64,000 nt of DNA from positions 60,471 to 124,470 of the forward strand of contig JBBRLQ010000023.1 in assembly GCA_038231275.1 (NCBI GenBank), read 5' to 3'. Position 1 is the first letter of the stretch; each line of letters begins with the position of its first letter. Both the position numbers and the translations under genes were made by a program. The notes below the pieces were generated by a model. That model saw only the letters and a program-made list of their open reading frames with translations. It had not been told where the DNA came from and did not search any database. The DNA comes from Polyangiales bacterium (lineage in GTDB: Bacteria; Myxococcota_A; Polyangia; Polyangiales; Polyangiaceae). Positions 1 through 64,000 of the stretch are shown in pieces.

Positions 1-2
1 AC

Positions 3-776
3 GCGTACGTCGATCCCCACGCGCCCCTGCGCTGCAAGCTCGTGCTCTTTCTCGTCGGCCTGGGCGGCAAGCCGGGCGACGCGCAGACGTACATGACGCA
101 CGCAGCACGCCAGGGGTTCCACGTGCTCGGCCTCACCTACGCGAACACCATCTCGCCGGCGCCCACGTGCCAGAACGATCCCGATGTCGACTGCCACTTG
201 AAGCTCCGTCAAGAGGAGCTCGACGGCACCGATCAGAGCCCGCTCCTCGTGGTATCGCGCGCCGATTCGATCGAGAACCGCATCGTGAAAGCGCTCGCGT
301 ACCTCGACGCGACGTACCCCGTCGAAGGGTGGTCTGCGTATTCGGACACCTCGACGGCGCCGCGCTGGGGGTCGATCGTCGTGACGGGACACTCGCACGG
401 CTCGAGCACCGCCGGCGTCATCGGGAAGCTGCGCAAGGTCGCGCGCGTCGTCATGCTCGCGGGCCCCTATGACTTTCGCTCGCCTACTGCAGGCGCCACG
501 ACGGGGACACCGGCATCGTGGCTCGCGAAGCCGTCGCTTACGAGCCCGTCGGATTTCTATGCCTTCGTCCATCTGGCCGACACACAGTCGCCGCAGGACG
601 CGACGAACTGGGACGCCGCTGGCCTTCCCGTCGTCGGCACGCGCGTGAGCGTCGACGGCGCGGCGGCCCCCTACGGCGGCTCGCACCAGCTCACGACGAA
701 CATCGCGGGCGGTGGTCACGGCAGCGTCGTGTCGAACGCGGCGTATGGTTCGGTCTGGGACTACTTGCTCGAGTAG
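3..776 (+). CDS. alpha/beta-hydrolase fold protein, 5'-partial (begins before the window)
   Basis: Frame is open from position 3. It has a nucleophile-elbow GHSHG motif followed by RVVMLAGP and a C-terminal GHGS (candidate catalytic His). Confidence 0.7.
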   Translation, partial: AYVDPHAPLRCKLVLFLVGLGGKPGDAQTYMTHAARQGFHVLGLTYANTISPAPTCQNDPDVDCHLKLRQEELDGTDQSPLLVVSRADSIENRIVKALAYLDATYPVEGWSAYSDTSTAPRWGSIVVTGHSHGSSTAGVIGKLRKVARVVMLAGPYDFRSPTAGATTGTPASWLAKPSLTSPSDFYAFVHLADTQSPQDATNWDAAGLPVVGTRVSVDGAAAPYGGSHQLTTNIAGGGHGSVVSNAAYGSVWDYLLE

Positions 777-797
777 CCGTCTTGTAGAGTGGCGGCG

Positions 798-1466
798 ATG
801 CGCCGACTCCTGATCGTCCTCGCCGTCACGGTCGCGTGCTCGAAGTCCTCCGAGTCCGCGACGCCGACTCCGACTCCGACTCCGACTCCGACTCCGGCTC
901 CGACTCCGACTCCGACTCCGACTCCGACTCCGACTCCGACTCCGACGCCGACTCCGACTCCGACTCCGACGCCGAAGGTGTACGCGCGCGTGCTCCACAC
1001 CGGTGACTCGATGGTCGGCGGCGGGCTCTCACGATCGCTCCGGCCGAAGTTCGAGGCCGAAGGCGCGAAGTACTTTCGCGACGTCTGGGAGAGCGGCTCC
1101 CTCCGCGATTTCTCGCGCTCCGATCGCATTCCGAAGTTGATCAAGGAGGACAAGCCGGACCTCGTCCTCCTCTCGCTCGGCGCGAACGACGTGTACGAGA
1201 CGAAGCCCGAGGTGATGGCGCCCTTCGTCGCGAAGATCGCCAAGATGACCGAGGGAGTCGACTGCATCTGGATCGGCCCGCCGATCTGGAAGGACGAGTA
1301 CAAGCGCCTGGTCCCGGTGCTTCGCGACAACGCCGCGCCCTGCAAATTCTTCGATTCGAGCGAGATCGAGATGCACCGCAAACCCGACGGCATCCACCCC
1401 GACGAAAAGGGGGGAGAAACCTACGCGGACGCGTTCTGGGCCTTCCTGCGGCCGCCTGCGAAGTAG
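798..1466 (+). CDS. SGNH/GDSL hydrolase-family lipoprotein with (Thr-Pro)n linker
   Basis: Lipobox VTVAC, TP repeat, block I GDSM, block III LGAND and block V DGIHP. ATG at 798 is preceded by TAGAGT-N7. Confidence 0.85.
861..974 (+). repeat. in-frame hexanucleotide tandem repeat (ACTCCG)n, about 19 units, encoding a TP linker
   Basis: Directly visible: ACTCCG units with a few ACGCCG/GCTCCG variants. Confidence 0.95.
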
Positions 1467-1480
1467 GCTACGTTTCTCCC

Positions 1481-2272
1481 ATGGGGGTGACTCCCAACGC
1501 GTTCGGGATCGCGCGCTCGATCGATCCCGTGCGGAGTCGGGCGCGGCTCGCAGAGCTGTGCGAGCTCATGATCCGCGACGTCGGCGGCATCGTGATGCCC
1601 CACCACGCCGAGACGTACCGTCAGCTCGCGGGCGATTTCGCCTCGGGTCGCGTCGCGCTCGCGTGGATGCCGCCGCTCCTGTGCATCGAGCTCGACAAGC
1701 AGCACGCGACCGCCGAGGTCGTACTGCCTGTGCGCGGGGGCTCGGTGACGTACTACTCGGCGCTCGTCGCGCGTCGCAGCGGGGGGCCGCGGAGCCTCGC
1801 CGACGTCAAGCACGCCAAGGTCGCGTGGGTCGATCCCGAGAGCTCCTCGGGGTACCTCGTGCCGCGCCTGCATCTCCAGTCCCAAGGCCGCGCGCTCGGC
1901 GCGATGTTCGATGGCGAGATGATGGCCGGCAGCCACGTCGCGGTCCTCGACGCCGTGCAGTCGGGGCGCGTCGACGTCGGCGCGACCTACTGCGCCAGCA
2001 AGGCGCCCAAGTGGATGTCGAACGCAGGCGTCGAGCGACCGCTCGACGCGCTCACGATCACCGGTGCGATCCCGAACGACGCCCTCGTCCTGTCGCCGGC
2101 CTTGACCGCCAACCAGCGCGCGAAGATCCAGCGCTGGTTCATCATGGATATGCCGGCGCGCGCGCGTCAGCTCACGCTCGACCTCATGGGCGCGTCGGAA
2201 TTCCGCGCGGGCTCGCTCAGCCATTTCGCGCCCCTCAGGCGAATGCTCGCGGCCGCCAGCTACGCGATGTGA
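1481..2272 (+). CDS. PhnD-like phosphate/phosphonate substrate-binding-fold protein, stand-alone
   Basis: Motifs YYSALVAR, AWVDPESSSGYLVPR, GSHVAVLDAV..GRVDVGA and IPNDA are typical of the PhnD family. No signal peptide is seen. Confidence 0.8.
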   Translation: MGVTPNAFGIARSIDPVRSRARLAELCELMIRDVGGIVMPHHAETYRQLAGDFASGRVALAWMPPLLCIELDKQHATAEVVLPVRGGSVTYYSALVARRSGGPRSLADVKHAKVAWVDPESSSGYLVPRLHLQSQGRALGAMFDGEMMAGSHVAVLDAVQSGRVDVGATYCASKAPKWMSNAGVERPLDALTITGAIPNDALVLSPALTANQRAKIQRWFIMDMPARARQLTLDLMGASEFRAGSLSHFAPLRRMLAAASYAM

Positions 2273-2301
2273 GCCGGAGTTTCTGCTAACTTGGCGGGGA
2301 A

Positions 2302-4374
2302 ATGCACGCCGCATGGTGGATGCTCGGGGCCCTCGCCGTGCTGGCGATCGGGTACCGCTACTACTCCGCGTTCCTCTCGGCGCGCGTCCTGTGCCTCGAC
2401 GACCGGCGAGTGACCGCCGCGCACACGCACGCCGACGGCCACGATTTCCACCCGACGAACCGCTGGGTCCTCTTCGGCCACCACTTCGCCGCGATCACCG
2501 GCGCCGGCCCCCTCATCGGCCCCGTCCTCGCCGCGCAGTTCGGCTTCTATCCGGGGTTCCTGTGGATCCTCTTCGGCGTGGTCCTCGGCGGCGCCGTCCA
2601 CGACTTCGTCATCCTCGTCGCGAGCACCCGGCGCGGCGGGCGCAGCCTCGCGGAGATCGCGAAGGACGAGCTGGGGCCGACGCTCGGCCTCGTCACCGCC
2701 GTCGCGATCCTCTTCATCGTCGTCATCGCGCTCGCGGGCCTCGGCAACGTCGTCGTGGGCGCCCTCATGGAGAGCGCGTGGGGCGTCTTCACGGTGAGCG
2801 CCTCGATCCCGATCGCGCTGGCGATGGGCTTCTACATTTACAGAGTCCGCGGCGGCACAGTGCGCGCGATCAAAGAGGCGTCGGTCGGGGGCGTGATCCT
2901 CCTCCTCGCCGCGCTCATCCTCGGCAAGACGGTCGGCGATTCGTCCTACGCGGTGTACCTGAAGCTGGGCAAGACGCCGCTGACGCTTGCGATGGCGGCG
3001 TACGGGTTCGCGGCCAGCGTCCTCCCGGTGTGGCTCCTCCTCTGCCCGCGCGACTACCTCTCCAGCTACCTGAAGATCGGCACGATCGGCGCGCTCGTCG
3101 TCGGCGTCGTCGTCGTGAACCCCGAGATCCAGATGCCGGGGGTGACCGAGTACATCCACGGGGGCGGTCCCATCCTGAAGGGGCCGCTCTTTCCGTTCGT
3201 GTTCATCACGATCGCGTGCGGCGCGATCAGCGGGTTTCACGGCCTCGTCGCGAGCGGCACCACGCCGAAGATGATCGATCGCGAGAGCGACTGCAGGCCC
3301 ATCGGCTACGGCGCGATGCTGATGGAGGGGCTCGTCGGCATCACGGCGCTGATCGCCGCGTGCGTCCTGCCGCCGGAGGACTACGTCACGATCAACACCG
3401 ATCCCAAGGTCGCGATCGTCGCGAGCGACGCCACGCACGGCGAAGGGCTCGCGCGCTCGCGCGAAGAGCTGATGAACGCCGCCGTCCACTTCGACGCGCA
3501 CGACCGGAAGCTCCTCGAGCTCGACGCGCGCTCGCTCGACGACCTCGCCGCTGCGAACATTCCCGCCTCCAAAGCGCTCGCCCTCTCGAACGGCGCGCTT
3601 GCGGCGCTGGGGTATACGGCCGATCCCGCCGCTCCTCGGGCGACCACCCTCGACGACGCCGACTTTGCGCGGCTAGGCCTCCACGTGAAGGAGCTGCCCG
3701 CCCTCTCGCGGGCGAGCGGCGAAGTCGTGGCGGCGCGTACGGGCGGCGGGGTCTCTCTCGCGGTCGGCATGGCGCGCGTCTTCAGCGGCCTCCCCGGAAT
3801 GAGCACGCTCCTCGCGTACTGGTACCACTTCGCGATCATGTTCGAGGCGCTGTTCATCCTCACGACGATCGACACCGGCACGCGCATCGGCCGGTTCTTG
3901 ATGCAGGAGATGATCGCCCGCGTCTCGCCTTCGCTCGGGCGACCGCAGAGCCGCGCCGGGAGCATTCTCGCGACGTTCCTCGTCGTGTTCGGGTGGAGCT
4001 ACTTCATCCTCACCGGCAACATCACGACCATCTGGCCGATGTTCGGCATCGCGAACCAGCTCCTGGCGTGCACGGCGCTCTGCGTGGCGACCACCATCCT
4101 CCTCCGCGAGGCCAAGAAGAAGAGCTACGCGCTCGTCACGATCCTGCCGCTCGCCTTCGTCGGCACCACCACGCTCACCGCCGGCGTGATGAGCATCGCG
4201 AACATCTACCTGCCGATGGCCCAACAGGCGGCGACGCGGACGACCGGGCTCGTGAACGTGATCGTCACCTCGCTCCTCATCGTGTGCGTGCTCGTGATCT
4301 TGGCAGGAAGCGTCGCGCGGTGGCTGGGCCTCACGCGCCGGCCCGAGGTCGACGCGCCGGTCACGTCGGCCTGA
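2302..4374 (+). CDS. cstA: carbon starvation protein A (peptide/pyruvate transporter)
   Basis: FGHHFAAITGAGPLIGP, PRDYLSS, FITIACGAISGFH, GYGAMLME, FILTTIDTGTR and IWPMFGIANQLL motifs, with many TM helices. Confidence 0.95.
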   Translation: MHAAWWMLGALAVLAIGYRYYSAFLSARVLCLDDRRVTAAHTHADGHDFHPTNRWVLFGHHFAAITGAGPLIGPVLAAQFGFYPGFLWILFGVVLGGAVHDFVILVASTRRGGRSLAEIAKDELGPTLGLVTAVAILFIVVIALAGLGNVVVGALMESAWGVFTVSASIPIALAMGFYIYRVRGGTVRAIKEASVGGVILLLAALILGKTVGDSSYAVYLKLGKTPLTLAMAAYGFAASVLPVWLLLCPRDYLSSYLKIGTIGALVVGVVVVNPEIQMPGVTEYIHGGGPILKGPLFPFVFITIACGAISGFHGLVASGTTPKMIDRESDCRPIGYGAMLMEGLVGITALIAACVLPPEDYVTINTDPKVAIVASDATHGEGLARSREELMNAAVHFDAHDRKLLELDARSLDDLAAANIPASKALALSNGALAALGYTADPAAPRATTLDDADFARLGLHVKELPALSRASGEVVAARTGGGVSLAVGMARVFSGLPGMSTLLAYWYHFAIMFEALFILTTIDTGTRIGRFLMQEMIARVSPSLGRPQSRAGSILATFLVVFGWSYFILTGNITTIWPMFGIANQLLACTALCVATTILLREAKKKSYALVTILPLAFVGTTTLTAGVMSIANIYLPMAQQAATRTTGLVNVIVTSLLIVCVLVILAGSVARWLGLTRRPEVDAPVTSA

Positions 4375-4610
4375 TGGCCGCGCTCTTGTCCTACGTGCTG
4401 CTCGTCGCGCTCGTCGCGCATGCGGGCGCACACGTCGCGCTCCTCATCGCGCTCGCGCGTCGACGGCCGCGGTACCGCGCGCTCGTCGCGTTCGTCTTGC
4501 CCCCACTCGCGCCGTATTATGGGTGGATGGCCGGGGATCGCCGGCTCTCGCTCGTCTGGCTGGGAGGGTTGGGCGTCTATGCCGCAGGGGTAGCTTTGGC
4601 GAACCTGTGA
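4374..4610 (+). CDS. small membrane protein (78 aa, about 3 hydrophobic segments)
   Basis: TGATG overlap with the cstA stop; sequence MAALLSYVLLVALVAH...VALANL is hydrophobic. Confidence 0.65.
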   Translation: MAALLSYVLLVALVAHAGAHVALLIALARRRPRYRALVAFVLPPLAPYYGWMAGDRRLSLVWLGGLGVYAAGVALANL

Positions 4611-4626
4611 CGTAGGAGGTGGGGCC

Positions 4627-4869
4627 ATGCGACTCCTCCTCTTGTTCGAGCCCGGCTTTGCGCTCGCCCTCATCGCGTTGGTCACGCGCTACGCCCACGA
4701 GCCCTCGATCCGCGTGGCGTTCGTGATCAGCGCCGTCGCCGCGCTCGCGATCTTGCCGCTCTCGCTGCTCCTGCGCCGCGGCCCTTCGCCGGACGCGGAT
4801 TCGCACGCGGACGCGGACGCCGACCTGGACGCGGATCCGCAAAATGGAGAAGCGGCGGAAGACGCCTGA
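4627..4869 (+). CDS. small 2-TM protein with acidic (DA)n tail
   Basis: Strong SD AGGAGG upstream, two hydrophobic stretches and a DADSHADADADLDAD tail. Confidence 0.55.
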   Translation: MRLLLLFEPGFALALIALVTRYAHEPSIRVAFVISAVAALAILPLSLLLRRGPSPDADSHADADADLDADPQNGEAAEDA

Positions 4870-4914
4870 GCGCCCCCGCCGCGGGTGTTCCCTGAATTTT
4901 CGTAGAAGCGACGG

Positions 4915-5082
4915 CTACTTCGCGTCGGCCTTCTTCGCGTCGGCGGCCTTCGCGTCGTACCCCTCGGGGTGGACCGCGAACTTCGGCGTGCCGAGGCGGC
5001 GGAGCGTGCGCTTGTTGCGCTTCCCGGCGGTGGAGGCCTTGCGCTTGCGGATGCGGTCGAACTGCTGCGTCGACGAAACCAT
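4915..5082 (-). CDS. small Lys/Arg-rich protein (55 aa), not in the ORF track
   Basis: Hand translation: MVSSTQQFDRIRKRKASTAGKRNKRTLRRLGTPKFAVHPEGYDAKAADAKKADAK. SD-like AGAGG lies 6 nt upstream, codons are GC3-biased, and it has its own promoter. Confidence 0.8.
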   Translation of the reverse strand: MVSSTQQFDRIRKRKASTAGKRNKRTLRRLGTPKFAVHPEGYDAKAADAKKADAK

Positions 5083-5141
5083 TGGAAACCTCTGAGCTTT
5101 TTGCGTATCGGGCGGGACGCCCAGGAGGACGCGGGACGCGC

Positions 5142-5170
5142 AAGATGGCCGGACAGGGGCCGCCTGTCAA
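5142..5170 (-). promoter_or_regulatory. sigma70-type promoter TTGACA-N17-CATCTT for the 55-aa basic protein
   Basis: Perfect -35 at 5170-5165, 17-nt spacer, -10 at 5147-5142. Confidence 0.6.
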
Positions 5171-5225
5171 GGGCAGGCGTCAAGTGCTGGCAAATCGCCC
5201 GAGTGCGATTAGGCTGCGCGCGCCG

Positions 5226-5888
5226 ATGAGCACCGTCGTCTCCGCCATGCCCGCGCGCCCGAAGCCGAAGCTCCGAGGCGTCTCTCATCAGATCGCCTGC
5301 TTCGTCGCCATCGCGGCGACGCTGCTCCTCGTTCGCAGCGCGGGCAGCCCGCGCGCCGCCGCCGCCGCCGCGATCTACGGCGCCTCGCTCTCGACGCTCC
5401 TCGGCATCAGCGCCCTCTACCACCGCAAACACTGGGCGCCGGCGCCGCGCATGATCATGCGACGCGTCGATCACTCGGCCATCTTCCTCTTGATCGCCGG
5501 CACCTACACGCCCGCCTTCTGGTTGCTCGATCCGATCCCCGGCCACCGGCCGCTCTGGATCGTGTGGATCGGCGCCGCGCTCGGCATCGGCAAATCGATG
5601 TTGTGGCCGAAGGCACCGAAGGCGGTCACCGCCGCGCTCTACGTGATTCTGGGGTGGGTCGTCGTCGGCGACGTCGTTCGGCTCGAGAGCGTGATGGGCG
5701 CGCCCGCGGTGTGGCTGCTCGTCATCGGCGGCGTCGTCTATTCGCTCGGCGCGCTCGTGTACGCGCGCCGAAAGCCGGATCCGATGCCCCTGGTCTTCGG
5801 GTACCACGAGATCTTCCACGCGCTGGTCCTGGTCGCCAGCGCGGTCCACTTCGCCCACGTGGTGCTCGTGCTCGGCGTCGCGCGTTAG
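5226..5888 (+). CDS. hemolysin III / PAQR-family membrane protein (TrhA-like)
   Basis: KPKLRGVSH, SALYH, RRVDHSAIFLLIAGTYTP and FGYHEIFH motifs. Start placed at ATG 5226. Confidence 0.92.
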   Translation: MSTVVSAMPARPKPKLRGVSHQIACFVAIAATLLLVRSAGSPRAAAAAAIYGASLSTLLGISALYHRKHWAPAPRMIMRRVDHSAIFLLIAGTYTPAFWLLDPIPGHRPLWIVWIGAALGIGKSMLWPKAPKAVTAALYVILGWVVVGDVVRLESVMGAPAVWLLVIGGVVYSLGALVYARRKPDPMPLVFGYHEIFHALVLVASAVHFAHVVLVLGVAR

Positions 5889-5901
5889 ACGCTCCGTCTC
5901 T

Positions 5902-8856
5902 TCAGTTCACCGGCGCCGCGTTGTCCGGTGGCGCCGTGCTCGTCGCCGCGCCGGGGCTCGGGTTGACGGCGGCGCCTCCGAGATCGAAGAGCGGGAACTC
6001 GCGCGACTTGAACGCGAAGATCGGGATCTTGGTGTGGAAGCCCTTCCAGTGGAACAGCTCCACCTCGAAGAGCTTGATGCCGAGGAACTTGGCGTACGCG
6101 TCCATGTGACCGTCGAGCGTGCCGAGCGTGAGATCGAGCCCCGCGTCGAAGACGATCGAGACGACGGCGTCCTTCGACGACTTGAGCCGCGCGCCGCCGT
6201 GCACGGGGAGACCGATGTCGAGGAGCACGAGGTCCACGTCGACGCCGACGCCCGCGATGCCGGCGATACTGCAATCGGCGCCGACGACGAGATCGAGGTG
6301 CGCGTCGGGCTTCACGATGCCGTCGATGTTGAAGATCTCGTCCTTCTTGCAGGTCCCTTTGTCGGGCCCGCCGGCCTGCACGATGATGTCGGCGCCGTAG
6401 CCCCACGCGATGCCGATGGTGAAGGTCAACGTGACCCAGGTGATTTGCACGGGGATGACGGCGATCGTCTCCTCGCTGCCGCCCAAGTTGCCGGGGATGA
6501 TGTAGTTGCCGGCCTGGTTGATCTTGAACTCGGTATTGTCGGGGATCTTGTAGAACTCGTAGAGCCCCTCGAGGAACTCGCCGTGGCCGTAGACCTTCAC
6601 CTTGTCGGTCTGTTGCTGCTGCGCGTCGTCGTTGAGATCGATGCCAAAATCGGCGGCGACGATGTGGAACGGCGGCAAGCCGAACGCGTACGCGAACGCC
6701 TCGATCGACGCATGCGTGCGACCGCCCATGCGGCACGGCACGCTCGGATACTTCGGATCGTTGTCGGGGAAGCGCGCGAAGATTTTTGCCTCCCAGCCAA
6801 GGTCGTACGCGTAGCCGACGCCGAACGACTTGCTGCCCCATGTCTCGTTGTTGCGCTTGTCCTGGCCGAAGTTGTCGGTCTGTTTGATGGGCAGGCCCTC
6901 GAGGTCCTTGCCGCGCTTCACCTCGGCGGCAACGATGACGGACTTGGTCATGACCGGCGTGCGCGCGGGGATGCGCCCGGCGAAGAGCGTCGTGCGCCAG
7001 GTGCGGCACTCGGCGTACGCGCGCTCCTTGGCGGCCATGTTGTAGCCGACCGTGTTGTTCACCCAGCGCTTCACGAACATGTTCGGCGACCAGTCGCACG
7101 CGTAGTTCGCGGTGTCGAAGCAGGTCGGTCCGCGATTGGCAGCGGTCTTCTTCCCCCACTCGTCGAGGAGGACGTTGACGGTCTCGCACGCCGCGAGCTC
7201 GCCGACGAAGGCCTCGGGCGCTGCGGGAGTGGAGGCGGCCCACACGGTCTTCGGCGTGCTCTTGCGGTTCGACGCGCGCGGCGCGCAGAGGAGACGAGGG
7301 TACGGCACGGACGTGTCGATCTTGGGCGGGTGGACGCGCCAGTTGATGTCGAGGTACGCGAGCTGTCCGTTGTCGACGCTGGGCGACTGCGGCTGTTGGA
7401 GGCGTGTGCCGCTTCGCACGACGATGTTGCCGCCGGCGGTGGTGGGAGGTGGGCCGGCCTTGCCGCTCATCGCGTTCAGCTTCGGCGGCGCGGCGGCGCC
7501 CGCTTGGAGCAGCGGCGAGCCGAGCGTGACGGCGCCGCGGTTCGCGAGGCCGGGGAAGGCGAGGCCGCCGCCGATGTTGGCGCCGGCCTTCAGCGCATCG
7601 AGCATGCCGGCGTGCGCGTTGACGAACGAGAGCATGTCCGTCGCGTTGGTCCGGTCGACGTTGCCGAACGTCGCGCGTGAGGCGAACGGATCGCCGTCGG
7701 ACATCTGCGCCTGCCCGGGGAAGACGCGGCCGACGGCGCTGGGGATCCCGGTGCAGTCCTGGGGGTTCAGGTGCGCGACGCATTTGGCGACGTCGTAGAA
7801 GTGATCCATCGCGGCGAGCATCGCGTCGTTGCGCCGCTTGTACTCGTCGAACTCGCCGGGCGTGATCGCCGCGGTGCGCGTGTTGAGGACCTCGTGGAAG
7901 TCCCACTCGTCGGCGAAGCCCTGCGCCTTGGGGCCGATGCCGTTGCCCTTGCCGCCTTGCCCGATGTCGTAGGTCGAGAGCTCGTCACGGATCGCCTTGT
8001 AGAGCGCCTGCACGCTCGCCTGCTTCGCCGGATCGGACGCGAAAGCCGTGACGATCGACGCCGTGAGGAACGCGCCAGTGCCCGCGTAGAACGCGTTTTT
8101 CGGCATTCTTCCGGTGAAATCGAGACGACCGTCGTAGTCGGGGATGAACTCCTTGAAGGCCGGCAGGAGCGGGTTCTGGAGCGCGCGGCGCGCGATGCCG
8201 GGCGAGGCGGGCAAGAGGCTCACGTTGACCTCGCAGCGCGCGTCCCCTTTGCAGCCGTAGATCGCGTCGAGCCACCGCTCGTCGTCGTGGAACCCCTTGT
8301 AGACGTAGTCCTCGCACGACGCGACGTCGTCGCCGCCGGCCGCGTGAGGGCGCTGGTAGGTCGCGAGCAGGCCGCCCGGCGTCCACGCGAGCGCGTCGGT
8401 CTTCGCCTTCATCTCTTGCGCGGCCCAGCGGTTCTGGGTGTTGGGGCGCGGCGCGAGGCGAGGCCGCCGCTTCATCTTCGCGTTCCAGCTCTTGGGCTGA
8501 CGGTAGGGGTCCTGGGTATAGGGCACCGGCAGGATGCCGTAGCTCTCGTGACGATTCGAGTCGGCGAAGCCCGGCTCTTTGGGCGTTCCGTAGATCTTGT
8601 TTGGCGTCGGCGGTTTTCCCCCGACCCGCGGGCGCTGCTCCTCGAGCGCGAGGCGCTTGTTCATCGTGTCGCACGTGCCGCGGTTGGCGACGCAGAGCGC
8701 GTGGTAGTCGGGGTTGCCGCAGTCCGACGCGCTCGGAGGCACGTTGCACGGCGAGATCGGCGGGGGATCGCCGGGCGCCGCTGCGCTGTCCACGCCATAA
8801 AGCGACGCGCCGAGCGCGATACCGGCCATCCACGCGATCGTCTTCGTCTTGGTCAT
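5902..8856 (-). CDS. large exported Cys-containing protein (984 aa) with beta-strand-rich C-terminal third
   Basis: Signal peptide MTKTKTIAWMAGIALGASLYGVDSAAA, SD AGGAG, ATGA overlap with the upstream gene and GC3-biased codons. Function is not recognised directly. Confidence 0.85.
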   Translation of the reverse strand: MTKTKTIAWMAGIALGASLYGVDSAAAPGDPPPISPCNVPPSASDCGNPDYHALCVANRGTCDTMNKRLALEEQRPRVGGKPPTPNKIYGTPKEPGFADSNRHESYGILPVPYTQDPYRQPKSWNAKMKRRPRLAPRPNTQNRWAAQEMKAKTDALAWTPGGLLATYQRPHAAGGDDVASCEDYVYKGFHDDERWLDAIYGCKGDARCEVNVSLLPASPGIARRALQNPLLPAFKEFIPDYDGRLDFTGRMPKNAFYAGTGAFLTASIVTAFASDPAKQASVQALYKAIRDELSTYDIGQGGKGNGIGPKAQGFADEWDFHEVLNTRTAAITPGEFDEYKRRNDAMLAAMDHFYDVAKCVAHLNPQDCTGIPSAVGRVFPGQAQMSDGDPFASRATFGNVDRTNATDMLSFVNAHAGMLDALKAGANIGGGLAFPGLANRGAVTLGSPLLQAGAAAPPKLNAMSGKAGPPPTTAGGNIVVRSGTRLQQPQSPSVDNGQLAYLDINWRVHPPKIDTSVPYPRLLCAPRASNRKSTPKTVWAASTPAAPEAFVGELAACETVNVLLDEWGKKTAANRGPTCFDTANYACDWSPNMFVKRWVNNTVGYNMAAKERAYAECRTWRTTLFAGRIPARTPVMTKSVIVAAEVKRGKDLEGLPIKQTDNFGQDKRNNETWGSKSFGVGYAYDLGWEAKIFARFPDNDPKYPSVPCRMGGRTHASIEAFAYAFGLPPFHIVAADFGIDLNDDAQQQQTDKVKVYGHGEFLEGLYEFYKIPDNTEFKINQAGNYIIPGNLGGSEETIAVIPVQITWVTLTFTIGIAWGYGADIIVQAGGPDKGTCKKDEIFNIDGIVKPDAHLDLVVGADCSIAGIAGVGVDVDLVLLDIGLPVHGGARLKSSKDAVVSIVFDAGLDLTLGTLDGHMDAYAKFLGIKLFEVELFHWKGFHTKIPIFAFKSREFPLFDLGGAAVNPSPGAATSTAPPDNAAPVN

Positions 8857-10769
8857 CGGGTCTCCTGGGACACTGCGAGCGCCGGTATCGGATGGTCGTT
8901 TTCGAGCTCTCGCTCTTGCGCGAGGAGCCCCTCGATCTCGTCGTGGAGGTCGCTGTTCGCCGGCGTGCGCGCCAGGATGGCGACGAGGATGGGGTGCGCC
9001 TCGTCCTCGGGGTTCGACGCGGCGGTGCCGAGCAGCGACACGATCGCGCCGTCCGCGGCGTGCGGCGTCTTGTCGAACGCGACGAGCTCGCGAAGGCGCG
9101 CCCAGTCGTCACCGGACAGGCTCTGCATCCGGAGCGCGCGGATCGCGGTGACTGCGACGCTGACCATGCGATCTTGCGCCAGCTCGAAGAGCGTCGTGCG
9201 CGTCACGTCGCTGTCGATGTTGCGCAGGCTGAACGCGACCTGATCGCGCACGTGCGCGCCGGTGCTGCGGGCGTAGGGCGCCATCACCGCGTCGTCCCCC
9301 ACGAACGCGCCGTTTCCAAGCCCTTTCAAGAGGGCGATCTGGTCGTCCTCGTCCGTCGCTGCCGCGAGATCGGCGAGCAGCGTCGCGTGGATGTCGTCGC
9401 CGAGCCCGTCGCCGACCGCGTGGAGCTTTCGCGCCAGCGCGCCGAGCGGGACCGCCGACGCGCGCGCGCGCTCGACGTTTTTTTGCGCCTTGGCCTCGTC
9501 ATAGACATCTCGCACGACCGCGGCCGTTGCGCGCGCCGGCTTCCTCACGAGCATGAAGCGCTGCACGAAATGCCCGAACGCCTCCGTGTCGGCGCGCGCC
9601 TCGCTCGAGCCAATGAGCGTTGCCATCGCCTCCTGTGCCGTCGCGTCGCCGGTCGCGCTGAGCAGATCCATCACGAGCGTGCGCGACGCGTTCGAGCGGG
9701 TCGATTGGAAGAGCGCGACCAGCGCGCGCGTCGACTCGGGGTGAAGTCGACCGTACGCCGACGCGCGGACGATGAAGCCGCGCTTCAGATCGGGGCTGCG
9801 GGCGTAGTCGAGGACGGTGGCCTGGATCGACGCGGTCGTCGTGTCGGCGACGAGGCTCTCGTCCCTCTTCTGCTCGTCGATCGCGAGCGGAGCGGCGGTG
9901 GCGGTGAAGCGCGCGGCGTCGCTCGGACGCGCGTCGTTCGGCGTGATCGCGCGTCGCGTCAGCTCGAGCTCCGAAGACGAGCGATAGGGGAGGTCACCCG
10001 TGTCGATCGTCACCTGCTCGGTGTCGCGCATCGAGACGAGCACGCCCGCCGTGTCCAGCACGATCGTCGCGCCGCCGCCGACGTGTTGCGGCGCGTCGTC
10101 CAGCTCACCCGGCGCGGCAGGCACCGCGGTCACGTGGGTGTAGGCAACGCGCTCGCGAAGGAGCGTGCGCGCGTCGTCGCTCCGGTAGCGCACCTTGCAC
10201 GTCCCGGTCGGCGTCGTCTCTTCGGCTTCCCAGGTCGTCACCGCACCGTCGGGGGGGAGGCTGACGCGGACCGCCTGCACGACGCGCTCGAGCAGCTGCC
10301 GAACGCGAGGCGGCGTCGTCGGATCGAACGCGACGCTCACGATTCGCCCTCGCTCGTCCATGCGAACGAGCGCTGCCTGGCCTACGATCGCGCTCTTCTC
10401 GGCGGGCGCCGTCGCGTCGTCGAACATCGGCTTGCCCTGCATGCGCACGTCGTACGTCCGGATCTCGGGCATGGAGACGACGAGTTCGGACACGCCGTCA
10501 CGCGCGCCGATCGCGCGGACGAGGAGCGTCGCCTCGAGCCGCACGTCGACGTCCATCGGATGCGGAGCGCCGGGCAAGTGGACCAGCGACGCGCCCGACC
10601 AGGTGAGATCGTAGACGTGGTCGCTGCCGGCGCTCCACCGCTGGGCCCGCGTCGTGGCGCGCTCGTTCGCGTGCGCCGCGGGCCCCATCGCGCGCCTCGC
10701 GGTGGCGTACATGCACACCGCCGCTGCGCCCATCAATGCGGTGAGGATCACCGCGTGCGTCCTCTTCAT
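8853..10769 (-). CDS. exported protein resembling the vitellogenin/MTP lipid-transport N-terminal module (beta-sheet plus helical/HEAT-like domain)
   Basis: Start MKRTHAVILTALMG (signal or anchor; GGAG upstream). Motifs EETTPTGTCKVRY, MDLLSATG, LGALARKL, LLKGLGNG and VRDQVAFSLR. Confidence 0.75.
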   Translation of the reverse strand: MKRTHAVILTALMGAAAVCMYATARRAMGPAAHANERATTRAQRWSAGSDHVYDLTWSGASLVHLPGAPHPMDVDVRLEATLLVRAIGARDGVSELVVSMPEIRTYDVRMQGKPMFDDATAPAEKSAIVGQAALVRMDERGRIVSVAFDPTTPPRVRQLLERVVQAVRVSLPPDGAVTTWEAEETTPTGTCKVRYRSDDARTLLRERVAYTHVTAVPAAPGELDDAPQHVGGGATIVLDTAGVLVSMRDTEQVTIDTGDLPYRSSSELELTRRAITPNDARPSDAARFTATAAPLAIDEQKRDESLVADTTTASIQATVLDYARSPDLKRGFIVRASAYGRLHPESTRALVALFQSTRSNASRTLVMDLLSATGDATAQEAMATLIGSSEARADTEAFGHFVQRFMLVRKPARATAAVVRDVYDEAKAQKNVERARASAVPLGALARKLHAVGDGLGDDIHATLLADLAAATDEDDQIALLKGLGNGAFVGDDAVMAPYARSTGAHVRDQVAFSLRNIDSDVTRTTLFELAQDRMVSVAVTAIRALRMQSLSGDDWARLRELVAFDKTPHAADGAIVSLLGTAASNPEDEAHPILVAILARTPANSDLHDEIEGLLAQERELENDHPIPALAVSQETR

Positions 10770-10890
10770 GCGTTCGTCTCCCAGCGATCCATCAGAGGCG
10801 CGAAGGGCGATTGCCGCAAGGATTCCGTCGCTTACACGGTCGCGTAAACACCGAGGGCGAGCGATCGCGGCGAGCGGTACGATCGGAAGG

Positions 10891-11766
10891 ATGCGCGCGC
10901 CGCCCGCCCATGGGATTCTCGTCGCGATCGCGGCGATGATGGCGGCGTCGTGCGACGGATCGCGCGCCTCGACGTCGGCCCCGGCGGACTCGGGGACGTG
11001 CGCCGCCGTCGCGGACGCGTCGGACCTCGCGTGCGTGCTCCACGTCGACGGTCGCGTCATCGATCTCGCCGGCTCGCCTGTGCGGCGGCCCGTCGTGTCC
11101 ATGTGCTCGCGCGAGTGCTACGGCGCCGCAGGGGCCGACGACGGGACCTTCTCGATCCCTATAGGCGCGCTGCTTCGCGCTAGCGATTATGCGCTCCACG
11201 TCAGCGGCCGCCCCGACTTCGCCGACGTGTACTCGAAGGTGCCGCCGGCCGACAAAGGAGCGATCGCGCTCGGAGCGGCGATCATTCTGCCCGCGCTTCC
11301 ATCGACCGGGCCAGCGCTTCCGGACGCCGCGGCGACGGCCACGACGATCGTGAGCGGCGATCTCACGCTCGACGTGCCCGCAGGTGCCACCTTCCAACTC
11401 GACGTCGGCGACGTCGCGCTCGGCGACCGCGGTCGCCAGCTCCGTGTCGCGCGCGTACCGCTGGACGCCACCCCGGAGTTCGCGCGCGCGCTCACCGGCG
11501 TCGTGGGCCTCTACGCGCTCGCGCCTCCGGGCGCCGCGTCGTCTCTTCCGCTCGCCGTGCACCTGCCGAACGCGGCTTCGCTTCCGCCGTCGAGCGCGGT
11601 CGATCTCTTCGTGCTCGACGACGACTACCGCCCGATGCCGCCCACCGCGGGCACTGCGCGCCTCGCGGCGAAGGCGCACGTCTCGGCAGATGGCCGTACC
11701 ATCGACACCGACGTCGGTGCGGGCATCGCGAACCTCACTTGGCTGGTCGTGCGTCGATCTCCGTGA
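10891..11766 (+). CDS. hypothetical lipoprotein with carboxypeptidase-regulatory-like beta domain
   Basis: Lipobox MAASC; VDGRVIDLAGSPV...DDGTFSI pattern; TACGAT-N7-ATG. Confidence 0.7.
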   Translation: MRAPPAHGILVAIAAMMAASCDGSRASTSAPADSGTCAAVADASDLACVLHVDGRVIDLAGSPVRRPVVSMCSRECYGAAGADDGTFSIPIGALLRASDYALHVSGRPDFADVYSKVPPADKGAIALGAAIILPALPSTGPALPDAAATATTIVSGDLTLDVPAGATFQLDVGDVALGDRGRQLRVARVPLDATPEFARALTGVVGLYALAPPGAASSLPLAVHLPNAASLPPSSAVDLFVLDDDYRPMPPTAGTARLAAKAHVSADGRTIDTDVGAGIANLTWLVVRRSP

Positions 11767-11814
11767 CCACGACCGTGATGTGGATGCTACCCTGAGCGTT
11801 CCGAGGAGGTCCCG

Positions 11815-12162
11815 ATGTCCGCTTTTCGTTCGGTCTTCGTTGTTTCGGTCGTCGCTTCCATCGCAGTCGTCGCCGCGTGCAACGGCGACGACACGGTCGC
11901 GCCCAACGGCACGCACAGCTCGACGTCGTCGTCGTCGTCCGGCAGCACCGGCGCGTCCGGGAGCGGCAGCAGTGGCACCTCGTCCGGCACGCCAAGCTTG
12001 CCGCCGCCGGCCCCGCCTCCGCCGACTCCTCCTCCGCCTCCGCCCGTGGACGCCGGCAAGAAGGACGGCGGCGACGCAGGCGACGCCGGTAAGGACGCAG
12101 TCGCGAACGACACAGGCGCGGACGCCGACGACGGCGCGGCCGACGCAAGCGACTCCGGCTGA
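11815..12162 (+). CDS. small Ser/Pro/Asp-rich low-complexity lipoprotein
   Basis: SD GAGGAGG, lipobox VAAC, poly-Ser, poly-Pro and DAG repeats. Confidence 0.75.
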   Translation: MSAFRSVFVVSVVASIAVVAACNGDDTVAPNGTHSSTSSSSSGSTGASGSGSSGTSSGTPSLPPPAPPPPTPPPPPPVDAGKKDGGDAGDAGKDAVANDTGADADDGAADASDSG

Positions 12163-12195
12163 GCCGATAGCCCCAGACCAGGAAACGAGATCGCG

Positions 12196-12225
12196 GAGCC
12201 TGATTCTCGACGGAGAATCAGGCTC
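12196..12225. terminator. perfect 13-bp inverted repeat between convergent genes; probable bidirectional terminator
   Basis: GAGCCTGATTCTC-GACG-GAGAATCAGGCTC. Confidence 0.7.
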
Positions 12226-12234
12226 GGCGACGTC

Positions 12235-13719
12235 TTAGTTTGCGGGGCGGACGGTAACGTTCGCGGAGTAGGTCGGCATCGCGAAGGCAGGGACCTTCGC
12301 CTTGCCGAGCGCCGCCTTGATGCAACCCTCGGCCGGCTTGCCTGCGGCGTTGCCGGTGACGATCACGCTCTGCACGCTGCCGTTCGATCCGAACGTCACC
12401 GCGGCGCGTGAGACGGGCTCGTCCTGCTTGAGGCACGCACGCGCCGCGGGGAGGGCCGCGCCGATCGCGCCGGTGACCGCGCCCTGCGAGGGCTTCTGCG
12501 GGACGCTGCCCGCGGCGATCGCCGGATCGGTCGCCGCGGGAGCCGCGGGCGTCGTGTCCTGAGACGCCGGCGTGGGCGCCGGGGTCACGGCGGCCGACTG
12601 CTTGATCGCGTCGGCGAGCGCACCGGTCGGTCCGGGCGCGGGCGGAAGATCCTTCGCGACGAGCTTCGGATCGATTTTGTCGGTCTTGTCCGTCGGGTCG
12701 GCCTTCGCGACGCGTGCGCCGCCGGCCTTCTTGGGCGCCGCGTTCGGGGCCGTCGCCACCTTGCCGCCACCGCCGACGGCACCCTTGGTCGGATCGTCGG
12801 TCTTGCTCGTGTCGTCCGCCGGCGTCGCCGTCGCGAGCGCGACCGGAGCTGCGGCCGGAGCGGTCGTCGCCAAAGGAGCAGCCTCGGCGTTCGGATCGGC
12901 CGGCGCCGGGACGATCATCGCCACCGCCTGCGCCGCCCTCTTCGCCTGCTGCGCCTTCACGACGAAGAACGCGCCCGCCGCCATCGCGGCGATCGCCGCC
13001 ACGCCGCCGATCAGGAGGAGCCCGCTGCTCTTCTTCTTATCGTTCTTGTCACCCTTCGCGACCTTGCCGGAGACCGGCTGACCCGAGAGCACCGCGGAGG
13101 CGACCGCGCTCGAGATGGCCGGCGCGCTCATCGGCGCTTGCGAATTGCGCAGCGAGCTCGGCGGCTGGCTGTTGCGGTCTTCCTCGTCGAACAGCGGCTG
13201 CGACGCGAGCGGCGTGCTCTGCGCGCGGCTCGAAGCCATCGGGTCGGACGCGGCGGCAGCCTTCAAATCGACGACGCCCGAGTCGCTCGCGTGCGCTTCT
13301 GCGGCGCGGAGGATACCGCTGGGCGGCGAGCTGACCGGTTGGGAGCGAACCGAGGGCGGCGGCGGCGTGTTCGCCATCCGGGCCAGATCCTGAAAGCTCC
13401 GCCTCTCGCGCGTCGACGTCGTCGTGCTGCTTGCCATCTTTCCCTCCAGGGACTGCCCGACAGAGGCGCTTCGGCTCGAAGGAGCCACGCCTACCCCAGT
13501 TGAAGCGGCCGTCTTATGACCTTCTTCGGGCGTCGATGGAAGAGGTGGATCCAAGAAATTTTCAGTGCCGATGTGTGCTTTTGTCGGTGAGTTCGCGACC
13601 TTGGCGTCCACCTCGCTGGCGCGCGCCTCCCAATCTTCCGCAGAAATCGCGGGCTCCGGCCACTCGCCGAGGGTCTTGAGCAGCGCGCGATCGCTCGCGT
13701 CTTTCCGCGTCTCACTCAC
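12235..13719 (-). CDS. bitopic membrane protein with Pro/Ala linker and C-terminal TonB_C/AgmX-like domain; probable anti-sigma factor
   Basis: Starts 1 nt after the ECF stop. Single TM (GLLLIGGVAAIAAMAAGAFFVV); C-terminal ARAC...VTFGSNGSVQSV...AEGCIKAAL..AKVPAF. Confidence 0.75.
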   Translation of the reverse strand: MSETRKDASDRALLKTLGEWPEPAISAEDWEARASEVDAKVANSPTKAHIGTENFLDPPLPSTPEEGHKTAASTGVGVAPSSRSASVGQSLEGKMASSTTTSTRERRSFQDLARMANTPPPPSVRSQPVSSPPSGILRAAEAHASDSGVVDLKAAAASDPMASSRAQSTPLASQPLFDEEDRNSQPPSSLRNSQAPMSAPAISSAVASAVLSGQPVSGKVAKGDKNDKKKSSGLLLIGGVAAIAAMAAGAFFVVKAQQAKRAAQAVAMIVPAPADPNAEAAPLATTAPAAAPVALATATPADDTSKTDDPTKGAVGGGGKVATAPNAAPKKAGGARVAKADPTDKTDKIDPKLVAKDLPPAPGPTGALADAIKQSAAVTPAPTPASQDTTPAAPAATDPAIAAGSVPQKPSQGAVTGAIGAALPAARACLKQDEPVSRAAVTFGSNGSVQSVIVTGNAAGKPAEGCIKAALGKAKVPAFAMPTYSANVTVRPAN

Positions 13720-13720
13720 G

Positions 13721-14314
13721 TCACAAACTCCCTTCTTCCAAGTCGAAACCCCGTTCGGACAGAAACTCCCTCAGTTTGCGCCGCGCCTCGTGCACGCGCC
13801 ACGCGATCGTCCCCTCCGGTGCGCCGAGGATTTGCGCCGCGTCCTCGTGCGAGCGGCCGTCGATGCAGACCAAAATGAGGGTCGTCCGCAGCGTCTCGCT
13901 CAGCTTGTCGATCCCCTCGCAAAGGGTGAAGTAGAGCTCTTTGCGCGACGCTTGACCTCGCGGATCGCTCGAGGGGCCGCTACCCTTCTCGCTGAGGAGC
14001 GCGTCGAGGCGGGGATCGTCGGAGTCCGCGCCCGTCCGAGCGGTCTTGCGCGCGCGGATCGTGTTGAGCGAGAGGTTCACCGTGATCCGGTAAAACCAGG
14101 TGTAGGGCTCGCTCCTGCCGTCGAAGCGGGCGAGCGCCTGGTAGGCGCGGATGAACGTCTCTTGCGTGACGTCCTCGGCCTCCGCCCGATCGCGCAACAT
14201 GTGCACCGCGAGGCGATGAATGCGCGGCTGATGGCGTCGAACCAGCTGGCCAAAGGCCAGGTTGTCTCCGCTCTTGGCGCGATCGACCAGATCGCGATCG
14301 GTCAGCTTTGCCAT
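13721..14314 (-). CDS. ECF (RpoE-like) RNA polymerase sigma factor
   Basis: AFGQLVRRH, AEDVTQETFIRAY, WFYRITVN and region 4 EDAAQILGAPEGTIAWRVHEARRKL. The start could instead be ATG 14377. Confidence 0.93.
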   Translation of the reverse strand: MAKLTDRDLVDRAKSGDNLAFGQLVRRHQPRIHRLAVHMLRDRAEAEDVTQETFIRAYQALARFDGRSEPYTWFYRITVNLSLNTIRARKTARTGADSDDPRLDALLSEKGSGPSSDPRGQASRKELYFTLCEGIDKLSETLRTTLILVCIDGRSHEDAAQILGAPEGTIAWRVHEARRKLREFLSERGFDLEEGSL

Positions 14315-14679
14315 CGGCCTTCCGGTGGTGTTCGCGCTTCTACTGGACAGAGCGCCTCCACCTCCACCTTGATGCATCTGCGCCGGGATCGAGACGACCT
14401 CGAAGTCAGCGAGGAGCAACTCCGGGCAGGACGATAGCGTAAGCACGCCTCTTTTAACAATTAAGCCGGGGGTTACCTTGGATCGCGCGGGCTTCCGGAG
14501 GGCGTTTTTCGGATAGGGCAACCCCTCGTAATGAATCGTAAACGGTCGCCGATCGCCTGAAAAAGGAGGAAGATGCTGCCGGTGGAGCGCGTTGGCGACG
14601 CGTCAATCGTCTCGGGCATCGAAATTTCGCCCCGGCGCCCTACGACTACGCGCCGACCCGCTTTCTACTGGAGACCCGC

Positions 14680-16029
14680 ATGGCCGATACGTCCGCAGTG
14701 ACCGAAGAGCTCCGTCGCGCGCTGCAAGCAGAAGAAGGTGGTCGCCGCTGGGTGCGGCGCGGCATGATCGCGGGCGGCATCGCGCTCGTGATCGGCGCGG
14801 GCCTGTTGTGGCGGGCGAAGCACCAACCGCCGCCGCCGGCGAAGTTCGTGAGCGCGCAGGTCGCCGTGGGGGACATCGCGGAGAAGGTGCAGGCCACCGG
14901 CGCCGTGCAGCCGCTCCTGCAAGTCAACGTCGGCGCGCAGGTCAACGGACGCGTGACGCGCGTTCTCGTCGACTTCAACACGCTCGTTCACAAAGGGGAC
15001 GTGCTCGCCGAGATCGATCCTTCGATTTACGGCACGCAGGTGGCCTCGCAGCAGTCGCAGGTCGCGGCGCAGCGCGCGCAGCTCGAGCAAGCGCGCGCGC
15101 AGAGCCAGACCGCGAAGGCGCAGGTCGAGACCGCGCGCGCGCAGATGGACACGACGAAGGCGCAGTACGATCGCGTCAAGCGCCTCTTCGAGCAGAACCT
15201 CGCCAGCAAGGGGGATCTCGACGCCGCGAAGGGGGCCTACGACGGCGCGAAGGCGCAACACGACGCCGCGAGCGCCACGTTCGACGCGTCGAGCGCCGCC
15301 GTGAACAGCGCGCATGCCAGCATCGGCGCGCAGCAGGCGCAGCTGAACCAGATGACGACGAACCTCGGCTACACGAAGATCTACGCCCCGGTCGACGGCG
15401 TCGTCGTCACGCGCAGCATCGATCCGGGCGCCACCGTCGTCGCGAGCTTCCAGGCGCCGGTCCTGTTCGTCATCGCGCAGGACTTGAAGAAGATGCGCGT
15501 CCTCGCCGACGTCGACGAGGCAGACGTCGGCAAGCTCAAGGACGGCATGGAGGCCGACGCCGTCGTCGACGCGTTCCCGGGCGAGGCGTTCCACGGCGTC
15601 GTCCAGCAAGTCCGCTTCAGCCCCAACAACGTGCAGGGCGTCGTCACCTACTCGGCGGTCATCGAGGTGCAGAACCCCGATGAGAAGCTGCGCCCCGGCA
15701 TGACCGCGACCGTGACCATCAAGACGCGCGAGGTGAAGGGCGCGCTTCGAATTCCCAACGCGTCGCTTCGCTACAAGCCGAGCCCGCCGCTCGGGCCCGA
15801 TGGCAAGCCGGTCCTCCAGACCCCCGAGCCGCCGCTCGCGAAGGGGCAGGGGCGTATCTGGGTCATCACGAGCGAGAAGCCTGGCGAAGAGAAGGACGAG
15901 CAGAAGCTCATCGGCGTCGGCATCACCGACGGTGTCTTCACCGAGCTCCTCCCGGGCCCGGTGGCCGCGGGCGCGAAGATCGTCACCGACGAGAACGAGA
16001 CCGACGACAAGAAGAAGAAGGGGAAGTAA
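14680..16029 (+). CDS. MacA-like periplasmic adaptor (membrane fusion protein)
   Basis: N-terminal TM, VNVGAQVNG, long coiled coil, TKIYAPVDGVV, VDEADVG and LRPGMTA. Confidence 0.93.
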   Translation: MADTSAVTEELRRALQAEEGGRRWVRRGMIAGGIALVIGAGLLWRAKHQPPPPAKFVSAQVAVGDIAEKVQATGAVQPLLQVNVGAQVNGRVTRVLVDFNTLVHKGDVLAEIDPSIYGTQVASQQSQVAAQRAQLEQARAQSQTAKAQVETARAQMDTTKAQYDRVKRLFEQNLASKGDLDAAKGAYDGAKAQHDAASATFDASSAAVNSAHASIGAQQAQLNQMTTNLGYTKIYAPVDGVVVTRSIDPGATVVASFQAPVLFVIAQDLKKMRVLADVDEADVGKLKDGMEADAVVDAFPGEAFHGVVQQVRFSPNNVQGVVTYSAVIEVQNPDEKLRPGMTATVTIKTREVKGALRIPNASLRYKPSPPLGPDGKPVLQTPEPPLAKGQGRIWVITSEKPGEEKDEQKLIGVGITDGVFTELLPGPVAAGAKIVTDENETDDKKKKGK

Positions 16030-17285
16030 TGGCCGCCGCGGAGGTCCTCCCGACGGCGCATGGGCGCGGCGATCCCGAGGTCTTGATCGAGATCAAGAGC
16101 GTCGCCAAGGACTACGTCTCGGCGGCCGGCGTCGTGCGCGCGCTGCGCGAGGTCGACATCGAAATCCGGCAGGGCGAGTTCGTGGCCGTCGTCGGCACGA
16201 GCGGCAGCGGGAAGTCGACGCTGATGAACATCCTCGGCTGCCTCGATCGGCCGACCCACGGCACCTACTCACTCGCCGGCCTCGACGTCGGCGCGCGTAC
16301 GAACGACGGGCGCGCCATCGTCCGAAATCGCCTCATTGGCTTCATTTTCCAGGGATTCAACCTGCTCCCGCGCACGACGGCGCTCGAGAACGTCGAGCTG
16401 CCGCTCCAGTACCGCGGCGTACCGGCCGCCGATCGCCGGAAGCGCGCGCTGGCGTCGCTTGCACAAGTCGGTCTCCAAGATCGCGTGCATCATACACCCA
16501 ACCAACTCTCCGGCGGGCAGCAGCAGCGCGTGGCCATTGCCCGCGCGCTCGTCACCGATCCGCCGCTGCTCCTCGCCGACGAGCCGACCGGCAACTTGGA
16601 CACCCGCACCAGCCTCGAGGTCCTCGCGCTCCTCCAGGAGCTCAATCGCAAGGACCGCATCACGATCGTGCTGGTCACCCACGAGCGCGACATCGCCGCG
16701 TGCGCGTCGCGCGTCATCACGTTCCGCGACGGCCGCGTGCTCACCGACATCACGCAGGAGAAACCGCTCGACGCCGCGGCCGCGCTCGCCGACCTGCCCA
16801 CGCCGCAAGATGGCCCCAGTCAAGGCGCCGAAGACGACGACGAGGACCCCGTGCTTGCCGCCCGGATGCGTCGCGGCGGTCCGGTTCCGTTCGCCGTCTA
16901 CGGCGCGATGTTGGGCGGCTCCATCCTCGGCGCCTTGGTCGGGCTCCTCTACAATGCCGTCGTCCTCGAGGCGAAGGTCGCGTGGGTCATCGTCCTCGCG
17001 GCGGCGCTCGGCGAGTCGCTGCTGGCGGCGCGGGTTGGGAGGAGCAAGCTCGGGCGACCGCTGACGGGCGATCAGCGCGCGCGCATGGCGATCGGGTACA
17101 CGATCGCGACCGCGCTCGTGGTGGCGCCGTTCCTCCTCTACCGCGTGCCGCTCCCGATCGCGTCGCGCCTCGAGGGCCTGAGTGCCAGCGGCGTCGCTGC
17201 GGCGGGCGCCGTGTTCGTGCTCGCCCTCGCCGCACTCGCGCTCCTGCGTTTCCTCCTCCTGTCGCTCCTCGGGCCGAGGAAGTGA
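16029..17285 (+). CDS. MacB/LolD-type ABC ATP-binding protein with an extra C-terminal domain of about 4 TM helices
   Basis: Walker A GTSGSGKST, LSGGQQQRV, LLADEPTGNLD and VTHE, then about 140 aa of hydrophobic C-terminus. Confidence 0.92.
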   Translation: MAAAEVLPTAHGRGDPEVLIEIKSVAKDYVSAAGVVRALREVDIEIRQGEFVAVVGTSGSGKSTLMNILGCLDRPTHGTYSLAGLDVGARTNDGRAIVRNRLIGFIFQGFNLLPRTTALENVELPLQYRGVPAADRRKRALASLAQVGLQDRVHHTPNQLSGGQQQRVAIARALVTDPPLLLADEPTGNLDTRTSLEVLALLQELNRKDRITIVLVTHERDIAACASRVITFRDGRVLTDITQEKPLDAAAALADLPTPQDGPSQGAEDDDEDPVLAARMRRGGPVPFAVYGAMLGGSILGALVGLLYNAVVLEAKVAWVIVLAAALGESLLAARVGRSKLGRPLTGDQRARMAIGYTIATALVVAPFLLYRVPLPIASRLEGLSASGVAAAGAVFVLALAALALLRFLLLSLLGPRK

Positions 17286-17286
17286 C

Positions 17287-18510
17287 GTGATCGCGCTCCT
17301 CTACACCGCGATCCGGCTCGCCCTCGGCGCGATCGCGCGCAACAAGACGCGCGCCGCGCTGACCGTCCTCGGGATCTTGATCGGCGTGAGCGCGGTCGTG
17401 ATGGTGACGGCGCTCGCCGGTGGCGCGTCGCAGCTCGTGGTCGGACAGATCGACAGCTTCGGCTCGAACATGCTCTTCGTGAACCCGCAGCCGACGCAGA
17501 CGAGCGGCGCGCGGAGCAAGGCGATCGGCCGCCTGACCGAGAACGATGGCCGCGCGATCGCGCGCGAGGCGGTCAGCGTGGCGAAGGTTGCCCCGTTCAT
17601 CGCGTCGTTCGGTCAGGTGGTCTACGCCGACCAGAACGTCTCGACGACGCTCATCGGCACCACCATCGACTACTTCGAGATTCGGAAATTCAAGGTCGCG
17701 AAGGGCGATCTCTGGAGCGAGTCGGACGAGCTCATCAAGAGCAAAGTCCTCCTGCTGGGGATGACGGTCGCCGACAAGCTCTTCGGGGCCTCCGATCCGA
17801 TCGGCAGGACGGTTCGTATCGGTCGCTACCCCTTCAAAGTGATCGGCGTCCTCGGACCTCGCGGCACGTCGCCGTTCGGAGAAGATCAGGACGATCGCCT
17901 CATCATGCCGATCGGCTCGTTTCGCGGGCGCGTCATGTTCACGGCGCCTGGTCGCGCCGACATGCTGATCGCGAGCTCGACGAGTGACGAGACCACGAAC
18001 CGGGCGGCCGATCAGATCACGTCGATCCTGCGCCAGCGTCACCGCATCGCCGCCGATCGCGACTCCGATTTCACGGTGAACTCGCAGGCCGAGTTCCGGA
18101 AGACGACCGAAGGGATCACCACGGCGCTCTCGCTCCTCCTCCTCAGCGTGGCGGCGGTGAGCCTGCTCGTCGGCGGCATCGGCGTCATGAACATCATGCT
18201 GGTGTCGGTCGCCGAGCGGACGCGCGAGATCGGCATCCGCATGTCGATCGGCGCACGAAGCCGGGACATCCTCACGCAGTTCCTGGTGGAGGCGGTGGTG
18301 CTCTCGATGATCGGCGGGATTTTCGGCATGATCATCGGCGTCGGTACGGTCCTCGGCATCGGCCGCGCGCTCGATTGGCCGGTGACGCCGACAGGTCCCG
18401 CGATCGCCGTCGCGGTGCTCACCAGCGTCGTCATTGGCATCGTCTTCGGCTTTTTGCCGGCGCGTCGCGCGGCGTCGCTCGATCCCATCGAAGCGTTGAG
18501 GGTCGAGTGA
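17287..18510 (+). CDS. MacB-family ABC permease 1
   Basis: RNKTRAALTVLGILIGV, VGGIGVMNIMLVSVAERTREIGIR and PARRAASLDPIEALR; GTG start. Confidence 0.93.
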   Translation: MIALLYTAIRLALGAIARNKTRAALTVLGILIGVSAVVMVTALAGGASQLVVGQIDSFGSNMLFVNPQPTQTSGARSKAIGRLTENDGRAIAREAVSVAKVAPFIASFGQVVYADQNVSTTLIGTTIDYFEIRKFKVAKGDLWSESDELIKSKVLLLGMTVADKLFGASDPIGRTVRIGRYPFKVIGVLGPRGTSPFGEDQDDRLIMPIGSFRGRVMFTAPGRADMLIASSTSDETTNRAADQITSILRQRHRIAADRDSDFTVNSQAEFRKTTEGITTALSLLLLSVAAVSLLVGGIGVMNIMLVSVAERTREIGIRMSIGARSRDILTQFLVEAVVLSMIGGIFGMIIGVGTVLGIGRALDWPVTPTGPAIAVAVLTSVVIGIVFGFLPARRAASLDPIEALRVE

Positions 18511-19724
18511 TCCGCGCCATCCTCATGGCCTTCCGGGCCATCACGCGCAACCTGCTCCGCGCGGGGCTCACCGTCCTCGGCATCCTCATCGGCGTCGCGG
18601 CGGTCGTGATCGTGACCGCGCTCGGTTCCGGCGCGCGCGACAGCGTCGCCTCGCAGATCCAGTCGATCGGCTCCAACGTCGTCATCGTCTTCCCCGAGCG
18701 CGCGCAGGTGTCGGGCGCCCGCGGCGGGCAGGGCACTGGCAACCGTCTCACCGAGGATGATGGACGCGCGATCGTGCGTGAGGCGGTGAGCGTCGCGGCT
18801 GTGGCGCCTGCGCTCCGTGCGCGCGCACAGGTGGTGAACGCCGAAAAGAACGTCTCGACGAGCGTCGTCGGCTCGACCACCGCATTTTTCACCGTCCGAA
18901 ATTGGAAGGTCGTCCGCGGCGACAAATGGACCGAGGCCGACGAGACCCTGAAGACCAAGGTGTGCCTGGTCGGGTCCACCGTGAAGAAGAATCTCTTCGG
19001 CGATCAGGACCCGATCGGTCGCACGGTGCGCATCGGTCGGTATCCCTACCGCATCATCGGCGTGCTCGAGACGAAGGGCGAGGCCCCGTTCGGCGGCGAT
19101 CAGGACGACATGGTGCTGATGCCCATTGGCAGCATGCGCGCGCGCGTCATGAGGACGCCGCCAGGTTTCGCCGGCGTCCTCATGATGAGCGCGACGAGCG
19201 CCGAGACCACGGATCGCGCCGTGGCGCAGGTCGATTCGATTCTGCGCCAGCGCCACCGCATCGCGCAGGACACTCCCGCCGACTTCCGCATCCAGACTCA
19301 GAAGGAGTTCCAGGAAATGCAGTCGGTCATCTACAACCTGCTCACGGTGCTCCTCATCTTCATCGCGGGGATCAGCCTCGTGGTCGGCGGCATCGGCGTC
19401 ATGAACATCATGCTGGTGTCGGTCACTGAGCGCACGCGCGAGATCGGCATCCGCATGGCCATCGGCGCGCGCGAGGCGGACATCCGCACCCAGTTCCTCG
19501 TCGAGGCTGTCGTGCTCGCGGTGATGGGCGGCGTCATCGGCGCGGCGATCGGGATCGGGACGATCAGCGCGCTCGCCAAGCTCCTCGACTGGCCGATGGC
19601 GCTCTCGCCAGTGGCGCTCACCGTGTCGGTCATGACGAGCGCGCTCACCGGCATTGCCTTCGGGTTCTTTCCGGCGCGTCGCGCGTCACGGCTCGATCCG
19701 ATCGAAGCGCTTCGCCACGAATAA
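18507..19724 (+). CDS. MacB-family ABC permease 2 (paralog of permease 1)
   Basis: Same MacB_PCD/FtsX motifs; GTGA overlap. Confidence 0.93.
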   Translation: MIRAILMAFRAITRNLLRAGLTVLGILIGVAAVVIVTALGSGARDSVASQIQSIGSNVVIVFPERAQVSGARGGQGTGNRLTEDDGRAIVREAVSVAAVAPALRARAQVVNAEKNVSTSVVGSTTAFFTVRNWKVVRGDKWTEADETLKTKVCLVGSTVKKNLFGDQDPIGRTVRIGRYPYRIIGVLETKGEAPFGGDQDDMVLMPIGSMRARVMRTPPGFAGVLMMSATSAETTDRAVAQVDSILRQRHRIAQDTPADFRIQTQKEFQEMQSVIYNLLTVLLIFIAGISLVVGGIGVMNIMLVSVTERTREIGIRMAIGAREADIRTQFLVEAVVLAVMGGVIGAAIGIGTISALAKLLDWPMALSPVALTVSVMTSALTGIAFGFFPARRASRLDPIEALRHE

Positions 19725-19739
19725 GGTACGGTTTCGGGC

Positions 19740-21224
19740 ATGCGCTTCGAGGATCTGCCGGAGGTGAGCGGCGCCGAGCCGCTGCTCGGACACATGCGCG
19801 CGATGCGCGTCGATCGCATGGGATTCCTCCGGCGTCTCGCCGACGAGGTTGGTCGCATGTCGCGCCTCGACACGTTCGGCCGCCGCGCGGTGGTCGTGAA
19901 CCATCCCGAGGTGCTGCACGAGCTCCTCGTCGAGCGTGCGCGCGCCTTCGAGAAGACGGAGGTCATGCGCTTCGCCCTTTACCCGCTCGCGGGCGAGGGG
20001 CTCTTCACGAGCAACGGAGACCTATGGCGCCGTCAGCGCAAGCTCATGGCGCCCCTGTTCCACGCGGGCCAGATGGAGCGCTACGCCAGGGACATGGTGG
20101 CCTGCGCTGCGCGCGGTCTCGCGGAGTGGAAGGACGGGCAGACGCTGCAGCTCGCGAAGGAGACCACGCGGATCACGATGAACGTGGCCGGCAAGACGCT
20201 CTTCGACGCCGACACGTTCAGCGAGGCGGACGCCATCGGCGATGCGCTCACCGTGGCGCTCTCGTGGACCGCCGCGAATGCTCCGAGCGGGCTCGCGGTG
20301 ATGCACCTCATGGCACGCAGGGTCGCCCTCGGGGCGATGCGCCGCACGAAGGGAGCCTCCTCCGCGCGCCTCGCCGAGATCGCGCAGCGGCTGCAGTCAC
20401 CGGTCGTCTTCCCTGGCGCGGAGGGGCGTCGCCTTCGCGCGGCGATCGCGACACTCGACGCGCAGGTGCAGAAGATGATCGACGCGCGGCGCGGCGATCT
20501 CGAGCGGGACGATCTCCTCGCGCGGCTCCTTCGCGCGAAGGACGAGGACGGCGCGAAGATGAGCGACCGCCAGGTTCGGGACGAGATCCTCACGTTGTTC
20601 GTGGCGGGGCACGAGACGACCGCCACGGCGCTCGCGTGGGCGATCTACTGCCTCACCAAGAACCCCGAGATCTACTCCGCGGTCGAGCGCGAGATCGACG
20701 CGCTCCCCGGCGAGCCGTCGTTCGCCGACGTCGAGCGCCTGCCCCTCACGCTGCGCGTCTTCAAGGAGGCGCTGCGCCTCTACCCGGCGGTCCCGATGTT
20801 CGCGCGGCAAACGCACGCGCCCGCAACGCTCGACGGGTGCGCGCTGCCGAGCGGAACGGTCGCGATCGTGTGTCCGTGGGCGCTCCATCGCAGCCCCGAC
20901 CTCTGGCCCGATCCCGAGCGCTTCGATCCGGACCGCTTCACGCCGGAGGCGGAGGCCAAGCGCCCACGCTACTCGTGGCTTCCGTTCGGCGCGGGGCCGC
21001 GCACGTGCATCGGCATGGCGTTCGCGACGATCGAAGGGCAGCTCGTCCTCGCGTCGCTCCTCCGCCACGCCCGCTTCGAGGCCCTCGTTGACGAGGTGCC
21101 CGAGGTCAGCGCCACCTTGAGGCCGCGCTCGGGGATGCCGATGCGCGTTCGCCTCCGTCAGCGACAGAACTTGCGCCAGGCCTCCGGCAGCGGCGCGCCG
21201 AGCATCCGCTCCGCGCCGCCCTGA
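19740..21224 (+). CDS. cytochrome P450
   Basis: I-helix AGHETT, K-helix EALRLYP, PERFDPDRF and heme motif FGAGPRTCIG. Confidence 0.96.
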   Translation: MRFEDLPEVSGAEPLLGHMRAMRVDRMGFLRRLADEVGRMSRLDTFGRRAVVVNHPEVLHELLVERARAFEKTEVMRFALYPLAGEGLFTSNGDLWRRQRKLMAPLFHAGQMERYARDMVACAARGLAEWKDGQTLQLAKETTRITMNVAGKTLFDADTFSEADAIGDALTVALSWTAANAPSGLAVMHLMARRVALGAMRRTKGASSARLAEIAQRLQSPVVFPGAEGRRLRAAIATLDAQVQKMIDARRGDLERDDLLARLLRAKDEDGAKMSDRQVRDEILTLFVAGHETTATALAWAIYCLTKNPEIYSAVEREIDALPGEPSFADVERLPLTLRVFKEALRLYPAVPMFARQTHAPATLDGCALPSGTVAIVCPWALHRSPDLWPDPERFDPDRFTPEAEAKRPRYSWLPFGAGPRTCIGMAFATIEGQLVLASLLRHARFEALVDEVPEVSATLRPRSGMPMRVRLRQRQNLRQASGSGAPSIRSAPP

Positions 21225-21631
21225 TCCATCAGCACGAACGAGATCTCGCCGGTGCACACCGTCACGCCCTCTTGCGTGAGTGTCACGCCGGCGTGCACAA
21301 TCCGGCTCGTTTCTCGGGCGATCCGCCCGCGCCCCTCCACGGCGACGCCGATCCGGACGGGGCGCTTCAGCTTCACCTGCACCTGCGCGGTGAAGCCGAA
21401 TTTCTCGAGCAGACCGATCACCGCCCACGCGCCGATCTCGTCGACGAGCGTAGTCACGAGGCCGCCGTGCATGATGCCCGGCGGGCCTTGGTAGCGATCG
21501 CCCGGAACGAACGACGTCACCACCTCGTCGCCTTCGCGATCGAAGCGCAGACGAAATCCGATTGGGTGATCTTGGCTGCAGCCGAAGCACGGCTGGCCGA
21601 GGCCGAACGTCGACGGATCGAGCGCCGGCAC
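21158..21631 (-). CDS. PaaI-family hotdog thioesterase
   Basis: CFGC..NPIG-type N-terminus (CFGCSQDHPIG) and YQGPPGIMHGGLVTTLVDE. GTG start at 21631; the 3' end overlaps the P450 3' end. Confidence 0.88.
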   Translation of the reverse strand: MPALDPSTFGLGQPCFGCSQDHPIGFRLRFDREGDEVVTSFVPGDRYQGPPGIMHGGLVTTLVDEIGAWAVIGLLEKFGFTAQVQVKLKRPVRIGVAVEGRGRIARETSRIVHAGVTLTQEGVTVCTGEISFVLMDQGGAERMLGAPLPEAWRKFCR

Positions 21632-21642
21632 CTCGGGCTCGC

Positions 21643-22293
21643 CTAGTCGCTCCAGATCTGGACGGCGTAGGTTCCCTTGCCCTCGCCGACGCTGACGACG
21701 ATGACCGCGTTGTCGGCTTCCTTGAAGCAGAACGCGCCGTCCTCGAGGAGGACCGGGCTCGGATCGTCGGTGCTGTCCTCCGCGCCGATTTCGCCGGCCG
21801 AGTCCTTGAGGAGGAGATCGAGATCTTTGATGCCGGTGTCGGCGATCGCATACGCGCGGTAGCACTTGCCTGCGGCGGCCTTGAGCTTGATCTGCTGCGG
21901 CGGGTTCTTGTCCGCTTGAGTGGCCTTCGTGGGCGGGCCGACCGGCTTCATCTTCGTCGTGTCCGCGCAGCCCTTGCCGGCCTTCTGGACCTCGGCGAGC
22001 ACATCCTTGGATTTGACCTGGAAGCCCGAGTGGCAGAGGGCCCACGCGGGATCCTGCTTCTGCGTGATCTTCTTCGAAGTGTACTTCGGCGGCGGTGGAG
22101 TGGCCGGAGGCTCGGGCGTCGCGGGACCTGCATCTGCCGCGGCGGACATGTCGGGCGCTCCCGCGTCGAGGCCAGGAACGTCCGGCGGCGCAGGCGGGGG
22201 CGGCACGTCGGGCATCGGCGGCTTCTTCGAACCGCACGCGACGAGGAACAGGCAAGCGAGTCCGGCTGTGAGGAGCGGAGAGCGACGCGTCAT
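21643..22293 (-). CDS. hypothetical lipoprotein (Pro-rich linker, PPC-like beta-sandwich with Cys)
   Basis: Lipobox LVAC; GKCYRAYA...IKDLDLLL..GTYAVQIW pattern. Confidence 0.8.
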   Translation of the reverse strand: MTRRSPLLTAGLACLFLVACGSKKPPMPDVPPPPAPPDVPGLDAGAPDMSAAADAGPATPEPPATPPPPKYTSKKITQKQDPAWALCHSGFQVKSKDVLAEVQKAGKGCADTTKMKPVGPPTKATQADKNPPQQIKLKAAAGKCYRAYAIADTGIKDLDLLLKDSAGEIGAEDSTDDPSPVLLEDGAFCFKEADNAVIVVSVGEGKGTYAVQIWSD

Positions 22294-22668
22294 GCGCGGG
22301 AGATTAAGGTGGGCTTCCTAGCGGTTGCAAGAACAAGCGCCCGCGCGCCCCACCAAAGCATCCCCGGTAGCTGGATGACCAGGGCTCAGCCATGCCTCGC
22401 TGGAATCCAGTGAGGCGGGGCGAAATCGACCCGATGCGTGCAGAAAGTTGGTTGACGAATGACCCTGGATCTTACACACCAGGTCGCGCCGTTGATGACA
22501 CGGCCATACACGTTCCCACCCTGGTTCCGGGACACCTGCAGCATCGTCCGCCGGGGGCTTTGGTCGCGTTCGCTCTAGATCTGTCCGCCGCAGCGGGCAC
22601 TCCATTTCTGCTCAGTTTTTGCCAAAATTCGCCCTCAATTCAAAAGTTTGTAGGGGAGGTCCCTGATT

Positions 22669-24663
22669 ATGTTCAATCGCCGCGTGTCGCTTCTGCCGCT
22701 CGTTCTCCTTTCCAGCCTCTCGTTCGTCGCGTGCTCCTCGAAGGGCCACAGCGACAACACCGATTCCTCGGAAGACGATCTCTCGACGTGGGCCCCTGCG
22801 ACGCAAGGCCGTCCGGCTTGGGCGACGGCGGCCCGTGAGCGTGAGCACCTCGGCGACAACGAGGTCCTCAGCGTGCAAGTGCACCTGAAGCTCCGTAACG
22901 AGGCGGCGGCGGAGGCGGAGATCGCGGCGATCAGCGATCCGGACAGCGCGACGTTCGGCCAGTACCTCACCAATGAGCAGTTCGCGGCGAAGTACGCGCC
23001 GACCGCGGAGGACGTTGCGACGGTCACCAAGCACCTCGAGCACCACGGCCTGACCGTCAATTTCGTCCCCGGCAACAACCTCTTCGTCTCGGCCAGCGGC
23101 ACGCACGCGCAGGTCTCGAAGGCGTTTGCGACGAAGCTCGCGAACTACGACGTCGACGGTGACATCCGGCACGCGCCGGTCGGCAACGCGCGCGTTCCCC
23201 GCGCGGTCGCCGCGAAGATCTCCGGCACGCTCGGCCTCGCGAAGTCGGCGGCGTACAAGCCGCGTGGCGTCTCCCGCGGCGGCATCAAGCGCGCGGACAT
23301 CCCCAAGCTCCTCAGCAAGAACCCGGCGGCGTCGAGCAGCAGCGTCCTCCCGAGCTGCGCCGAGTGGTGGGGTGCGGCGGTCGACACGACCGATCCGCAG
23401 TTCGGCAGCTACCCGGCGGCGCTCCCCGTGATCCCCTGCGGTTACGGCCCCGCGCAGCTCCGCGCAGCCTACGGCTTCAGCAACGCGGTTCGCAGCGGCA
23501 ACGACGGCAAGGGCGTGAAGGTCGCCATCGTCGACGCCTATCTCTCGCCGACGCTCCTCGCGGACGCGCAGACCTACGCCGCGCAGCACGATCCGGATTA
23601 CCCGCTTCTCGACTCGCAGTTCAGCGCGCAGATGGCGCCGGGCACGCCGCAGCCGCCGGACCCGGGTTGGTACGGCGAGCAGAGCCTCGACGTCGAGGCC
23701 GTTCACGCGATGGCGCCGGGTGCGACCATCGTCTACGTCGGCGCGCAGAGCCCGACGGACATGGACCTCGTCGCCGCGATCAACCTGATCGCCGACGGGA
23801 ACCTCGCCTCGATCATCTCGAACTCGTACGGCTCGCCCGAGGGACAGGGCAACGACTTCGTGGTGTGGAACGCGGCGGTCAAGCACGCGGCGCTCAAGGG
23901 CGTCGGCATCTACTTCGCCTCGGGCGACAGTGGAGACGAGTCGGGTCGCCTCGGCTTCGTGTCGGCGGACTTCCCGGCGTCGCTCCCCGGCGTCACGGCG
24001 GTCGGCGGCACGTCGCTCGCTCTCGGGCAGCGCGGCGAGCGCGTGTTCGAGGCCGGGTGGGAGACCACCGCGAGCTTCCTGACCTTCCCCGCGCCGGCTC
24101 CGGCGGGTGACGGCGGCGCCGATGCAGGCCCGCCCGCCCCGCCGTTCTGGGATCCGCCCGCGCCCGGCTTCTTCGCCTTCGGCGGCGGCGGCGGCACGAG
24201 CTTCGTGTACGACCAGCCGGCGTACCAGAAGGGTGTCGTTCCCGACGCCCTCGCCAACATCCCGGGCGCACCTGCCCGCGTCGTCCCCGACGTCGGCATG
24301 CTCGGCGACCCGCTCACCGGCTTCATCATCGGCATGACGTCGAACGGCACCTACGGTGAGGGCCCCACCGGCGGCACCAGCCTCGCGTGCCCGCTCTTCG
24401 CCGCCACGATGGCGCTCGCGGAGCAGCACTCGCACAAGAAGCTCGGGTTCGCGAACCCGCGCCTCTACAAGGCCCGCGCCAAGGCGTTCCGTGACATCGT
24501 CCCGAACGCGACGCCCCAGGCCCTCATTCTGCCCTCGTCGCAGGGCAACATCGTCGCGACGATCGACTTCGCCGGCCAGGCGATCCAGACCGCGGTCGGC
24601 TACGACAACGTTACCGGTCTTGGCGCGCCGGACGGCGAGAACTTCCTCAAGGCCATCAAGTAA
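22669..24663 (+). CDS. S53 (sedolisin/kumamolisin) serine peptidase lipoprotein with propeptide
   Basis: Lipobox FVAC, pro-domain FGQYLT.EQF, catalytic EQSLD, ASGDSG, GGTSLACP and Ca-site GYDNVTGLG. Confidence 0.95.
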   Translation: MFNRRVSLLPLVLLSSLSFVACSSKGHSDNTDSSEDDLSTWAPATQGRPAWATAAREREHLGDNEVLSVQVHLKLRNEAAAEAEIAAISDPDSATFGQYLTNEQFAAKYAPTAEDVATVTKHLEHHGLTVNFVPGNNLFVSASGTHAQVSKAFATKLANYDVDGDIRHAPVGNARVPRAVAAKISGTLGLAKSAAYKPRGVSRGGIKRADIPKLLSKNPAASSSSVLPSCAEWWGAAVDTTDPQFGSYPAALPVIPCGYGPAQLRAAYGFSNAVRSGNDGKGVKVAIVDAYLSPTLLADAQTYAAQHDPDYPLLDSQFSAQMAPGTPQPPDPGWYGEQSLDVEAVHAMAPGATIVYVGAQSPTDMDLVAAINLIADGNLASIISNSYGSPEGQGNDFVVWNAAVKHAALKGVGIYFASGDSGDESGRLGFVSADFPASLPGVTAVGGTSLALGQRGERVFEAGWETTASFLTFPAPAPAGDGGADAGPPAPPFWDPPAPGFFAFGGGGGTSFVYDQPAYQKGVVPDALANIPGAPARVVPDVGMLGDPLTGFIIGMTSNGTYGEGPTGGTSLACPLFAATMALAEQHSHKKLGFANPRLYKARAKAFRDIVPNATPQALILPSSQGNIVATIDFAGQAIQTAVGYDNVTGLGAPDGENFLKAIK

Positions 24664-24684
24664 CCTTCTCGGAAGACAGGACGA

Positions 24685-24723
24685 ACGGATCGGCGCCGCG
24701 AGGCTCCGGTCCGTTTTTCTTTT
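24685..24723 (+). terminator. rho-independent terminator after the S53 gene
   Basis: ACGGATCGGCGCC-GCGA-GGCTCCGGTCCGT stem followed by TTTTCTTTT. Confidence 0.8.
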
Positions 24724-24775
24724 GTCCCGCCCGTCGCCGCGTTTCATGCGGGATCGGCGTGCTATCCGTTGAGGG

Positions 24776-25777
24776 ATGCGCGTTCGGCAGGTCGATCCGG
24801 AGCGGCCCGATCCCGGCGCGCTCGCCGACGCGGTCGCCGTGCTGCGCGCAGGCGGGCTCGTCGCGTTTCCGACCGAGACGGTGTACGGCCTCGGCGCCCG
24901 CGCGCTCGATCCTGCGGCGGTCGCCAAGGTGTTTGCGGCGAAGGGGCGCCCTTCGGGGCATCCGCTCATCGCGCACGTCGAGGGAGAAGAAGGAGCGCGC
25001 GCGATCGCACGGGAGTGGAGCGAGCGGGCGTCGCGCCTCGCACGCGCGTTCTGGCCCGGGCCGCTCACGCTCGTCGTTCCGCGCGGCTCGAAGGTTCCCG
25101 CCGCGGTGACGGGCGGAGGAGACTCAGTGGCGGTTCGCGCGCCCGCGCACGCCGTCGCGCTCGCGCTCCTCCGCGCCCTTGGTGAGCCGCTCGCCGCGCC
25201 GAGCGCAAATCGGTACCAGACGCTCTCACCGACCACCGCCGCGCACGTCGTCAAATCGCTCGGCGACGCGGTGGATCTCGTCCTCGACGGCGGCCCGTGC
25301 GCGGCGGGCATCGAGTCGACGGTCCTCGATCTGTGCGCGGATCCGCCGCGCGTCCTCCGCCCCGGCGCGTTCGATCTCGCGCGCCTCCGCGTCGTCGTGC
25401 CCGAGGTCGTCTACGACGCCGGCGTCGTCGCGGGAGAGGGAACGCACGCATCACCCGGGATGGACGCTCGACACTATGCGCCGCGCGCGCGCGTGGTCCT
25501 CGTTGCGGGTCGAGCGGCCGCTGGCGCGCGCGCCGAGCAAGAGGCCACGTCGACCGCCGGCGCGGTGGGCCTCGTCCTGTGCGGGGCGCCGCTCGAACCC
25601 GCGCGCGGAGTGATCGCGCGATCGCTCCCAGACGATCCGGAACGGTACGGTCGCGACCTCTTCGCGACGCTCCACGCGCTCGACGACGCCGGCTGCGTCA
25701 TCGTCGTGATCGAGGACGTCCCCGAGGACCTGCGATGGTGGGCGATCGCCGATCGCCTCCGCCGGGCGGGGGCCTGA
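24776..25777 (+). CDS. tsaC: L-threonylcarbamoyladenylate synthase (Sua5, YrdC + SUA5 domains)
   Basis: VAFPTETVYGLG, KGRP..HPLIAH, FWPGPLTLV, AAPSAN, GIESTVLD, SPGM..RHYAP and AIADRL.RA. Confidence 0.95.
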   Translation: MRVRQVDPERPDPGALADAVAVLRAGGLVAFPTETVYGLGARALDPAAVAKVFAAKGRPSGHPLIAHVEGEEGARAIAREWSERASRLARAFWPGPLTLVVPRGSKVPAAVTGGGDSVAVRAPAHAVALALLRALGEPLAAPSANRYQTLSPTTAAHVVKSLGDAVDLVLDGGPCAAGIESTVLDLCADPPRVLRPGAFDLARLRVVVPEVVYDAGVVAGEGTHASPGMDARHYAPRARVVLVAGRAAAGARAEQEATSTAGAVGLVLCGAPLEPARGVIARSLPDDPERYGRDLFATLHALDDAGCVIVVIEDVPEDLRWWAIADRLRRAGA

Positions 25778-25897
25778 AACGCCCGTCGTTCGCGTTCGCA
25801 ACCAAATCAGCCCCAACGGAATCGCGCGCTGGCGGACGAAACTTGCGTCGCAACCTCTCGGAATCGGGAAAGATTCGTCTTTCTCGGCACGGACGGC

Positions 25898-25928
25898 TTG
25901 TCGGCGAATTGCTTTACGTCTAGATAAT
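25898..25928 (+). promoter_or_regulatory. candidate sigma70 promoter for the SDR-RidA-MarR operon (possibly leaderless; possible MarR operator overlap)
   Basis: TTGTCG-N17-TAGATA(AT), 6 nt before ATG 25935, no SD. The AT-rich imperfect palindrome TTTACGTCTAGA overlaps the -10. Confidence 0.45.
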
Positions 25929-25934
25929 CGCGCC

Positions 25935-26702
25935 ATGATGAATCCCGCCGCCGGCAGGAGCGCCGTCGTGACCGGCGGCGGCAAGGGGCTCGGCGCGGCG
26001 ATCGCGCGGCGCCTCGCCGGGACCGGCGCGAAGGTCGCCGTCCTCGGGCGCGATCGCGACGCGCTCGCGCGGGTGGCGAAGGAGATCGGCGGGCTCGCGG
26101 TGCCGTGCGATGTCACCGACGGCGCGGCCCTCGCGGCGGCGCTCGCTGAGGTGCGCGAGGCGCAAGGCCCGATCGCGATTTGCGTGCATAATGCAGGTAT
26201 CGCGGAGAGCGCGCCCCTCGCGAAGACCACCGACGAGGTATGGGAGCGGACGATGGCCGTGAACGCCACGGCCGCCTTCCGCGTCGCGAGGCTCGTCGTG
26301 CCGGACATGGTGAAGGCCCGCTGGGGACGCATCGTGAACGTGGCCTCCAACGCCGGGCTGACCGGCTACGCGTACACCAGCGCGTACTGCGCCTCGAAGC
26401 ACGCGGTGGTCGGCCTCACGCGCGCGCTCGCCCTCGAGCTCGCGAAGACCGGCGTGACCGTCAACGCCGTATGCCCCGGCTTCTGCGACACCGAGATGAG
26501 CGATCGCGCCGCGAACGTCATCGCCGCCAAGACCCACCGCAGCGAGGCCGACGCCAAGAAGGTCCTCGCCGACATGTCCCCTCAAGGCCGCCTCGTCACG
26601 CCCGACGAGGTCGCCCACGCCGTTCTGATGCTCACGGGCGACCTCGCTTCATCGATCAACGGACAAGCCATCCCCATCGACGGGGGCCAGGTGACGAAAT
26701 GA
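25935..26702 (+). CDS. short-chain dehydrogenase/reductase (3-hydroxyacyl-CoA dehydrogenase-like)
   Basis: TGGGKGLG, HNAG, YCASK and VNAVCPG. Confidence 0.93.
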   Translation: MMNPAAGRSAVVTGGGKGLGAAIARRLAGTGAKVAVLGRDRDALARVAKEIGGLAVPCDVTDGAALAAALAEVREAQGPIAICVHNAGIAESAPLAKTTDEVWERTMAVNATAAFRVARLVVPDMVKARWGRIVNVASNAGLTGYAYTSAYCASKHAVVGLTRALALELAKTGVTVNAVCPGFCDTEMSDRAANVIAAKTHRSEADAKKVLADMSPQGRLVTPDEVAHAVLMLTGDLASSINGQAIPIDGGQVTK

Positions 26703-27100
26703 CCAACGTGGTGACCCCCTCGCACTTCCCCAAGCCGCGCGGCTACGCGAACGGCATCATCTCCAGCGGCCGGACGCTGCACATCTCCGGGCAGATCGCG
26801 TGGGACAAAGACGCGCGGATCGTGACGAGCGATTTCGCGACCCAGTTTCTCACGGCGCTTGACAACGTCATCGCGGTGGTGCGCGAGGCGGGCGGCGGGA
26901 CGGAGCACATCGTGAAGCTGCTCGCCTTCGTGACCGACCTCGAGGCGTACCGCGCCGCGCAGCGCGCGATCGGAGAGGGCTGGCGCGGGCGCATGGGCAA
27001 GCACTACCCGGCGATGAGCCTCGTGAAGGTGGCGGGCCTGCTCGAGCCGGGCGCGCTCGTCGAGATCGAGGGGGTCGCCATGCTCCCTGATCAAAAGTGA
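26699..27100 (+). CDS. RidA/YjgF-family enamine/imine deaminase
   Basis: PKPRGYANG, ISGQIAWD, GKHYPAMSLVKV and LVEIEG; ATGA overlap. Confidence 0.92.
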   Translation: MTNVVTPSHFPKPRGYANGIISSGRTLHISGQIAWDKDARIVTSDFATQFLTALDNVIAVVREAGGGTEHIVKLLAFVTDLEAYRAAQRAIGEGWRGRMGKHYPAMSLVKVAGLLEPGALVEIEGVAMLPDQK

Positions 27101-27118
27101 AGTGAGGAGCGCACCATC

Positions 27119-27685
27119 ATGACCACCAGCTCGAGCCACCTGTCCGCGGCCACGACCGGCGCGAAGGCGCAGCAGCCTGAGTCCGGCGTCGTGAAGACCA
27201 CGGCGAACGCCGAGTCGCTCCCGCGCGCCAACGTGAGCCTCTGGGTGCGCCTCCTCGAGAGCCACAACCTGGTGCTCGGAGAGGTGCGGCGGAAGCTCGC
27301 CGACGCGACGACGATGCCGCGCTTCGATCTCCTCGCGAACCTCGAGCGGGAGGACGGGCAGACGCTCGCGGCGCTGAGCCGTCGCATGCTGGTGACCGCC
27401 GGCAATCTCACCGGACTCGTCGATCGCGCCGAGCGTGACGGGGTCGTCGAGCGCCGCGCCGATCCGCGCGACCGCCGCCTCTCGCGCGTGTACCTGACGC
27501 CGAAGGGGCGCGAGCTCATCGTAGGGCTCTTGCCCAAGCACGCCGAGGAGATCGGCGCGCTGTTCGAGGAGCTCGATCCCGCGGACAAGCGTGAGCTGCG
27601 GCGCCTCCTCGGCAAGCTGCGCGACTCGCTCGCGAACAAGCTCATCGGCGGTCCCACCAGCCCGGCAGGCAAGGAGACGCCGTGA
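27119..27685 (+). CDS. MarR-family transcriptional regulator
   Basis: LWVRLL, TMPRFDLLANL, LSRRMLVTAGNLTGLVDR and DPRDRR. Confidence 0.93.
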   Translation: MTTSSSHLSAATTGAKAQQPESGVVKTTANAESLPRANVSLWVRLLESHNLVLGEVRRKLADATTMPRFDLLANLEREDGQTLAALSRRMLVTAGNLTGLVDRAERDGVVERRADPRDRRLSRVYLTPKGRELIVGLLPKHAEEIGALFEELDPADKRELRRLLGKLRDSLANKLIGGPTSPAGKETP

Positions 27686-28512
27686 AGGAGATCGCGCCGA
27701 AGGGGTTTCGGTACGCGGTGTCCGAGGCCGGCGTCGCGCAGATCACCCTCGCGCGGCCCGAGCGCCTCAACTCGCTCACCTTCGAAATTTACCAAGAGCT
27801 TCGCGACGTCCTCCTCGAGATCGACGGCCACGACGAGGTCCGCGCGATCGTCCTCACCGGCGAGGGGCGCGCGTTCTGCTCGGGAGGGGACGTCGACGAC
27901 ATCATCGGAGAGCTCTTCGCGCGCGACATGAAGGGGCTCGTGGCGTTCACGCGCGTCACCGGACAGCTCATCGGGGCGATCCGTAAGGTCCGACGACCGG
28001 TCGTCGCGGCCGTGAACGGCGTGTGCGTCGGCGCGGGCGCCGTGATCGCGCTGGCCTGCGATTTTCGCATCGCGAGCGACGCGGCGAAGTTCGGGTTCAT
28101 TTTTCCCAAGGTGGGCCTGTGCGGCGCCGACATGGGCGCGGCGTACTTGCTCCCGCGCGTGGTGGGGCTCGGGCACGCCACCGAGCTCCTCTTTCTCGGC
28201 GACATCGTGAAGGCCGACCGCGCGCTCGCGATCGGGCTCGTGCACGAGGTGACGCCGGCGGCCGAGTGCCTGCCGCGCGCGCTGAAGCTCGCCGAGCGCC
28301 TCGCGTCGGGCCCCGCCTTCGCGCACGCGATGACCAAACAGATGCTCGAGAGCGAGGTGTCGATGACGCTCGAGCAAGCGCTCGAGGCCGAGGCCCAAGC
28401 GCAGGCGATTTGCATGCAGCACCCGGATTTTCGTACCTCGTTCGAGGCGTGGCAGAAAAAGGCGCCGATTCGCTTCGCCGGCGCGTCGCTCGATTTCAAG
28501 GACAAGCCGTGA
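27682..28512 (+). CDS. enoyl-CoA hydratase/isomerase (crotonase) family
   Basis: RPERLNSLTF, GRAFCSGGDV, VNGVCVGAGA and FPKVGLCGADMG. Confidence 0.93.
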   Translation: MKEIAPKGFRYAVSEAGVAQITLARPERLNSLTFEIYQELRDVLLEIDGHDEVRAIVLTGEGRAFCSGGDVDDIIGELFARDMKGLVAFTRVTGQLIGAIRKVRRPVVAAVNGVCVGAGAVIALACDFRIASDAAKFGFIFPKVGLCGADMGAAYLLPRVVGLGHATELLFLGDIVKADRALAIGLVHEVTPAAECLPRALKLAERLASGPAFAHAMTKQMLESEVSMTLEQALEAEAQAQAICMQHPDFRTSFEAWQKKAPIRFAGASLDFKDKP

Positions 28513-29675
28513 GCATCTCTCGCGCGTTCAAAGCCTCTCCGTGGGATGACGCCGGCCCGCTGTACGAGGACGCGCATCGACTCCTGTCGGCGCAGCTCGA
28601 AGAGAAGCTCGTGCGCCCAGGCGACGAAGCGCTCCACGAGGCCGCGCGCGTCGGCCGGCGCATGGCCGATCTTGGGCTCTTCAAGTACCTGCTCCCGAAC
28701 GCGCTCGGTCTGAAGGAAGGGCAGATCGACGTCCGCGCGCTCTGCACCGTGCGTGAAATCCTGGCGTACCACTCGCCGCTCGCCGACGCGGTCTTCGCGG
28801 TGCAGGGCCTCGCCGCCAATCCGCTCTTGGTGACCGGCCGTCGTGAGCTCGTCGACAAGATGGTGACCGGCGAAAAAATCGGCGGATTCGCTCTGACCGA
28901 GCCGGAGGCGGGGAGCGACGTGGCGTCGCTGAAGGCCACCGCGAAGCGCGACGGCGACGGGTGGATCCTCGACGGCGAGAAGACGTTCATCTCGAACGTC
29001 GGCATCGCGCACCACTTCGTGGTCTTCGCGAACGCCGATCCCGCCGCGGGTCGCAAAGGCATCAGCGCGTTCCTCGTGCACGCGCAGGCGACGGGGCTCG
29101 AGCTCGTCACCATCCCATTGTCCGGCCAGCACCCGCTCGGTCGCCTCTTGATGCACGGCGTCCGCGTCCCGGGTGACGCGCTCCTGGGCGAGGTCGGCCA
29201 AGGCCTGCGTCTCGCGCTCGGCACGCTCGAAATTTTTCGCACCAGCGTCGGCGCCGCGGCGCTCGGCATGGCGTGGCGCGCGCTCGACGAGGCGCTCCGT
29301 CACACGACGACGCGCAAGCAGTTCGGGCAGAAGCTCTCGGACCTCCAGCTCGTCCAAGCCGCCATCGCCGAGATGGCCACCGAGCTCGTCTCCGCGCGCC
29401 TCCTCGTCGCGAGCGTCGCGCGCGCCAAGGACCTCGGGAAAAAAGACGTGGGCAGCGACGTCGCGATGGCCAAGATGCACGCCACCGAGGTAGCCCAGCG
29501 CGTGATCGATCGCGCGGTGCAGCTGCACGGGGGCGCCGGCGTCGTCTCCGGCAGCAAGGTCGAGGAGCTTTACCGCGAGGTGCGGCCGCTCCGGATTTAC
29601 GAGGGCGCGACCGACGTCCTCAAGGTGTTGGTCGGGTCGAGCGTCGTCAAACGCCACGAGGCGAGCGCACCATGA
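28509..29675 (+). CDS. acyl-CoA dehydrogenase
   Basis: FALTEPEAGSDV, LDGEKTFISN, RKQFG, AVQLHGG and IYEGATDV; GTGA overlap. Confidence 0.94.
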   Translation: MSISRAFKASPWDDAGPLYEDAHRLLSAQLEEKLVRPGDEALHEAARVGRRMADLGLFKYLLPNALGLKEGQIDVRALCTVREILAYHSPLADAVFAVQGLAANPLLVTGRRELVDKMVTGEKIGGFALTEPEAGSDVASLKATAKRDGDGWILDGEKTFISNVGIAHHFVVFANADPAAGRKGISAFLVHAQATGLELVTIPLSGQHPLGRLLMHGVRVPGDALLGEVGQGLRLALGTLEIFRTSVGAAALGMAWRALDEALRHTTTRKQFGQKLSDLQLVQAAIAEMATELVSARLLVASVARAKDLGKKDVGSDVAMAKMHATEVAQRVIDRAVQLHGGAGVVSGSKVEELYREVRPLRIYEGATDVLKVLVGSSVVKRHEASAP

Positions 29676-31195
29676 GCTCCGCGAGCACCTTGTTCACTCC
29701 GCTGACGCTGCGCTCGGCGACGCTGCCGAACCGCATCGTCCTGCCTGCGATGGTCACGCGCCTCTCCGGCGAGGACGGCGTCGTGAACGACGACATTCGC
29801 GCGCGCTACGTCCGGTTCACGAAGGGCGGCTCCGGCCTCATCGTGGTCGAGGCGATGGCGGTGCACCAGTCGAAGAGCGGCCCGCTGCTCCGCATCTGCT
29901 CCGACGAGTTCAAGCCAGGCCTCGCCGATCTCGCCGCGCGATGCCACGACGCAGGGCCCGGCAAGGTGTTTCCGCAGATCATCCACTTCCTCAAGATCTC
30001 GCGCTCGGGCTGGCGGCAGACCGTCGACATGCTCTCGCCGAAGGACATCGACGACATCGTCGACGCGTACGGGGCCGCGGCCGTGCGTGCGCGCGAGTGC
30101 GGCTTCGACGGCGTCGAGCTCCACATGGCGCACGCCTACACGCTGTCGTCGTTCCTCTCGCGCCTGAACCCTCGGCGCGACGCCTACGGCGGAACGCTCG
30201 AGAACCGGCTGCGCCTCCCGGTTCGCGTCATGCAGCGCGTGCGCGCGGCGGTCGGCGAGGACTTTCCGATCGGCGTGCGCTTCCTCGGCGAGGAGTGCAT
30301 CCGCAACGGGTACACGCCGGTCGAAGCGGGGCCGATCGCGGTGCGCCTCGCGCGCGAAGGGGCCGACTACATCTCGCTCTCGGCAGGCGGAAAATTCGAG
30401 GACGCGCGCGCCATTCCCGGCGAGCCGCTCTATCCGTACACCGGCTATTCGGGCGATCGCTGCATGCCGGGCTCGAACTACCCGGACGGCGCGAACCTCT
30501 ACATCCCCGAGGCCGTCCGCGGGACCGTGCGAGCCGCAGGCCTCACGACGCCCATCGTCGCCGCGGGAAAAATTGGCTCCCTCGAGCTCGCCGAGCAGGT
30601 GCTGGCGCGTGGCCAAGGCGACATGATCGGAATGGCGCGCGCGCTCTTGGCGGATCCGGATCTCCCCAAGAAGTGGCAGAGCGGCCGCCAAGAAGCCGTC
30701 GTGCGCTGCGTCTACGGCAACGTCTGCAAGGCGCTGGACGAGAATTTTAGACGTGTAGACTGCACGCTTTGGCCGAAGAAGGCCGGCCAGGCTCCGGAGA
30801 GCAGCGACACGATCCCGCCGGCGTGGGCCGTGAGCGGCCCCGAGCTCACCGCCGAGTACAAAGACGGTCGCGTGCTCCTCCGCTGGAAGGCGGCGACCGA
30901 CAACGAGGTCCTCTACGGCTACCAGATCATGCGCGGCGAGGGCGGGCTCCCGATGTCGCATTACGCGAGCGTTCGCGGCGCGTCGGCGCGCTTCGAGGAC
31001 GCGCGCGTGATCGGCGGAGCTTCCTACGCGTACGCAGTTCGCCCGTACGACCTCGCCGGCAACCGCGGGCCACTCAGCCCCAGCGCGCGCGTCGACGTCC
31101 CGAACGAGCACGTCCCCGCCGCCGACGCGACGCACCTCGAGATCGCCAAGAACCCTGGCGCAATCGAAGGCTGCACTTCGGTCACGGGCGGCTAG
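29672..31195 (+). CDS. NADH:flavin oxidoreductase (Old Yellow Enzyme TIM barrel) fused to a C-terminal fibronectin type III domain
   Basis: LPNRIVLPAM, GFDGVELHMAHAY, RRDAYGGTLENRLR and MARALLADPD, then LRWKAATDN..YGYQIMR...YAYAVRPYDLAGN. Confidence 0.88.
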   Translation: MSSASTLFTPLTLRSATLPNRIVLPAMVTRLSGEDGVVNDDIRARYVRFTKGGSGLIVVEAMAVHQSKSGPLLRICSDEFKPGLADLAARCHDAGPGKVFPQIIHFLKISRSGWRQTVDMLSPKDIDDIVDAYGAAAVRARECGFDGVELHMAHAYTLSSFLSRLNPRRDAYGGTLENRLRLPVRVMQRVRAAVGEDFPIGVRFLGEECIRNGYTPVEAGPIAVRLAREGADYISLSAGGKFEDARAIPGEPLYPYTGYSGDRCMPGSNYPDGANLYIPEAVRGTVRAAGLTTPIVAAGKIGSLELAEQVLARGQGDMIGMARALLADPDLPKKWQSGRQEAVVRCVYGNVCKALDENFRRVDCTLWPKKAGQAPESSDTIPPAWAVSGPELTAEYKDGRVLLRWKAATDNEVLYGYQIMRGEGGLPMSHYASVRGASARFEDARVIGGASYAYAVRPYDLAGNRGPLSPSARVDVPNEHVPAADATHLEIAKNPGAIEGCTSVTGG

Positions 31196-31259
31196 CAGAA
31201 GCCGTTGGCGAAACACCGCTGCGGCGGCCGTCGTTTGCGCTACAAAGAAGCAGGCTTCG

Positions 31260-31976
31260 ATGAGCGGGGACGACAAGCGCCGAGAGGCTCGTTACAAGGC
31301 GAGCGTTCCAGTGAAGGTGATCCGCGGCAAGGAGATCGTCTCCTTGGTGAGCGAGGACGTGAGCTTTCGCGGCGTCTTCGTGAAGATGGATCTCCCGCCC
31401 GCGCTCCGGCAGCTGGTGCGCCTCGAGGTGCTGCTCCCCGAAGGGCCATGCCTCAAGGTGCACGCGATGGTCGTCTTCCGCGTGCCGCCGGGGGGCAGCG
31501 CGGTCGCCGGAGCAGGGATGCAGTTTTACGGGCTCGAAGGGCGTGAGCGCGCGCAATGGGACGGCTTCGTGCAAACCGTGCGCGACGCGCAACCCAAGTC
31601 GACCCCTGATCCGGGCGCCGTCCAGCCCATCGAGGCGATCGACGATCGGCGAGAGTTCGAGCGCTACGCGGTTCGCTTCGAGGTGAGGATGTCGACGATG
31701 GCGGAGCTTCGCACGCTGTACACGCGCGACATCTCCAAGGGCGGCATGGCCCTCGAGACGGACATGGACCTCCCGCCCGGCACCGACGTCGGGCTCGATC
31801 TCATCCACCCGCGGACGTCGGCGGCCTTCGAGCTCGAGGCGATCGTCCGCCGCCGCATCCGCCAGGCGAACGCGAGCGGCCTCGCCCTCGAGTTCAAGCA
31901 AATGTCCCCTGAGCGCCGCGCCGCCCTCGAGCGCTTCATCGCCACGAACGACAGCGGACGCCCGCGGGCGTCGTGA
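31260..31976 (+). CDS. tandem PilZ-domain protein
   Basis: Two RxxxR plus D/NxSxxG motif pairs: KRREARY/DVSFRG and RREFERY/DISKGG. Confidence 0.88.
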   Translation: MSGDDKRREARYKASVPVKVIRGKEIVSLVSEDVSFRGVFVKMDLPPALRQLVRLEVLLPEGPCLKVHAMVVFRVPPGGSAVAGAGMQFYGLEGRERAQWDGFVQTVRDAQPKSTPDPGAVQPIEAIDDRREFERYAVRFEVRMSTMAELRTLYTRDISKGGMALETDMDLPPGTDVGLDLIHPRTSAAFELEAIVRRRIRQANASGLALEFKQMSPERRAALERFIATNDSGRPRAS

Positions 31977-34900
31977 AAGCGGTCCACGCCCTTTTCCTCT
32001 TGTCGTGCGCCGCGTGCGCGGGCACGCCACCATCGCCGATGACGAAAGCTCTCACCGCGCCGTCTTCTCGAGCCGCACCGGCCGCGCGCGTCGATCTCGA
32101 CGGCGTCGCGGAAGGCGTCGCCGTTCGTGGCTTCGTTCCGTCGGCGATCTACGTCGACGACGCGGGCACCCGTCGCGGCGGTCGCTTCGTGCACGCGCGC
32201 ACGCGCTTCGTCTTCGATTATCTGCGCCTCGAGTCGGCGGCGCAGGCGTTCGTGCACGTGACGACGTACCCCTCGTCGGACGGCGGCGAGCCGCACACGC
32301 AAGAGCACCTCCTCCTCGGCCGCGGCAACAAGGGGCGCTACCTCGGGAACTTCGATCACACGATGCTCGCCGAAGCGAGCGCGTTCACGGCGCAGTACCG
32401 GACGGCGTATCTCTTTCACACCGTCGGCGGCCCGGGGACCTTCTGGCCGCTCCTCTCGACGCACCTGGATGCGCTCCTCCGTCCCGATTACACCGACCTC
32501 GACATCCGGCGCGAGGTCCGCGACTGGGGCGTCGCGAAGGCACCGGACGGTAAGCTCTCTCTGTCGGAGAAGGGGACCGTCTACAACGAGATGGTCAATC
32601 GGACCGAGGACCCGAACGACATCGCGTGGTACTCGGCGATGCGCATGATCTACGGTGACGATCACCCGCTCGCGGCAAACAGCGGCGGATCGCCCGAAGG
32701 CATTCGTGGCCTGACGCCCGAGAAAATAAGGCGATTTCACGCCGCGCACTACAAGATCGGCAACATGGGGATGATCGGATCGTTCCCGTCCTCCGTGTCG
32801 CTCGACACCGCGCTCGAGGAGGTAGGCAAGACGCTCGACACGCTCACGCCGCCCGGCGACGACGCGCAGCGGTTCATGCGCGAGGCCGATCTGCCTCCGC
32901 CGCGCGGCGCTCCGGCGGGGACTCTTCGTGTCGTGGACTACCCGTACGCGTCGACCGATCATCCGAGCCCGATGCGCTTCGCGTGGCCGGCGAACGGCAA
33001 GCGAACCCTCGCCGAGCGCTGGGCCGCCGACGCGTTCTTCCAAGCGTTCGGCGATGGGGCGGGCTCGACGCTCTACACCGCGCTCATCGATCAAAAGACG
33101 CGAGAGCTCGACGTCGGTGCGACCGCGGTGTGGTGTTGGGCGAGCAACGATCCCGGTCAGCCGATCAACGTCGCGCTGGACGGCGTCGCGGCGTCCCACG
33201 GAAGCGAAGCGTCGCTCCGCGCGGTGCGTTCCGTGGTCACCGCGCGACTGCGCGCGATCGCCGCGATGCCGGACGGGTCGAAGGAGCTCGCAGCCTTCCA
33301 AGAGCGGTACCGCGCGCGCCTCGTCGACTCGAAACGATGGCTCGACAAGTTCCTCGATACGCCGCCCGCGTTCGGGGCGCGCTCGACGGGCGACACGTGG
33401 CTCGTGCACCTCGAGCGCAACGTGAACGAACAGGCGGGCTTCGTCCGATCGCTGACGGTGACCGACGCGCAGAAGGCCGCGTTCGCGATCGCCGACGCGA
33501 AGACGAACCCGTGGCGAGATCGCATCCGCGAGTGGGGTCTGCTCGAGGCGCCGTCCGGCGTGGTCGCGCGCGCGTCGCCGGCCCTTCGCAAGAGCCTGGA
33601 CGACGCACGAACGGCGCGCGGGAAAGAAGAGCTCGCCCGGCTGGTGCGCGCGTACGGGACGACCGACGAGCAGGAGGCGCTCCGTCGCCGCGCCGCGGAG
33701 ATCGCCCAGGGCGACGAAGAAATCGCGCGCGCGGAGGCGACCGTCCCGATGCCGCCGTTCCCCGCCGATCCGCCGATGACCAGCGACGACGCGATCACGT
33801 CGAAGGAGGTGTCCGTTCGCGGCGTCCCGGGCCTCCAGTCCACCTTCGATACGATGAAGAGCGCCACGGTCGGCCTCGCGCTCTCGCTCGACGGAGTCCC
33901 TGAGGATCTCTTCCCTTACCTCGCGGTCCTGCCGAGCGTGATGCAGGACGTCGGCGTCCTCGAGGGCGGCAAGCCTATTCCGTACGACGAGGTCCGCGAT
34001 CGGTTGCGGCGTGAGGTGCTCGGCGCGAGCGCGTCCTTCGACGTCCGCTTCTCCAAGAAGCGCGCGGAGCTGGTCCTCGACGCGTCCGGCAACGACGAGG
34101 CGGAGACGCGGCGCGCCCTCCTCTGGATCCGCACCTTCCTGCTCCACCCCGATTGGCGCGTCGAAAACCTGCCGCGCATTCGCGACGTCGTGAACGAGCA
34201 GATGAAGGCGCACCACAGCGTGATGACGGCGCCGGAGGAGCATTGGTTCAAGACGGTCACCAACGCGTATTGGCGACAAGAAACGCCGGTGCTCGCGCAC
34301 GCGGGGCTCTTCATCACGCGCGCGCACGACGCGTTCCGTGTTTCGTGGATGCTCGCGGGCGGCGCCGACGTGAAGGGCTTCGGCGCGTTCGTGAGGCGGC
34401 TCGCGACCGCGGGAAAGAAGGGCGATCGCGCGTCTCTCGTGCGCCTCACGGCGGCGCTCGCCGACGTCGACAAGGAGCCGGCCACGTTGTCCGCCGACGC
34501 GGCGCCGCTCGTGATGGCCGCGCGTGCGTTCCCAGAGGGCGCGCGCCCGCTCCTCCGCAAGCTCGGGCGGGATCTCGGCGAGATGCTCACGGATCTCCCC
34601 GATGCGTCGCTCGGCGCCGACTGGGCGGCCATGTGCACCCAGCTCGCGGACGACGCCGCGCGATCCCCAGCCGCCACGCTCGCGGCCTTCGAAAAGCTCC
34701 TCGGGCTCGTTCGCCACGCCGACCGCGCGCGCCTCTGGTCGGTCGGCGCCGCGAAGCACCACGCCGCGATCCAGGGGGACGTCGACGCGCTGGTGGCGGC
34801 GCTCGACCCCGCCCCGAGCGCTCGCGCCAAGGTCGCCGCCGGAACGCGCGTCACCGATCGCGCGCGGGCGCGCGGGGCGAAGGGCAGCGACCCGAAGGTC

Positions 34901-35563
34901 GTCGCGCTCGTGGATCCGAACCGCGCGAATGGCTCGCTGTCGAGCACGACGCCGAGCGCGTCGTACGACGATCCCACCGACGTTGCCCTCGTGGACTACC
35001 TCACCGCAAACGTCTTCAACGGCACCGGCGGCCACTCCTTCTACAAGCGCATCTGGGGCGCTGGCCTCGCGTACAGCGGCTACTTGTCGACGTCGCCGTA
35101 CTCCGGCCGCGCCGAGCTCTACACCGATCGCTGCTCCGATCTCGCGCAGCTCCTCCAGTTCACCGACGGCGAGGTGCGCCACAACAAGCCCGATCCGCGC
35201 GTGGCCGACTACGCCGTCGCGACCGCGTTCGCGTCGCGCGTCGGTGACACGTACGAATCGCGCGCGCGATGGGCCGCCGACGATCTCGTCTCCGGCGCGT
35301 CCCCCGCGCAGGTGCGCGCCTTCCGTTCGCGGCTGCTCGCGCTCCGGAGCAAGCCCGATCTCGCCAAGACCCTCCACGAGCGGCTCGTCCCCGTGTACGC
35401 GCCGCTCATCCCATCGCTCGCTCCCGGCGCGGCGCGACCCGCCGACGCGCTGATCTTCGCGATCGGCGCGGAGCCGCAGATCAAGGCGCTCGAGGCGCAG
35501 CTGCAGGCGGCCCTCGGCCCGTCGACCGTGATCCTGCGCCTCGCTCCGCGCGACTTCTGGTGA
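31973..35563 (+). CDS. M16C (presequence-protease/insulinase-like) zinc metallopeptidase, probably a lipoprotein
   Basis: HxxEH (HTQEH), KGTVYNEM, NSGGSP..I..LT.E...FH..HY and C-terminal IWGAGLAYSG; N-terminal LLSCAAC. Confidence 0.85.
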   Translation: MKAVHALFLLSCAACAGTPPSPMTKALTAPSSRAAPAARVDLDGVAEGVAVRGFVPSAIYVDDAGTRRGGRFVHARTRFVFDYLRLESAAQAFVHVTTYPSSDGGEPHTQEHLLLGRGNKGRYLGNFDHTMLAEASAFTAQYRTAYLFHTVGGPGTFWPLLSTHLDALLRPDYTDLDIRREVRDWGVAKAPDGKLSLSEKGTVYNEMVNRTEDPNDIAWYSAMRMIYGDDHPLAANSGGSPEGIRGLTPEKIRRFHAAHYKIGNMGMIGSFPSSVSLDTALEEVGKTLDTLTPPGDDAQRFMREADLPPPRGAPAGTLRVVDYPYASTDHPSPMRFAWPANGKRTLAERWAADAFFQAFGDGAGSTLYTALIDQKTRELDVGATAVWCWASNDPGQPINVALDGVAASHGSEASLRAVRSVVTARLRAIAAMPDGSKELAAFQERYRARLVDSKRWLDKFLDTPPAFGARSTGDTWLVHLERNVNEQAGFVRSLTVTDAQKAAFAIADAKTNPWRDRIREWGLLEAPSGVVARASPALRKSLDDARTARGKEELARLVRAYGTTDEQEALRRRAAEIAQGDEEIARAEATVPMPPFPADPPMTSDDAITSKEVSVRGVPGLQSTFDTMKSATVGLALSLDGVPEDLFPYLAVLPSVMQDVGVLEGGKPIPYDEVRDRLRREVLGASASFDVRFSKKRAELVLDASGNDEAETRRALLWIRTFLLHPDWRVENLPRIRDVVNEQMKAHHSVMTAPEEHWFKTVTNAYWRQETPVLAHAGLFITRAHDAFRVSWMLAGGADVKGFGAFVRRLATAGKKGDRASLVRLTAALADVDKEPATLSADAAPLVMAARAFPEGARPLLRKLGRDLGEMLTDLPDASLGADWAAMCTQLADDAARSPAATLAAFEKLLGLVRHADRARLWSVGAAKHHAAIQGDVDALVAALDPAPSARAKVAAGTRVTDRARARGAKGSDPKVVALVDPNRANGSLSSTTPSASYDDPTDVALVDYLTANVFNGTGGHSFYKRIWGAGLAYSGYLSTSPYSGRAELYTDRCSDLAQLLQFTDGEVRHNKPDPRVADYAVATAFASRVGDTYESRARWAADDLVSGASPAQVRAFRSRLLALRSKPDLAKTLHERLVPVYAPLIPSLAPGAARPADALIFAIGAEPQIKALEAQLQAALGPSTVILRLAPRDFW

Positions 35564-35643
35564 CGGCATCGGGTGTCACCTTCTGGTGACGTGCGCGCCG
35601 GCCGGAGAAATCGGCTATCGTCCTCCGCCGTCGGAGGACCGCC

Positions 35644-37281
35644 GTGCACAAATCGCCGCAATTTGCCGAGGATTTGAACCTCGCCAACTATTTCCTCTTC
35701 GATCGGATCGCCGAAGGTCTGGGGCCGAAGGACGCGATCCGCTACGGCGCGCGAAGCTATACGTACGAGCTCGTCGCCCAGCGTTCGCGCGCCTTCACTG
35801 CGCTGCTCGTGCAGGCCGGCGTTCGCCGCGGCGAGCGCGTGCTCCTCGTCCTGCCCGACGCGCCTCCGTTCGCGTGGGCGTTCTTCGGCACGCTCGCGCG
35901 CGGCGCCGTCATCGCGATGGGCAACCCCGACAGCAAGCCCGAGCAGATCGAGTACCTCGTCGGGTACACCCGCGCGACGGCGGTGGTGACATTGCCGCGC
36001 GTCGCGACCGTCCTGCGCGAGGCGGCGAAGGCGAGCGGCGTCGGGCGCGAGGTGCTGAAGATCTGGACCGTCCCCGACACCGCGACCGGTGAGGATCCCG
36101 AGGCCTCGAGCGGCGTCACGCCCGACGAGATCGTGGCCGACCTCGCCGCCGCGCTCGCCGGCGTGGAGCCGCTTCGCGATCCGATCCCGGTCCACCGCGA
36201 CGAGCCGGCGATCTGGCTCTTCACGAGCGGCTCGACCGGCGAGCCGAAGGCCAACGTCCACATGCACCGCGATTTTGCGTTCAACACCGAGGTCTACGCG
36301 AAGGGCACCGTCGGCTACGCGAAGGACGACGTCACCGTCAGCGTGCCGCGCCTCTTCTTCGGCTACGCGACGGGCACGAACCTCATGTTCCCGTTCGCCG
36401 TCGGCGCGACGGTCGGCCTCTTCAGCGAGCGGCCGACGCCGGAGACGCTCGCGCAGGCGATCACGACGTACAAGCCCACCGTCATCACCAACGTGCCGAC
36501 GATGATCGGCAAACTCATGGAGCACGACGACGCACTCCGCGCGAAGGGGGAGCCGGGTCTTGACATGTCGCAGGTGCGCTTCTCGCTCTCGGCGGGCGAG
36601 GCGCTGCCCGAGGCGCTCCTTACGCGCTGGCTCGAGCGGTTCGGCAGCGACGTCTACGACGGCATCGGCTCGGCCGAGATGTTCCACATCTACGCGTCGA
36701 ACCGCCCCGGCGACATCAAGCCCGGCTCGCTCGGCAAGGCGGTCGCCGGCTACGAGCTGCGCATCTTGCCCGAAGAGGCCGAAGGACCCGGCGCGGCTCC
36801 GTGCGCGCCCGGCGAGATCGGCGTCCTCTGGGTCAAAGGCGACAGCGTGAGCCTTGGATACTGGCTGGATCGCGACAAGAGCTGGAAGACGTTCCACGGG
36901 CACTGGTGCAGGACCGGCGATCTCTTCCGCATCGACGAGCACGGATACTTGTACTTTGCAGGTCGCTCCGACGAGCTCCTCAAGGTCGGCGGGCAGTGGC
37001 TCGCGCCGGTGGAGGTCGAGGACTGCTTGATGAAGCACGAGTCAGTGCAGCTCGCGGCGGTCATTGGCGTCGAGGACGGAGGCCTCACCAAGCCCAAGGC
37101 ATTCATCGTCCTGCGCGCGGCGTTCACGGCGTCCGACGCGCTCGCCGCCGAGCTCCAGCAGTTCGTCAAGACGCGCCTTCTACCGCACAAATACCCGCGC
37201 CTCGTGGAGTTCGTCGCCGACGTTCCGAAGAACGATCGCGGCAAGGTCGATCGCAAGGCCCTGCGCGCGAGGCAGCCGTGA
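35644..37281 (+). CDS. benzoate/aminobenzoate-CoA ligase family protein
   Basis: FTSGSTGEPK, PRLFFGYATG, SAGEALP, DGIGSAEMFHIY, RTGD, GRSDELLKVGG and HKYPR; SD GGAGG. Confidence 0.92.
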   Translation: MHKSPQFAEDLNLANYFLFDRIAEGLGPKDAIRYGARSYTYELVAQRSRAFTALLVQAGVRRGERVLLVLPDAPPFAWAFFGTLARGAVIAMGNPDSKPEQIEYLVGYTRATAVVTLPRVATVLREAAKASGVGREVLKIWTVPDTATGEDPEASSGVTPDEIVADLAAALAGVEPLRDPIPVHRDEPAIWLFTSGSTGEPKANVHMHRDFAFNTEVYAKGTVGYAKDDVTVSVPRLFFGYATGTNLMFPFAVGATVGLFSERPTPETLAQAITTYKPTVITNVPTMIGKLMEHDDALRAKGEPGLDMSQVRFSLSAGEALPEALLTRWLERFGSDVYDGIGSAEMFHIYASNRPGDIKPGSLGKAVAGYELRILPEEAEGPGAAPCAPGEIGVLWVKGDSVSLGYWLDRDKSWKTFHGHWCRTGDLFRIDEHGYLYFAGRSDELLKVGGQWLAPVEVEDCLMKHESVQLAAVIGVEDGGLTKPKAFIVLRAAFTASDALAAELQQFVKTRLLPHKYPRLVEFVADVPKNDRGKVDRKALRARQP

Positions 37282-38021
37282 GGCGGCTCGGTGAGCTCAC
37301 GACGGAGGAGGTCGCCGCCCTCGTCGCGCAGCCGCCGACGTGCGTGCTCTTTCCGGTAGGCAGCGTCGAGCCGCACGGTCCGCATCTGCCGCTCGCGACC
37401 GACACGCTCATCAGCGAGGCCTCGTGCGCGCGCGCGGCGGATCTGCTCGAGGCGCGCGGCGTGCGTGTCGTCGTCGCGCCGAGCCTGCCGTTCGGCGTCA
37501 CGGACTACGCGGCGGGCTTCAAGGGTGCGATCGGCGTCCCGGCCGCGGCGCTCGAGGCGATGCTCCATGCCGTCGTCGCGCGCCTCCTAGGCGACGGGTT
37601 TTCGCACGTGTGCCTCGTCAACAACCACCTCGAGCCCGCGCAGGACGCCGCAGTGCGCGCGTCGATCGCTGGATTTTCTGCGGGAACGGTGAGCGTCGCG
37701 TGCCCGCTCACCCGCAAGTGGGCGCGCACGCTGTCCGACGAGTTCAAGCGCGGCAACTGCCACGCCGGGCGCTACGAGACCTCGCTGGTGATGGCGGCCG
37801 GCGGCGCCGTGAAGCCGGAGTTCGCCGCGCTCGCGAGCTCGGACATCAGCCTGGCCGACGGCATCAAAGCGGGCAAGTCGACGTTCCGCGAGATGGGCAT
37901 CGATCGCGCGTACACCGGCGCTCCCGCCGAGGCGACGGCCGCCGAAGGGGAAGCGCTCTACGCCAAGCTCGCCGAGATGATCGCGGGCGAGGTCACGTCC
38001 GCGTTGGGGCTCGCGCACTAG
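37278..38021 (+). CDS. creatininase-family amidohydrolase
   Basis: PVGSVEPHGPHLPLATD, VNNH and CHAGRYETS; GTGA overlap with the ligase. Confidence 0.9.
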   Translation: MRRLGELTTEEVAALVAQPPTCVLFPVGSVEPHGPHLPLATDTLISEASCARAADLLEARGVRVVVAPSLPFGVTDYAAGFKGAIGVPAAALEAMLHAVVARLLGDGFSHVCLVNNHLEPAQDAAVRASIAGFSAGTVSVACPLTRKWARTLSDEFKRGNCHAGRYETSLVMAAGGAVKPEFAALASSDISLADGIKAGKSTFREMGIDRAYTGAPAEATAAEGEALYAKLAEMIAGEVTSALGLAH

Positions 38022-38061
38022 GAGGGTGAAGGTTGGGCGTAGGGCGACTACACTGCTTCTA

Positions 38062-38847
38062 ATGCGCGCTTCGTCGTTCGTTTCGCTCGCGTGGGTCTCA
38101 CTCGCGTGCGCAAGCGCGTGCGCGAAAGGGGGAAACGCCGACGGCCTCGCGCCGCTCCCGCTCCCCGAGGGCGGCGCGCGGGTCGACGGTGGCGATGCGG
38201 GAGAGGACGCGAAGGCTCCGCTCGACGGCGCCGGCGGCACCGACGCATGCACGCTCGGCTCTTCGGACCACTGCGGCGCGTGCGGCACCACGTGCGGCAC
38301 GACCGACGCGCAGACCACCTTCGCCTGCACCGACGCGACGACCGCCGGCACGTGCACCGTGACCTGCCGCGGCGAGTTTTACGATCTCGACGGCAAGGCC
38401 GACAACGGCTGCGAAGCCGGCGATCTCGTCGTGCAAGACAGCGCGGCGTCGGCGAAGCCCGTCACGCTCGACGGCACCACCCGCAGCGCCAACGAGCTCG
38501 GGTACGTCTACAGCGACGATCGCGCGCACGAGAACGTGCCGCTGAAGAGGCCCGCCGGGCGCGAGGACTGGTACGTCGTCACCGTGACGGTGCCCGAGGG
38601 CGGCGCCGCCGGCAGCTTCGGCGCGTGCCTCGGCATCACCAATTTCCCGAACGACGACGTCTTCGAGGTCTGCACGACCGACGCGAACGCGACGACGTTC
38701 TCGCACTGCGCGCCGGTGGCCGGCGGCGGCGCGTCGACGTGCGTGAAGCCTGCCGCGAACGCCGACGCGGGCGTGTACTTCGTGCGCGTGAAGAAGGTCT
38801 CCGGCTCGAACACCGCGAACGGGTACGCGCTGTTTTTGCAGCATTGA
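38062..38847 (+). CDS. Cys-rich hypothetical lipoprotein
   Basis: Lipobox ASAC; HCGACGTTC and DLDG.ADNGCE myxobacterial Cys motifs. Confidence 0.8.
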   Translation: MRASSFVSLAWVSLACASACAKGGNADGLAPLPLPEGGARVDGGDAGEDAKAPLDGAGGTDACTLGSSDHCGACGTTCGTTDAQTTFACTDATTAGTCTVTCRGEFYDLDGKADNGCEAGDLVVQDSAASAKPVTLDGTTRSANELGYVYSDDRAHENVPLKRPAGREDWYVVTVTVPEGGAAGSFGACLGITNFPNDDVFEVCTTDANATTFSHCAPVAGGGASTCVKPAANADAGVYFVRVKKVSGSNTANGYALFLQH

Positions 38848-38885
38848 GGCGTCCGTTTCGCCGATCGCCCGAGCGCATCCTCGCC

Positions 38886-41800
38886 CTACTTGTACGGCAC
38901 GCAGTCGACCGATTGCCTCCAGTCGTAGAGCGTGGGCGCCTTCGAGTTGTCGCTGCTCGGGTAGAGCGCGAACGTCACGCGGAGCATCGTGCCCGAGGTC
39001 GCGCCGAGCAGCGTTGCGAGCTTCTGCCCGCCGTTACCCCACGACGGCTGGACCACGTCGGCACCTTGGGCCGTCGCGAACTTGAGCGCCGAGCTCGGCG
39101 CCCACGTCGTCCCGTTGGTGCTGACCTCCGCCGAGAATTCGACCTTGCTGTCGGACGGCGTGGAGGACTGCCACTCGAAGAAGCTCCACTGCGCCAGCGT
39201 GTCCTTCGGACAGGTGGCCGTGAACGTTCGGGTGTACGTCGTGGGCGAGTAGTACGGCGGGGGATTCGCGCACACTCCGTTCGCACACACGCCGCCCGCG
39301 GCTGCGTTGCAGCAGCTGCTCGTGGTGGCGCAGGTCTGGCCGACCGCGCGGCACGTCGACGCGCTCACCGGCACGCAGTGCTTGACCGCCGGGTTGCCGA
39401 TGGGCGGCGGGTCGATGACGCACGCCGCCGTGGTCGGCGCGCCGCAGCAGTCGAGGTCGGTGTCGCAGAGGTTGGCGGCCGTGAGGGTCGCCGACGCCGG
39501 CGTGCACGCGTTGAGCGCAAAGGCCGCGCGCGAGTTGCCGGCGATGAGCTCCTGACCCGGCAGGTAGAACGCCGGCCAGCTCGGATCGAAGCCCGCCACC
39601 GGCGAGCTGTTGACCGCCGCGACCCAGAGCTTCTTCGGCGTCGGATCGATGCTGATGTCGTCGTAGCGCGGGTCCGACGCGTACGGGTTGATCGTCGCGA
39701 CGTTGCCGTATTTGCGTCGCGACGTGAAGACGACCCAGGAATATCCGCCGATCGTCGTCGGGAGGACGGAGGGCTCGTAGTTGTAGTTTTGCTCGTAGAA
39801 GCCGGCGCCCGCGGGACCGGTGGGACCGCCGTACCCCGCGTGTCCGTTCGGCGGATCGGTCGGCAGAGCGCCGGTGGTGCCGGTCGCGTCGTAGCCGTTG
39901 GCGCGGTGGAGGCGCGTCGCCTGGGGGCTGGCGCCGGTGCTGGCCCACCACAGCTCGCCGGTGGCACCGTAGTACGTCGAGGACTCGCTGTCGTGCCGCG
40001 TAAAGCCGTATCCGCCGTCCAGCGAGGTGCGCGTCTCGACCTGGTAGACGACGCCCCCCTGGCCGGCCGGAAGGAACGCGGGCCACGCCACCAGCCCGCT
40101 CGCGGGCGTCGCGAGCACATTGAACGAGCCGAACGTCGCGTTGCCGTCGAAGGTCATCGTCGCGAGCGACTTGCCGTCGGCGTTCTGCGTCGACGCGGAG
40201 AGCGGCGGCGAGACGGTGCCGCCGCGGAACGCGAAGGCGACCGCGGAGCCGTCTGTCGCGAACGAGGGCATCCCACCCTGCAACGACGCCGGAAGGTTCG
40301 ACGGGATGACCGCGCCCGCCAGGTTGAAGAGCCGCGACGTCGAGTCGCCGCCCAAGGTGGTGGAGCTGCTCATCGCGCGCGTCGCGGTGGGGTTGATGCC
40401 GGCGAAGGTGAGCGCGCTCGTTCCCAGCGAGACGCCGGCGTTCGGCGCCGTTCCCGGCAGGGCCCACTTGTACGCGGTGTAGCCGGTCTGTGATGCGGAG
40501 AGGAGCGTGGTCCCGTCCGCCGACGCGGTGTGGCAGACGAAGCAGCCGCTACCCCCGTTGAAGCCGGCGGCGACCGTCGGCGCCGTACCCCCCGCCGGGA
40601 TCACCAGCGTCGCCGCGCCGAAGTTGCCGCCGGGGAAGGCGCCGCCGGCCGACTGCTGCGCGCCCGAGTAGTTCGAGACGAGCGCGGTGCCGTACGAGTT
40701 GTAATAGATCTTTCCTTTGAGCTGCCCCGGCGCGAAGTGCACGTCGACGTACTGCGAGTGGTACGTCGTCGCGCCGACGCGGCGACTGATGAGGATGCGC
40801 CCGGTGTCGCCGAGCGACGCGCGGTTGCGGTGCACGGTCTGCTCGAACGCGAACCAGTTCGCCTGCGGGAAGGAGTAGCGCGGCTTGGCGGCGCGCTGCG
40901 GAACCGGCGCCGTCGTGCTCTCCGACACGAGCTCGGAGATCGAGAAGATCGTCGCGCCGGTGGCCGGGTACTGGAGCGTCACGACGACGCCGCCGTCGGC
41001 CGCGACGCCGCCGTTCGACCATTGCAGCAGCGGCGCCGGCAGGGCGAGTGGGAGCATCGTGTCGTTGTAGGGATAGAGGATCGACAGGTTCGGATCGGCG
41101 GGGGTCGCGCCCGTCTCGGCCGGGAAGCTCCCGAACGTCGCGCCGCCGGGCGGCGGGTTCGACGCGCCGTTCTGCTTCACGTTGACGGTGATGTTCGCCG
41201 TCCCCGTCGCGGTGAACGAGCCCAGCGACGCGCCGACGCTCACGGCGAGGGCGATCGGCGTGACCACGCTCATGAGGCCGGTCGCATTGATCGTCGCGAC
41301 GTCGAACGTGCCCGTGTACCAGAGAGGCGGCGGCGCGCCCGGGTTGCACCCCGACGGGAGGAGCGAGCTGGTGAACTGGAGCGTCGCGGGCGTCGTCATC
41401 GACGTCACGACGAGATCCGACGACGGCGACGCCGACGGCGAGATCGCGAGGCCGGTGCACGTGTTCGGCGGCGGGGGCGTCGGCTTGAGCGTGAGCCCCG
41501 CGTCGTCCGCCAGCAGGCCGCCGTCGACCGAAAGCCCGCCCGTCGTGTCGGTCGCGGTGCTGCACCACGGCGAGCACGGATCGGCGCAGCCGGCGAACGG
41601 GCCGAGCCCGGAGAGGTGGAGCCCTCCGCTGCCGCCGCCGACGTTGCGGACTTCGACGCGATCCGAAGTGCACGCGCCCCACACGCCCGTCGGGAGGCAC
41701 GCGGCGTGGCCCATCGAGCAGACCGCTTGCGAGCCTTCCATCGTGTGCACCGTCCCACACTCGGCGATGGTGCCTTCGCACGCGCACCCCTCGAGCGGCC

Positions 41801-41969
41801 GATCCAATCCCGCGCACTTCGCTCCGGAGGCGGACGTCGTCGGTGTGTTGCCCTCGCCCTCACTCATTGGAGGTGCGCCGTGCGAGCACGCCATCGAGGC
41901 GCACGCGAGCAGGAGGGGCCCGATGGCCACGAGCGAAGAACGAAGGAGGAACGGGGTGCCGATGCTCAT
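38886..41969 (-). CDS. large Cys-rich lipoprotein with TolB-like beta-propeller and CxxCH motif
   Basis: Lipobox SMAC, ILYPYNDT, KIYYNSY, CFVCHTASADG, WVVFTSRRKYG and DPSWPAFYLPGQ, flanked by Cys-rich modules. Confidence 0.85.
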   Translation of the reverse strand: MSIGTPFLLRSSLVAIGPLLLACASMACSHGAPPMSEGEGNTPTTSASGAKCAGLDRPLEGCACEGTIAECGTVHTMEGSQAVCSMGHAACLPTGVWGACTSDRVEVRNVGGGSGGLHLSGLGPFAGCADPCSPWCSTATDTTGGLSVDGGLLADDAGLTLKPTPPPPNTCTGLAISPSASPSSDLVVTSMTTPATLQFTSSLLPSGCNPGAPPPLWYTGTFDVATINATGLMSVVTPIALAVSVGASLGSFTATGTANITVNVKQNGASNPPPGGATFGSFPAETGATPADPNLSILYPYNDTMLPLALPAPLLQWSNGGVAADGGVVVTLQYPATGATIFSISELVSESTTAPVPQRAAKPRYSFPQANWFAFEQTVHRNRASLGDTGRILISRRVGATTYHSQYVDVHFAPGQLKGKIYYNSYGTALVSNYSGAQQSAGGAFPGGNFGAATLVIPAGGTAPTVAAGFNGGSGCFVCHTASADGTTLLSASQTGYTAYKWALPGTAPNAGVSLGTSALTFAGINPTATRAMSSSTTLGGDSTSRLFNLAGAVIPSNLPASLQGGMPSFATDGSAVAFAFRGGTVSPPLSASTQNADGKSLATMTFDGNATFGSFNVLATPASGLVAWPAFLPAGQGGVVYQVETRTSLDGGYGFTRHDSESSTYYGATGELWWASTGASPQATRLHRANGYDATGTTGALPTDPPNGHAGYGGPTGPAGAGFYEQNYNYEPSVLPTTIGGYSWVVFTSRRKYGNVATINPYASDPRYDDISIDPTPKKLWVAAVNSSPVAGFDPSWPAFYLPGQELIAGNSRAAFALNACTPASATLTAANLCDTDLDCCGAPTTAACVIDPPPIGNPAVKHCVPVSASTCRAVGQTCATTSSCCNAAAGGVCANGVCANPPPYYSPTTYTRTFTATCPKDTLAQWSFFEWQSSTPSDSKVEFSAEVSTNGTTWAPSSALKFATAQGADVVQPSWGNGGQKLATLLGATSGTMLRVTFALYPSSDNSKAPTLYDWRQSVDCVPYK

Positions 41970-41983
41970 CGGAGGTCCTCTAG

Positions 41984-41999
41984 AGCAAGAACGACTCCA
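41984..41999 (-). promoter_or_regulatory. candidate sigma54 (-24/-12) promoter for the 1027-aa lipoprotein
   Basis: Minus strand TGGAGTC-GTTC-TTGCT, with GG-N10-GC spacing, next to an NtrC-type gene. Confidence 0.45.
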
Positions 42000-42185
42000 C
42001 GCCCCTCAAGTTCAGCGCGCGCGTGCCGTTGGCGTTCTTTACGAGCGACGGCTGGCATTTCGGCAGCGCGGTGGAGTGTGCGTACGGGTGCGACGGACCG
42101 CGCGGCCGTCCCGCGGGTACCAAATCGGGACGGGCGCGCGACGAAAGTCCGAGTTCGGGACGCGCTTCGCCCGTAAAGTTGGATC

Positions 42186-43631
42186 GTGGCAGAGACTCCC
42201 TCCTCCGAGCCGAAGGGCCCCGCGATGCGGGTGGCGGTGGTGGAGGACGACGCCGTCACGCGCCGCCTGCTGCGCGCATGGCTGGAGCCAGAGGGCTACG
42301 AGGTCGTCGAATTCCCCGCAGGTCGTGAAGCGGTCGAGGCCGGCGGTGACGGCTTCGCGGCGATGTGTTTGGACCTGGGCCTCGAGGACATGGACGGCCT
42401 CGACGTGCTTCGCCATGTGCGCGCCAACAGCCCCGAGGTCTCCGTCCTCGTCGCCACGAGCGAGACGTCACACGACGCGGTCGTGAAGGCGATGCGCGCC
42501 GGTGCCCACGACTACGTCTTCAAGCCCCTCGACCGGCAGCGCTTCCTGACGTCGGTACGCGCCGCCGTCGAGAACGCTGCGCTGCGGCGAAAAGTCGTGA
42601 CGCTCCACCGCGAGCTGTCCGGCTCACGCGGGTCGCGCGCCATCGTCGGCACGAGCCGCGCCGTCCAGACGCTCATGACGACGATCGAGCGCGTCCTCCA
42701 CAGCGAGGTGGTCGTCTGCATCCTCGGCGAGAGCGGCTCGGGCAAGGAGCTCGTCGCGCGCGCGCTGCACGACGAAGGACGCCGCAAGAGCGGTCCCTTC
42801 GTCGCGCTGAACTGCGCCGCCATTCCGGAGAATCTGCAAGAGGCCGAGCTCTTCGGCTACGAAAAGGGGGCGTTCACTGGCGCAGCTACCCTCTACCGCG
42901 GCCGGTTCGAGCAAGCAGAAGGCGGGACACTGTTTCTCGACGAGGTGGGAGACATGAGCCCACAAACTCAGGTGAAGCTGCTGCGCGCGCTTCAAGAGAA
43001 GACTGTTCGCCGCATCGGCGGCACGACGGATTTGCAGACCAACGTCCGCGTCGTGTGCGCGACACACCGAAACCTCGAGGCCGAGGTCGCGGCGGGTCGT
43101 TTTCGCGAAGACCTCTACTTCCGCATCATGGTCTACCCGATCGACGCGCCGCCTCTGCGCGAGCGCACCGAGGACATTCCTCTGCTCCTCGCCCACTTCA
43201 CCCGCGCGTTCCGCGACGACGTCGGGCGGGAGGTCGCACGTGTCTCGCCAGAGGCGATCGAGGCGCTCATGGCGTACCGCTGGCCGGGCAACGTCCGGGA
43301 GCTGCAGAACGTCGTTCACCGCGCGATGCTCTCGTGCATGACCGATCAAATCGAGCTGTCCGATCTGCCGCCGGCGCTCCGTGACCTGAAGCTCCCTCCT
43401 CTTCCTGCTGCGCAGGTCGCCCCCACACCTGGTGTGACGCCAAAGGGCGGCACGGCGCTGCCGACGTTGTCGCTCTCCGAGCTCGAACGCCTGGCGATCG
43501 CCGAGTCCCTGCGCGCGTCGGGCGGCCACATCGGGAAGGCGGCGAAGCTCCTCGGCATCGGAAGATCCACCTTGTACCGGCGCCTCCTCGAGCTCGGGAT
43601 GGCGACGAGCCGCGCCGAAGAGGATCCGTGA
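42186..43631 (+). CDS. NtrC-family sigma54-dependent response regulator (REC-AAA+-Fis HTH)
   Basis: VVEDD, CLD, GESGSGKE, GAFTGA, LFLDEVG, WPGNVRELQN and AAKLLGIGRSTLYR. Confidence 0.96.
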   Translation: MAETPSSEPKGPAMRVAVVEDDAVTRRLLRAWLEPEGYEVVEFPAGREAVEAGGDGFAAMCLDLGLEDMDGLDVLRHVRANSPEVSVLVATSETSHDAVVKAMRAGAHDYVFKPLDRQRFLTSVRAAVENAALRRKVVTLHRELSGSRGSRAIVGTSRAVQTLMTTIERVLHSEVVVCILGESGSGKELVARALHDEGRRKSGPFVALNCAAIPENLQEAELFGYEKGAFTGAATLYRGRFEQAEGGTLFLDEVGDMSPQTQVKLLRALQEKTVRRIGGTTDLQTNVRVVCATHRNLEAEVAAGRFREDLYFRIMVYPIDAPPLRERTEDIPLLLAHFTRAFRDDVGREVARVSPEAIEALMAYRWPGNVRELQNVVHRAMLSCMTDQIELSDLPPALRDLKLPPLPAAQVAPTPGVTPKGGTALPTLSLSELERLAIAESLRASGGHIGKAAKLLGIGRSTLYRRLLELGMATSRAEEDP

Positions 43632-45196
43632 GCGAGGACGCACCGAGCGACGCCGACGCCCTTCGCGCAGAGAACCAAGAGCTTCGCGCCGAGCTCGGGC
43701 GCGCGGAGGCCGCCAATCGGGCGAAGGACGCGTTCCTTGCCCGAATGAGCCACGAGTTGCGCTCGCCGCTCCACGTGATCTTGGGGGCCGTCGAGCTTCT
43801 CAGCGACGACGCGGGCGGTCGCGACGGAGGGACGGTCGAGAGCATCGACTCCGCGGCGCGGAGCCTGCTCGCGCTCATCGAGGATCTGCTGGATCTGTCG
43901 AAGATCCGTGCGGGAACCTTCTCCGTCGCGACACGCCCGTTCCATCTGTCCCAGGTCTTCGAAGACACGGTTGGCGCGATGCGAACGCTCGCGGATGCCG
44001 CCGGCATCGAATTGGTCTTGTCGCGTCGCGGCCTGCTGCCCGCCTACGCGCGCGGAGACGCGGGGCGGATCCGGCAGGTCATCACCAATCTCGTATCGAA
44101 CGCGATCAAGTTCGCGCGCAAGGGGCGCGTGGATGTTCGCCTCACGGGACGGGACGACGTGATGCACGTCGAGGTCACGGACGAAGGGCCCGGCCTCGCG
44201 CCCGACGAGGAGCGCGCGCTCTTCGAGGAGTTCCAGCAGGGGGCGCTCGGCAAACGCCGCGGCGGCGCGGGACTCGGCCTCGCGATCAGCCGTCAGCTCG
44301 TCGAGCAAATGGGGGGCGAGATGGGGTACCGCCCGAACCCCGCCGGTCGCGGCGCGGCGTTCTGGTTCGAGCTGCCCCTCGAGGAGGCCACGCAGGAGGA
44401 TTGGGCCGCCGCGTCGCGGCGCTCGTCGATCCCGTCGTCGCCGAACGCCGCGCGTACGACGAGCCGCGCGCCCGTCCTCGTCGTCGAGGACACGCCGGCG
44501 AGCCGCGTGTGGGCGACCCGCACCCTCGAAGGGCGGGGATTCCGCGTCGTGGCCGTCGACTCCGGCGAGGCCGCCCTCGAGGAGCTGAAACGCGGCGTAT
44601 TCTCCGTCGTCCTGATGGACTGGCATATGGCGGGCTTGGACGGCCTCGCAACGACACGCGCCATTCGTGCACTCGTAGGCGAGATGCGATCTGTCCCAAT
44701 CCTCGGCCTGACAGCGAGCGCGCAGCCCGGCGATCGCGAAGCGTGCGTCGCGGCGGGGATGAACGAGTGCCTCTTCAAGCCGACGTCGAGCCGCGCCCTC
44801 CTTCGTGCCATCGATCGCCTCACGCAGCCGTCCCTGCCGACGATCTCGATGCCCGCAGGCCCGCCGGATCTGGCCATCGGCGCGGACGTGTCGTCGCTGC
44901 CGCAAGAGGTGCTGCGCGAGCTGTCCGAGCTGTTCGATCGCGACGCGGGGGAGTTGGTGCGCGGGTTGGAGCAGTCGGTTGCACACGATGACCGCGCGGA
45001 GGCCGCCCGGCGACTGCACGCGCTGAAAGGGCTCGCGGGCAACCTCGGCATGGCGTCGCTACGCGCGCTCGTCGAAGAGCTCGAGACCGCCTTGCGCGAC
45101 GGGGCCACCTGCGACGCGCTCGTGGCGAAGATCCCGGTCCTCGATCGCCTCCGCGCCGACGCTTCGCGTGCGTTCGCGGCCGTCAGCGGCCGTTGA
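43628..45196 (+). CDS. cytoplasmic hybrid histidine kinase (HisKA-HATPase-REC-Hpt) without an input domain
   Basis: MSHELRSPL, NLVSNAIKF, DEGPG, GAGLGLAI, VLMDWHM and LHALKGLAGNLG. Confidence 0.92.
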   Translation: MSEDAPSDADALRAENQELRAELGRAEAANRAKDAFLARMSHELRSPLHVILGAVELLSDDAGGRDGGTVESIDSAARSLLALIEDLLDLSKIRAGTFSVATRPFHLSQVFEDTVGAMRTLADAAGIELVLSRRGLLPAYARGDAGRIRQVITNLVSNAIKFARKGRVDVRLTGRDDVMHVEVTDEGPGLAPDEERALFEEFQQGALGKRRGGAGLGLAISRQLVEQMGGEMGYRPNPAGRGAAFWFELPLEEATQEDWAAASRRSSIPSSPNAARTTSRAPVLVVEDTPASRVWATRTLEGRGFRVVAVDSGEAALEELKRGVFSVVLMDWHMAGLDGLATTRAIRALVGEMRSVPILGLTASAQPGDREACVAAGMNECLFKPTSSRALLRAIDRLTQPSLPTISMPAGPPDLAIGADVSSLPQEVLRELSELFDRDAGELVRGLEQSVAHDDRAEAARRLHALKGLAGNLGMASLRALVEELETALRDGATCDALVAKIPVLDRLRADASRAFAAVSGR

Positions 45197-45229
45197 TCGG
45201 CTCGCAAAGGAGAGCCTAGCAGCCGGCGA

Positions 45230-46015
45230 TCACGCCGCGGCGAGCATCTCCAGCCGGGCTTTGCGCGCGGGGCCGTACGGCGCGAGCACGCGCATGAGGC
45301 CCATCGCGACGTGCTCCAGCTCCGGGCTCGAGCCGGCTTGCGAGTCCGGCGGCACGTCGACGACGAAGCCGCGCTGCATCGCATCGGTAGCCGTCGCGAG
45401 CATGCCGAGCTCCGTGAGGCAGCCGGTCAGGACCAGCGTCTCCACCTTGAGCTCGTCGAGCACCGTCTGGAGATCCGAGCCGACGAAGGCGCTGTACGTC
45501 GACTTTTTGACGAAGCGATCCTTCGGCGACGGGTTCAGCTCCGGCCAGATTTCCGGACCGTCGGTGCCGCGTACGTTGTGCGCGCCCCACATCTCGAGAT
45601 CGGGATCGCTCGGATCGTGCTCGTCGACGACGAAGACGACCGGCACCCCTTCCTTGCGCGCGTCCTCGATGCGCTTCGCGAGCGCCGGCACGATGTCACG
45701 GGCGCGCGGCACCTCCGACGGGCGGCCCGGCGTGAGGTGATCCTTCAGCATGTCGACCACGACGAGCGCCCTTCGCGGCTTCTCTTTCGCCTTCGTCATC
45801 GACGCCATGAGCCGCGCCCGCAAGGCTGCGCTCGGCGCGATCGGGTCGGCGGCCAGCGCCATCGCCGAGAGCGTGTTGTGAATCGGACCGAGGGCGGCGC
45901 GCGCCGGAGCCGGAAGCGAGGCGTTGGCTAGGTCGGCGAGTCGCTCGTGGCGGCCGGCCAGGACGAATCCCAGCAGGTCGGCGACGGCGTCTTCGGGGAG
46001 GGGCGGACTGGCCAT
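45230..46015 (-). CDS. isochorismatase/cysteine-hydrolase-fold protein with N-terminal anti-sigma-like extension
   Basis: ALVVVDM, KKSTYSAF and LVLTGCLTELGMLATA.DA..RGF; N-terminal LSAMALAADPIAPSAALRARLMAS. Confidence 0.85.
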   Translation of the reverse strand: MASPPLPEDAVADLLGFVLAGRHERLADLANASLPAPARAALGPIHNTLSAMALAADPIAPSAALRARLMASMTKAKEKPRRALVVVDMLKDHLTPGRPSEVPRARDIVPALAKRIEDARKEGVPVVFVVDEHDPSDPDLEMWGAHNVRGTDGPEIWPELNPSPKDRFVKKSTYSAFVGSDLQTVLDELKVETLVLTGCLTELGMLATATDAMQRGFVVDVPPDSQAGSSPELEHVAMGLMRVLAPYGPARKARLEMLAAA

Positions 46016-46193
46016 GACTTGACTTCGGCTTACCTGACTTCAGGGACTTGGCGTGACACTGGAATAGCATGGACGAGGGCCGCCGGGGGTGCCCCCGAGC
46101 GCGTGACCGTTCGTTCGCTGCCACCTTCTCTACGCACGGACCGCCCGGCCGGATCGGTCCTCTCGCCCAACAAGATAAGGAGAGCATACGCGG

Positions 46194-47843
46194 GTGAAAC
46201 CGCTCGGTTTCGCGCGTACCCTCGTCCCCATGGCCGACGCCCCCATCTTCGGGTTCAACCACGCGAAAACCGCCATCGTCGAGGAGGTCGTCCAGCGCGT
46301 CGCGGGCGGGGTGAAGGACCCCCTGCTCAGCCTCAACGACGCGGCCTACCTCGAGCTGAAGCGGCTCGCCCACTCGCACGGGCCCGAGGCCCAGGAGTGG
46401 CGGGCCCTCGCGCGCGAGCTCGGACGGATGAATGACGGCGAGCTACGCGGCAAGCTCGAAGAGCTCGCGCGAAGGTACGCGTGGGACGTCGCCGGCAATT
46501 TCGACAAGCGCGTCTACAAGATGGTGACGCGCCTCGGCGCGCCGGTGCTGGGCGGACTGATGGCGCCGCGCGCGACGCTGAAGGGGCTGCCGCACGCGCT
46601 CGACATGACCGCGCTCGACGGGCGTGTCCTCGTGCAGGGGCCGCGCGAGACGATCCGGCGATTGTCGGAGCGCGGCACGATCGTCTTCACGCCGACGCAC
46701 CTGTCGAACCTCGACTCGGTCGTCTTCGGCTTCGCCCTCGAGCGCGCCGGGCTCCCGCCTGCGACGTACGGCGCCGGCAAGAACCTCTTCACCAACCCCG
46801 TCCTCTCCTTCTTCATGCACAACCTCGGCGCGTACCGCGTCGACCGGCGCCTGCGCCACGCGCTCTACAAGGACGTCCTCAAGACGTACTCGAGCGTGCT
46901 CATCGAGCGCGGCTACCACTCGCTCTTCTTCCCCGGTGGCACGCGGTGTCGCTCGGGCGGCGTGGAGAGGAAGCTGAAGCTCGGCCTCGCCGGCACTGGC
47001 ATCGAAGCGTTCTCGCGCACTGCGGTGAAGGGCAAGCCGCAGAAGGTGTTCTTCGTCCCCGCGACGATCAACTACCTCCTCACGCTCGAGGCCGAGACGC
47101 TCATCGACGATCACCTCGCCGAAGAGGGCAAGCATCGCTACATCATCGAGGACGACGAGTCGACGCGGGTGAGCCGCATCGCGTCGTTCATGCAGAAGCT
47201 GCTCGGGCTCGACGCGGCGTGCGTGATTCGCTTCGGGCAGCCCCTCGACGTCTTCGGCAACGCGGTCGACGACGAGGGCACCAGCCACGACGCGCGCGGC
47301 CGCCCCATCGACATGACGAGCTTCATCATGGGACGCGACGACAAGCCGTGCCGCGACGCCGCCCGCGACGCGCAGTACACGCGCGAGCTCGGCGAGGCGA
47401 TCTGCGTGAGCTACAAGAAGGACACCGTGCTGATGGCGACGCACATCGTCGCGGCGGTGGCCTTCGACAAGATCACGAAGAGCGCAGCGCCGCTCGGCAA
47501 GACCGACATCTACGCGATGCTTCGTCAACGCGACGACGTGGTCGTCCCGCGCGCGCAGCTCGCCGAGGACATCGACGCGCTCGTCGCCAAGATCAAGACG
47601 ATGGAGGACAAGGGCGAGATCGTCCTCTCCGCGCCGGTCCGATCGTCGAGCGGTGAAGCGATCCTCGCCGACGCGCTGCGTGCCTTCGCCGGGTACCACT
47701 CGAGCGAGGTCATCGTGCCCCGCGGCCCCGATCTCGTCCTCGCCGACACGCGCCTCCTCTTCTATTACCAAAACCGTCTCGCCGCCCACGGGCTGGTGAC
47801 CGACCTCATCGCGCCCAAGAAGACGTCGCGCGCCGCCGCCTGA
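46194..47843 (+). CDS. glycerol-3-phosphate acyltransferase (PlsB/PlsC superfamily)
   Basis: HxxxxD (PTHLSNLDS), GAGKNLF, LGAYRVDRR, FFPGGTR.RSG and LKLGL. Confidence 0.88.
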   Translation: MKPLGFARTLVPMADAPIFGFNHAKTAIVEEVVQRVAGGVKDPLLSLNDAAYLELKRLAHSHGPEAQEWRALARELGRMNDGELRGKLEELARRYAWDVAGNFDKRVYKMVTRLGAPVLGGLMAPRATLKGLPHALDMTALDGRVLVQGPRETIRRLSERGTIVFTPTHLSNLDSVVFGFALERAGLPPATYGAGKNLFTNPVLSFFMHNLGAYRVDRRLRHALYKDVLKTYSSVLIERGYHSLFFPGGTRCRSGGVERKLKLGLAGTGIEAFSRTAVKGKPQKVFFVPATINYLLTLEAETLIDDHLAEEGKHRYIIEDDESTRVSRIASFMQKLLGLDAACVIRFGQPLDVFGNAVDDEGTSHDARGRPIDMTSFIMGRDDKPCRDAARDAQYTRELGEAICVSYKKDTVLMATHIVAAVAFDKITKSAAPLGKTDIYAMLRQRDDVVVPRAQLAEDIDALVAKIKTMEDKGEIVLSAPVRSSSGEAILADALRAFAGYHSSEVIVPRGPDLVLADTRLLFYYQNRLAAHGLVTDLIAPKKTSRAAA

Positions 47844-47945
47844 CCGCTCCCAACACGCGGAATCGATGAAATTTTCCCGGTGGTGACCGGGGTGGGACAA
47901 CCTGCTAGGCTGCCGCCCCCAACCGCCCAAGGCCGTTTTGTACCC

Positions 47946-50159
47946 ATGAGCACCGAGAATTCCGAGACCCCGAACGCCCCGGCGTCGCCCGAAGGCGCGC
48001 CCCCTCCGTCCGCCGCGACACACTCCGAGAGTGTGCCGCGCGCGAGCGATCTCCTCGCCACGCACTCTCCCGCCGAAGCAAGCGCCGACGCAGGTGCCGC
48101 GGCAGCCGGTGCCGCAAGTGCAGGTGGTGCTGAGGACGCCGGCGACGACGCGGGTGGAGACGACGGCGACGATGGTGCGAGCGAGGCGCCTGCCGAAGGT
48201 GCAGCTGCAGGTGGCGACGGTCCCGCGGGCGCCGCGGGAGGATCCGCGGCTCCAGGTGCTCCGGGGACCGGCAAGCGCAAGCGTCGTCGTCGCAAGAAGA
48301 AGAAGCCGGGCGCAGAAGGCGCCGCGGGAGCTTCCGGCGCGCCGGGCGCCGAGGGCGGCGAGGCGGGCGCAGCCGGCGAGCACGCCGGCGAAGGCGCGCA
48401 CGCGGGTGAAGGCGGCGGCGAGCACGGTGGCGATGCGTCGCGTGGTCGGCATCAGGGGCAGCCTCGCAAGGCTCGTCCCCCGCGTGAGTCGCGCGAACGT
48501 CCGGCGTTCGGCGTCGGCGACGTCGTCTTCGGAAAGATCATCGAGATCCTGGACGAAGCGCTCATCGTCGATCTCTCCGGCAAGGCCACGGCGATCTTCG
48601 ATCGTCAAGAGCTCACGATCCCCGACGAGCCCGCGAACACGCCGGCCGGGGTAGCCGACGAAGACGCGCCCGGCGCGCCGGTGATCCCGGCGGCGCTGCG
48701 CGACAAGGAAGAGACCGCGACCTCGCCGGAAGCGACGACGATGGTCGACGCCTCGGTGGTCCCGGCCGAAGCCGCGCCCGCGGCAGAGGGCGCAGAAGCG
48801 CACGCGTCGGAAGGCGTCGAGCACGCCGGCCAGCAGCCCGAGCCCGCGGAGCACGACAAGGGAGACGACGACGACAAGGAGCCGCCGCTCCCCGAGGAGC
48901 CGGCGTACTTGCCTCCGGTCGTGATGGAGGTCGGGGCGAGCTTCGTCGGCGTCGTGCACAACGACGGCGCGCGCGGCGGTCTCGTCGTCATCACGCGCCA
49001 CCCGCGCCGCGCCACTCGCGCGAAGCCCAAGGTCTTCGAGGCGTTCAAGAACGCCGAGAAGGAGACGGTAATGGGCCTCATCACCGGCGTCATCAAGGGC
49101 GGCGTCGAGGTCGACATCGACGGCCTCCGCGCCTTCGCGCCGGGCTCGCACGTGGACACGCGTCTCGGCGCGGATCTCCACTACCTCATCGGCAAGCGCC
49201 TCAACTTCACCGTCACGCAGTACGGCAAGAAGGGGCGCGACGTCGTCCTCTCACGCCGCAAGTTCATCGAGGTCGAGAGCAAGGCCGCGCGCATCCAAGC
49301 CCTTGCCAAGTTGGACATCGGCGGCGAGATCGAGGGCATCGTCCGCAGCATCGTGCCGTTCGGCGCGTTCGTGGACGTCGGCGGCATCGAGGGCCTCATC
49401 CCGCTCGCGGAGATGAGCCACAACCGCAGCGACACCCCGCACGACATCTTCACGGTGGGCGAGCCCACGAAGGTGAAGATCGTGAAGGTCGACGAGAAGG
49501 GCAAAGTCTGGCTCTCGCGTCGCGCGACGATTCCCGATCCCTGGATGGAGGCCGTGAAAAAATACGCGGTCCACAGCAAGCACAAGGGCAAGATCGTGCG
49601 GCTCCAGCCGTTCGGCGCCTTCGTCGAGCTCGAGCCGGGCATCGACGGACTCATCCACGCGTCGGACCTCTCGATCAAGCGCATCGAGCACCCGAGCGAG
49701 GTCGTGAAGGTGAACGACGAGATCGACGTCGTCGTCTCTCACGTCGACGTCGGCGCGCACAAGATCGCCCTGCACCCTGCCCCCACCGGCGAGGCCGAAG
49801 GCGAGACGCCCCAGAAGGTCGTCATGCACAAGTCGGTCAAGGTGAAGGTCGTCAACATCGAGCAGAACGGCCTCGTCGTGCGGGTCATGGGGGCGACGGG
49901 CCGCAACGCGCGCGGCTACATCCCGGCCGGCGGCACGGGCACGCAGCGCGGCACCGAGCTCCGCAAGGTCTTCAAGGAAGGCCAGGAGATCGACGCCAAG
50001 GTCATCGACATCGACCCCAAGCGTGGTGAGGTCAAGTTGTCGATTCGCGCGCTGAACGAAGACAGCGAGCGCACGGCGTACAAGAGCTACCAAGCCCAGG
50101 TGAAGAAGGAAGCGAAGTTCACGTTCGGCGACGTCCTCGCGAAGAAGCTGCAGAAGTAG
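47946..50159 (+). CDS. multi-S1-domain RNA-binding protein (ribosomal protein S1-like) with long disordered N-terminus
   Basis: Repeated S1 motifs (KGGVEVDIDGLRAFAP, PFGAFVDVGGIEGLI, PFGAFVELEPGIDGLIH, VKLSIRAL) and a C-terminal TFGDVL like RpsA. Confidence 0.88.
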   Translation: MSTENSETPNAPASPEGAPPPSAATHSESVPRASDLLATHSPAEASADAGAAAAGAASAGGAEDAGDDAGGDDGDDGASEAPAEGAAAGGDGPAGAAGGSAAPGAPGTGKRKRRRRKKKKPGAEGAAGASGAPGAEGGEAGAAGEHAGEGAHAGEGGGEHGGDASRGRHQGQPRKARPPRESRERPAFGVGDVVFGKIIEILDEALIVDLSGKATAIFDRQELTIPDEPANTPAGVADEDAPGAPVIPAALRDKEETATSPEATTMVDASVVPAEAAPAAEGAEAHASEGVEHAGQQPEPAEHDKGDDDDKEPPLPEEPAYLPPVVMEVGASFVGVVHNDGARGGLVVITRHPRRATRAKPKVFEAFKNAEKETVMGLITGVIKGGVEVDIDGLRAFAPGSHVDTRLGADLHYLIGKRLNFTVTQYGKKGRDVVLSRRKFIEVESKAARIQALAKLDIGGEIEGIVRSIVPFGAFVDVGGIEGLIPLAEMSHNRSDTPHDIFTVGEPTKVKIVKVDEKGKVWLSRRATIPDPWMEAVKKYAVHSKHKGKIVRLQPFGAFVELEPGIDGLIHASDLSIKRIEHPSEVVKVNDEIDVVVSHVDVGAHKIALHPAPTGEAEGETPQKVVMHKSVKVKVVNIEQNGLVVRVMGATGRNARGYIPAGGTGTQRGTELRKVFKEGQEIDAKVIDIDPKRGEVKLSIRALNEDSERTAYKSYQAQVKKEAKFTFGDVLAKKLQK

Positions 50160-50184
50160 CGCAGCGCTCGCGCGGGCAGGTCCC

Positions 50185-51342
50185 TCACGCCTCCCAGAAC
50201 GGCGAGAATCCCCCGCTCCAGAGCGGGGACGAGCTCGCGTGGAGCGTCGGCGCGTGGCTTCGTCGAGCGGGCGCGGCGAGGGCGGCGCGCGCGGGGGCGG
50301 CAGCGTCGTAGCGGCGGGGGCGGCGGCGCAGGAGGTCCTCGTAGATCCCTTCGTAGGCCGAAGCCATTCGCATCGAGCTCCAGCGCTCGACTGCGCGGGC
50401 GCGGCAGCGCGATCGTGAGAGGGCGCCGATCTGCTTCACGCGCGCGGCCATCTCGGCAGCGTTTGCGACCACGAACCCGGTCACGCCGTCCTCGATGAGC
50501 TCCGCGGCGCATCCGCGCGCGAAGGCGATCACCGGCGTACCGACGAGCATCGACTCGATGATGGAGAGCCCGCTCGGCTCCTCGAAGTCGAGCGGCATGA
50601 GCAGCGCGCGCGCGTTCTGCAGCATGCGCAGCTTGCGGTCCGCGGAGAGGTCCGCGAGCCACTCGACCGCGCTCCCCGCGGCGTCGAGGCGCGGCATCAT
50701 CTCCTCGTCGAAGTACTCGTCGGACGCCGGAACCTGCGCCGCGCCGAGCTGGAGCCGAACACCCGCGAGGCGTGCAGCGTCGACGGCGACGTGCGGTGCG
50801 CTCTCGCGCTTCATCTTGCCGAGGAACGCGCAGTAGCCGCCGGAGCCGGAGCCCGCGGGGTGCGCGTCGGGATCGAGGCCGCCGTGGACCACCGCGTGGA
50901 TGTCGAGATCGGGCATGCGCTGCACTTGCGTGTCGCTCATGGCGACGTAGCAGACGTCGGGGAAGTCGGCGTAGTACTGCTGGAGCGCCTCGTCGCGATC
51001 GTGGTGAAGCGTGAAGACGGTCGCGGGGCGCGTTCCGCCGCCGACCGCGAGGGCCGGGGCGTAGCTGGTGTGAACGACGTCGAAAGGGCGCGCTTGCGAC
51101 GCGATGTCGCGCCATGCGTACGCCGCGTGCCGAAGCTCCCGTTGCTGCTCGGCCGGCGCCTCGGCGACCGGGAAGCGATAACGGAGGCCGCACTGCGGTC
51201 GAGAGTCGCCCGATGCGTAGAGCACGACGTCGTGGCCGAGGCGCGTGAGCATCTTTCCGAGCTCCGCGGTGAAGAGCTCGGCGCCCCCGAAAGCCTTCGG
51301 GGGAACGGTGACGGCGCTGGATGCGACAAGGGCGATTCTCAT
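50185..51342 (-). CDS. glycosyltransferase family 4
   Basis: MRIALV..VPPKAFGGAE, GHDVVLYASGDS and EEPSGLSIIESMLVGTPVIA. Confidence 0.92.
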   Translation of the reverse strand: MRIALVASSAVTVPPKAFGGAELFTAELGKMLTRLGHDVVLYASGDSRPQCGLRYRFPVAEAPAEQQRELRHAAYAWRDIASQARPFDVVHTSYAPALAVGGGTRPATVFTLHHDRDEALQQYYADFPDVCYVAMSDTQVQRMPDLDIHAVVHGGLDPDAHPAGSGSGGYCAFLGKMKRESAPHVAVDAARLAGVRLQLGAAQVPASDEYFDEEMMPRLDAAGSAVEWLADLSADRKLRMLQNARALLMPLDFEEPSGLSIIESMLVGTPVIAFARGCAAELIEDGVTGFVVANAAEMAARVKQIGALSRSRCRARAVERWSSMRMASAYEGIYEDLLRRRPRRYDAAAPARAALAAPARRSHAPTLHASSSPLWSGGFSPFWEA

Positions 51343-51364
51343 TTGATTCCTCTTCCAGATGTCA

Positions 51365-51382
51365 TTGCACGATGCGCGCCGG
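51365..51382 (-). promoter_or_regulatory. candidate sigma54 promoter for the GT4 gene
   Basis: Minus strand CCGGCGCG-CATC-GTGCAA (GG-N10-GC), followed by SD GAGG and ATG 51342. Confidence 0.55.
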
Positions 51383-51384
51383 TG

Positions 51385-52269
51385 CTACGGGATCGACGCC
51401 GCGCAGCGAAAGCCGAACGTCTTCTTGAAGTACGCGCCCTCGTAGTCGTCGCGTGCGCTGGCGCGGTGCCATGTGGCGGTGCTGTTCCAGCCGCCACCGC
51501 GGCCGACGAACACGTCGCGCGGCGGCGAAGCGGGCGGACCCTCCGGGTCGACGTGGGGCGAGACTGCGTAGTACGTCGCGTCGTACGTGTCGTTGACCCA
51601 CTCGACGACGTTGCCGGCCATGTCGAGAGCGCCGTACATGCTGGCGCCCGTGGGGTGCGAGCCGACGGGCTGCGTGCCGCCCGTGCAGCCGGCGATGTTC
51701 GCGTGAGCACAATCGATGGGATCGTTGCCCCACGGGAACTTGGTCCCTTCGGGCCCACGCGCGGCCTTCTCCCATTCGGCCTCGCTGGGAAGGCGTTTTC
51801 CCTCGTGCGCGCAGTACGCGACGGCGTCCGCCCGGTTTACGCACACGACGGGGTGCATGGCGCGCGCGCCGCACGGATCCCAGTCGCACGTCGGCGGGAG
51901 GCAGGCGCCGCTGACGACGCACGCGACGTACTGCTCTTGCGTCACCTCCGTGGCGTCGATGCGAAACCCTTTCAGCGAGACCGCATGGGTGGGGAGCTCG
52001 TCGGGCTTGCAGTCCGCGTCGACGGCGTCGTTGCAGCCCATGGCGAAGTCCCCCTCGGGCACGTCGACCATCTGCGACTCCGTCGCGGGGGGAGGCGCCG
52101 CGCACGTCGTCTGGAGACGCTTGGCGGTCGGCAGCTCCTCTGGAGCGCCGGTCGGGCCGGCGTCCACGGTCGCGGCAGGACCTGCGTGTCCCACGAGCTC
52201 CTCGGGGCCGGCGAATCGGCAACCGACGAGGCCGCACGCGGCGAAGAAAGCGAATCGCGAGGTCTTCAT
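51385..52269 (-). CDS. FGE/SUMF1 (formylglycine-generating enzyme-like) domain lipoprotein
   Basis: Lipobox LVGC, FAMGC, TEVT, KRLPSEAEWEKAARG, DMAGNVVEW, RGGGW and GFRCA. Confidence 0.92.
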   Translation of the reverse strand: MKTSRFAFFAACGLVGCRFAGPEELVGHAGPAATVDAGPTGAPEELPTAKRLQTTCAAPPPATESQMVDVPEGDFAMGCNDAVDADCKPDELPTHAVSLKGFRIDATEVTQEQYVACVVSGACLPPTCDWDPCGARAMHPVVCVNRADAVAYCAHEGKRLPSEAEWEKAARGPEGTKFPWGNDPIDCAHANIAGCTGGTQPVGSHPTGASMYGALDMAGNVVEWVNDTYDATYYAVSPHVDPEGPPASPPRDVFVGRGGGWNSTATWHRASARDDYEGAYFKKTFGFRCAASIP

Positions 52270-52587
52270 GACCAATAGCAGTGCAATGGTGATGCCGTGT
52301 GCTCCAGCCGACGACGACGCCTCACCCGCGGCAAAAATGCGAAGACCGTCGCCTCCGTGAGGAGATAACGGCCTTCGAATCGATGTGGCCTGCGGCCTGC
52401 GCCTGCGTGTCGTTCGCCGGCGCGACGTTCTGCGCGCGCGGCTTCTCCGCGCCCCTACCGCGGCCATCGCCTCGCCGCCGGCCCCGTGTCGCGCACCGGA
52501 AAACCGTCCTCCGCTCGTGTGCGGCGCAAATGAGCACCGTGACAAACGCGTGACATGTGCGGCGTCCTTGCGTGAGCCCAGCGCTCT

Positions 52588-54003
52588 TCAGAAGCCGGGC
52601 TCGCGCGCTACGATGGGGTGGCGAGTCGGCGCCGGCGCTCGCTCCTGAGTGCGCGAGGGCGCCGCGTTCGTGACCCTCGGGGTGGGCATCGGGCTCGGGA
52701 TCGGCGTCGCGGTCGAGCCGGCATCGGCCCCCTCGACAACGGGATCGTCGACCACGCGTGCGAGCACCGCGTCGGCGCCGCCCATCGCAATCGGAGAGGG
52801 CGTCGTGGTGAACGACGGCGCCAGGGTCATCTGCCCGCCTGTCGTGGTGACCTCGGCGCGCGCCGAGGCGCTCGGCGTCCAGATCGCGAGGCCCGCGGCG
52901 ACGAGGGCGCCGACAACGGCCGCCCCGATGCTGCTCGCAACGACCGCCCAGCGCGCACTCGGCGTCGGCGGTGCGGGCGTGACGACGGAAGGGCGGTACG
53001 CGGGTTCTTGCGCGCCGACGATCGGCGGATACGAGTCGGGCGACGGGCACGACTCGCGGGCCTCGGGGATCCCGATCGCGCTGCGCAACGCGTGAGCGAA
53101 CTCCGTCGCGGTGGAGAAGCGTTGGCCCGGATCCTTTTGAAGCGCGCGTTCGATCACGCTCCAGATCTCGGGCGGCGCTTCGTCGATGCGCGGCGGCCGC
53201 CCTTCGAGCACCAACGCGAGGACTGCGCGCACATCGCTGCCGCAGAAGGGATTTTTGCCCGAGATGATCTCATAGAGCAAAACGCCGACCGCAAAAAGGT
53301 CGCTTCGGCCGTCGATGTCCTCCGAGCCTCGCACCTGCTCGGGAGACATGTAGCTCGGGGTGCCGAGCAGCTCACCTTGGTGGGTGATCACAGGAGCATC
53401 GGGCACGCGGAGCTTGCTGATGCCGAAATCGAGGATTTTCGGGGTTACGACGCCGTCGGAGTCGACGGAGAGGAAGACGTTCTCCGGCTTCAAGTCGCGA
53501 TGCGTCACGCCGCGCGCGTGGGCATGTGCGAGGGCCGACAGCATCGGCAGCAAGATGGCGACCGCTTCATCGACCGGCAAGGCGCCGCGCTCGTCCATGT
53601 GATCGGCCAGCGTTCGGCCGCGCAGGAGCTCCATCACGATGGCGAGCTGGCCCCCCGTCGGCCCACAGTCGACGAGATCGTAGACACGCACGATGCCGCG
53701 GTGCGACAGGCTCGCGGTCGCGTGCGCTTCGCGGCGCAGTCGCTCGACGAGGGCCGAGCTGCCGTTCTCCTCGAGGAGTACCTTGAGCGCGACCTCAGCG
53801 CCGGTGGCCTCGTTGCGTGCCACCCAGACCGCGCCCATCCCTCCCGAGCCAATCGGACGAACGAGCCGGTACTTGCCGGCGATGATTCGTGGGACGCCAC
53901 CGTCGAGGTCGGCCTTTGCATCTGCAGCGCAGGCGACCGCGTCGTCAGGAGGGCAGGGTGGCGACGAGGAGGTCATGGTGCCGGTGGCTGCTGCACGGCC
54001 CAT
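52588..54003 (-). CDS. membrane-anchored Hanks-type Ser/Thr protein kinase
   Basis: GSGGMGAV, VALKVL, HRDLKPEN, DFGISK and GTPSYMSPEQ; one C-terminal TM followed by a Pro/Thr tail. Confidence 0.95.
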   Translation of the reverse strand: MGRAAATGTMTSSSPPCPPDDAVACAADAKADLDGGVPRIIAGKYRLVRPIGSGGMGAVWVARNEATGAEVALKVLLEENGSSALVERLRREAHATASLSHRGIVRVYDLVDCGPTGGQLAIVMELLRGRTLADHMDERGALPVDEAVAILLPMLSALAHAHARGVTHRDLKPENVFLSVDSDGVVTPKILDFGISKLRVPDAPVITHQGELLGTPSYMSPEQVRGSEDIDGRSDLFAVGVLLYEIISGKNPFCGSDVRAVLALVLEGRPPRIDEAPPEIWSVIERALQKDPGQRFSTATEFAHALRSAIGIPEARESCPSPDSYPPIVGAQEPAYRPSVVTPAPPTPSARWAVVASSIGAAVVGALVAAGLAIWTPSASARAEVTTTGGQMTLAPSFTTTPSPIAMGGADAVLARVVDDPVVEGADAGSTATPIPSPMPTPRVTNAAPSRTQERAPAPTRHPIVAREPGF

Positions 54004-54179
54004 GCCTCACCCGAGCTAGGCCGCGGCTGGCCGGTGGACGCCTGAGAAACCGGTGTCCGCGTGTCGCGCGCGCGACCGCGCGTGACCAAGACGCCGCACG
54101 TGGCAGCATTGCCGCGCAAGGTGTTCGCCGCGTAGTACTCGCACGATCCACCGTCACAAAAAGAAGTAACCTGCTCGGC

Positions 54180-56156
54180 ATGCGAGCTCGCGTCGTCCTC
54201 TCTGTTCTCGCGGCGTCGTGGCTCGGCTGTGGCAGCAGCTCGGGGCCGCCAGGCTACGCGCCCGCGGACGCCGGTGGGACAGACGCGACCACGGGCGACG
54301 CCACGAGCGCACCGGTGCTTCGCTTCGATCCGCCTGACGTCGCGCTCGTCGTTACCCTTGGAAGCGGGTCGACGACCGCGCCGTTCAAGGTGCTCGCGAA
54401 GTTCCCCGACGCTCCGTCCGAGACCGACGTCACCGCGAGGGCGACCGTGACGCTGAGCGATCCGACGCTCGCGTCGCTGACGGCGCCCGGGACCCTCGGG
54501 AACGCGACCCGAGGTGGCACCTCCACGATCTACGCCGATCTCCAAGGCGCGACGGCGAGCGGCAGCCTGCACGCCAAGCTCGCGGGCGAGATCGTCCCGC
54601 CAGGCTTTGATCCGGGGACCAAGGGCTCGTTCGGCACCGCACCGGTCGATCCCGCGCCGGGCAACGCGCCGAAGATCGAATACCCCCTCGACGGCGCGAT
54701 CGTCCCCTCCAACGTGCCGCCGATGCAGGCGCAATGGACAATGGCGGGCGACAGCAATGCGTACCGCCTCCACCTCACGGCCGCCGACGTGCTCGACGTC
54801 TTCGTCTACTCGATGACGCGCGAGGCCCTCGCCGATGCGGCGCCGTGGGCCACCATCGTCGCCAGCGCCGCCGGGAAGACCGTGGACGTGGTCGTCGAGG
54901 GCGTGGGCGCGTCTCTACACCGCTCCGATCCCGTGCACCTGAAGGTGGCCACCGATCGCATCGACGACTCGGCGATCTACTATTGGGAGTCGAGCAGCGG
55001 ATCGATGCACGTGCTGGACGTCGCCGCCGGCAAAAACGCGACGCTGCCCGTGACCGGCAGCGCCTTCGCGCCCGGTGGGCCTTCGCAGTGCGTCGCGTGC
55101 CACACGGTCTCGCGCGACGGGACGCGCTTCTCGTACACGACGGGCGGCTTCGCGCTCGGCACGCTCAAGGCTGCGGCCGACAAGAAGAGCTTCGCCGCCG
55201 TGATCGAGCCGGGGACCAAGGTGCCGGGTGGCTTCAAGTGGACGTACGCCGCGTTCAATCCGAGCGAGGCAGCATCGGCGCCCGCCGTGCTCGTGACGAA
55301 GGCCGACGTGACCTCCGCGCAGAACACCGCCGGCAACGTCCGCCTTGCGCTGCTCGACCCGGACACCGGTCTCGACATCGCGAGCAACCTCGTGCCGTGG
55401 CTCGCTGCGTTTCCGGCCGGCGTAGGGCGCGATCTGCTCCAACCCGATTGGTCACCGGGCGGCTTCGTGGTGTTCACGTCGTACGACAGCGAGACCGCGA
55501 ACCCAGACGGCGCGAGCTCACTCCCGAAGGCGTACGTCCGCGATCTCGGCGACGACGCGATCGCCTCGTCGATCGTCGAGGCGCCGATCGCGTGGGACGC
55601 GTCGAAGAGCGCCTACACGTTGGGCGCGCCGAAGGTCCTGGTCGGCGCCAAGGTCGGCGCGTCGCTCGACGTGACGGAGACCGACGTGCTCCCGCAGATC
55701 GCGCCCGACGACTCGCTCGTCGCGTTCACGCGCTCGACCGGCTGGTGGCCGATCCGGCTGCAGAGCGATCCGGTGAACGGGAGCGGCCGCATCGTCGTCG
55801 TGCGACGGAGCGACGGCGTCGTCACCGAGCTCGCGAACGCGAGCGGACCCGCGAACAGCAACTCTACGTGGCCGCAGTGGGCACCGAGCGCAGGGAGCGA
55901 GTACCTGTGGCTCGCGTTCTCGAGCGAGAGGCCGTACGGCCACACGATGGCGCCCGGCGTGTCGCTCCCTCCGGCCTGCCTCCCCCAGGGTCGCTCGCTC
56001 TGCAAGAACATGTGGATCACGGCGGTCGACAAGCAGAAGGCGAAGAGCGGCGTGATCGATCCGAGCGCGCCTCCCTTCTGGTTGCCCGGTCAGACGGCGC
56101 TCGCGAGCGCGGTGAGCCCGCGGTGGACCAAGGCGGTGGTCGTCGGACCGAAGTGA
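54180..56156 (+). CDS. TolB-like beta-propeller lipoprotein with CxxCH motif (paralog of 38886-41969)
   Basis: Lipobox WLGC, IEYPLDG, AIYYWES, CVACHTVSRDG, WLAFSSERPYG and DPSAPPFWLPGQ. Confidence 0.85.
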   Translation: MRARVVLSVLAASWLGCGSSSGPPGYAPADAGGTDATTGDATSAPVLRFDPPDVALVVTLGSGSTTAPFKVLAKFPDAPSETDVTARATVTLSDPTLASLTAPGTLGNATRGGTSTIYADLQGATASGSLHAKLAGEIVPPGFDPGTKGSFGTAPVDPAPGNAPKIEYPLDGAIVPSNVPPMQAQWTMAGDSNAYRLHLTAADVLDVFVYSMTREALADAAPWATIVASAAGKTVDVVVEGVGASLHRSDPVHLKVATDRIDDSAIYYWESSSGSMHVLDVAAGKNATLPVTGSAFAPGGPSQCVACHTVSRDGTRFSYTTGGFALGTLKAAADKKSFAAVIEPGTKVPGGFKWTYAAFNPSEAASAPAVLVTKADVTSAQNTAGNVRLALLDPDTGLDIASNLVPWLAAFPAGVGRDLLQPDWSPGGFVVFTSYDSETANPDGASSLPKAYVRDLGDDAIASSIVEAPIAWDASKSAYTLGAPKVLVGAKVGASLDVTETDVLPQIAPDDSLVAFTRSTGWWPIRLQSDPVNGSGRIVVVRRSDGVVTELANASGPANSNSTWPQWAPSAGSEYLWLAFSSERPYGHTMAPGVSLPPACLPQGRSLCKNMWITAVDKQKAKSGVIDPSAPPFWLPGQTALASAVSPRWTKAVVVGPK

Positions 56157-56160
56157 GGGC

Positions 56161-57633
56161 TTACGGCAGGCCGACGACGGGCACGGGCCCCGCCGCGTTG
56201 CTGCCCGTCGTTCCGCGGCCCACTTGGCCGTAGACGTTCATCCCCCAGCAGAGAACGCGCGCGTCCTTCGTCAGGACACACGAGTGACCTTGGCCGGAGA
56301 CCAGCTGCGCGACGTTCCCGAGCGAGCCGCCCGCGTCGCTCGCGCCAGTGACCACGACCGGGTTCCAGTTCTCGAAGCCGTTGAAGTTGGGCCCTCCGAA
56401 GACGCCGGAGCCGCACTCGCCGTCGTTGTTCCATCCGGAGCACTGGACTCCACCGCTCGCGAGCAGCGCGCACGCCGTCTCACCACCGGGGGCCATCGCC
56501 GCGATCGCGGGCGCCGGTGACCCGCCCCACGCGGTGTCGAGCTTCGGAGACGCGTTGTCGCCCACGCCGAGCTCGCCGTTGCCGTTGAAGCCCCAGCATT
56601 TTCCCACCGCCGCTTGCTGCGCGCACGTGAGGTAGGCGCCGGCGGTGAGGTCGCTGGCGATCGCGACCCCCGGCACAGCGTTCGCCTGCCCGTTGTCCGG
56701 ACCGGCGACGCCGAGCTCGCTGTGCGTGTTGCCGCCCCAGCACATGACCGTGCTTCCGGCGACGCACGTGTGATCCTCGCCCATCGCGAGCGTCGTCGCG
56801 CCGGTGACGCCGCTCACCGCGACCGGCACGTTGTTGCACTTCGACGGCGTGCCGCCGTTGGTGCAGGAGTAGTCGCCGCTGGCGCCGAGCGGGTGGCCGA
56901 GGCCGAGGTGTTGGTTGTCGCCCCAGCACCAGACGTGGTTGCTCCCGTCGATGCCGCACGTGCGATGGCCTCCTGCGCGCACCTGGAGGAAGCCCGAGAG
57001 CGCGAGAACGCGGTTGGGCGTGAGCTGCTCGCCGCTGATCGCCTGGCCGGTCTCCCCATACGACTGCGAGCCCCAGCAGAACACCGACTTGTCCGCCTTC
57101 TGCGCGCACGTGTGCTCGGCGCCGGCGGTGACGTCGACGATCTGATCGAACGGATTTCCGCTGATGTCCTTGCCGACGAGAACCGCGGCGGGTCGGTTCA
57201 CCTTGGTCACGTCGCCGTTCCCGAGCTGGCCGCTGGAGTTGAGGCCCCAGCAGTAGAGGCGGCCGTCCTTGGTGACCGCGCAAGTGTGGTAGGCGCTCGA
57301 GCCGGTAGCGATTTTCACTACCGTGTTCCCGCAGACGCCGTCGATGCACGCCACGGCGGCCGGGCACACGTGACCGCACGCGCCGCAGTTGCGCGCGTCG
57401 GTGAGCAGATTGCCGCAGGACGACTCCGCCGAGGTATCGGAGGAGCCGTCCGGCGACGCATCTGCCGGCCCGCCGTCGCCGAGCGCGTGGCCGTCGTCGC
57501 CGCCGCCGCCGTCGCCCGCCTCGTCGGGACCCGGTTGTCCGGAGAGCCCGTCGAGCGATGCGCAGGCGATCCCGAGGACGGGCGCCGCGACGAGCCACAC
57601 GAGCGCACCGGCGCGGCGGAGCGTGAAACGCAT
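56161..57633 (-). CDS. RCC1-repeat (beta-propeller) lipoprotein
   Basis: Lipobox GIAC, NCGACGHVC and repeated G..HTCA....G.xCWG.N..GQLG. Confidence 0.92.
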   Translation of the reverse strand: MRFTLRRAGALVWLVAAPVLGIACASLDGLSGQPGPDEAGDGGGGDDGHALGDGGPADASPDGSSDTSAESSCGNLLTDARNCGACGHVCPAAVACIDGVCGNTVVKIATGSSAYHTCAVTKDGRLYCWGLNSSGQLGNGDVTKVNRPAAVLVGKDISGNPFDQIVDVTAGAEHTCAQKADKSVFCWGSQSYGETGQAISGEQLTPNRVLALSGFLQVRAGGHRTCGIDGSNHVWCWGDNQHLGLGHPLGASGDYSCTNGGTPSKCNNVPVAVSGVTGATTLAMGEDHTCVAGSTVMCWGGNTHSELGVAGPDNGQANAVPGVAIASDLTAGAYLTCAQQAAVGKCWGFNGNGELGVGDNASPKLDTAWGGSPAPAIAAMAPGGETACALLASGGVQCSGWNNDGECGSGVFGGPNFNGFENWNPVVVTGASDAGGSLGNVAQLVSGQGHSCVLTKDARVLCWGMNVYGQVGRGTTGSNAAGPVPVVGLP

Positions 57634-57889
57634 GATCCTGAGCGTAGCACGCGCCTTGCGAACGCTCAGGTGACGATACCGAGCTCCTTACGAACGCTCA
57701 TCGTGCGCTCGACCGTCTTCATGATCTCGTCGCCGGTCACGCAGTGTGCGTTCCACGTTGGCGGCGCAGTGCTGCGCCTTCAGCAAGAGCGGGAGAATGA
57801 CGCGCTCCATGCGCGGCCCCCCCGAGCCTCATGCGCGACGGGCATAGAGGGGAAAGGTCGGACGCGTCAACCCACGTGGGCGCGGGCCG

Positions 57890-59125
57890 TCAGGGCGAGA
57901 TTTCGAGGACGTGGTTGTCGCAGCCGCCGGTCGACTCGTCGTCCATGCCGATGCGATCGGCGGTCGGGCACGTGCTCTGGCCGTTGTCCGGATCGTGCTC
58001 GTTGGTGCGAAGGAGCTTCATGCCGTCGGCGGTGCGTGTGGCGAGCTGATCCATCACCGATTGATCGGGGAGCCTCACGCCGCTGTAGGGCGTGGGACCG
58101 ACGCTGAGGAGCGCGTAGCGCGTCCGCGCGGGCTTCGGAAAGACGGCGTCGAGGAACTGCGAGCGCGTCGACGTGCTCGACCCATGATGGCCGACCTGGA
58201 AGATGTCCACCGCGAGCTCGCTCGCGTGGCGCGTCAGGAGATCGCCCTCGACCGCGCCAGGCGAGCTGTCGGCGGCGCCGCGCGCCCCGGCTTCCGCGTC
58301 GCCCATGATCAGCATCGACGCCTTCCCGAGCGACAGGCGCAGGACGAGCGAGTTCAGGTTCACGTCGCCCTCGTGCGTCGCGCCGTCGGCGTGGAGCACC
58401 TTCGCCTTGGCGCCGTGGCCGAGGGAGATCGAGTCGTCTTCCGCGAAGCCCGTCCACGAGAACCCGTCGGGCAGCGTCGCGCCGAGGAACGTCGACGGCA
58501 GCGGGCTCGGGGGCGGCGACGCGGTGTGGTACTTCACGCCGGTCTCGGCGGTGACGCTCGCGAAGAAATCGGTGTACGCCTGGCTGCCGCTGTACGCCGC
58601 GCCGGGCTCCCAGACGTTCTTCACGTTGTAGCAATGGAGCACGTCGCCGAGCATCGAGATGTGATCGCGGTGCGCGTGGCTCAGGAACATGTGATCGATC
58701 GTGCGCAGCGGCGAGTCGGTGCCCGGCTGCCACTTCTCGCCTTGCGGGACGCACTCGGGGCCGCCCGACGCGCCGAGGGTCGCGTAGAGGTACGCGAGGA
58801 GCCGGCTCTGGTTGCCCTTGTGCTCGCTCGTCGCTTGGATGCCGCGCGAGTCGTCGTTCGACCCGCCGTCGTACAGCATCGTGAAGTCGTGCCCCTGGAT
58901 GAGCATCGCGAGGCCGGTGCCGACGTCGATCATCGTCACGCGGTACGCGCCTGCGCTCGGCGGCGTCGACTTGATGCTCGTCGCAGCGGAGACCGGCGTG
59001 GCGGTGATCTTCGCCCGCGTGAGGTTCTCCTCGGACGCGTCGTCAGTCGGGGAAGCCGCGGCGCTGCAGGCGGCGGCGGCGAACAGAAAGAGGAGGGAGG
59101 CCCCTCGGGCGGCAAGAGAATGCAT
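57890..59125 (-). CDS. ComEC/Rec2-type metallo-beta-lactamase-fold hydrolase, stand-alone lipoprotein
   Basis: Lipobox AAAC, IDVGTG, LYDGG, SHAHRDH, NLNSLVLRL, MGDAE, VGHHGSSTS and LRTNE. Confidence 0.88.
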   Translation of the reverse strand: MHSLAARGASLLFLFAAAACSAAASPTDDASEENLTRAKITATPVSAATSIKSTPPSAGAYRVTMIDVGTGLAMLIQGHDFTMLYDGGSNDDSRGIQATSEHKGNQSRLLAYLYATLGASGGPECVPQGEKWQPGTDSPLRTIDHMFLSHAHRDHISMLGDVLHCYNVKNVWEPGAAYSGSQAYTDFFASVTAETGVKYHTASPPPSPLPSTFLGATLPDGFSWTGFAEDDSISLGHGAKAKVLHADGATHEGDVNLNSLVLRLSLGKASMLIMGDAEAGARGAADSSPGAVEGDLLTRHASELAVDIFQVGHHGSSTSTRSQFLDAVFPKPARTRYALLSVGPTPYSGVRLPDQSVMDQLATRTADGMKLLRTNEHDPDNGQSTCPTADRIGMDDESTGGCDNHVLEISP

Positions 59126-59540
59126 GATGCAAGCATGTAAGCGCACGTTTGGTGCCAATGTGGGCAACGCGGTTTTTCGTTGAAATCATTCGCATAATTT
59201 ATGGTGGAGAGAGCGTTATCCATCCCCCATCGGTGGATCGGCGCACCGCCGGCAAAGGTGTCCCGTGGACAACGCTACGTTCATTGGCCGCGCGCGCCAC
59301 GCGAGGCGCATGACGCTCGAGCGTTCGTTTGCGGGAACGAGCTCCGTCGCGACACGCCGATCACGATGTGAATCCATCGCCCAGTGGGGAGACGCGCGGG
59401 CGTCTGCGTCGCGCGCTCTCTCCGCGCGACAGAGGCCGACATCGCGCGGAGTCGAAATCGGATCGCGCGCGCGCTCAACTGCGGTTGGCTGTCGCCCGAA
59501 TGGATGACAATCGGGAAATTAGAGCGAAATCGCGCGCGCC

Positions 59541-59556
59541 GGGCACGTGCGTTGCT
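59541..59556 (+). promoter_or_regulatory. sigma54 (-24/-12) promoter for the OmpA-family gene
   Basis: GGGCACG-TGCG-TTGCT is a near-consensus TGGCACG-N4-TTGCW; SD GGAGG lies downstream before ATG 59581. Confidence 0.7.
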
Positions 59557-59580
59557 CGACCTCGCGCCCGGAGGTGCAGC

Positions 59581-61236
59581 ATGCGCAGCAACCGTTTGAC
59601 GTGGCCGGGCTTCGTCGCATTCGCGGTGGTGGTTCCGGCGGTGGCGATCGCCCAACCGCGGGGCAACGCGATCCCCGACGCGAACGGCGGCGGGATCGAC
59701 ACGCACCTCCTGCGGCCTGCGCTCGATTCGCGCGGCCTCCTCACGGTGAACGGTGTCGACGTGCTGCCGGCACAGACCTTCAGCTTCGGCCTCACGCTCG
59801 ACTACGGGCGCGGCGTCTTGCGTTTGCCCGACGGCGCGACATCGACGCACCTCGTGAGCGACTCGTTCGCGGGGACGTTCCTCGCGAGCTACGGCATCGG
59901 GAACCGCGCGGTGGTTGGCGTCTCGGCGCCGGTCGTCGGCATATACGGCGACGGCGTGGACTTCCAAGGGATCGCGAACGTCGCGATTCACGGCAAGGTG
60001 CGGCTCACGCGGCCGAGCGATTTCGTCGGGCTCGCCGTCGCCGCGCAGGTCGGCGTGCCGGTGTCGGACGCGCCGAAGAACGCCGGCGCCGATCCCGCCG
60101 CGTGGTACTGGCCGATGCTCGTCGCCGAGAAGCGCTTCGGTCCCTCCGACCTCGTTCGCTTCGCCATCAACGTCGGCTACCGAGGCCACGCCGCGAGCGG
60201 CACCACCCTCGTGCTTCGTGACGGCGTCGTCCGCGACGGGAGTCGCATCACGTACGGCGCAGGCGCGTCGGTGCGCGTCGCCGATCCGCTCGATCTCGTC
60301 GCGGAGACCTACGGCACCTACCTCCTCGGCTCGAGCGACGCTGCGGTGAGATCTTCGAACGAGGCGCTCTTCGGCGCGAAGGTGTTCGTCGAAGAGAGCT
60401 CGTTCCTCGTCGTAGGCGCTGGCCCGCGCGTCACCGGCGGCTTCGAGGCCGCCGACGTGCGCGCGCTGCTCGGCTTCATCTACGAGCCGCCCATGGGCGA
60501 TCGCGACGGCGACGGCGTCCGCGACGACGAGGACGCGTGCGTGACCAAGGCCGGTGCCAAGTCCAGCGATCCGCACAAGAACGGCTGCCCGCAAGACACC
60601 GACGAGGACGGCGCCACCGACGCCGAGGACGCGTGCCCGTACGTGAAGGGACCGCTGACCCGCGATGCGAGCACCAACGGCTGCCCGCCAATGACCGCGC
60701 CCGATCGCGACAAGGACGGCGTGCCCGACACCGTCGACGCCTGCCCGAACGACGCCGGAAAGCCGAGCGACGATCCGCTGCGAAATGGCTGCCCCGACGT
60801 GCTCCTCGGCGAGGTCGAGCTCACCCTCTTCGACAAGATCAATTTCCGAACGGCGAGCGCCGAGATCTTGCCGCAGTCCAGCCCCATCCTCGACAAGGTC
60901 GCCGTCGTGCTCAACGATCACCCGGATCTCTTGCGCATCGAGGTCGGAGGCCACGCGGACGAGCGCGGCGACGAGATCATGAACCTGCACCTCACGCAGG
61001 CGCGCGTCGACTCGGTCGTCGAGGCGCTCGTCGCGCGCAACGTCGAGCGCGGACGGCTACGCGGGAAGGGATATGGCTTCTACTGCCCGATCGATTCGGC
61101 GCACGGGGAGGTCGCGTGGACGAAGAATCGCCGCGTCGAGTTCCTGATCGTCGAGACCACGCGCGGCGCCACCGGCGTCACGCTCGGGTGCTCCATCGCC
61201 GCGAAGCACGGGGTCAAAGGAGCCGGCGTGCCTTGA
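59581..61236 (+). CDS. OmpA-family outer-membrane protein: N-terminal beta-barrel, thrombospondin type 3 repeats, OmpA C-terminal domain
   Basis: Signal peptide, DxDGDGVxDxxDAC repeats, IEVGGHADERG, NLHLTQARV and NRRVEF. Confidence 0.92.
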   Translation: MRSNRLTWPGFVAFAVVVPAVAIAQPRGNAIPDANGGGIDTHLLRPALDSRGLLTVNGVDVLPAQTFSFGLTLDYGRGVLRLPDGATSTHLVSDSFAGTFLASYGIGNRAVVGVSAPVVGIYGDGVDFQGIANVAIHGKVRLTRPSDFVGLAVAAQVGVPVSDAPKNAGADPAAWYWPMLVAEKRFGPSDLVRFAINVGYRGHAASGTTLVLRDGVVRDGSRITYGAGASVRVADPLDLVAETYGTYLLGSSDAAVRSSNEALFGAKVFVEESSFLVVGAGPRVTGGFEAADVRALLGFIYEPPMGDRDGDGVRDDEDACVTKAGAKSSDPHKNGCPQDTDEDGATDAEDACPYVKGPLTRDASTNGCPPMTAPDRDKDGVPDTVDACPNDAGKPSDDPLRNGCPDVLLGEVELTLFDKINFRTASAEILPQSSPILDKVAVVLNDHPDLLRIEVGGHADERGDEIMNLHLTQARVDSVVEALVARNVERGRLRGKGYGFYCPIDSAHGEVAWTKNRRVEFLIVETTRGATGVTLGCSIAAKHGVKGAGVP

Positions 61237-62518
61237 TCTCGAGATAGCTCTTCACGAGCTCCGGCGTCACGTCGCCGGGGCGCGCGTCGAGGACGAGGAC
61301 GCCGTGGCGCTTCAGCTCTCGCACGAGGCCGTCGCGCCATGCCAGCGTCTCTGCGGCGGCGGCGCGCACGTACACGTCGTCCTCGCCGGCGATCGGCGCG
61401 ACGGCGAGGGCCTCGATGTCCATGTCGCGCATGAGCACGCACAGCGGGAGGTGACGCGGGAGGAGCCCGCGCAGCGACGCCGCGAGATCCTTCGCGCTGC
61501 GCGGCTCGAGCAAATTCGTGAAGACGATGAAGAGCGAACGCGCCCGGATTTGCGCGCGTAAGAATCCCATCGCCGCGCGGTAGTCGGTCGCGTGGAGACC
61601 TGCGTCGAGCGCGTACACCGCGCGCGTCAATTTGCGCGCGCCGGCGCGGCCACCCGTCGGCGGGAGGAAGGTGCGCGGCGCGTCGTCGAACGCGAGGAAG
61701 CCCGCTTTGTCTCCCCCGCGAAGCGCCACGTCGGCGGCGAGGAGCGCGGCGCTGAGCGCGTGATCGACGCTCGTGATCCCGCCGCTCTCGCCGCGCATCG
61801 AACGACCGACGTCGAGCGCGAAGACGACATTCTGGTTGCTCTCGGCCTGGAACTGCCGAACCGTCGGATCGTCGCGCCGCGCGCTGGCACGCCAGTCGAT
61901 GTGGCGGACCTCGTCGCCGGCCTGGTACGGGCGCAGTCGCTCGAACTCGGTGTCGCCGCCGCGCACGCGAAGGCTCCCGAGCCGCGCGTCCTGCCGCCCT
62001 TGCCTCCGCAGAAGCTCCAGCGCGCGCGCCGCGTGCACGTCGGGGTATACGTCCACGTTGGCGGGGAGCTCCGTTCGCTCCTGGCGGCTCACGAGCCCGA
62101 GCGGCGACGCATAGCGCACGGTCACGCCGCCAAGCGCGCCGGCGCCGCGACGCGTGGGTGTGATCTCGTATTTCAGCGTCGCCTCGCCGAGGGGCGGAAG
62201 CTCGAACGTCGCCGGAAGCCCCGTTGCCGTCGTGTTCGGCAGCGGATCGTCGGTCACGCTTCCGCGCAGCGTCCGCCGGCTCCGGTTCTGGAGGCGCAGC
62301 GTCACGACGTTCGCGCGTCCGACCGAGAAGATCGCGGCCGCCGTCCGCGTGATCTCCACGCGTCGCCCCACCGCCAGCCCCAGATCGGCGAGCGCGAGCA
62401 GAACGATCGCAGCGTCGAGCGCATAGAGCGCCGCGTCGATGCGAGGAACGTACCCGGCCACCACAGCGACCGCGGTCGCGATCCACGCGAAGGCGGCAAG
62501 ACGACGTGTCGGGATCAC
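61214..62518 (-). CDS. DUF58 protein (MoxR-associated, vWA-like)
   Basis: GGDTEFERLRPYQAGDEVRHIDWRASAR, ALDVGRSM and GDKAGFLAF. Confidence 0.92.
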   Translation of the reverse strand: MIPTRRLAAFAWIATAVAVVAGYVPRIDAALYALDAAIVLLALADLGLAVGRRVEITRTAAAIFSVGRANVVTLRLQNRSRRTLRGSVTDDPLPNTTATGLPATFELPPLGEATLKYEITPTRRGAGALGGVTVRYASPLGLVSRQERTELPANVDVYPDVHAARALELLRRQGRQDARLGSLRVRGGDTEFERLRPYQAGDEVRHIDWRASARRDDPTVRQFQAESNQNVVFALDVGRSMRGESGGITSVDHALSAALLAADVALRGGDKAGFLAFDDAPRTFLPPTGGRAGARKLTRAVYALDAGLHATDYRAAMGFLRAQIRARSLFIVFTNLLEPRSAKDLAASLRGLLPRHLPLCVLMRDMDIEALAVAPIAGEDDVYVRAAAAETLAWRDGLVRELKRHGVLVLDARPGDVTPELVKSYLEIKARRLL

Positions 62519-62550
62519 GGCGGGATCACGGCGCGCTCACGAGATGCGAC

Positions 62551-63066
62551 CTAGAGGAGACTCTTGATCTCTTTCTCGATCTCCGCCTCTTCGCCGTCGT
62601 GGTAGCCCGTGTGCGTGAACTTCACCACGCCCTTGCGATCGACGATGAACGTCGACGGCATGCTCTTCGGCTGCCACTTCTTCGCGACGCTCTTGTCCCC
62701 GTCCCACCCCACCGGGAACTTCACGCCGTAGGTCTTGGCGAAGTCGACGATTCCTCCCTTGTCGTCGTCCTCGCTGATGGCCGCGATCTCGAGGCCGCTG
62801 GCCTTGTACTTCGTGTAGAGCTCCTGGAGCTTCGGGAAGCTCTTTTTGCAGGGCTCGCACCAGGTCGCCCAGAAGTCGACGACCATGACCTTGCCGGTTT
62901 GCAGGGTCATCTTGCCACCGCCGTTCATCGAATCGATCGTGAAGGTGCTGGCTTGGCTGCCACCAGCGGCCGCGCCGGACTGCGACGAGGCGTCTTTCGC
63001 ATCAGGGCAACCGACGAGCGCAACGGAGAGCGTGAGGATCGCAAGAAGGGAGTGGGACAATCGCAT
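62551..63066 (-). CDS. TlpA/ResA-like thioredoxin lipoprotein
   Basis: Lipobox LVGC, DFWATWCEPC and MPSTFIVDRKG. Confidence 0.92.
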   Translation of the reverse strand: MRLSHSLLAILTLSVALVGCPDAKDASSQSGAAAGGSQASTFTIDSMNGGGKMTLQTGKVMVVDFWATWCEPCKKSFPKLQELYTKYKASGLEIAAISEDDDKGGIVDFAKTYGVKFPVGWDGDKSVAKKWQPKSMPSTFIVDRKGVVKFTHTGYHDGEEAEIEKEIKSLL

Positions 63067-63107
63067 GACGACGGATGATAGTACGCCGAGGCGCGTCCCG
63101 TCACGCG

Positions 63108-64000
63108 TCACGCGGCCCGAGGCACCGGCAGAGTTCGCAAGATGTCGTCGATGCGCTCGTCGGGGCTCGTCCCTTGGAGCTGCGCGTCCGGGTGAAGGAG
63201 CACGCGGTGTCGAAGCACCGGTTTCACCATGGGTTTCACGTCGTCCGGGGTGACGAACGCGCGGCCTTCGCTGGCCGCGACGACTTGCGCGGCTTTCAAA
63301 AGTGCAATGGACGCACGGGGCGAGGCGCCCAGCTCGATCGCGCGATCGTCCCGTGTTTTCCGCGCCAGATCGACGATGTACGCCACGATCGAGTCGTCGA
63401 CGCGAACCGTCTGCGCGAACGCCTGCATCGCGACGAGCTCATGCGGCGTCGTCACCGACGTGATGTGGCGCAGGTCGCTCGGATCGAATCCGGCGGCGTG
63501 ATTTTTCACGATCGTCTGCTCGACGTCGCGCGGCGGATCCGCGACGGTCAGCTTCACGAGAAAACGATCCAGCTGCGCTTCGGGCAGCGGATACGTGCCT
63601 TGCGACTCGACCGGGTTTTGCGTGGCGACGACGACGAAGGGCTGAGGAAGCGGGCGCGAGGTCCCGTCGACCGTCACTTGACGATCCTGCATCGCCTCGA
63701 GCAGCGCCGACTGCGTCTTGGCGGGCGCGCGGTTGATCTCGTCGGCGAGGAGGAGCTGCGCGAAGATCGGACCGGGGATGAACGTGAACGACGACGTCTG
63801 GCGATCGAAGACGCTCGAGCCGGTGACGTCGCTCGGCATCAGATCGGGCGTGAACTGGATGCGCTTGAACGCGCACCCGCTGACGGCGGCCAGCGTGCGC
63901 GCGACCAACGTCTTGCCGAGGCCCGGCGCGCCTTCGACGAGGACGTGACCGCGTGCGAGCAGCCCGACGAGCACGCCGTCGACGAGCTCCTCTTGCCCGA
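63108..64000 (-). CDS. moxR: MoxR-family AAA+ ATPase, 5'-partial
   Basis: GHVLVEGAPGLGKT, RIQFTPDLMPSDVTG, LLADEINRAPAKTQSALLEAM, ATQNPVE.GTYPLPEAQLDRF and GASPR. Confidence 0.95.
   Translation of the reverse strand, partial: GQEELVDGVLVGLLARGHVLVEGAPGLGKTLVARTLAAVSGCAFKRIQFTPDLMPSDVTGSSVFDRQTSSFTFIPGPIFAQLLLADEINRAPAKTQSALLEAMQDRQVTVDGTSRPLPQPFVVVATQNPVESQGTYPLPEAQLDRFLVKLTVADPPRDVEQTIVKNHAAGFDPSDLRHITSVTTPHELVAMQAFAQTVRVDDSIVAYIVDLARKTRDDRAIELGASPRASIALLKAAQVVAASEGRAFVTPDDVKPMVKPVLRHRVLLHPDAQLQGTSPDERIDDILRTLPVPRAA

Follow-up and report, generated by a model that had tools for sequence, protein, structure and literature searches.

A gene pair in a Polyangiales bacterium as a candidate split large-lipid-transfer protein

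Two coupled genes of a Polyangiales bacterium, a soil-type myxobacterium, probably encode a bacterial large-lipid-transfer protein (LLTP) that is made as two exported polypeptides and would represent a new, split variant of this protein type. They lie in a 64,000-nt stretch of contig JBBRLQ010000023.1 (the window, whose numbering is used for all positions below). The upstream gene (P0003; 8853..10769, minus strand) codes for a protein of 638 aa, here called the LLT-N protein, and the downstream gene (P0002; 5902..8856, minus strand) for a partner of 984 aa that belongs to no known family. A literature search retrieved no paper on a bacterial LLTP, and in the available text of two publications LLTPs are treated as an animal family (PMC1783640, PMC6717300).

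Gene structure and export signals

Both open reading frames are real genes. Third-position GC is 0.90 for 8853..10769 and 0.92 for 5902..8856, versus 0.47–0.70 in the overlapping frames, and for the LLT-N gene the translation and an AF2 model of the product add to this evidence. On the minus strand the junction reads ...CCCGATGACC..., with the ATG of the partner gene at 8856-8854 and the TGA of the LLT-N gene at 8855-8853; the ATGA stop/start overlap at 8853..8856 is therefore exact. An AGGAGA (8861-8866, minus strand) is found 5 nt upstream of the ATG of the partner gene, and a ribosome-binding-like GGGAGA (10777..10782, minus strand) precedes the ATG of the LLT-N gene at 10769 by 7 nt. A longer in-frame ORF extending up to 11102 was rejected as the start of the LLT-N gene, because four homologues align from the Met at 10769. 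Scans for promoters and terminators gave nothing exceeding shuffles. An earlier sequence-only reading of this DNA had described two minus-strand genes joined by an ATGA overlap, and both ORFs and their exact overlap are borne out; the peptide strings it quoted all occur, in the order given, in the two translations.

Both products read as exported. The LLT-N protein starts with a basic and hydrophobic segment (residues 1-26; 10692..10769, minus strand) that may act as a Sec signal peptide or a signal anchor, its end, ...YATA/RR, being compatible with either. Residues 5-26 of this segment were modelled as a helix with low pLDDT by AF2, and an equivalent segment is present in the four closest homologues. 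The partner carries a putative signal peptide at residues 1-27 (8776..8856, minus strand), ending in ...SAAA/PG, and export is further supported by its Cys residues, 11 of which are invariant and one of which is nearly so. The basic and then hydrophobic stretch in each protein agrees with the N-terminal export signals that had been proposed for both.

Fold and family of the LLT-N protein

The AF2 model of the LLT-N protein, built on an alignment of 129 sequences, reached a pLDDT of 91.3 and a pTM of 0.78. According to DSSP, its strands are located at residues 49-277 and its helices at 299-625, just as a beta-rich N-terminal half followed by a helical half had been anticipated. The beta-barrel domain (residues 49-277; 9939..10625, minus strand) comprises 11 strands and an internal helix at 154-166, and its resemblance to LLTP barrels is at the fold level only. 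The alpha-helical domain (residues 299-625; 8895..9875, minus strand), which is also covered by Pfam matches in relatives, contains 18 helices, mostly with pLDDT values of 94-98, and includes a PBS-HEAT-like stretch at about residues 484-555. The chain terminates 13 residues past the last helix, and the lipid-cavity sheets that would be expected on the same polypeptide, the C-sheet and the A-sheet, are absent from it. This end coincides with that of the helical domain of MTP, in line with the claim that the gene stops after the helical domain; since the protein breaks off precisely where the helices of MTP give way to sheets, it would be without a cavity of its own.

Foldseek searches of the LLT-N model against 350,542 PDB chains returned LLTPs exclusively at ranks 1-11, where the E-values lay between 6.7e-17 and 7.8e-9 and the alignments spanned about 390-760 columns. 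The best match was MTP (6i7s_H; E 6.7e-17, 640 columns), and lipovitellin (1lsh_A; 2.0e-14), apoB100 (9bd1; 7.7e-13), honey-bee vitellogenin (9ens/9enr; about 1e-10) and the apoB100 beta-barrel chain (9bd8_A; 7.8e-9, 387 columns) were also among these ranks. Generic ARM/HEAT proteins appeared from E 2.5e-5 onward and aligned over 265-430 columns versus about 640 for MTP. Structural similarity to MTP and lipovitellin rather than to generic HEAT proteins had been named as a decisive check, and the ranking came out on the side of the LLTPs. Sequence identity in the alignments to MTP was 8-12%, and the TM-scores were low (0.27-0.37). Taken as a prediction, the model supports for the LLT-N protein the arrangement of barrel and helical domain that characterises the LLT module.

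At the sequence level, similarity to LLTPs is restricted to the helical, HEAT-like region. A comparison with Pfam Vitellogenin_N (PF01347), likewise suggested beforehand, gave a divided result: the window protein itself had no match at E ≤ 1, and 41 of the 75 scanned family members matched at E ≤ 0.01 (best 4.2e-11). Bit scores were 25.6 for P0007 and 42.6 for P0023 versus a gathering cut-off of 24; P0004 carries PF01347 in a precomputed table, but rescanning yielded no PF01347 match. The matches of the relatives cover protein residues 343-567 and profile positions 339-567 of 590, collinear with the helical part. HEAT_2 was matched by 74 of the 75 members. The profile of 129 LLT-N sequences retrieved the MTP large subunit from the PDB at E 1.8e-4 (MTP residues 388-504) among results dominated by alphaRep proteins; an 8-sequence profile of residues 40-483, which leaves out the HEAT-like stretch, retrieved no LLTP, and a 5-sequence profile had no PDB match. 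The family is large: a threshold of E ≤ 0.001 yields 1,657 cluster representatives, and one of E ≤ 1e-30 still yields 335.

Within the barrel, residues 184-195 read EETTPTGTCKVRY and constitute an N3/N4-like motif, E184-x4-G189-x-C191-x-V193-x-Y195. The pattern E-x4-G-x-C-x-V-x-Y, which the sequence-only reading had put forward, agrees with the published alignment, where motifs N3/N4 are QTEVDISGNC KVTYQV in human MTP and QLETGVEGIC QTTYVV in lamprey vitellogenin (PMC1783640 Additional file 2). W180, G189 and Y195 are conserved in at least 90% of 129 LLT-N sequences and E184 in at least 90% of 75. Comparison by eye with motifs N1-N22 matched in order N3/N4, an N8-like D-x5-G, L-K-x-L-G-N (the L-K-A-L-G-N block) and A-x2-[AS]-L-R-N-I; no match was seen for N1, N2, N5-N7 or, in the sheet region, for the late N17-N22. 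The available text of PMC6717300 describes a barrel disulfide, Cys174-Cys194, in MTP that is conserved with lipovitellin. The LLT-N barrel has a single Cys, C191, at the motif position and no such disulfide, and this residue is replaced in P0006, P0007 and the family consensus.

The partner protein and gene coupling

Six homologues of the partner were found at 35-60% identity. The partner had no match to Pfam, NCBIfam or PDB sequences, and scanning all 13 partner sequences against Pfam and NCBIfam gave nothing meaningful. Profiles of its C-terminus and of its full length had 0 matches each in the PDB, a repeated homologue search with the partner alignment added no new members, and the ESM Atlas linked the C-terminus to unnamed clusters only and residues 160-640 to nothing. 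The Cys-rich N-terminal region (residues 28-656; 6889..8775, minus strand) is defined by the alignments, its model lying mostly below pLDDT 50; it contains the 11 invariant Cys and one further Cys conserved at a level of at least 90%, together with the conserved blocks CEDYVYKGF..ERWLDA..C.GD.RCE, F.DEWDFH and ACDWSP..FVKRWV.

The model of the whole partner, computed from 13 sequences, is poor (pLDDT 53.3, pTM 0.35), and its only decently modelled part is the C-terminal all-beta domain (residues 657-956; 5989..6888, minus strand; pLDDT about 70-80). This domain is predicted to consist of about 19 strands, many of them 14-22 residues long and strongly amphipathic: 12 of 14 scored strands show a hydropathy gap of more than 1.5 Kyte-Doolittle units between their faces, the exceptions being 662-674 and 927-937. 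With the whole model as query, Foldseek gave exactly three matches at E ≤ 0.001, the aligned region not being reported, and these were MTP (4.4e-5; chains 6i7s_G and 6i7s_H) and lipovitellin 1lsh_A (8.1e-4), with TM-scores of 0.09-0.14; MTP 8eoj_B and vitellogenin 9ens_A occupied ranks 5 and 6. Given the low TM-scores of both proteins, their domain packing is either unlike that of solved LLTPs or mis-modelled. The strands also outnumber the 12 of MTP. We regard residues 657-956 as a candidate counterpart, provided in trans, of the C- and A-sheets of LLTPs. The likeness to cavity-forming sheets that had been proposed for the partner C-terminus is thus sustained by the amphipathic strands and by MTP and lipovitellin as best matches, and it is weakened by the quality of the model and the missing sequence link.

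Related Myxococcota loci were located via the partner alignment. Ten such loci were obtained, and in all eight that offered room to show the neighbour the two genes are adjacent and on the same strand, as expected from the proposal that they co-occur across Myxococcota. The gene order is that of the window in three loci and reversed in five, and for the seven intact loci the coordinates imply spacers of about 1-105 nt, varying with the choice of start codon. Homologues of the two proteins retrieved by protein searches can likewise be paired by the lengths of their contigs. A cultured carrier of the pair is Vitiosangium sp. GDMCC 1.1324 (locus L004). The coupling of the genes is thus a property of the family as sampled, pairing having been checked inside one 39-row subclade of the 136-row LLT-N family tree. 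A conserved third gene was rejected, as the flanking genes differ between loci, and so was common regulation by an ECF sigma factor: the one encoded close to the two genes in the window is unrelated to its counterpart in locus L010.

Alternative readings, mechanism and known systems

It is unlikely, though deserving of serious weight, that only the 638-aa protein is LLTP-like and that the partner is functionally linked to it without being its missing half. The partner might then be, for example, a secreted disulfide-rich enzyme or adhesin with a beta-domain of another fold, and the LLT-N protein its scaffold, chaperone or receptor. This would fit a partner that no sequence method ties to an LLTP or any other family, whose model is weak with very low TM-scores and two thirds of which form a domain absent from LLTPs; the two gene orders, moreover, speak against a simple recent fission. 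However, independent models of both neighbours give MTP and lipovitellin as the best of 350,542 chains, and the LLT-N protein stops where the sheets of MTP would begin. We consider it quite improbable that the partner ends in a beta-barrel of the outer-membrane or pore-forming kind and that the pair is a surface-display, secretion or toxin-like system instead of a soluble carrier. The strands are indeed long, amphipathic and Gly-rich, and Foldseek listed BAM/EspP, TamAB, OmpF, OmpU, the membrane attack complex and Tc-toxin A subunits at E 0.009-0.25, but the probabilities of these matches are 0.03-0.20 (0.04-0.16 for the OMP/BAM-substrate matches), whereas those of the LLTPs are 0.92-1.00 for the top three and 0.72-0.82 for ranks 5-6. 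The partner C-terminus does not show a closed barrel together with a C-terminal beta-signal and final aromatic residue: the protein ends in ...AAPVN without a terminal aromatic, its relatives end in ...LVGMK or ...LVLAD, and a low-confidence tail of 28 residues follows the last strand. Pfam OMP or autotransporter matches were absent from the partner sequences.

Finally, a convergent or generic likeness, in which a HEAT-repeat protein with an unrelated beta-sandwich would be connected with lipid transfer neither by descent nor by function, appears very improbable. It draws on a HEAT_2/alphaRep signal much stronger than the Vitellogenin_N/MTP signal, on the low TM-scores and on the lack of a sequence match at the level of the barrel. 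Against it, MTP outscores generic repeat proteins by 12 orders of magnitude in Foldseek and aligns over a longer stretch, the apoB barrel is matched on its own, the published N3/N4 motif occupies family-conserved positions of the barrel, and the Pfam matches of P0007 and P0023 are collinear and above the gathering score. The interpretation in the sequence-only reading accordingly stands as far as the LLT-module architecture, its end point, the beta region of the partner and the co-occurrence are concerned, and falls short at the sequence-level link and the model of the partner.

If the pair is a split LLTP, as we favour, the LLT-N protein would provide the barrel and the double-layer helical domain, the part that cradles and clamps the lipid-binding sheets in MTP and lipovitellin, and the partner would supply about 300 residues of long amphipathic beta-strands behind a disulfide-rich domain of about 630 residues. 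After Sec-dependent export of both proteins, the barrel and helical clamp might dock onto the partner beta-sheets in the periplasm or outside the cell. Docking would close a hydrophobic cavity in which the heterodimer could bind and shuttle a lipid, and the Cys-rich domain might position the complex on a membrane, a vesicle or a partner. The functions raised in the sequence-only reading, namely capture of prey lipids, transport of sterols and a role of the N-terminal 650 aa of the partner in recognising a target, are speculative.

Such a complex would indicate an unrecognised route of lipid handling in the envelope of Myxococcota or outside the cell. Lipoproteins are assembled and yolk is formed by means of the LLTP superfamily (apoB, MTP, vitellogenin, apolipophorin), and a deep bacterial family with barrel-plus-helix architecture would make its origin testable. 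The natural split, which would part the clamp from the lipid-binding sheets, could also offer a simple system for studies of cavity loading. A bolder scenario, to which we give little credence at present, places the origin of LLTPs outside the animals: a large and old two-component family of barrel-plus-helix and sheet subunits would exist in Myxococcota and related bacteria, and the single-chain MTP, vitellogenin and apoB of animals would have arisen from it through gene transfer and fusion. In that case the bacterial pair would be the first extracytoplasmic bulk lipid carrier of the LLTP type in prokaryotes.

Among known systems, PBS-lyase-type HEAT proteins and alphaRep resemble the LLT-N protein at about residues 484-555, where HEAT_2 and alphaRep match strongly at the family level, but this match takes in two to three repeats of the 18-helix domain and explains neither the barrel nor the LLTP ranking in Foldseek. 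Lipovitellin/vitellogenin and the N-terminal region of apoB-100 (1lsh, 9ens/9enr, 9bd1, 9e9r; Foldseek ranks 3-11) have the LLT-module fold in common with it; relatives of the LLT-N protein match Vitellogenin_N, and both sides are extracytoplasmic, as far as the bacterial proteins can be judged from their sequences. The animal proteins differ in that they circulate as lipoproteins and measure from 1,000 to over 4,500 aa, and the extra domains described for them in the available text of PMC1783640, such as DUF1081 and VWD, are absent from the bacterial pair. MTP-alpha (6i7s, 8eoj) is the best structural match of both the LLT-N protein and the partner. It consists of one 894-aa chain and resides in the animal ER, whereas in the bacterial pair a separate gene would supply the sheets along with the Cys-rich domain, and the Cys174-Cys194 disulfide and the PDI partner of MTP are absent from the bacterial pair. 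MTP likewise forms a heterodimer, with PDI, as the bacterial proteins may do with each other, and the N3/N4 motif is common to MTP and the LLT-N protein. In both systems a barrel with an internal helix is followed by a superhelix of about 17-18 helices and then by beta-sheets, and the domain boundaries of the LLT-N protein (49-277 and 299-625) mirror those given for MTP in the available text of PMC6717300, with the barrel at 21-297, 17 helices at 298-603 and the sheets at 604-884.

The gene pair and its surroundings

Two minus-strand ORFs, at 8853–10769 and 5902–8856, encode P0003, a 638-aa protein assigned to the barrel plus helical part (LLT-N) of large lipid transfer proteins (LLTPs), and P0002, its 984-aa partner. 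Both ORFs, the overlap joining them and the quoted peptide strings are present as the sequence-only reading described them, the strings in the same order; the minus-strand junction reads AGGAGA-CCCG-ATGA, and the ATGA at 8853–8856 combines the P0003 stop with the partner start. GGGAGA lies upstream of the P0003 start at 10769. An in-frame extension of this ORF to 11102 was rejected as non-coding, because the alignment of four homologues begins at the 10769 start. Third-position GC is 0.90 in the P0003 gene and 0.92 in the partner gene. Within the window the pair is isolated on its strand, and each gene occurs once.

A convergent gene for a HlyIII/PAQR-family membrane protein (5082–5888, plus strand; Pfam E 1e-42) ends 13 nt from the partner stop codon; no such gene was found among the scanned flanks of related loci. 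At the other end, a divergent ORF at about 10891–11766 (plus), separated from the LLT-N gene by some 120 bp of intergenic sequence, had no match in a Pfam scan. Its N-terminus (...AAMMAASC...) and that of the ORF at 11815–12162 (plus; ...AVVAAC...) are lipoprotein-like. The strand of the pair also carries, some 1.5 kb upstream of it, an ECF sigma factor gene (13721–14521, minus) followed by a gene (12235–13719, minus) for a low-complexity protein of 494 aa that has a single hydrophobic segment and looks like an anti-sigma factor. A sigma-70 region-2 gene also stands directly ahead of the pair in locus L010; a relationship between the two sigma factors was ruled out (BLASTP E 2.8). A HlyD-type adaptor, an ABC ATPase and two MacB/FtsX permeases (14680–19724, plus) are followed by a cytochrome P450 (19740–21224, plus). 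HlyD and ABC genes likewise lie directly upstream of the pair in L001 (2351–5448); local gene order may have been retained, or the arrangement may be functionally linked to export. Ordinary genes fill 789–4374 (plus); they encode a lipase (DUF459/GDSL-like), a periplasmic binding protein of the phosphonate type and CstA, the carbon starvation protein (E 1e-197).

Relatives and predicted fold of P0003

The single P0003 sequence retrieved nothing significant from Pfam, NCBIfam or PDB sequences. A word-index search yielded four relatives with 48–55% identity, and the profile of these five sequences, searched against 1.84 billion cluster representatives, matched 1,657 proteins at E ≤ 0.001 (335 at E ≤ 1e-30); the family is therefore large. 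Lengths among the best 150 of these matches are mostly 590–680 aa, 23 being shorter. Of the four word-index relatives, P0007 scores 25.6 bits against Pfam Vitellogenin_N, above the gathering score of 24, its residues 382–557 aligning to profile positions 354–539 of 590. Among 75 scanned family members, HEAT_2 is matched by 74 and Vitellogenin_N, at E ≤ 0.01, by 41 (lowest E 4.2e-11); the Vitellogenin_N matches fall in the helical part every time and are collinear (roughly protein 343–567 on profile 339–567). Against PDB sequences, a 129-sequence profile matched the MTP large subunit at E 1.8e-4 (profile 412–528 on MTP 388–504), with strong alphaRep/HEAT matches at positions 484–555. The five-sequence profile had zero PDB matches, and an eight-sequence profile of residues 40–483, omitting the HEAT-like stretch, retrieved no LLTP from PDB. 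Given these two null searches, P0003 could, by sequence methods alone, be a HEAT-repeat protein only.

The motifs named in the sequence-only reading have counterparts in Additional file 2 of Avarre et al. (2007; PMC1783640), the human MTP, lamprey vitellogenin and human apoB blocks of which were compared with P0003 by eye. N3/N4 (QTEVDISGNC KVTYQV in human MTP, QLETGVEGIC QTTYVV in lamprey vitellogenin) corresponds to EETTPTGTCKVRY at residues 184–195, N8 (DAV-TSAQTS, DAL-P.AGT) to DLLSATGD, the L-K-A-L-G-N block (LALKALG NAGQP) to ALLKGLGNGAF and the A-x2-A-L-R block (AEAIMALRNI) to DQVAFSLRNI; for N1, N2 and N5–N7, this comparison with the alignment in that file found no counterparts in P0003. 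Conservation is at least 90% for W180, G189 and Y195 (129 sequences), for E184 (75 sequences) and for G485 in the 129-, 75- and 25-sequence alignments alike, while N486 is invariant among 25 sequences and at least 90% conserved among 75. The N3/N4 cysteine is present in P0003 and not conserved family-wide, and its disulfide partner is absent from P0003.

The AlphaFold2 model of P0003 from the 129-sequence alignment (pLDDT 91.3, pTM 0.78) comprises a low-confidence N-terminal helix (residues 5–26), eleven strands with an internal helix at 154–166 (49–277) and eighteen helices (299–625). Among 350,542 PDB chains searched with Foldseek, ranks 1–11 were exclusively LLTPs: MTP 6i7s_H/G (best E 6.7e-17; 635–640 columns), lipovitellin 1lsh_A (2.0e-14), ApoB100 9bd1, 9e9r, 9ea7 and 9bdt (7.7e-13 to 3.4e-10), MTP 8eoj_B (6.0e-11), honey-bee vitellogenin 9ens and 9enr (about 1e-10) and the ApoB beta-barrel chain 9bd8_A (7.8e-9; 387 columns). 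The best non-LLTP match was a designed armadillo protein (2.5e-5). This ranking upholds the Vitellogenin_N/MTP-like fold proposed for the protein, and we hold an LLT-N fold of P0003 with high confidence. Judged from the model, its domains are recognisably those of LLTPs; the low TM-scores against LLTP structures (0.27–0.37; rmsd 12–24 Å) indicate that they either pack against each other differently than in the solved structures or are packed wrongly in the model.

The partner protein P0002

Six relatives of the partner share 35–60% identity. A second homologue search with the 13-sequence alignment added nothing further, Pfam and NCBIfam gave no meaningful match for 13 family sequences, and partner profiles had zero matches among PDB sequences. 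Eleven cysteines are invariant in the alignment and one further is at least 90% conserved, a pattern that fits a putatively exported, disulfide-bonded protein. The AlphaFold2 model, based on only 13 sequences, is poor (pLDDT 53.3, pTM 0.35), and neither this model nor a structure-atlas search with residues 160–640 assigned a fold to the N-terminal two thirds (residues 28–656). Residues 657–956 are modelled as about 19 beta-strands, many of 14–22 residues, at pLDDT about 70–80; one face is far more hydrophobic in 12 of 14 scored strands, in agreement with the amphipathic C-terminal strands noted earlier.

With the whole partner model, Foldseek returned exactly three matches at E ≤ 0.001: MTP 6i7s_G (4.4e-5; 395 columns, probability 1.00), MTP 6i7s_H (1.4e-4) and lipovitellin 1lsh_A (8.1e-4; probability 0.92). 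A Tc-toxin A subunit ranked fourth (probability 0.20), MTP 8eoj_B and vitellogenin 9ens_A fifth and sixth, and outer-membrane barrels and BAM substrates reached E 0.05–0.25 (probability at most 0.16). Caveats apply: TM-scores against LLTPs are 0.09–0.14, and the Foldseek output does not give the MTP residues matched. That an unannotated neighbour of an LLT-N gene would independently match the same two solved proteins by chance appears unlikely from these models, and we slightly favour an equivalence of the partner sheets to the C- and A-sheets.

Conservation of the pair and comparison with MTP

A genome profile search with the partner alignment retrieved ten loci, all of them Myxococcota to judge from the record titles (Polyangiales/Polyangiaceae MAGs, Vitiosangium sp. 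GDMCC 1.1324, Archangium, Nannocystaceae and MAGs labelled Deltaproteobacteria). The expected co-occurrence was found: according to HMM searches of locus ORFs, the LLT-N and partner genes are neighbours with a common orientation in eight loci, and in the other two (L006, L009) a contig edge lies 0–160 nt past the partner, so that the neighbour is not scorable. Gene order is that of the window in L001–L003 and reversed in L004, L005, L007, L008 and L010; in the seven intact loci, coordinates give a spacer of about 1–105 nt, depending on which start codon is taken. The flanks vary in gene content between loci, and therefore only the pair is conserved. On a FastTree of 136 LLT-N sequences, pairing was assessed within a single subclade of 39 rows (support 92), where the loci with a verified partner occupy three branches; about 97 rows lie outside that subclade. 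The two genes are very probably functionally coupled.

Individual loci show irregularities. In L008, from a Nannocystaceae MAG, both genes consist of nothing but short fragments that lie in different frames (823–3762; partner profile 198–377, 585–631 and 668–767, LLT-N profile 360–434 and 490–626); either the locus has decayed or its assembly is poor. In L006, an in-frame TAG (2168–2170) splits the partner homologue into ORFs 581–2167 and 2171–2986, both in the same frame and matching the partner profile; the TAG may have arisen from a sequencing error, mark a pseudogene or be read through. An ORF near the pair in L007 (3023–3736, minus; one MAG) has a bacterial microcompartment shell (BMC) domain (Pfam E 3.1e-6).

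We propose that P0003 and P0002 would form a two-subunit LLTP with both subunits exported. P0003 would contribute the barrel and the helical clamp, and these would hold the amphipathic sheets of P0002 so that a cavity for lipid forms, as it does in MTP and lipovitellin; the Cys-rich domain of P0002 might serve localisation or an accessory activity. Because its later steps are inferred, this joint statement is probable rather than firm; lipid carriage by the pair is a tentative prediction. Prey-lipid capture and sterol transport, suggested in the sequence-only reading, draw no specific support from these results. A full-text literature search, which most subscription journals lie outside, found no paper on a bacterial LLTP or Vitellogenin_N protein. 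One P0003 relative already bears a precomputed Pfam label, which shows that databases silently tag such proteins already.

In the domain description of PMC6717300, MTP consists of a barrel (21–297), a helical domain of 17 helices (298–603) and A- and C-sheets (604–884), the sheets being clamped by the helical domain and part of the A-sheet received in a pit of the barrel. By these boundaries, the barrel and helical domains of P0003 equal those of MTP in length almost residue for residue, whereas P0003, said in the sequence-only reading to stop after its helical domain, indeed ends where the MTP sheets would start. MTP has twelve strands, fewer than the about 19 in the beta region of the partner, a further caveat on equating the two sets of sheets. 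Compared with these known systems, the pair would be an LLTP that is new in being bacterial, split and provided with an extra domain.
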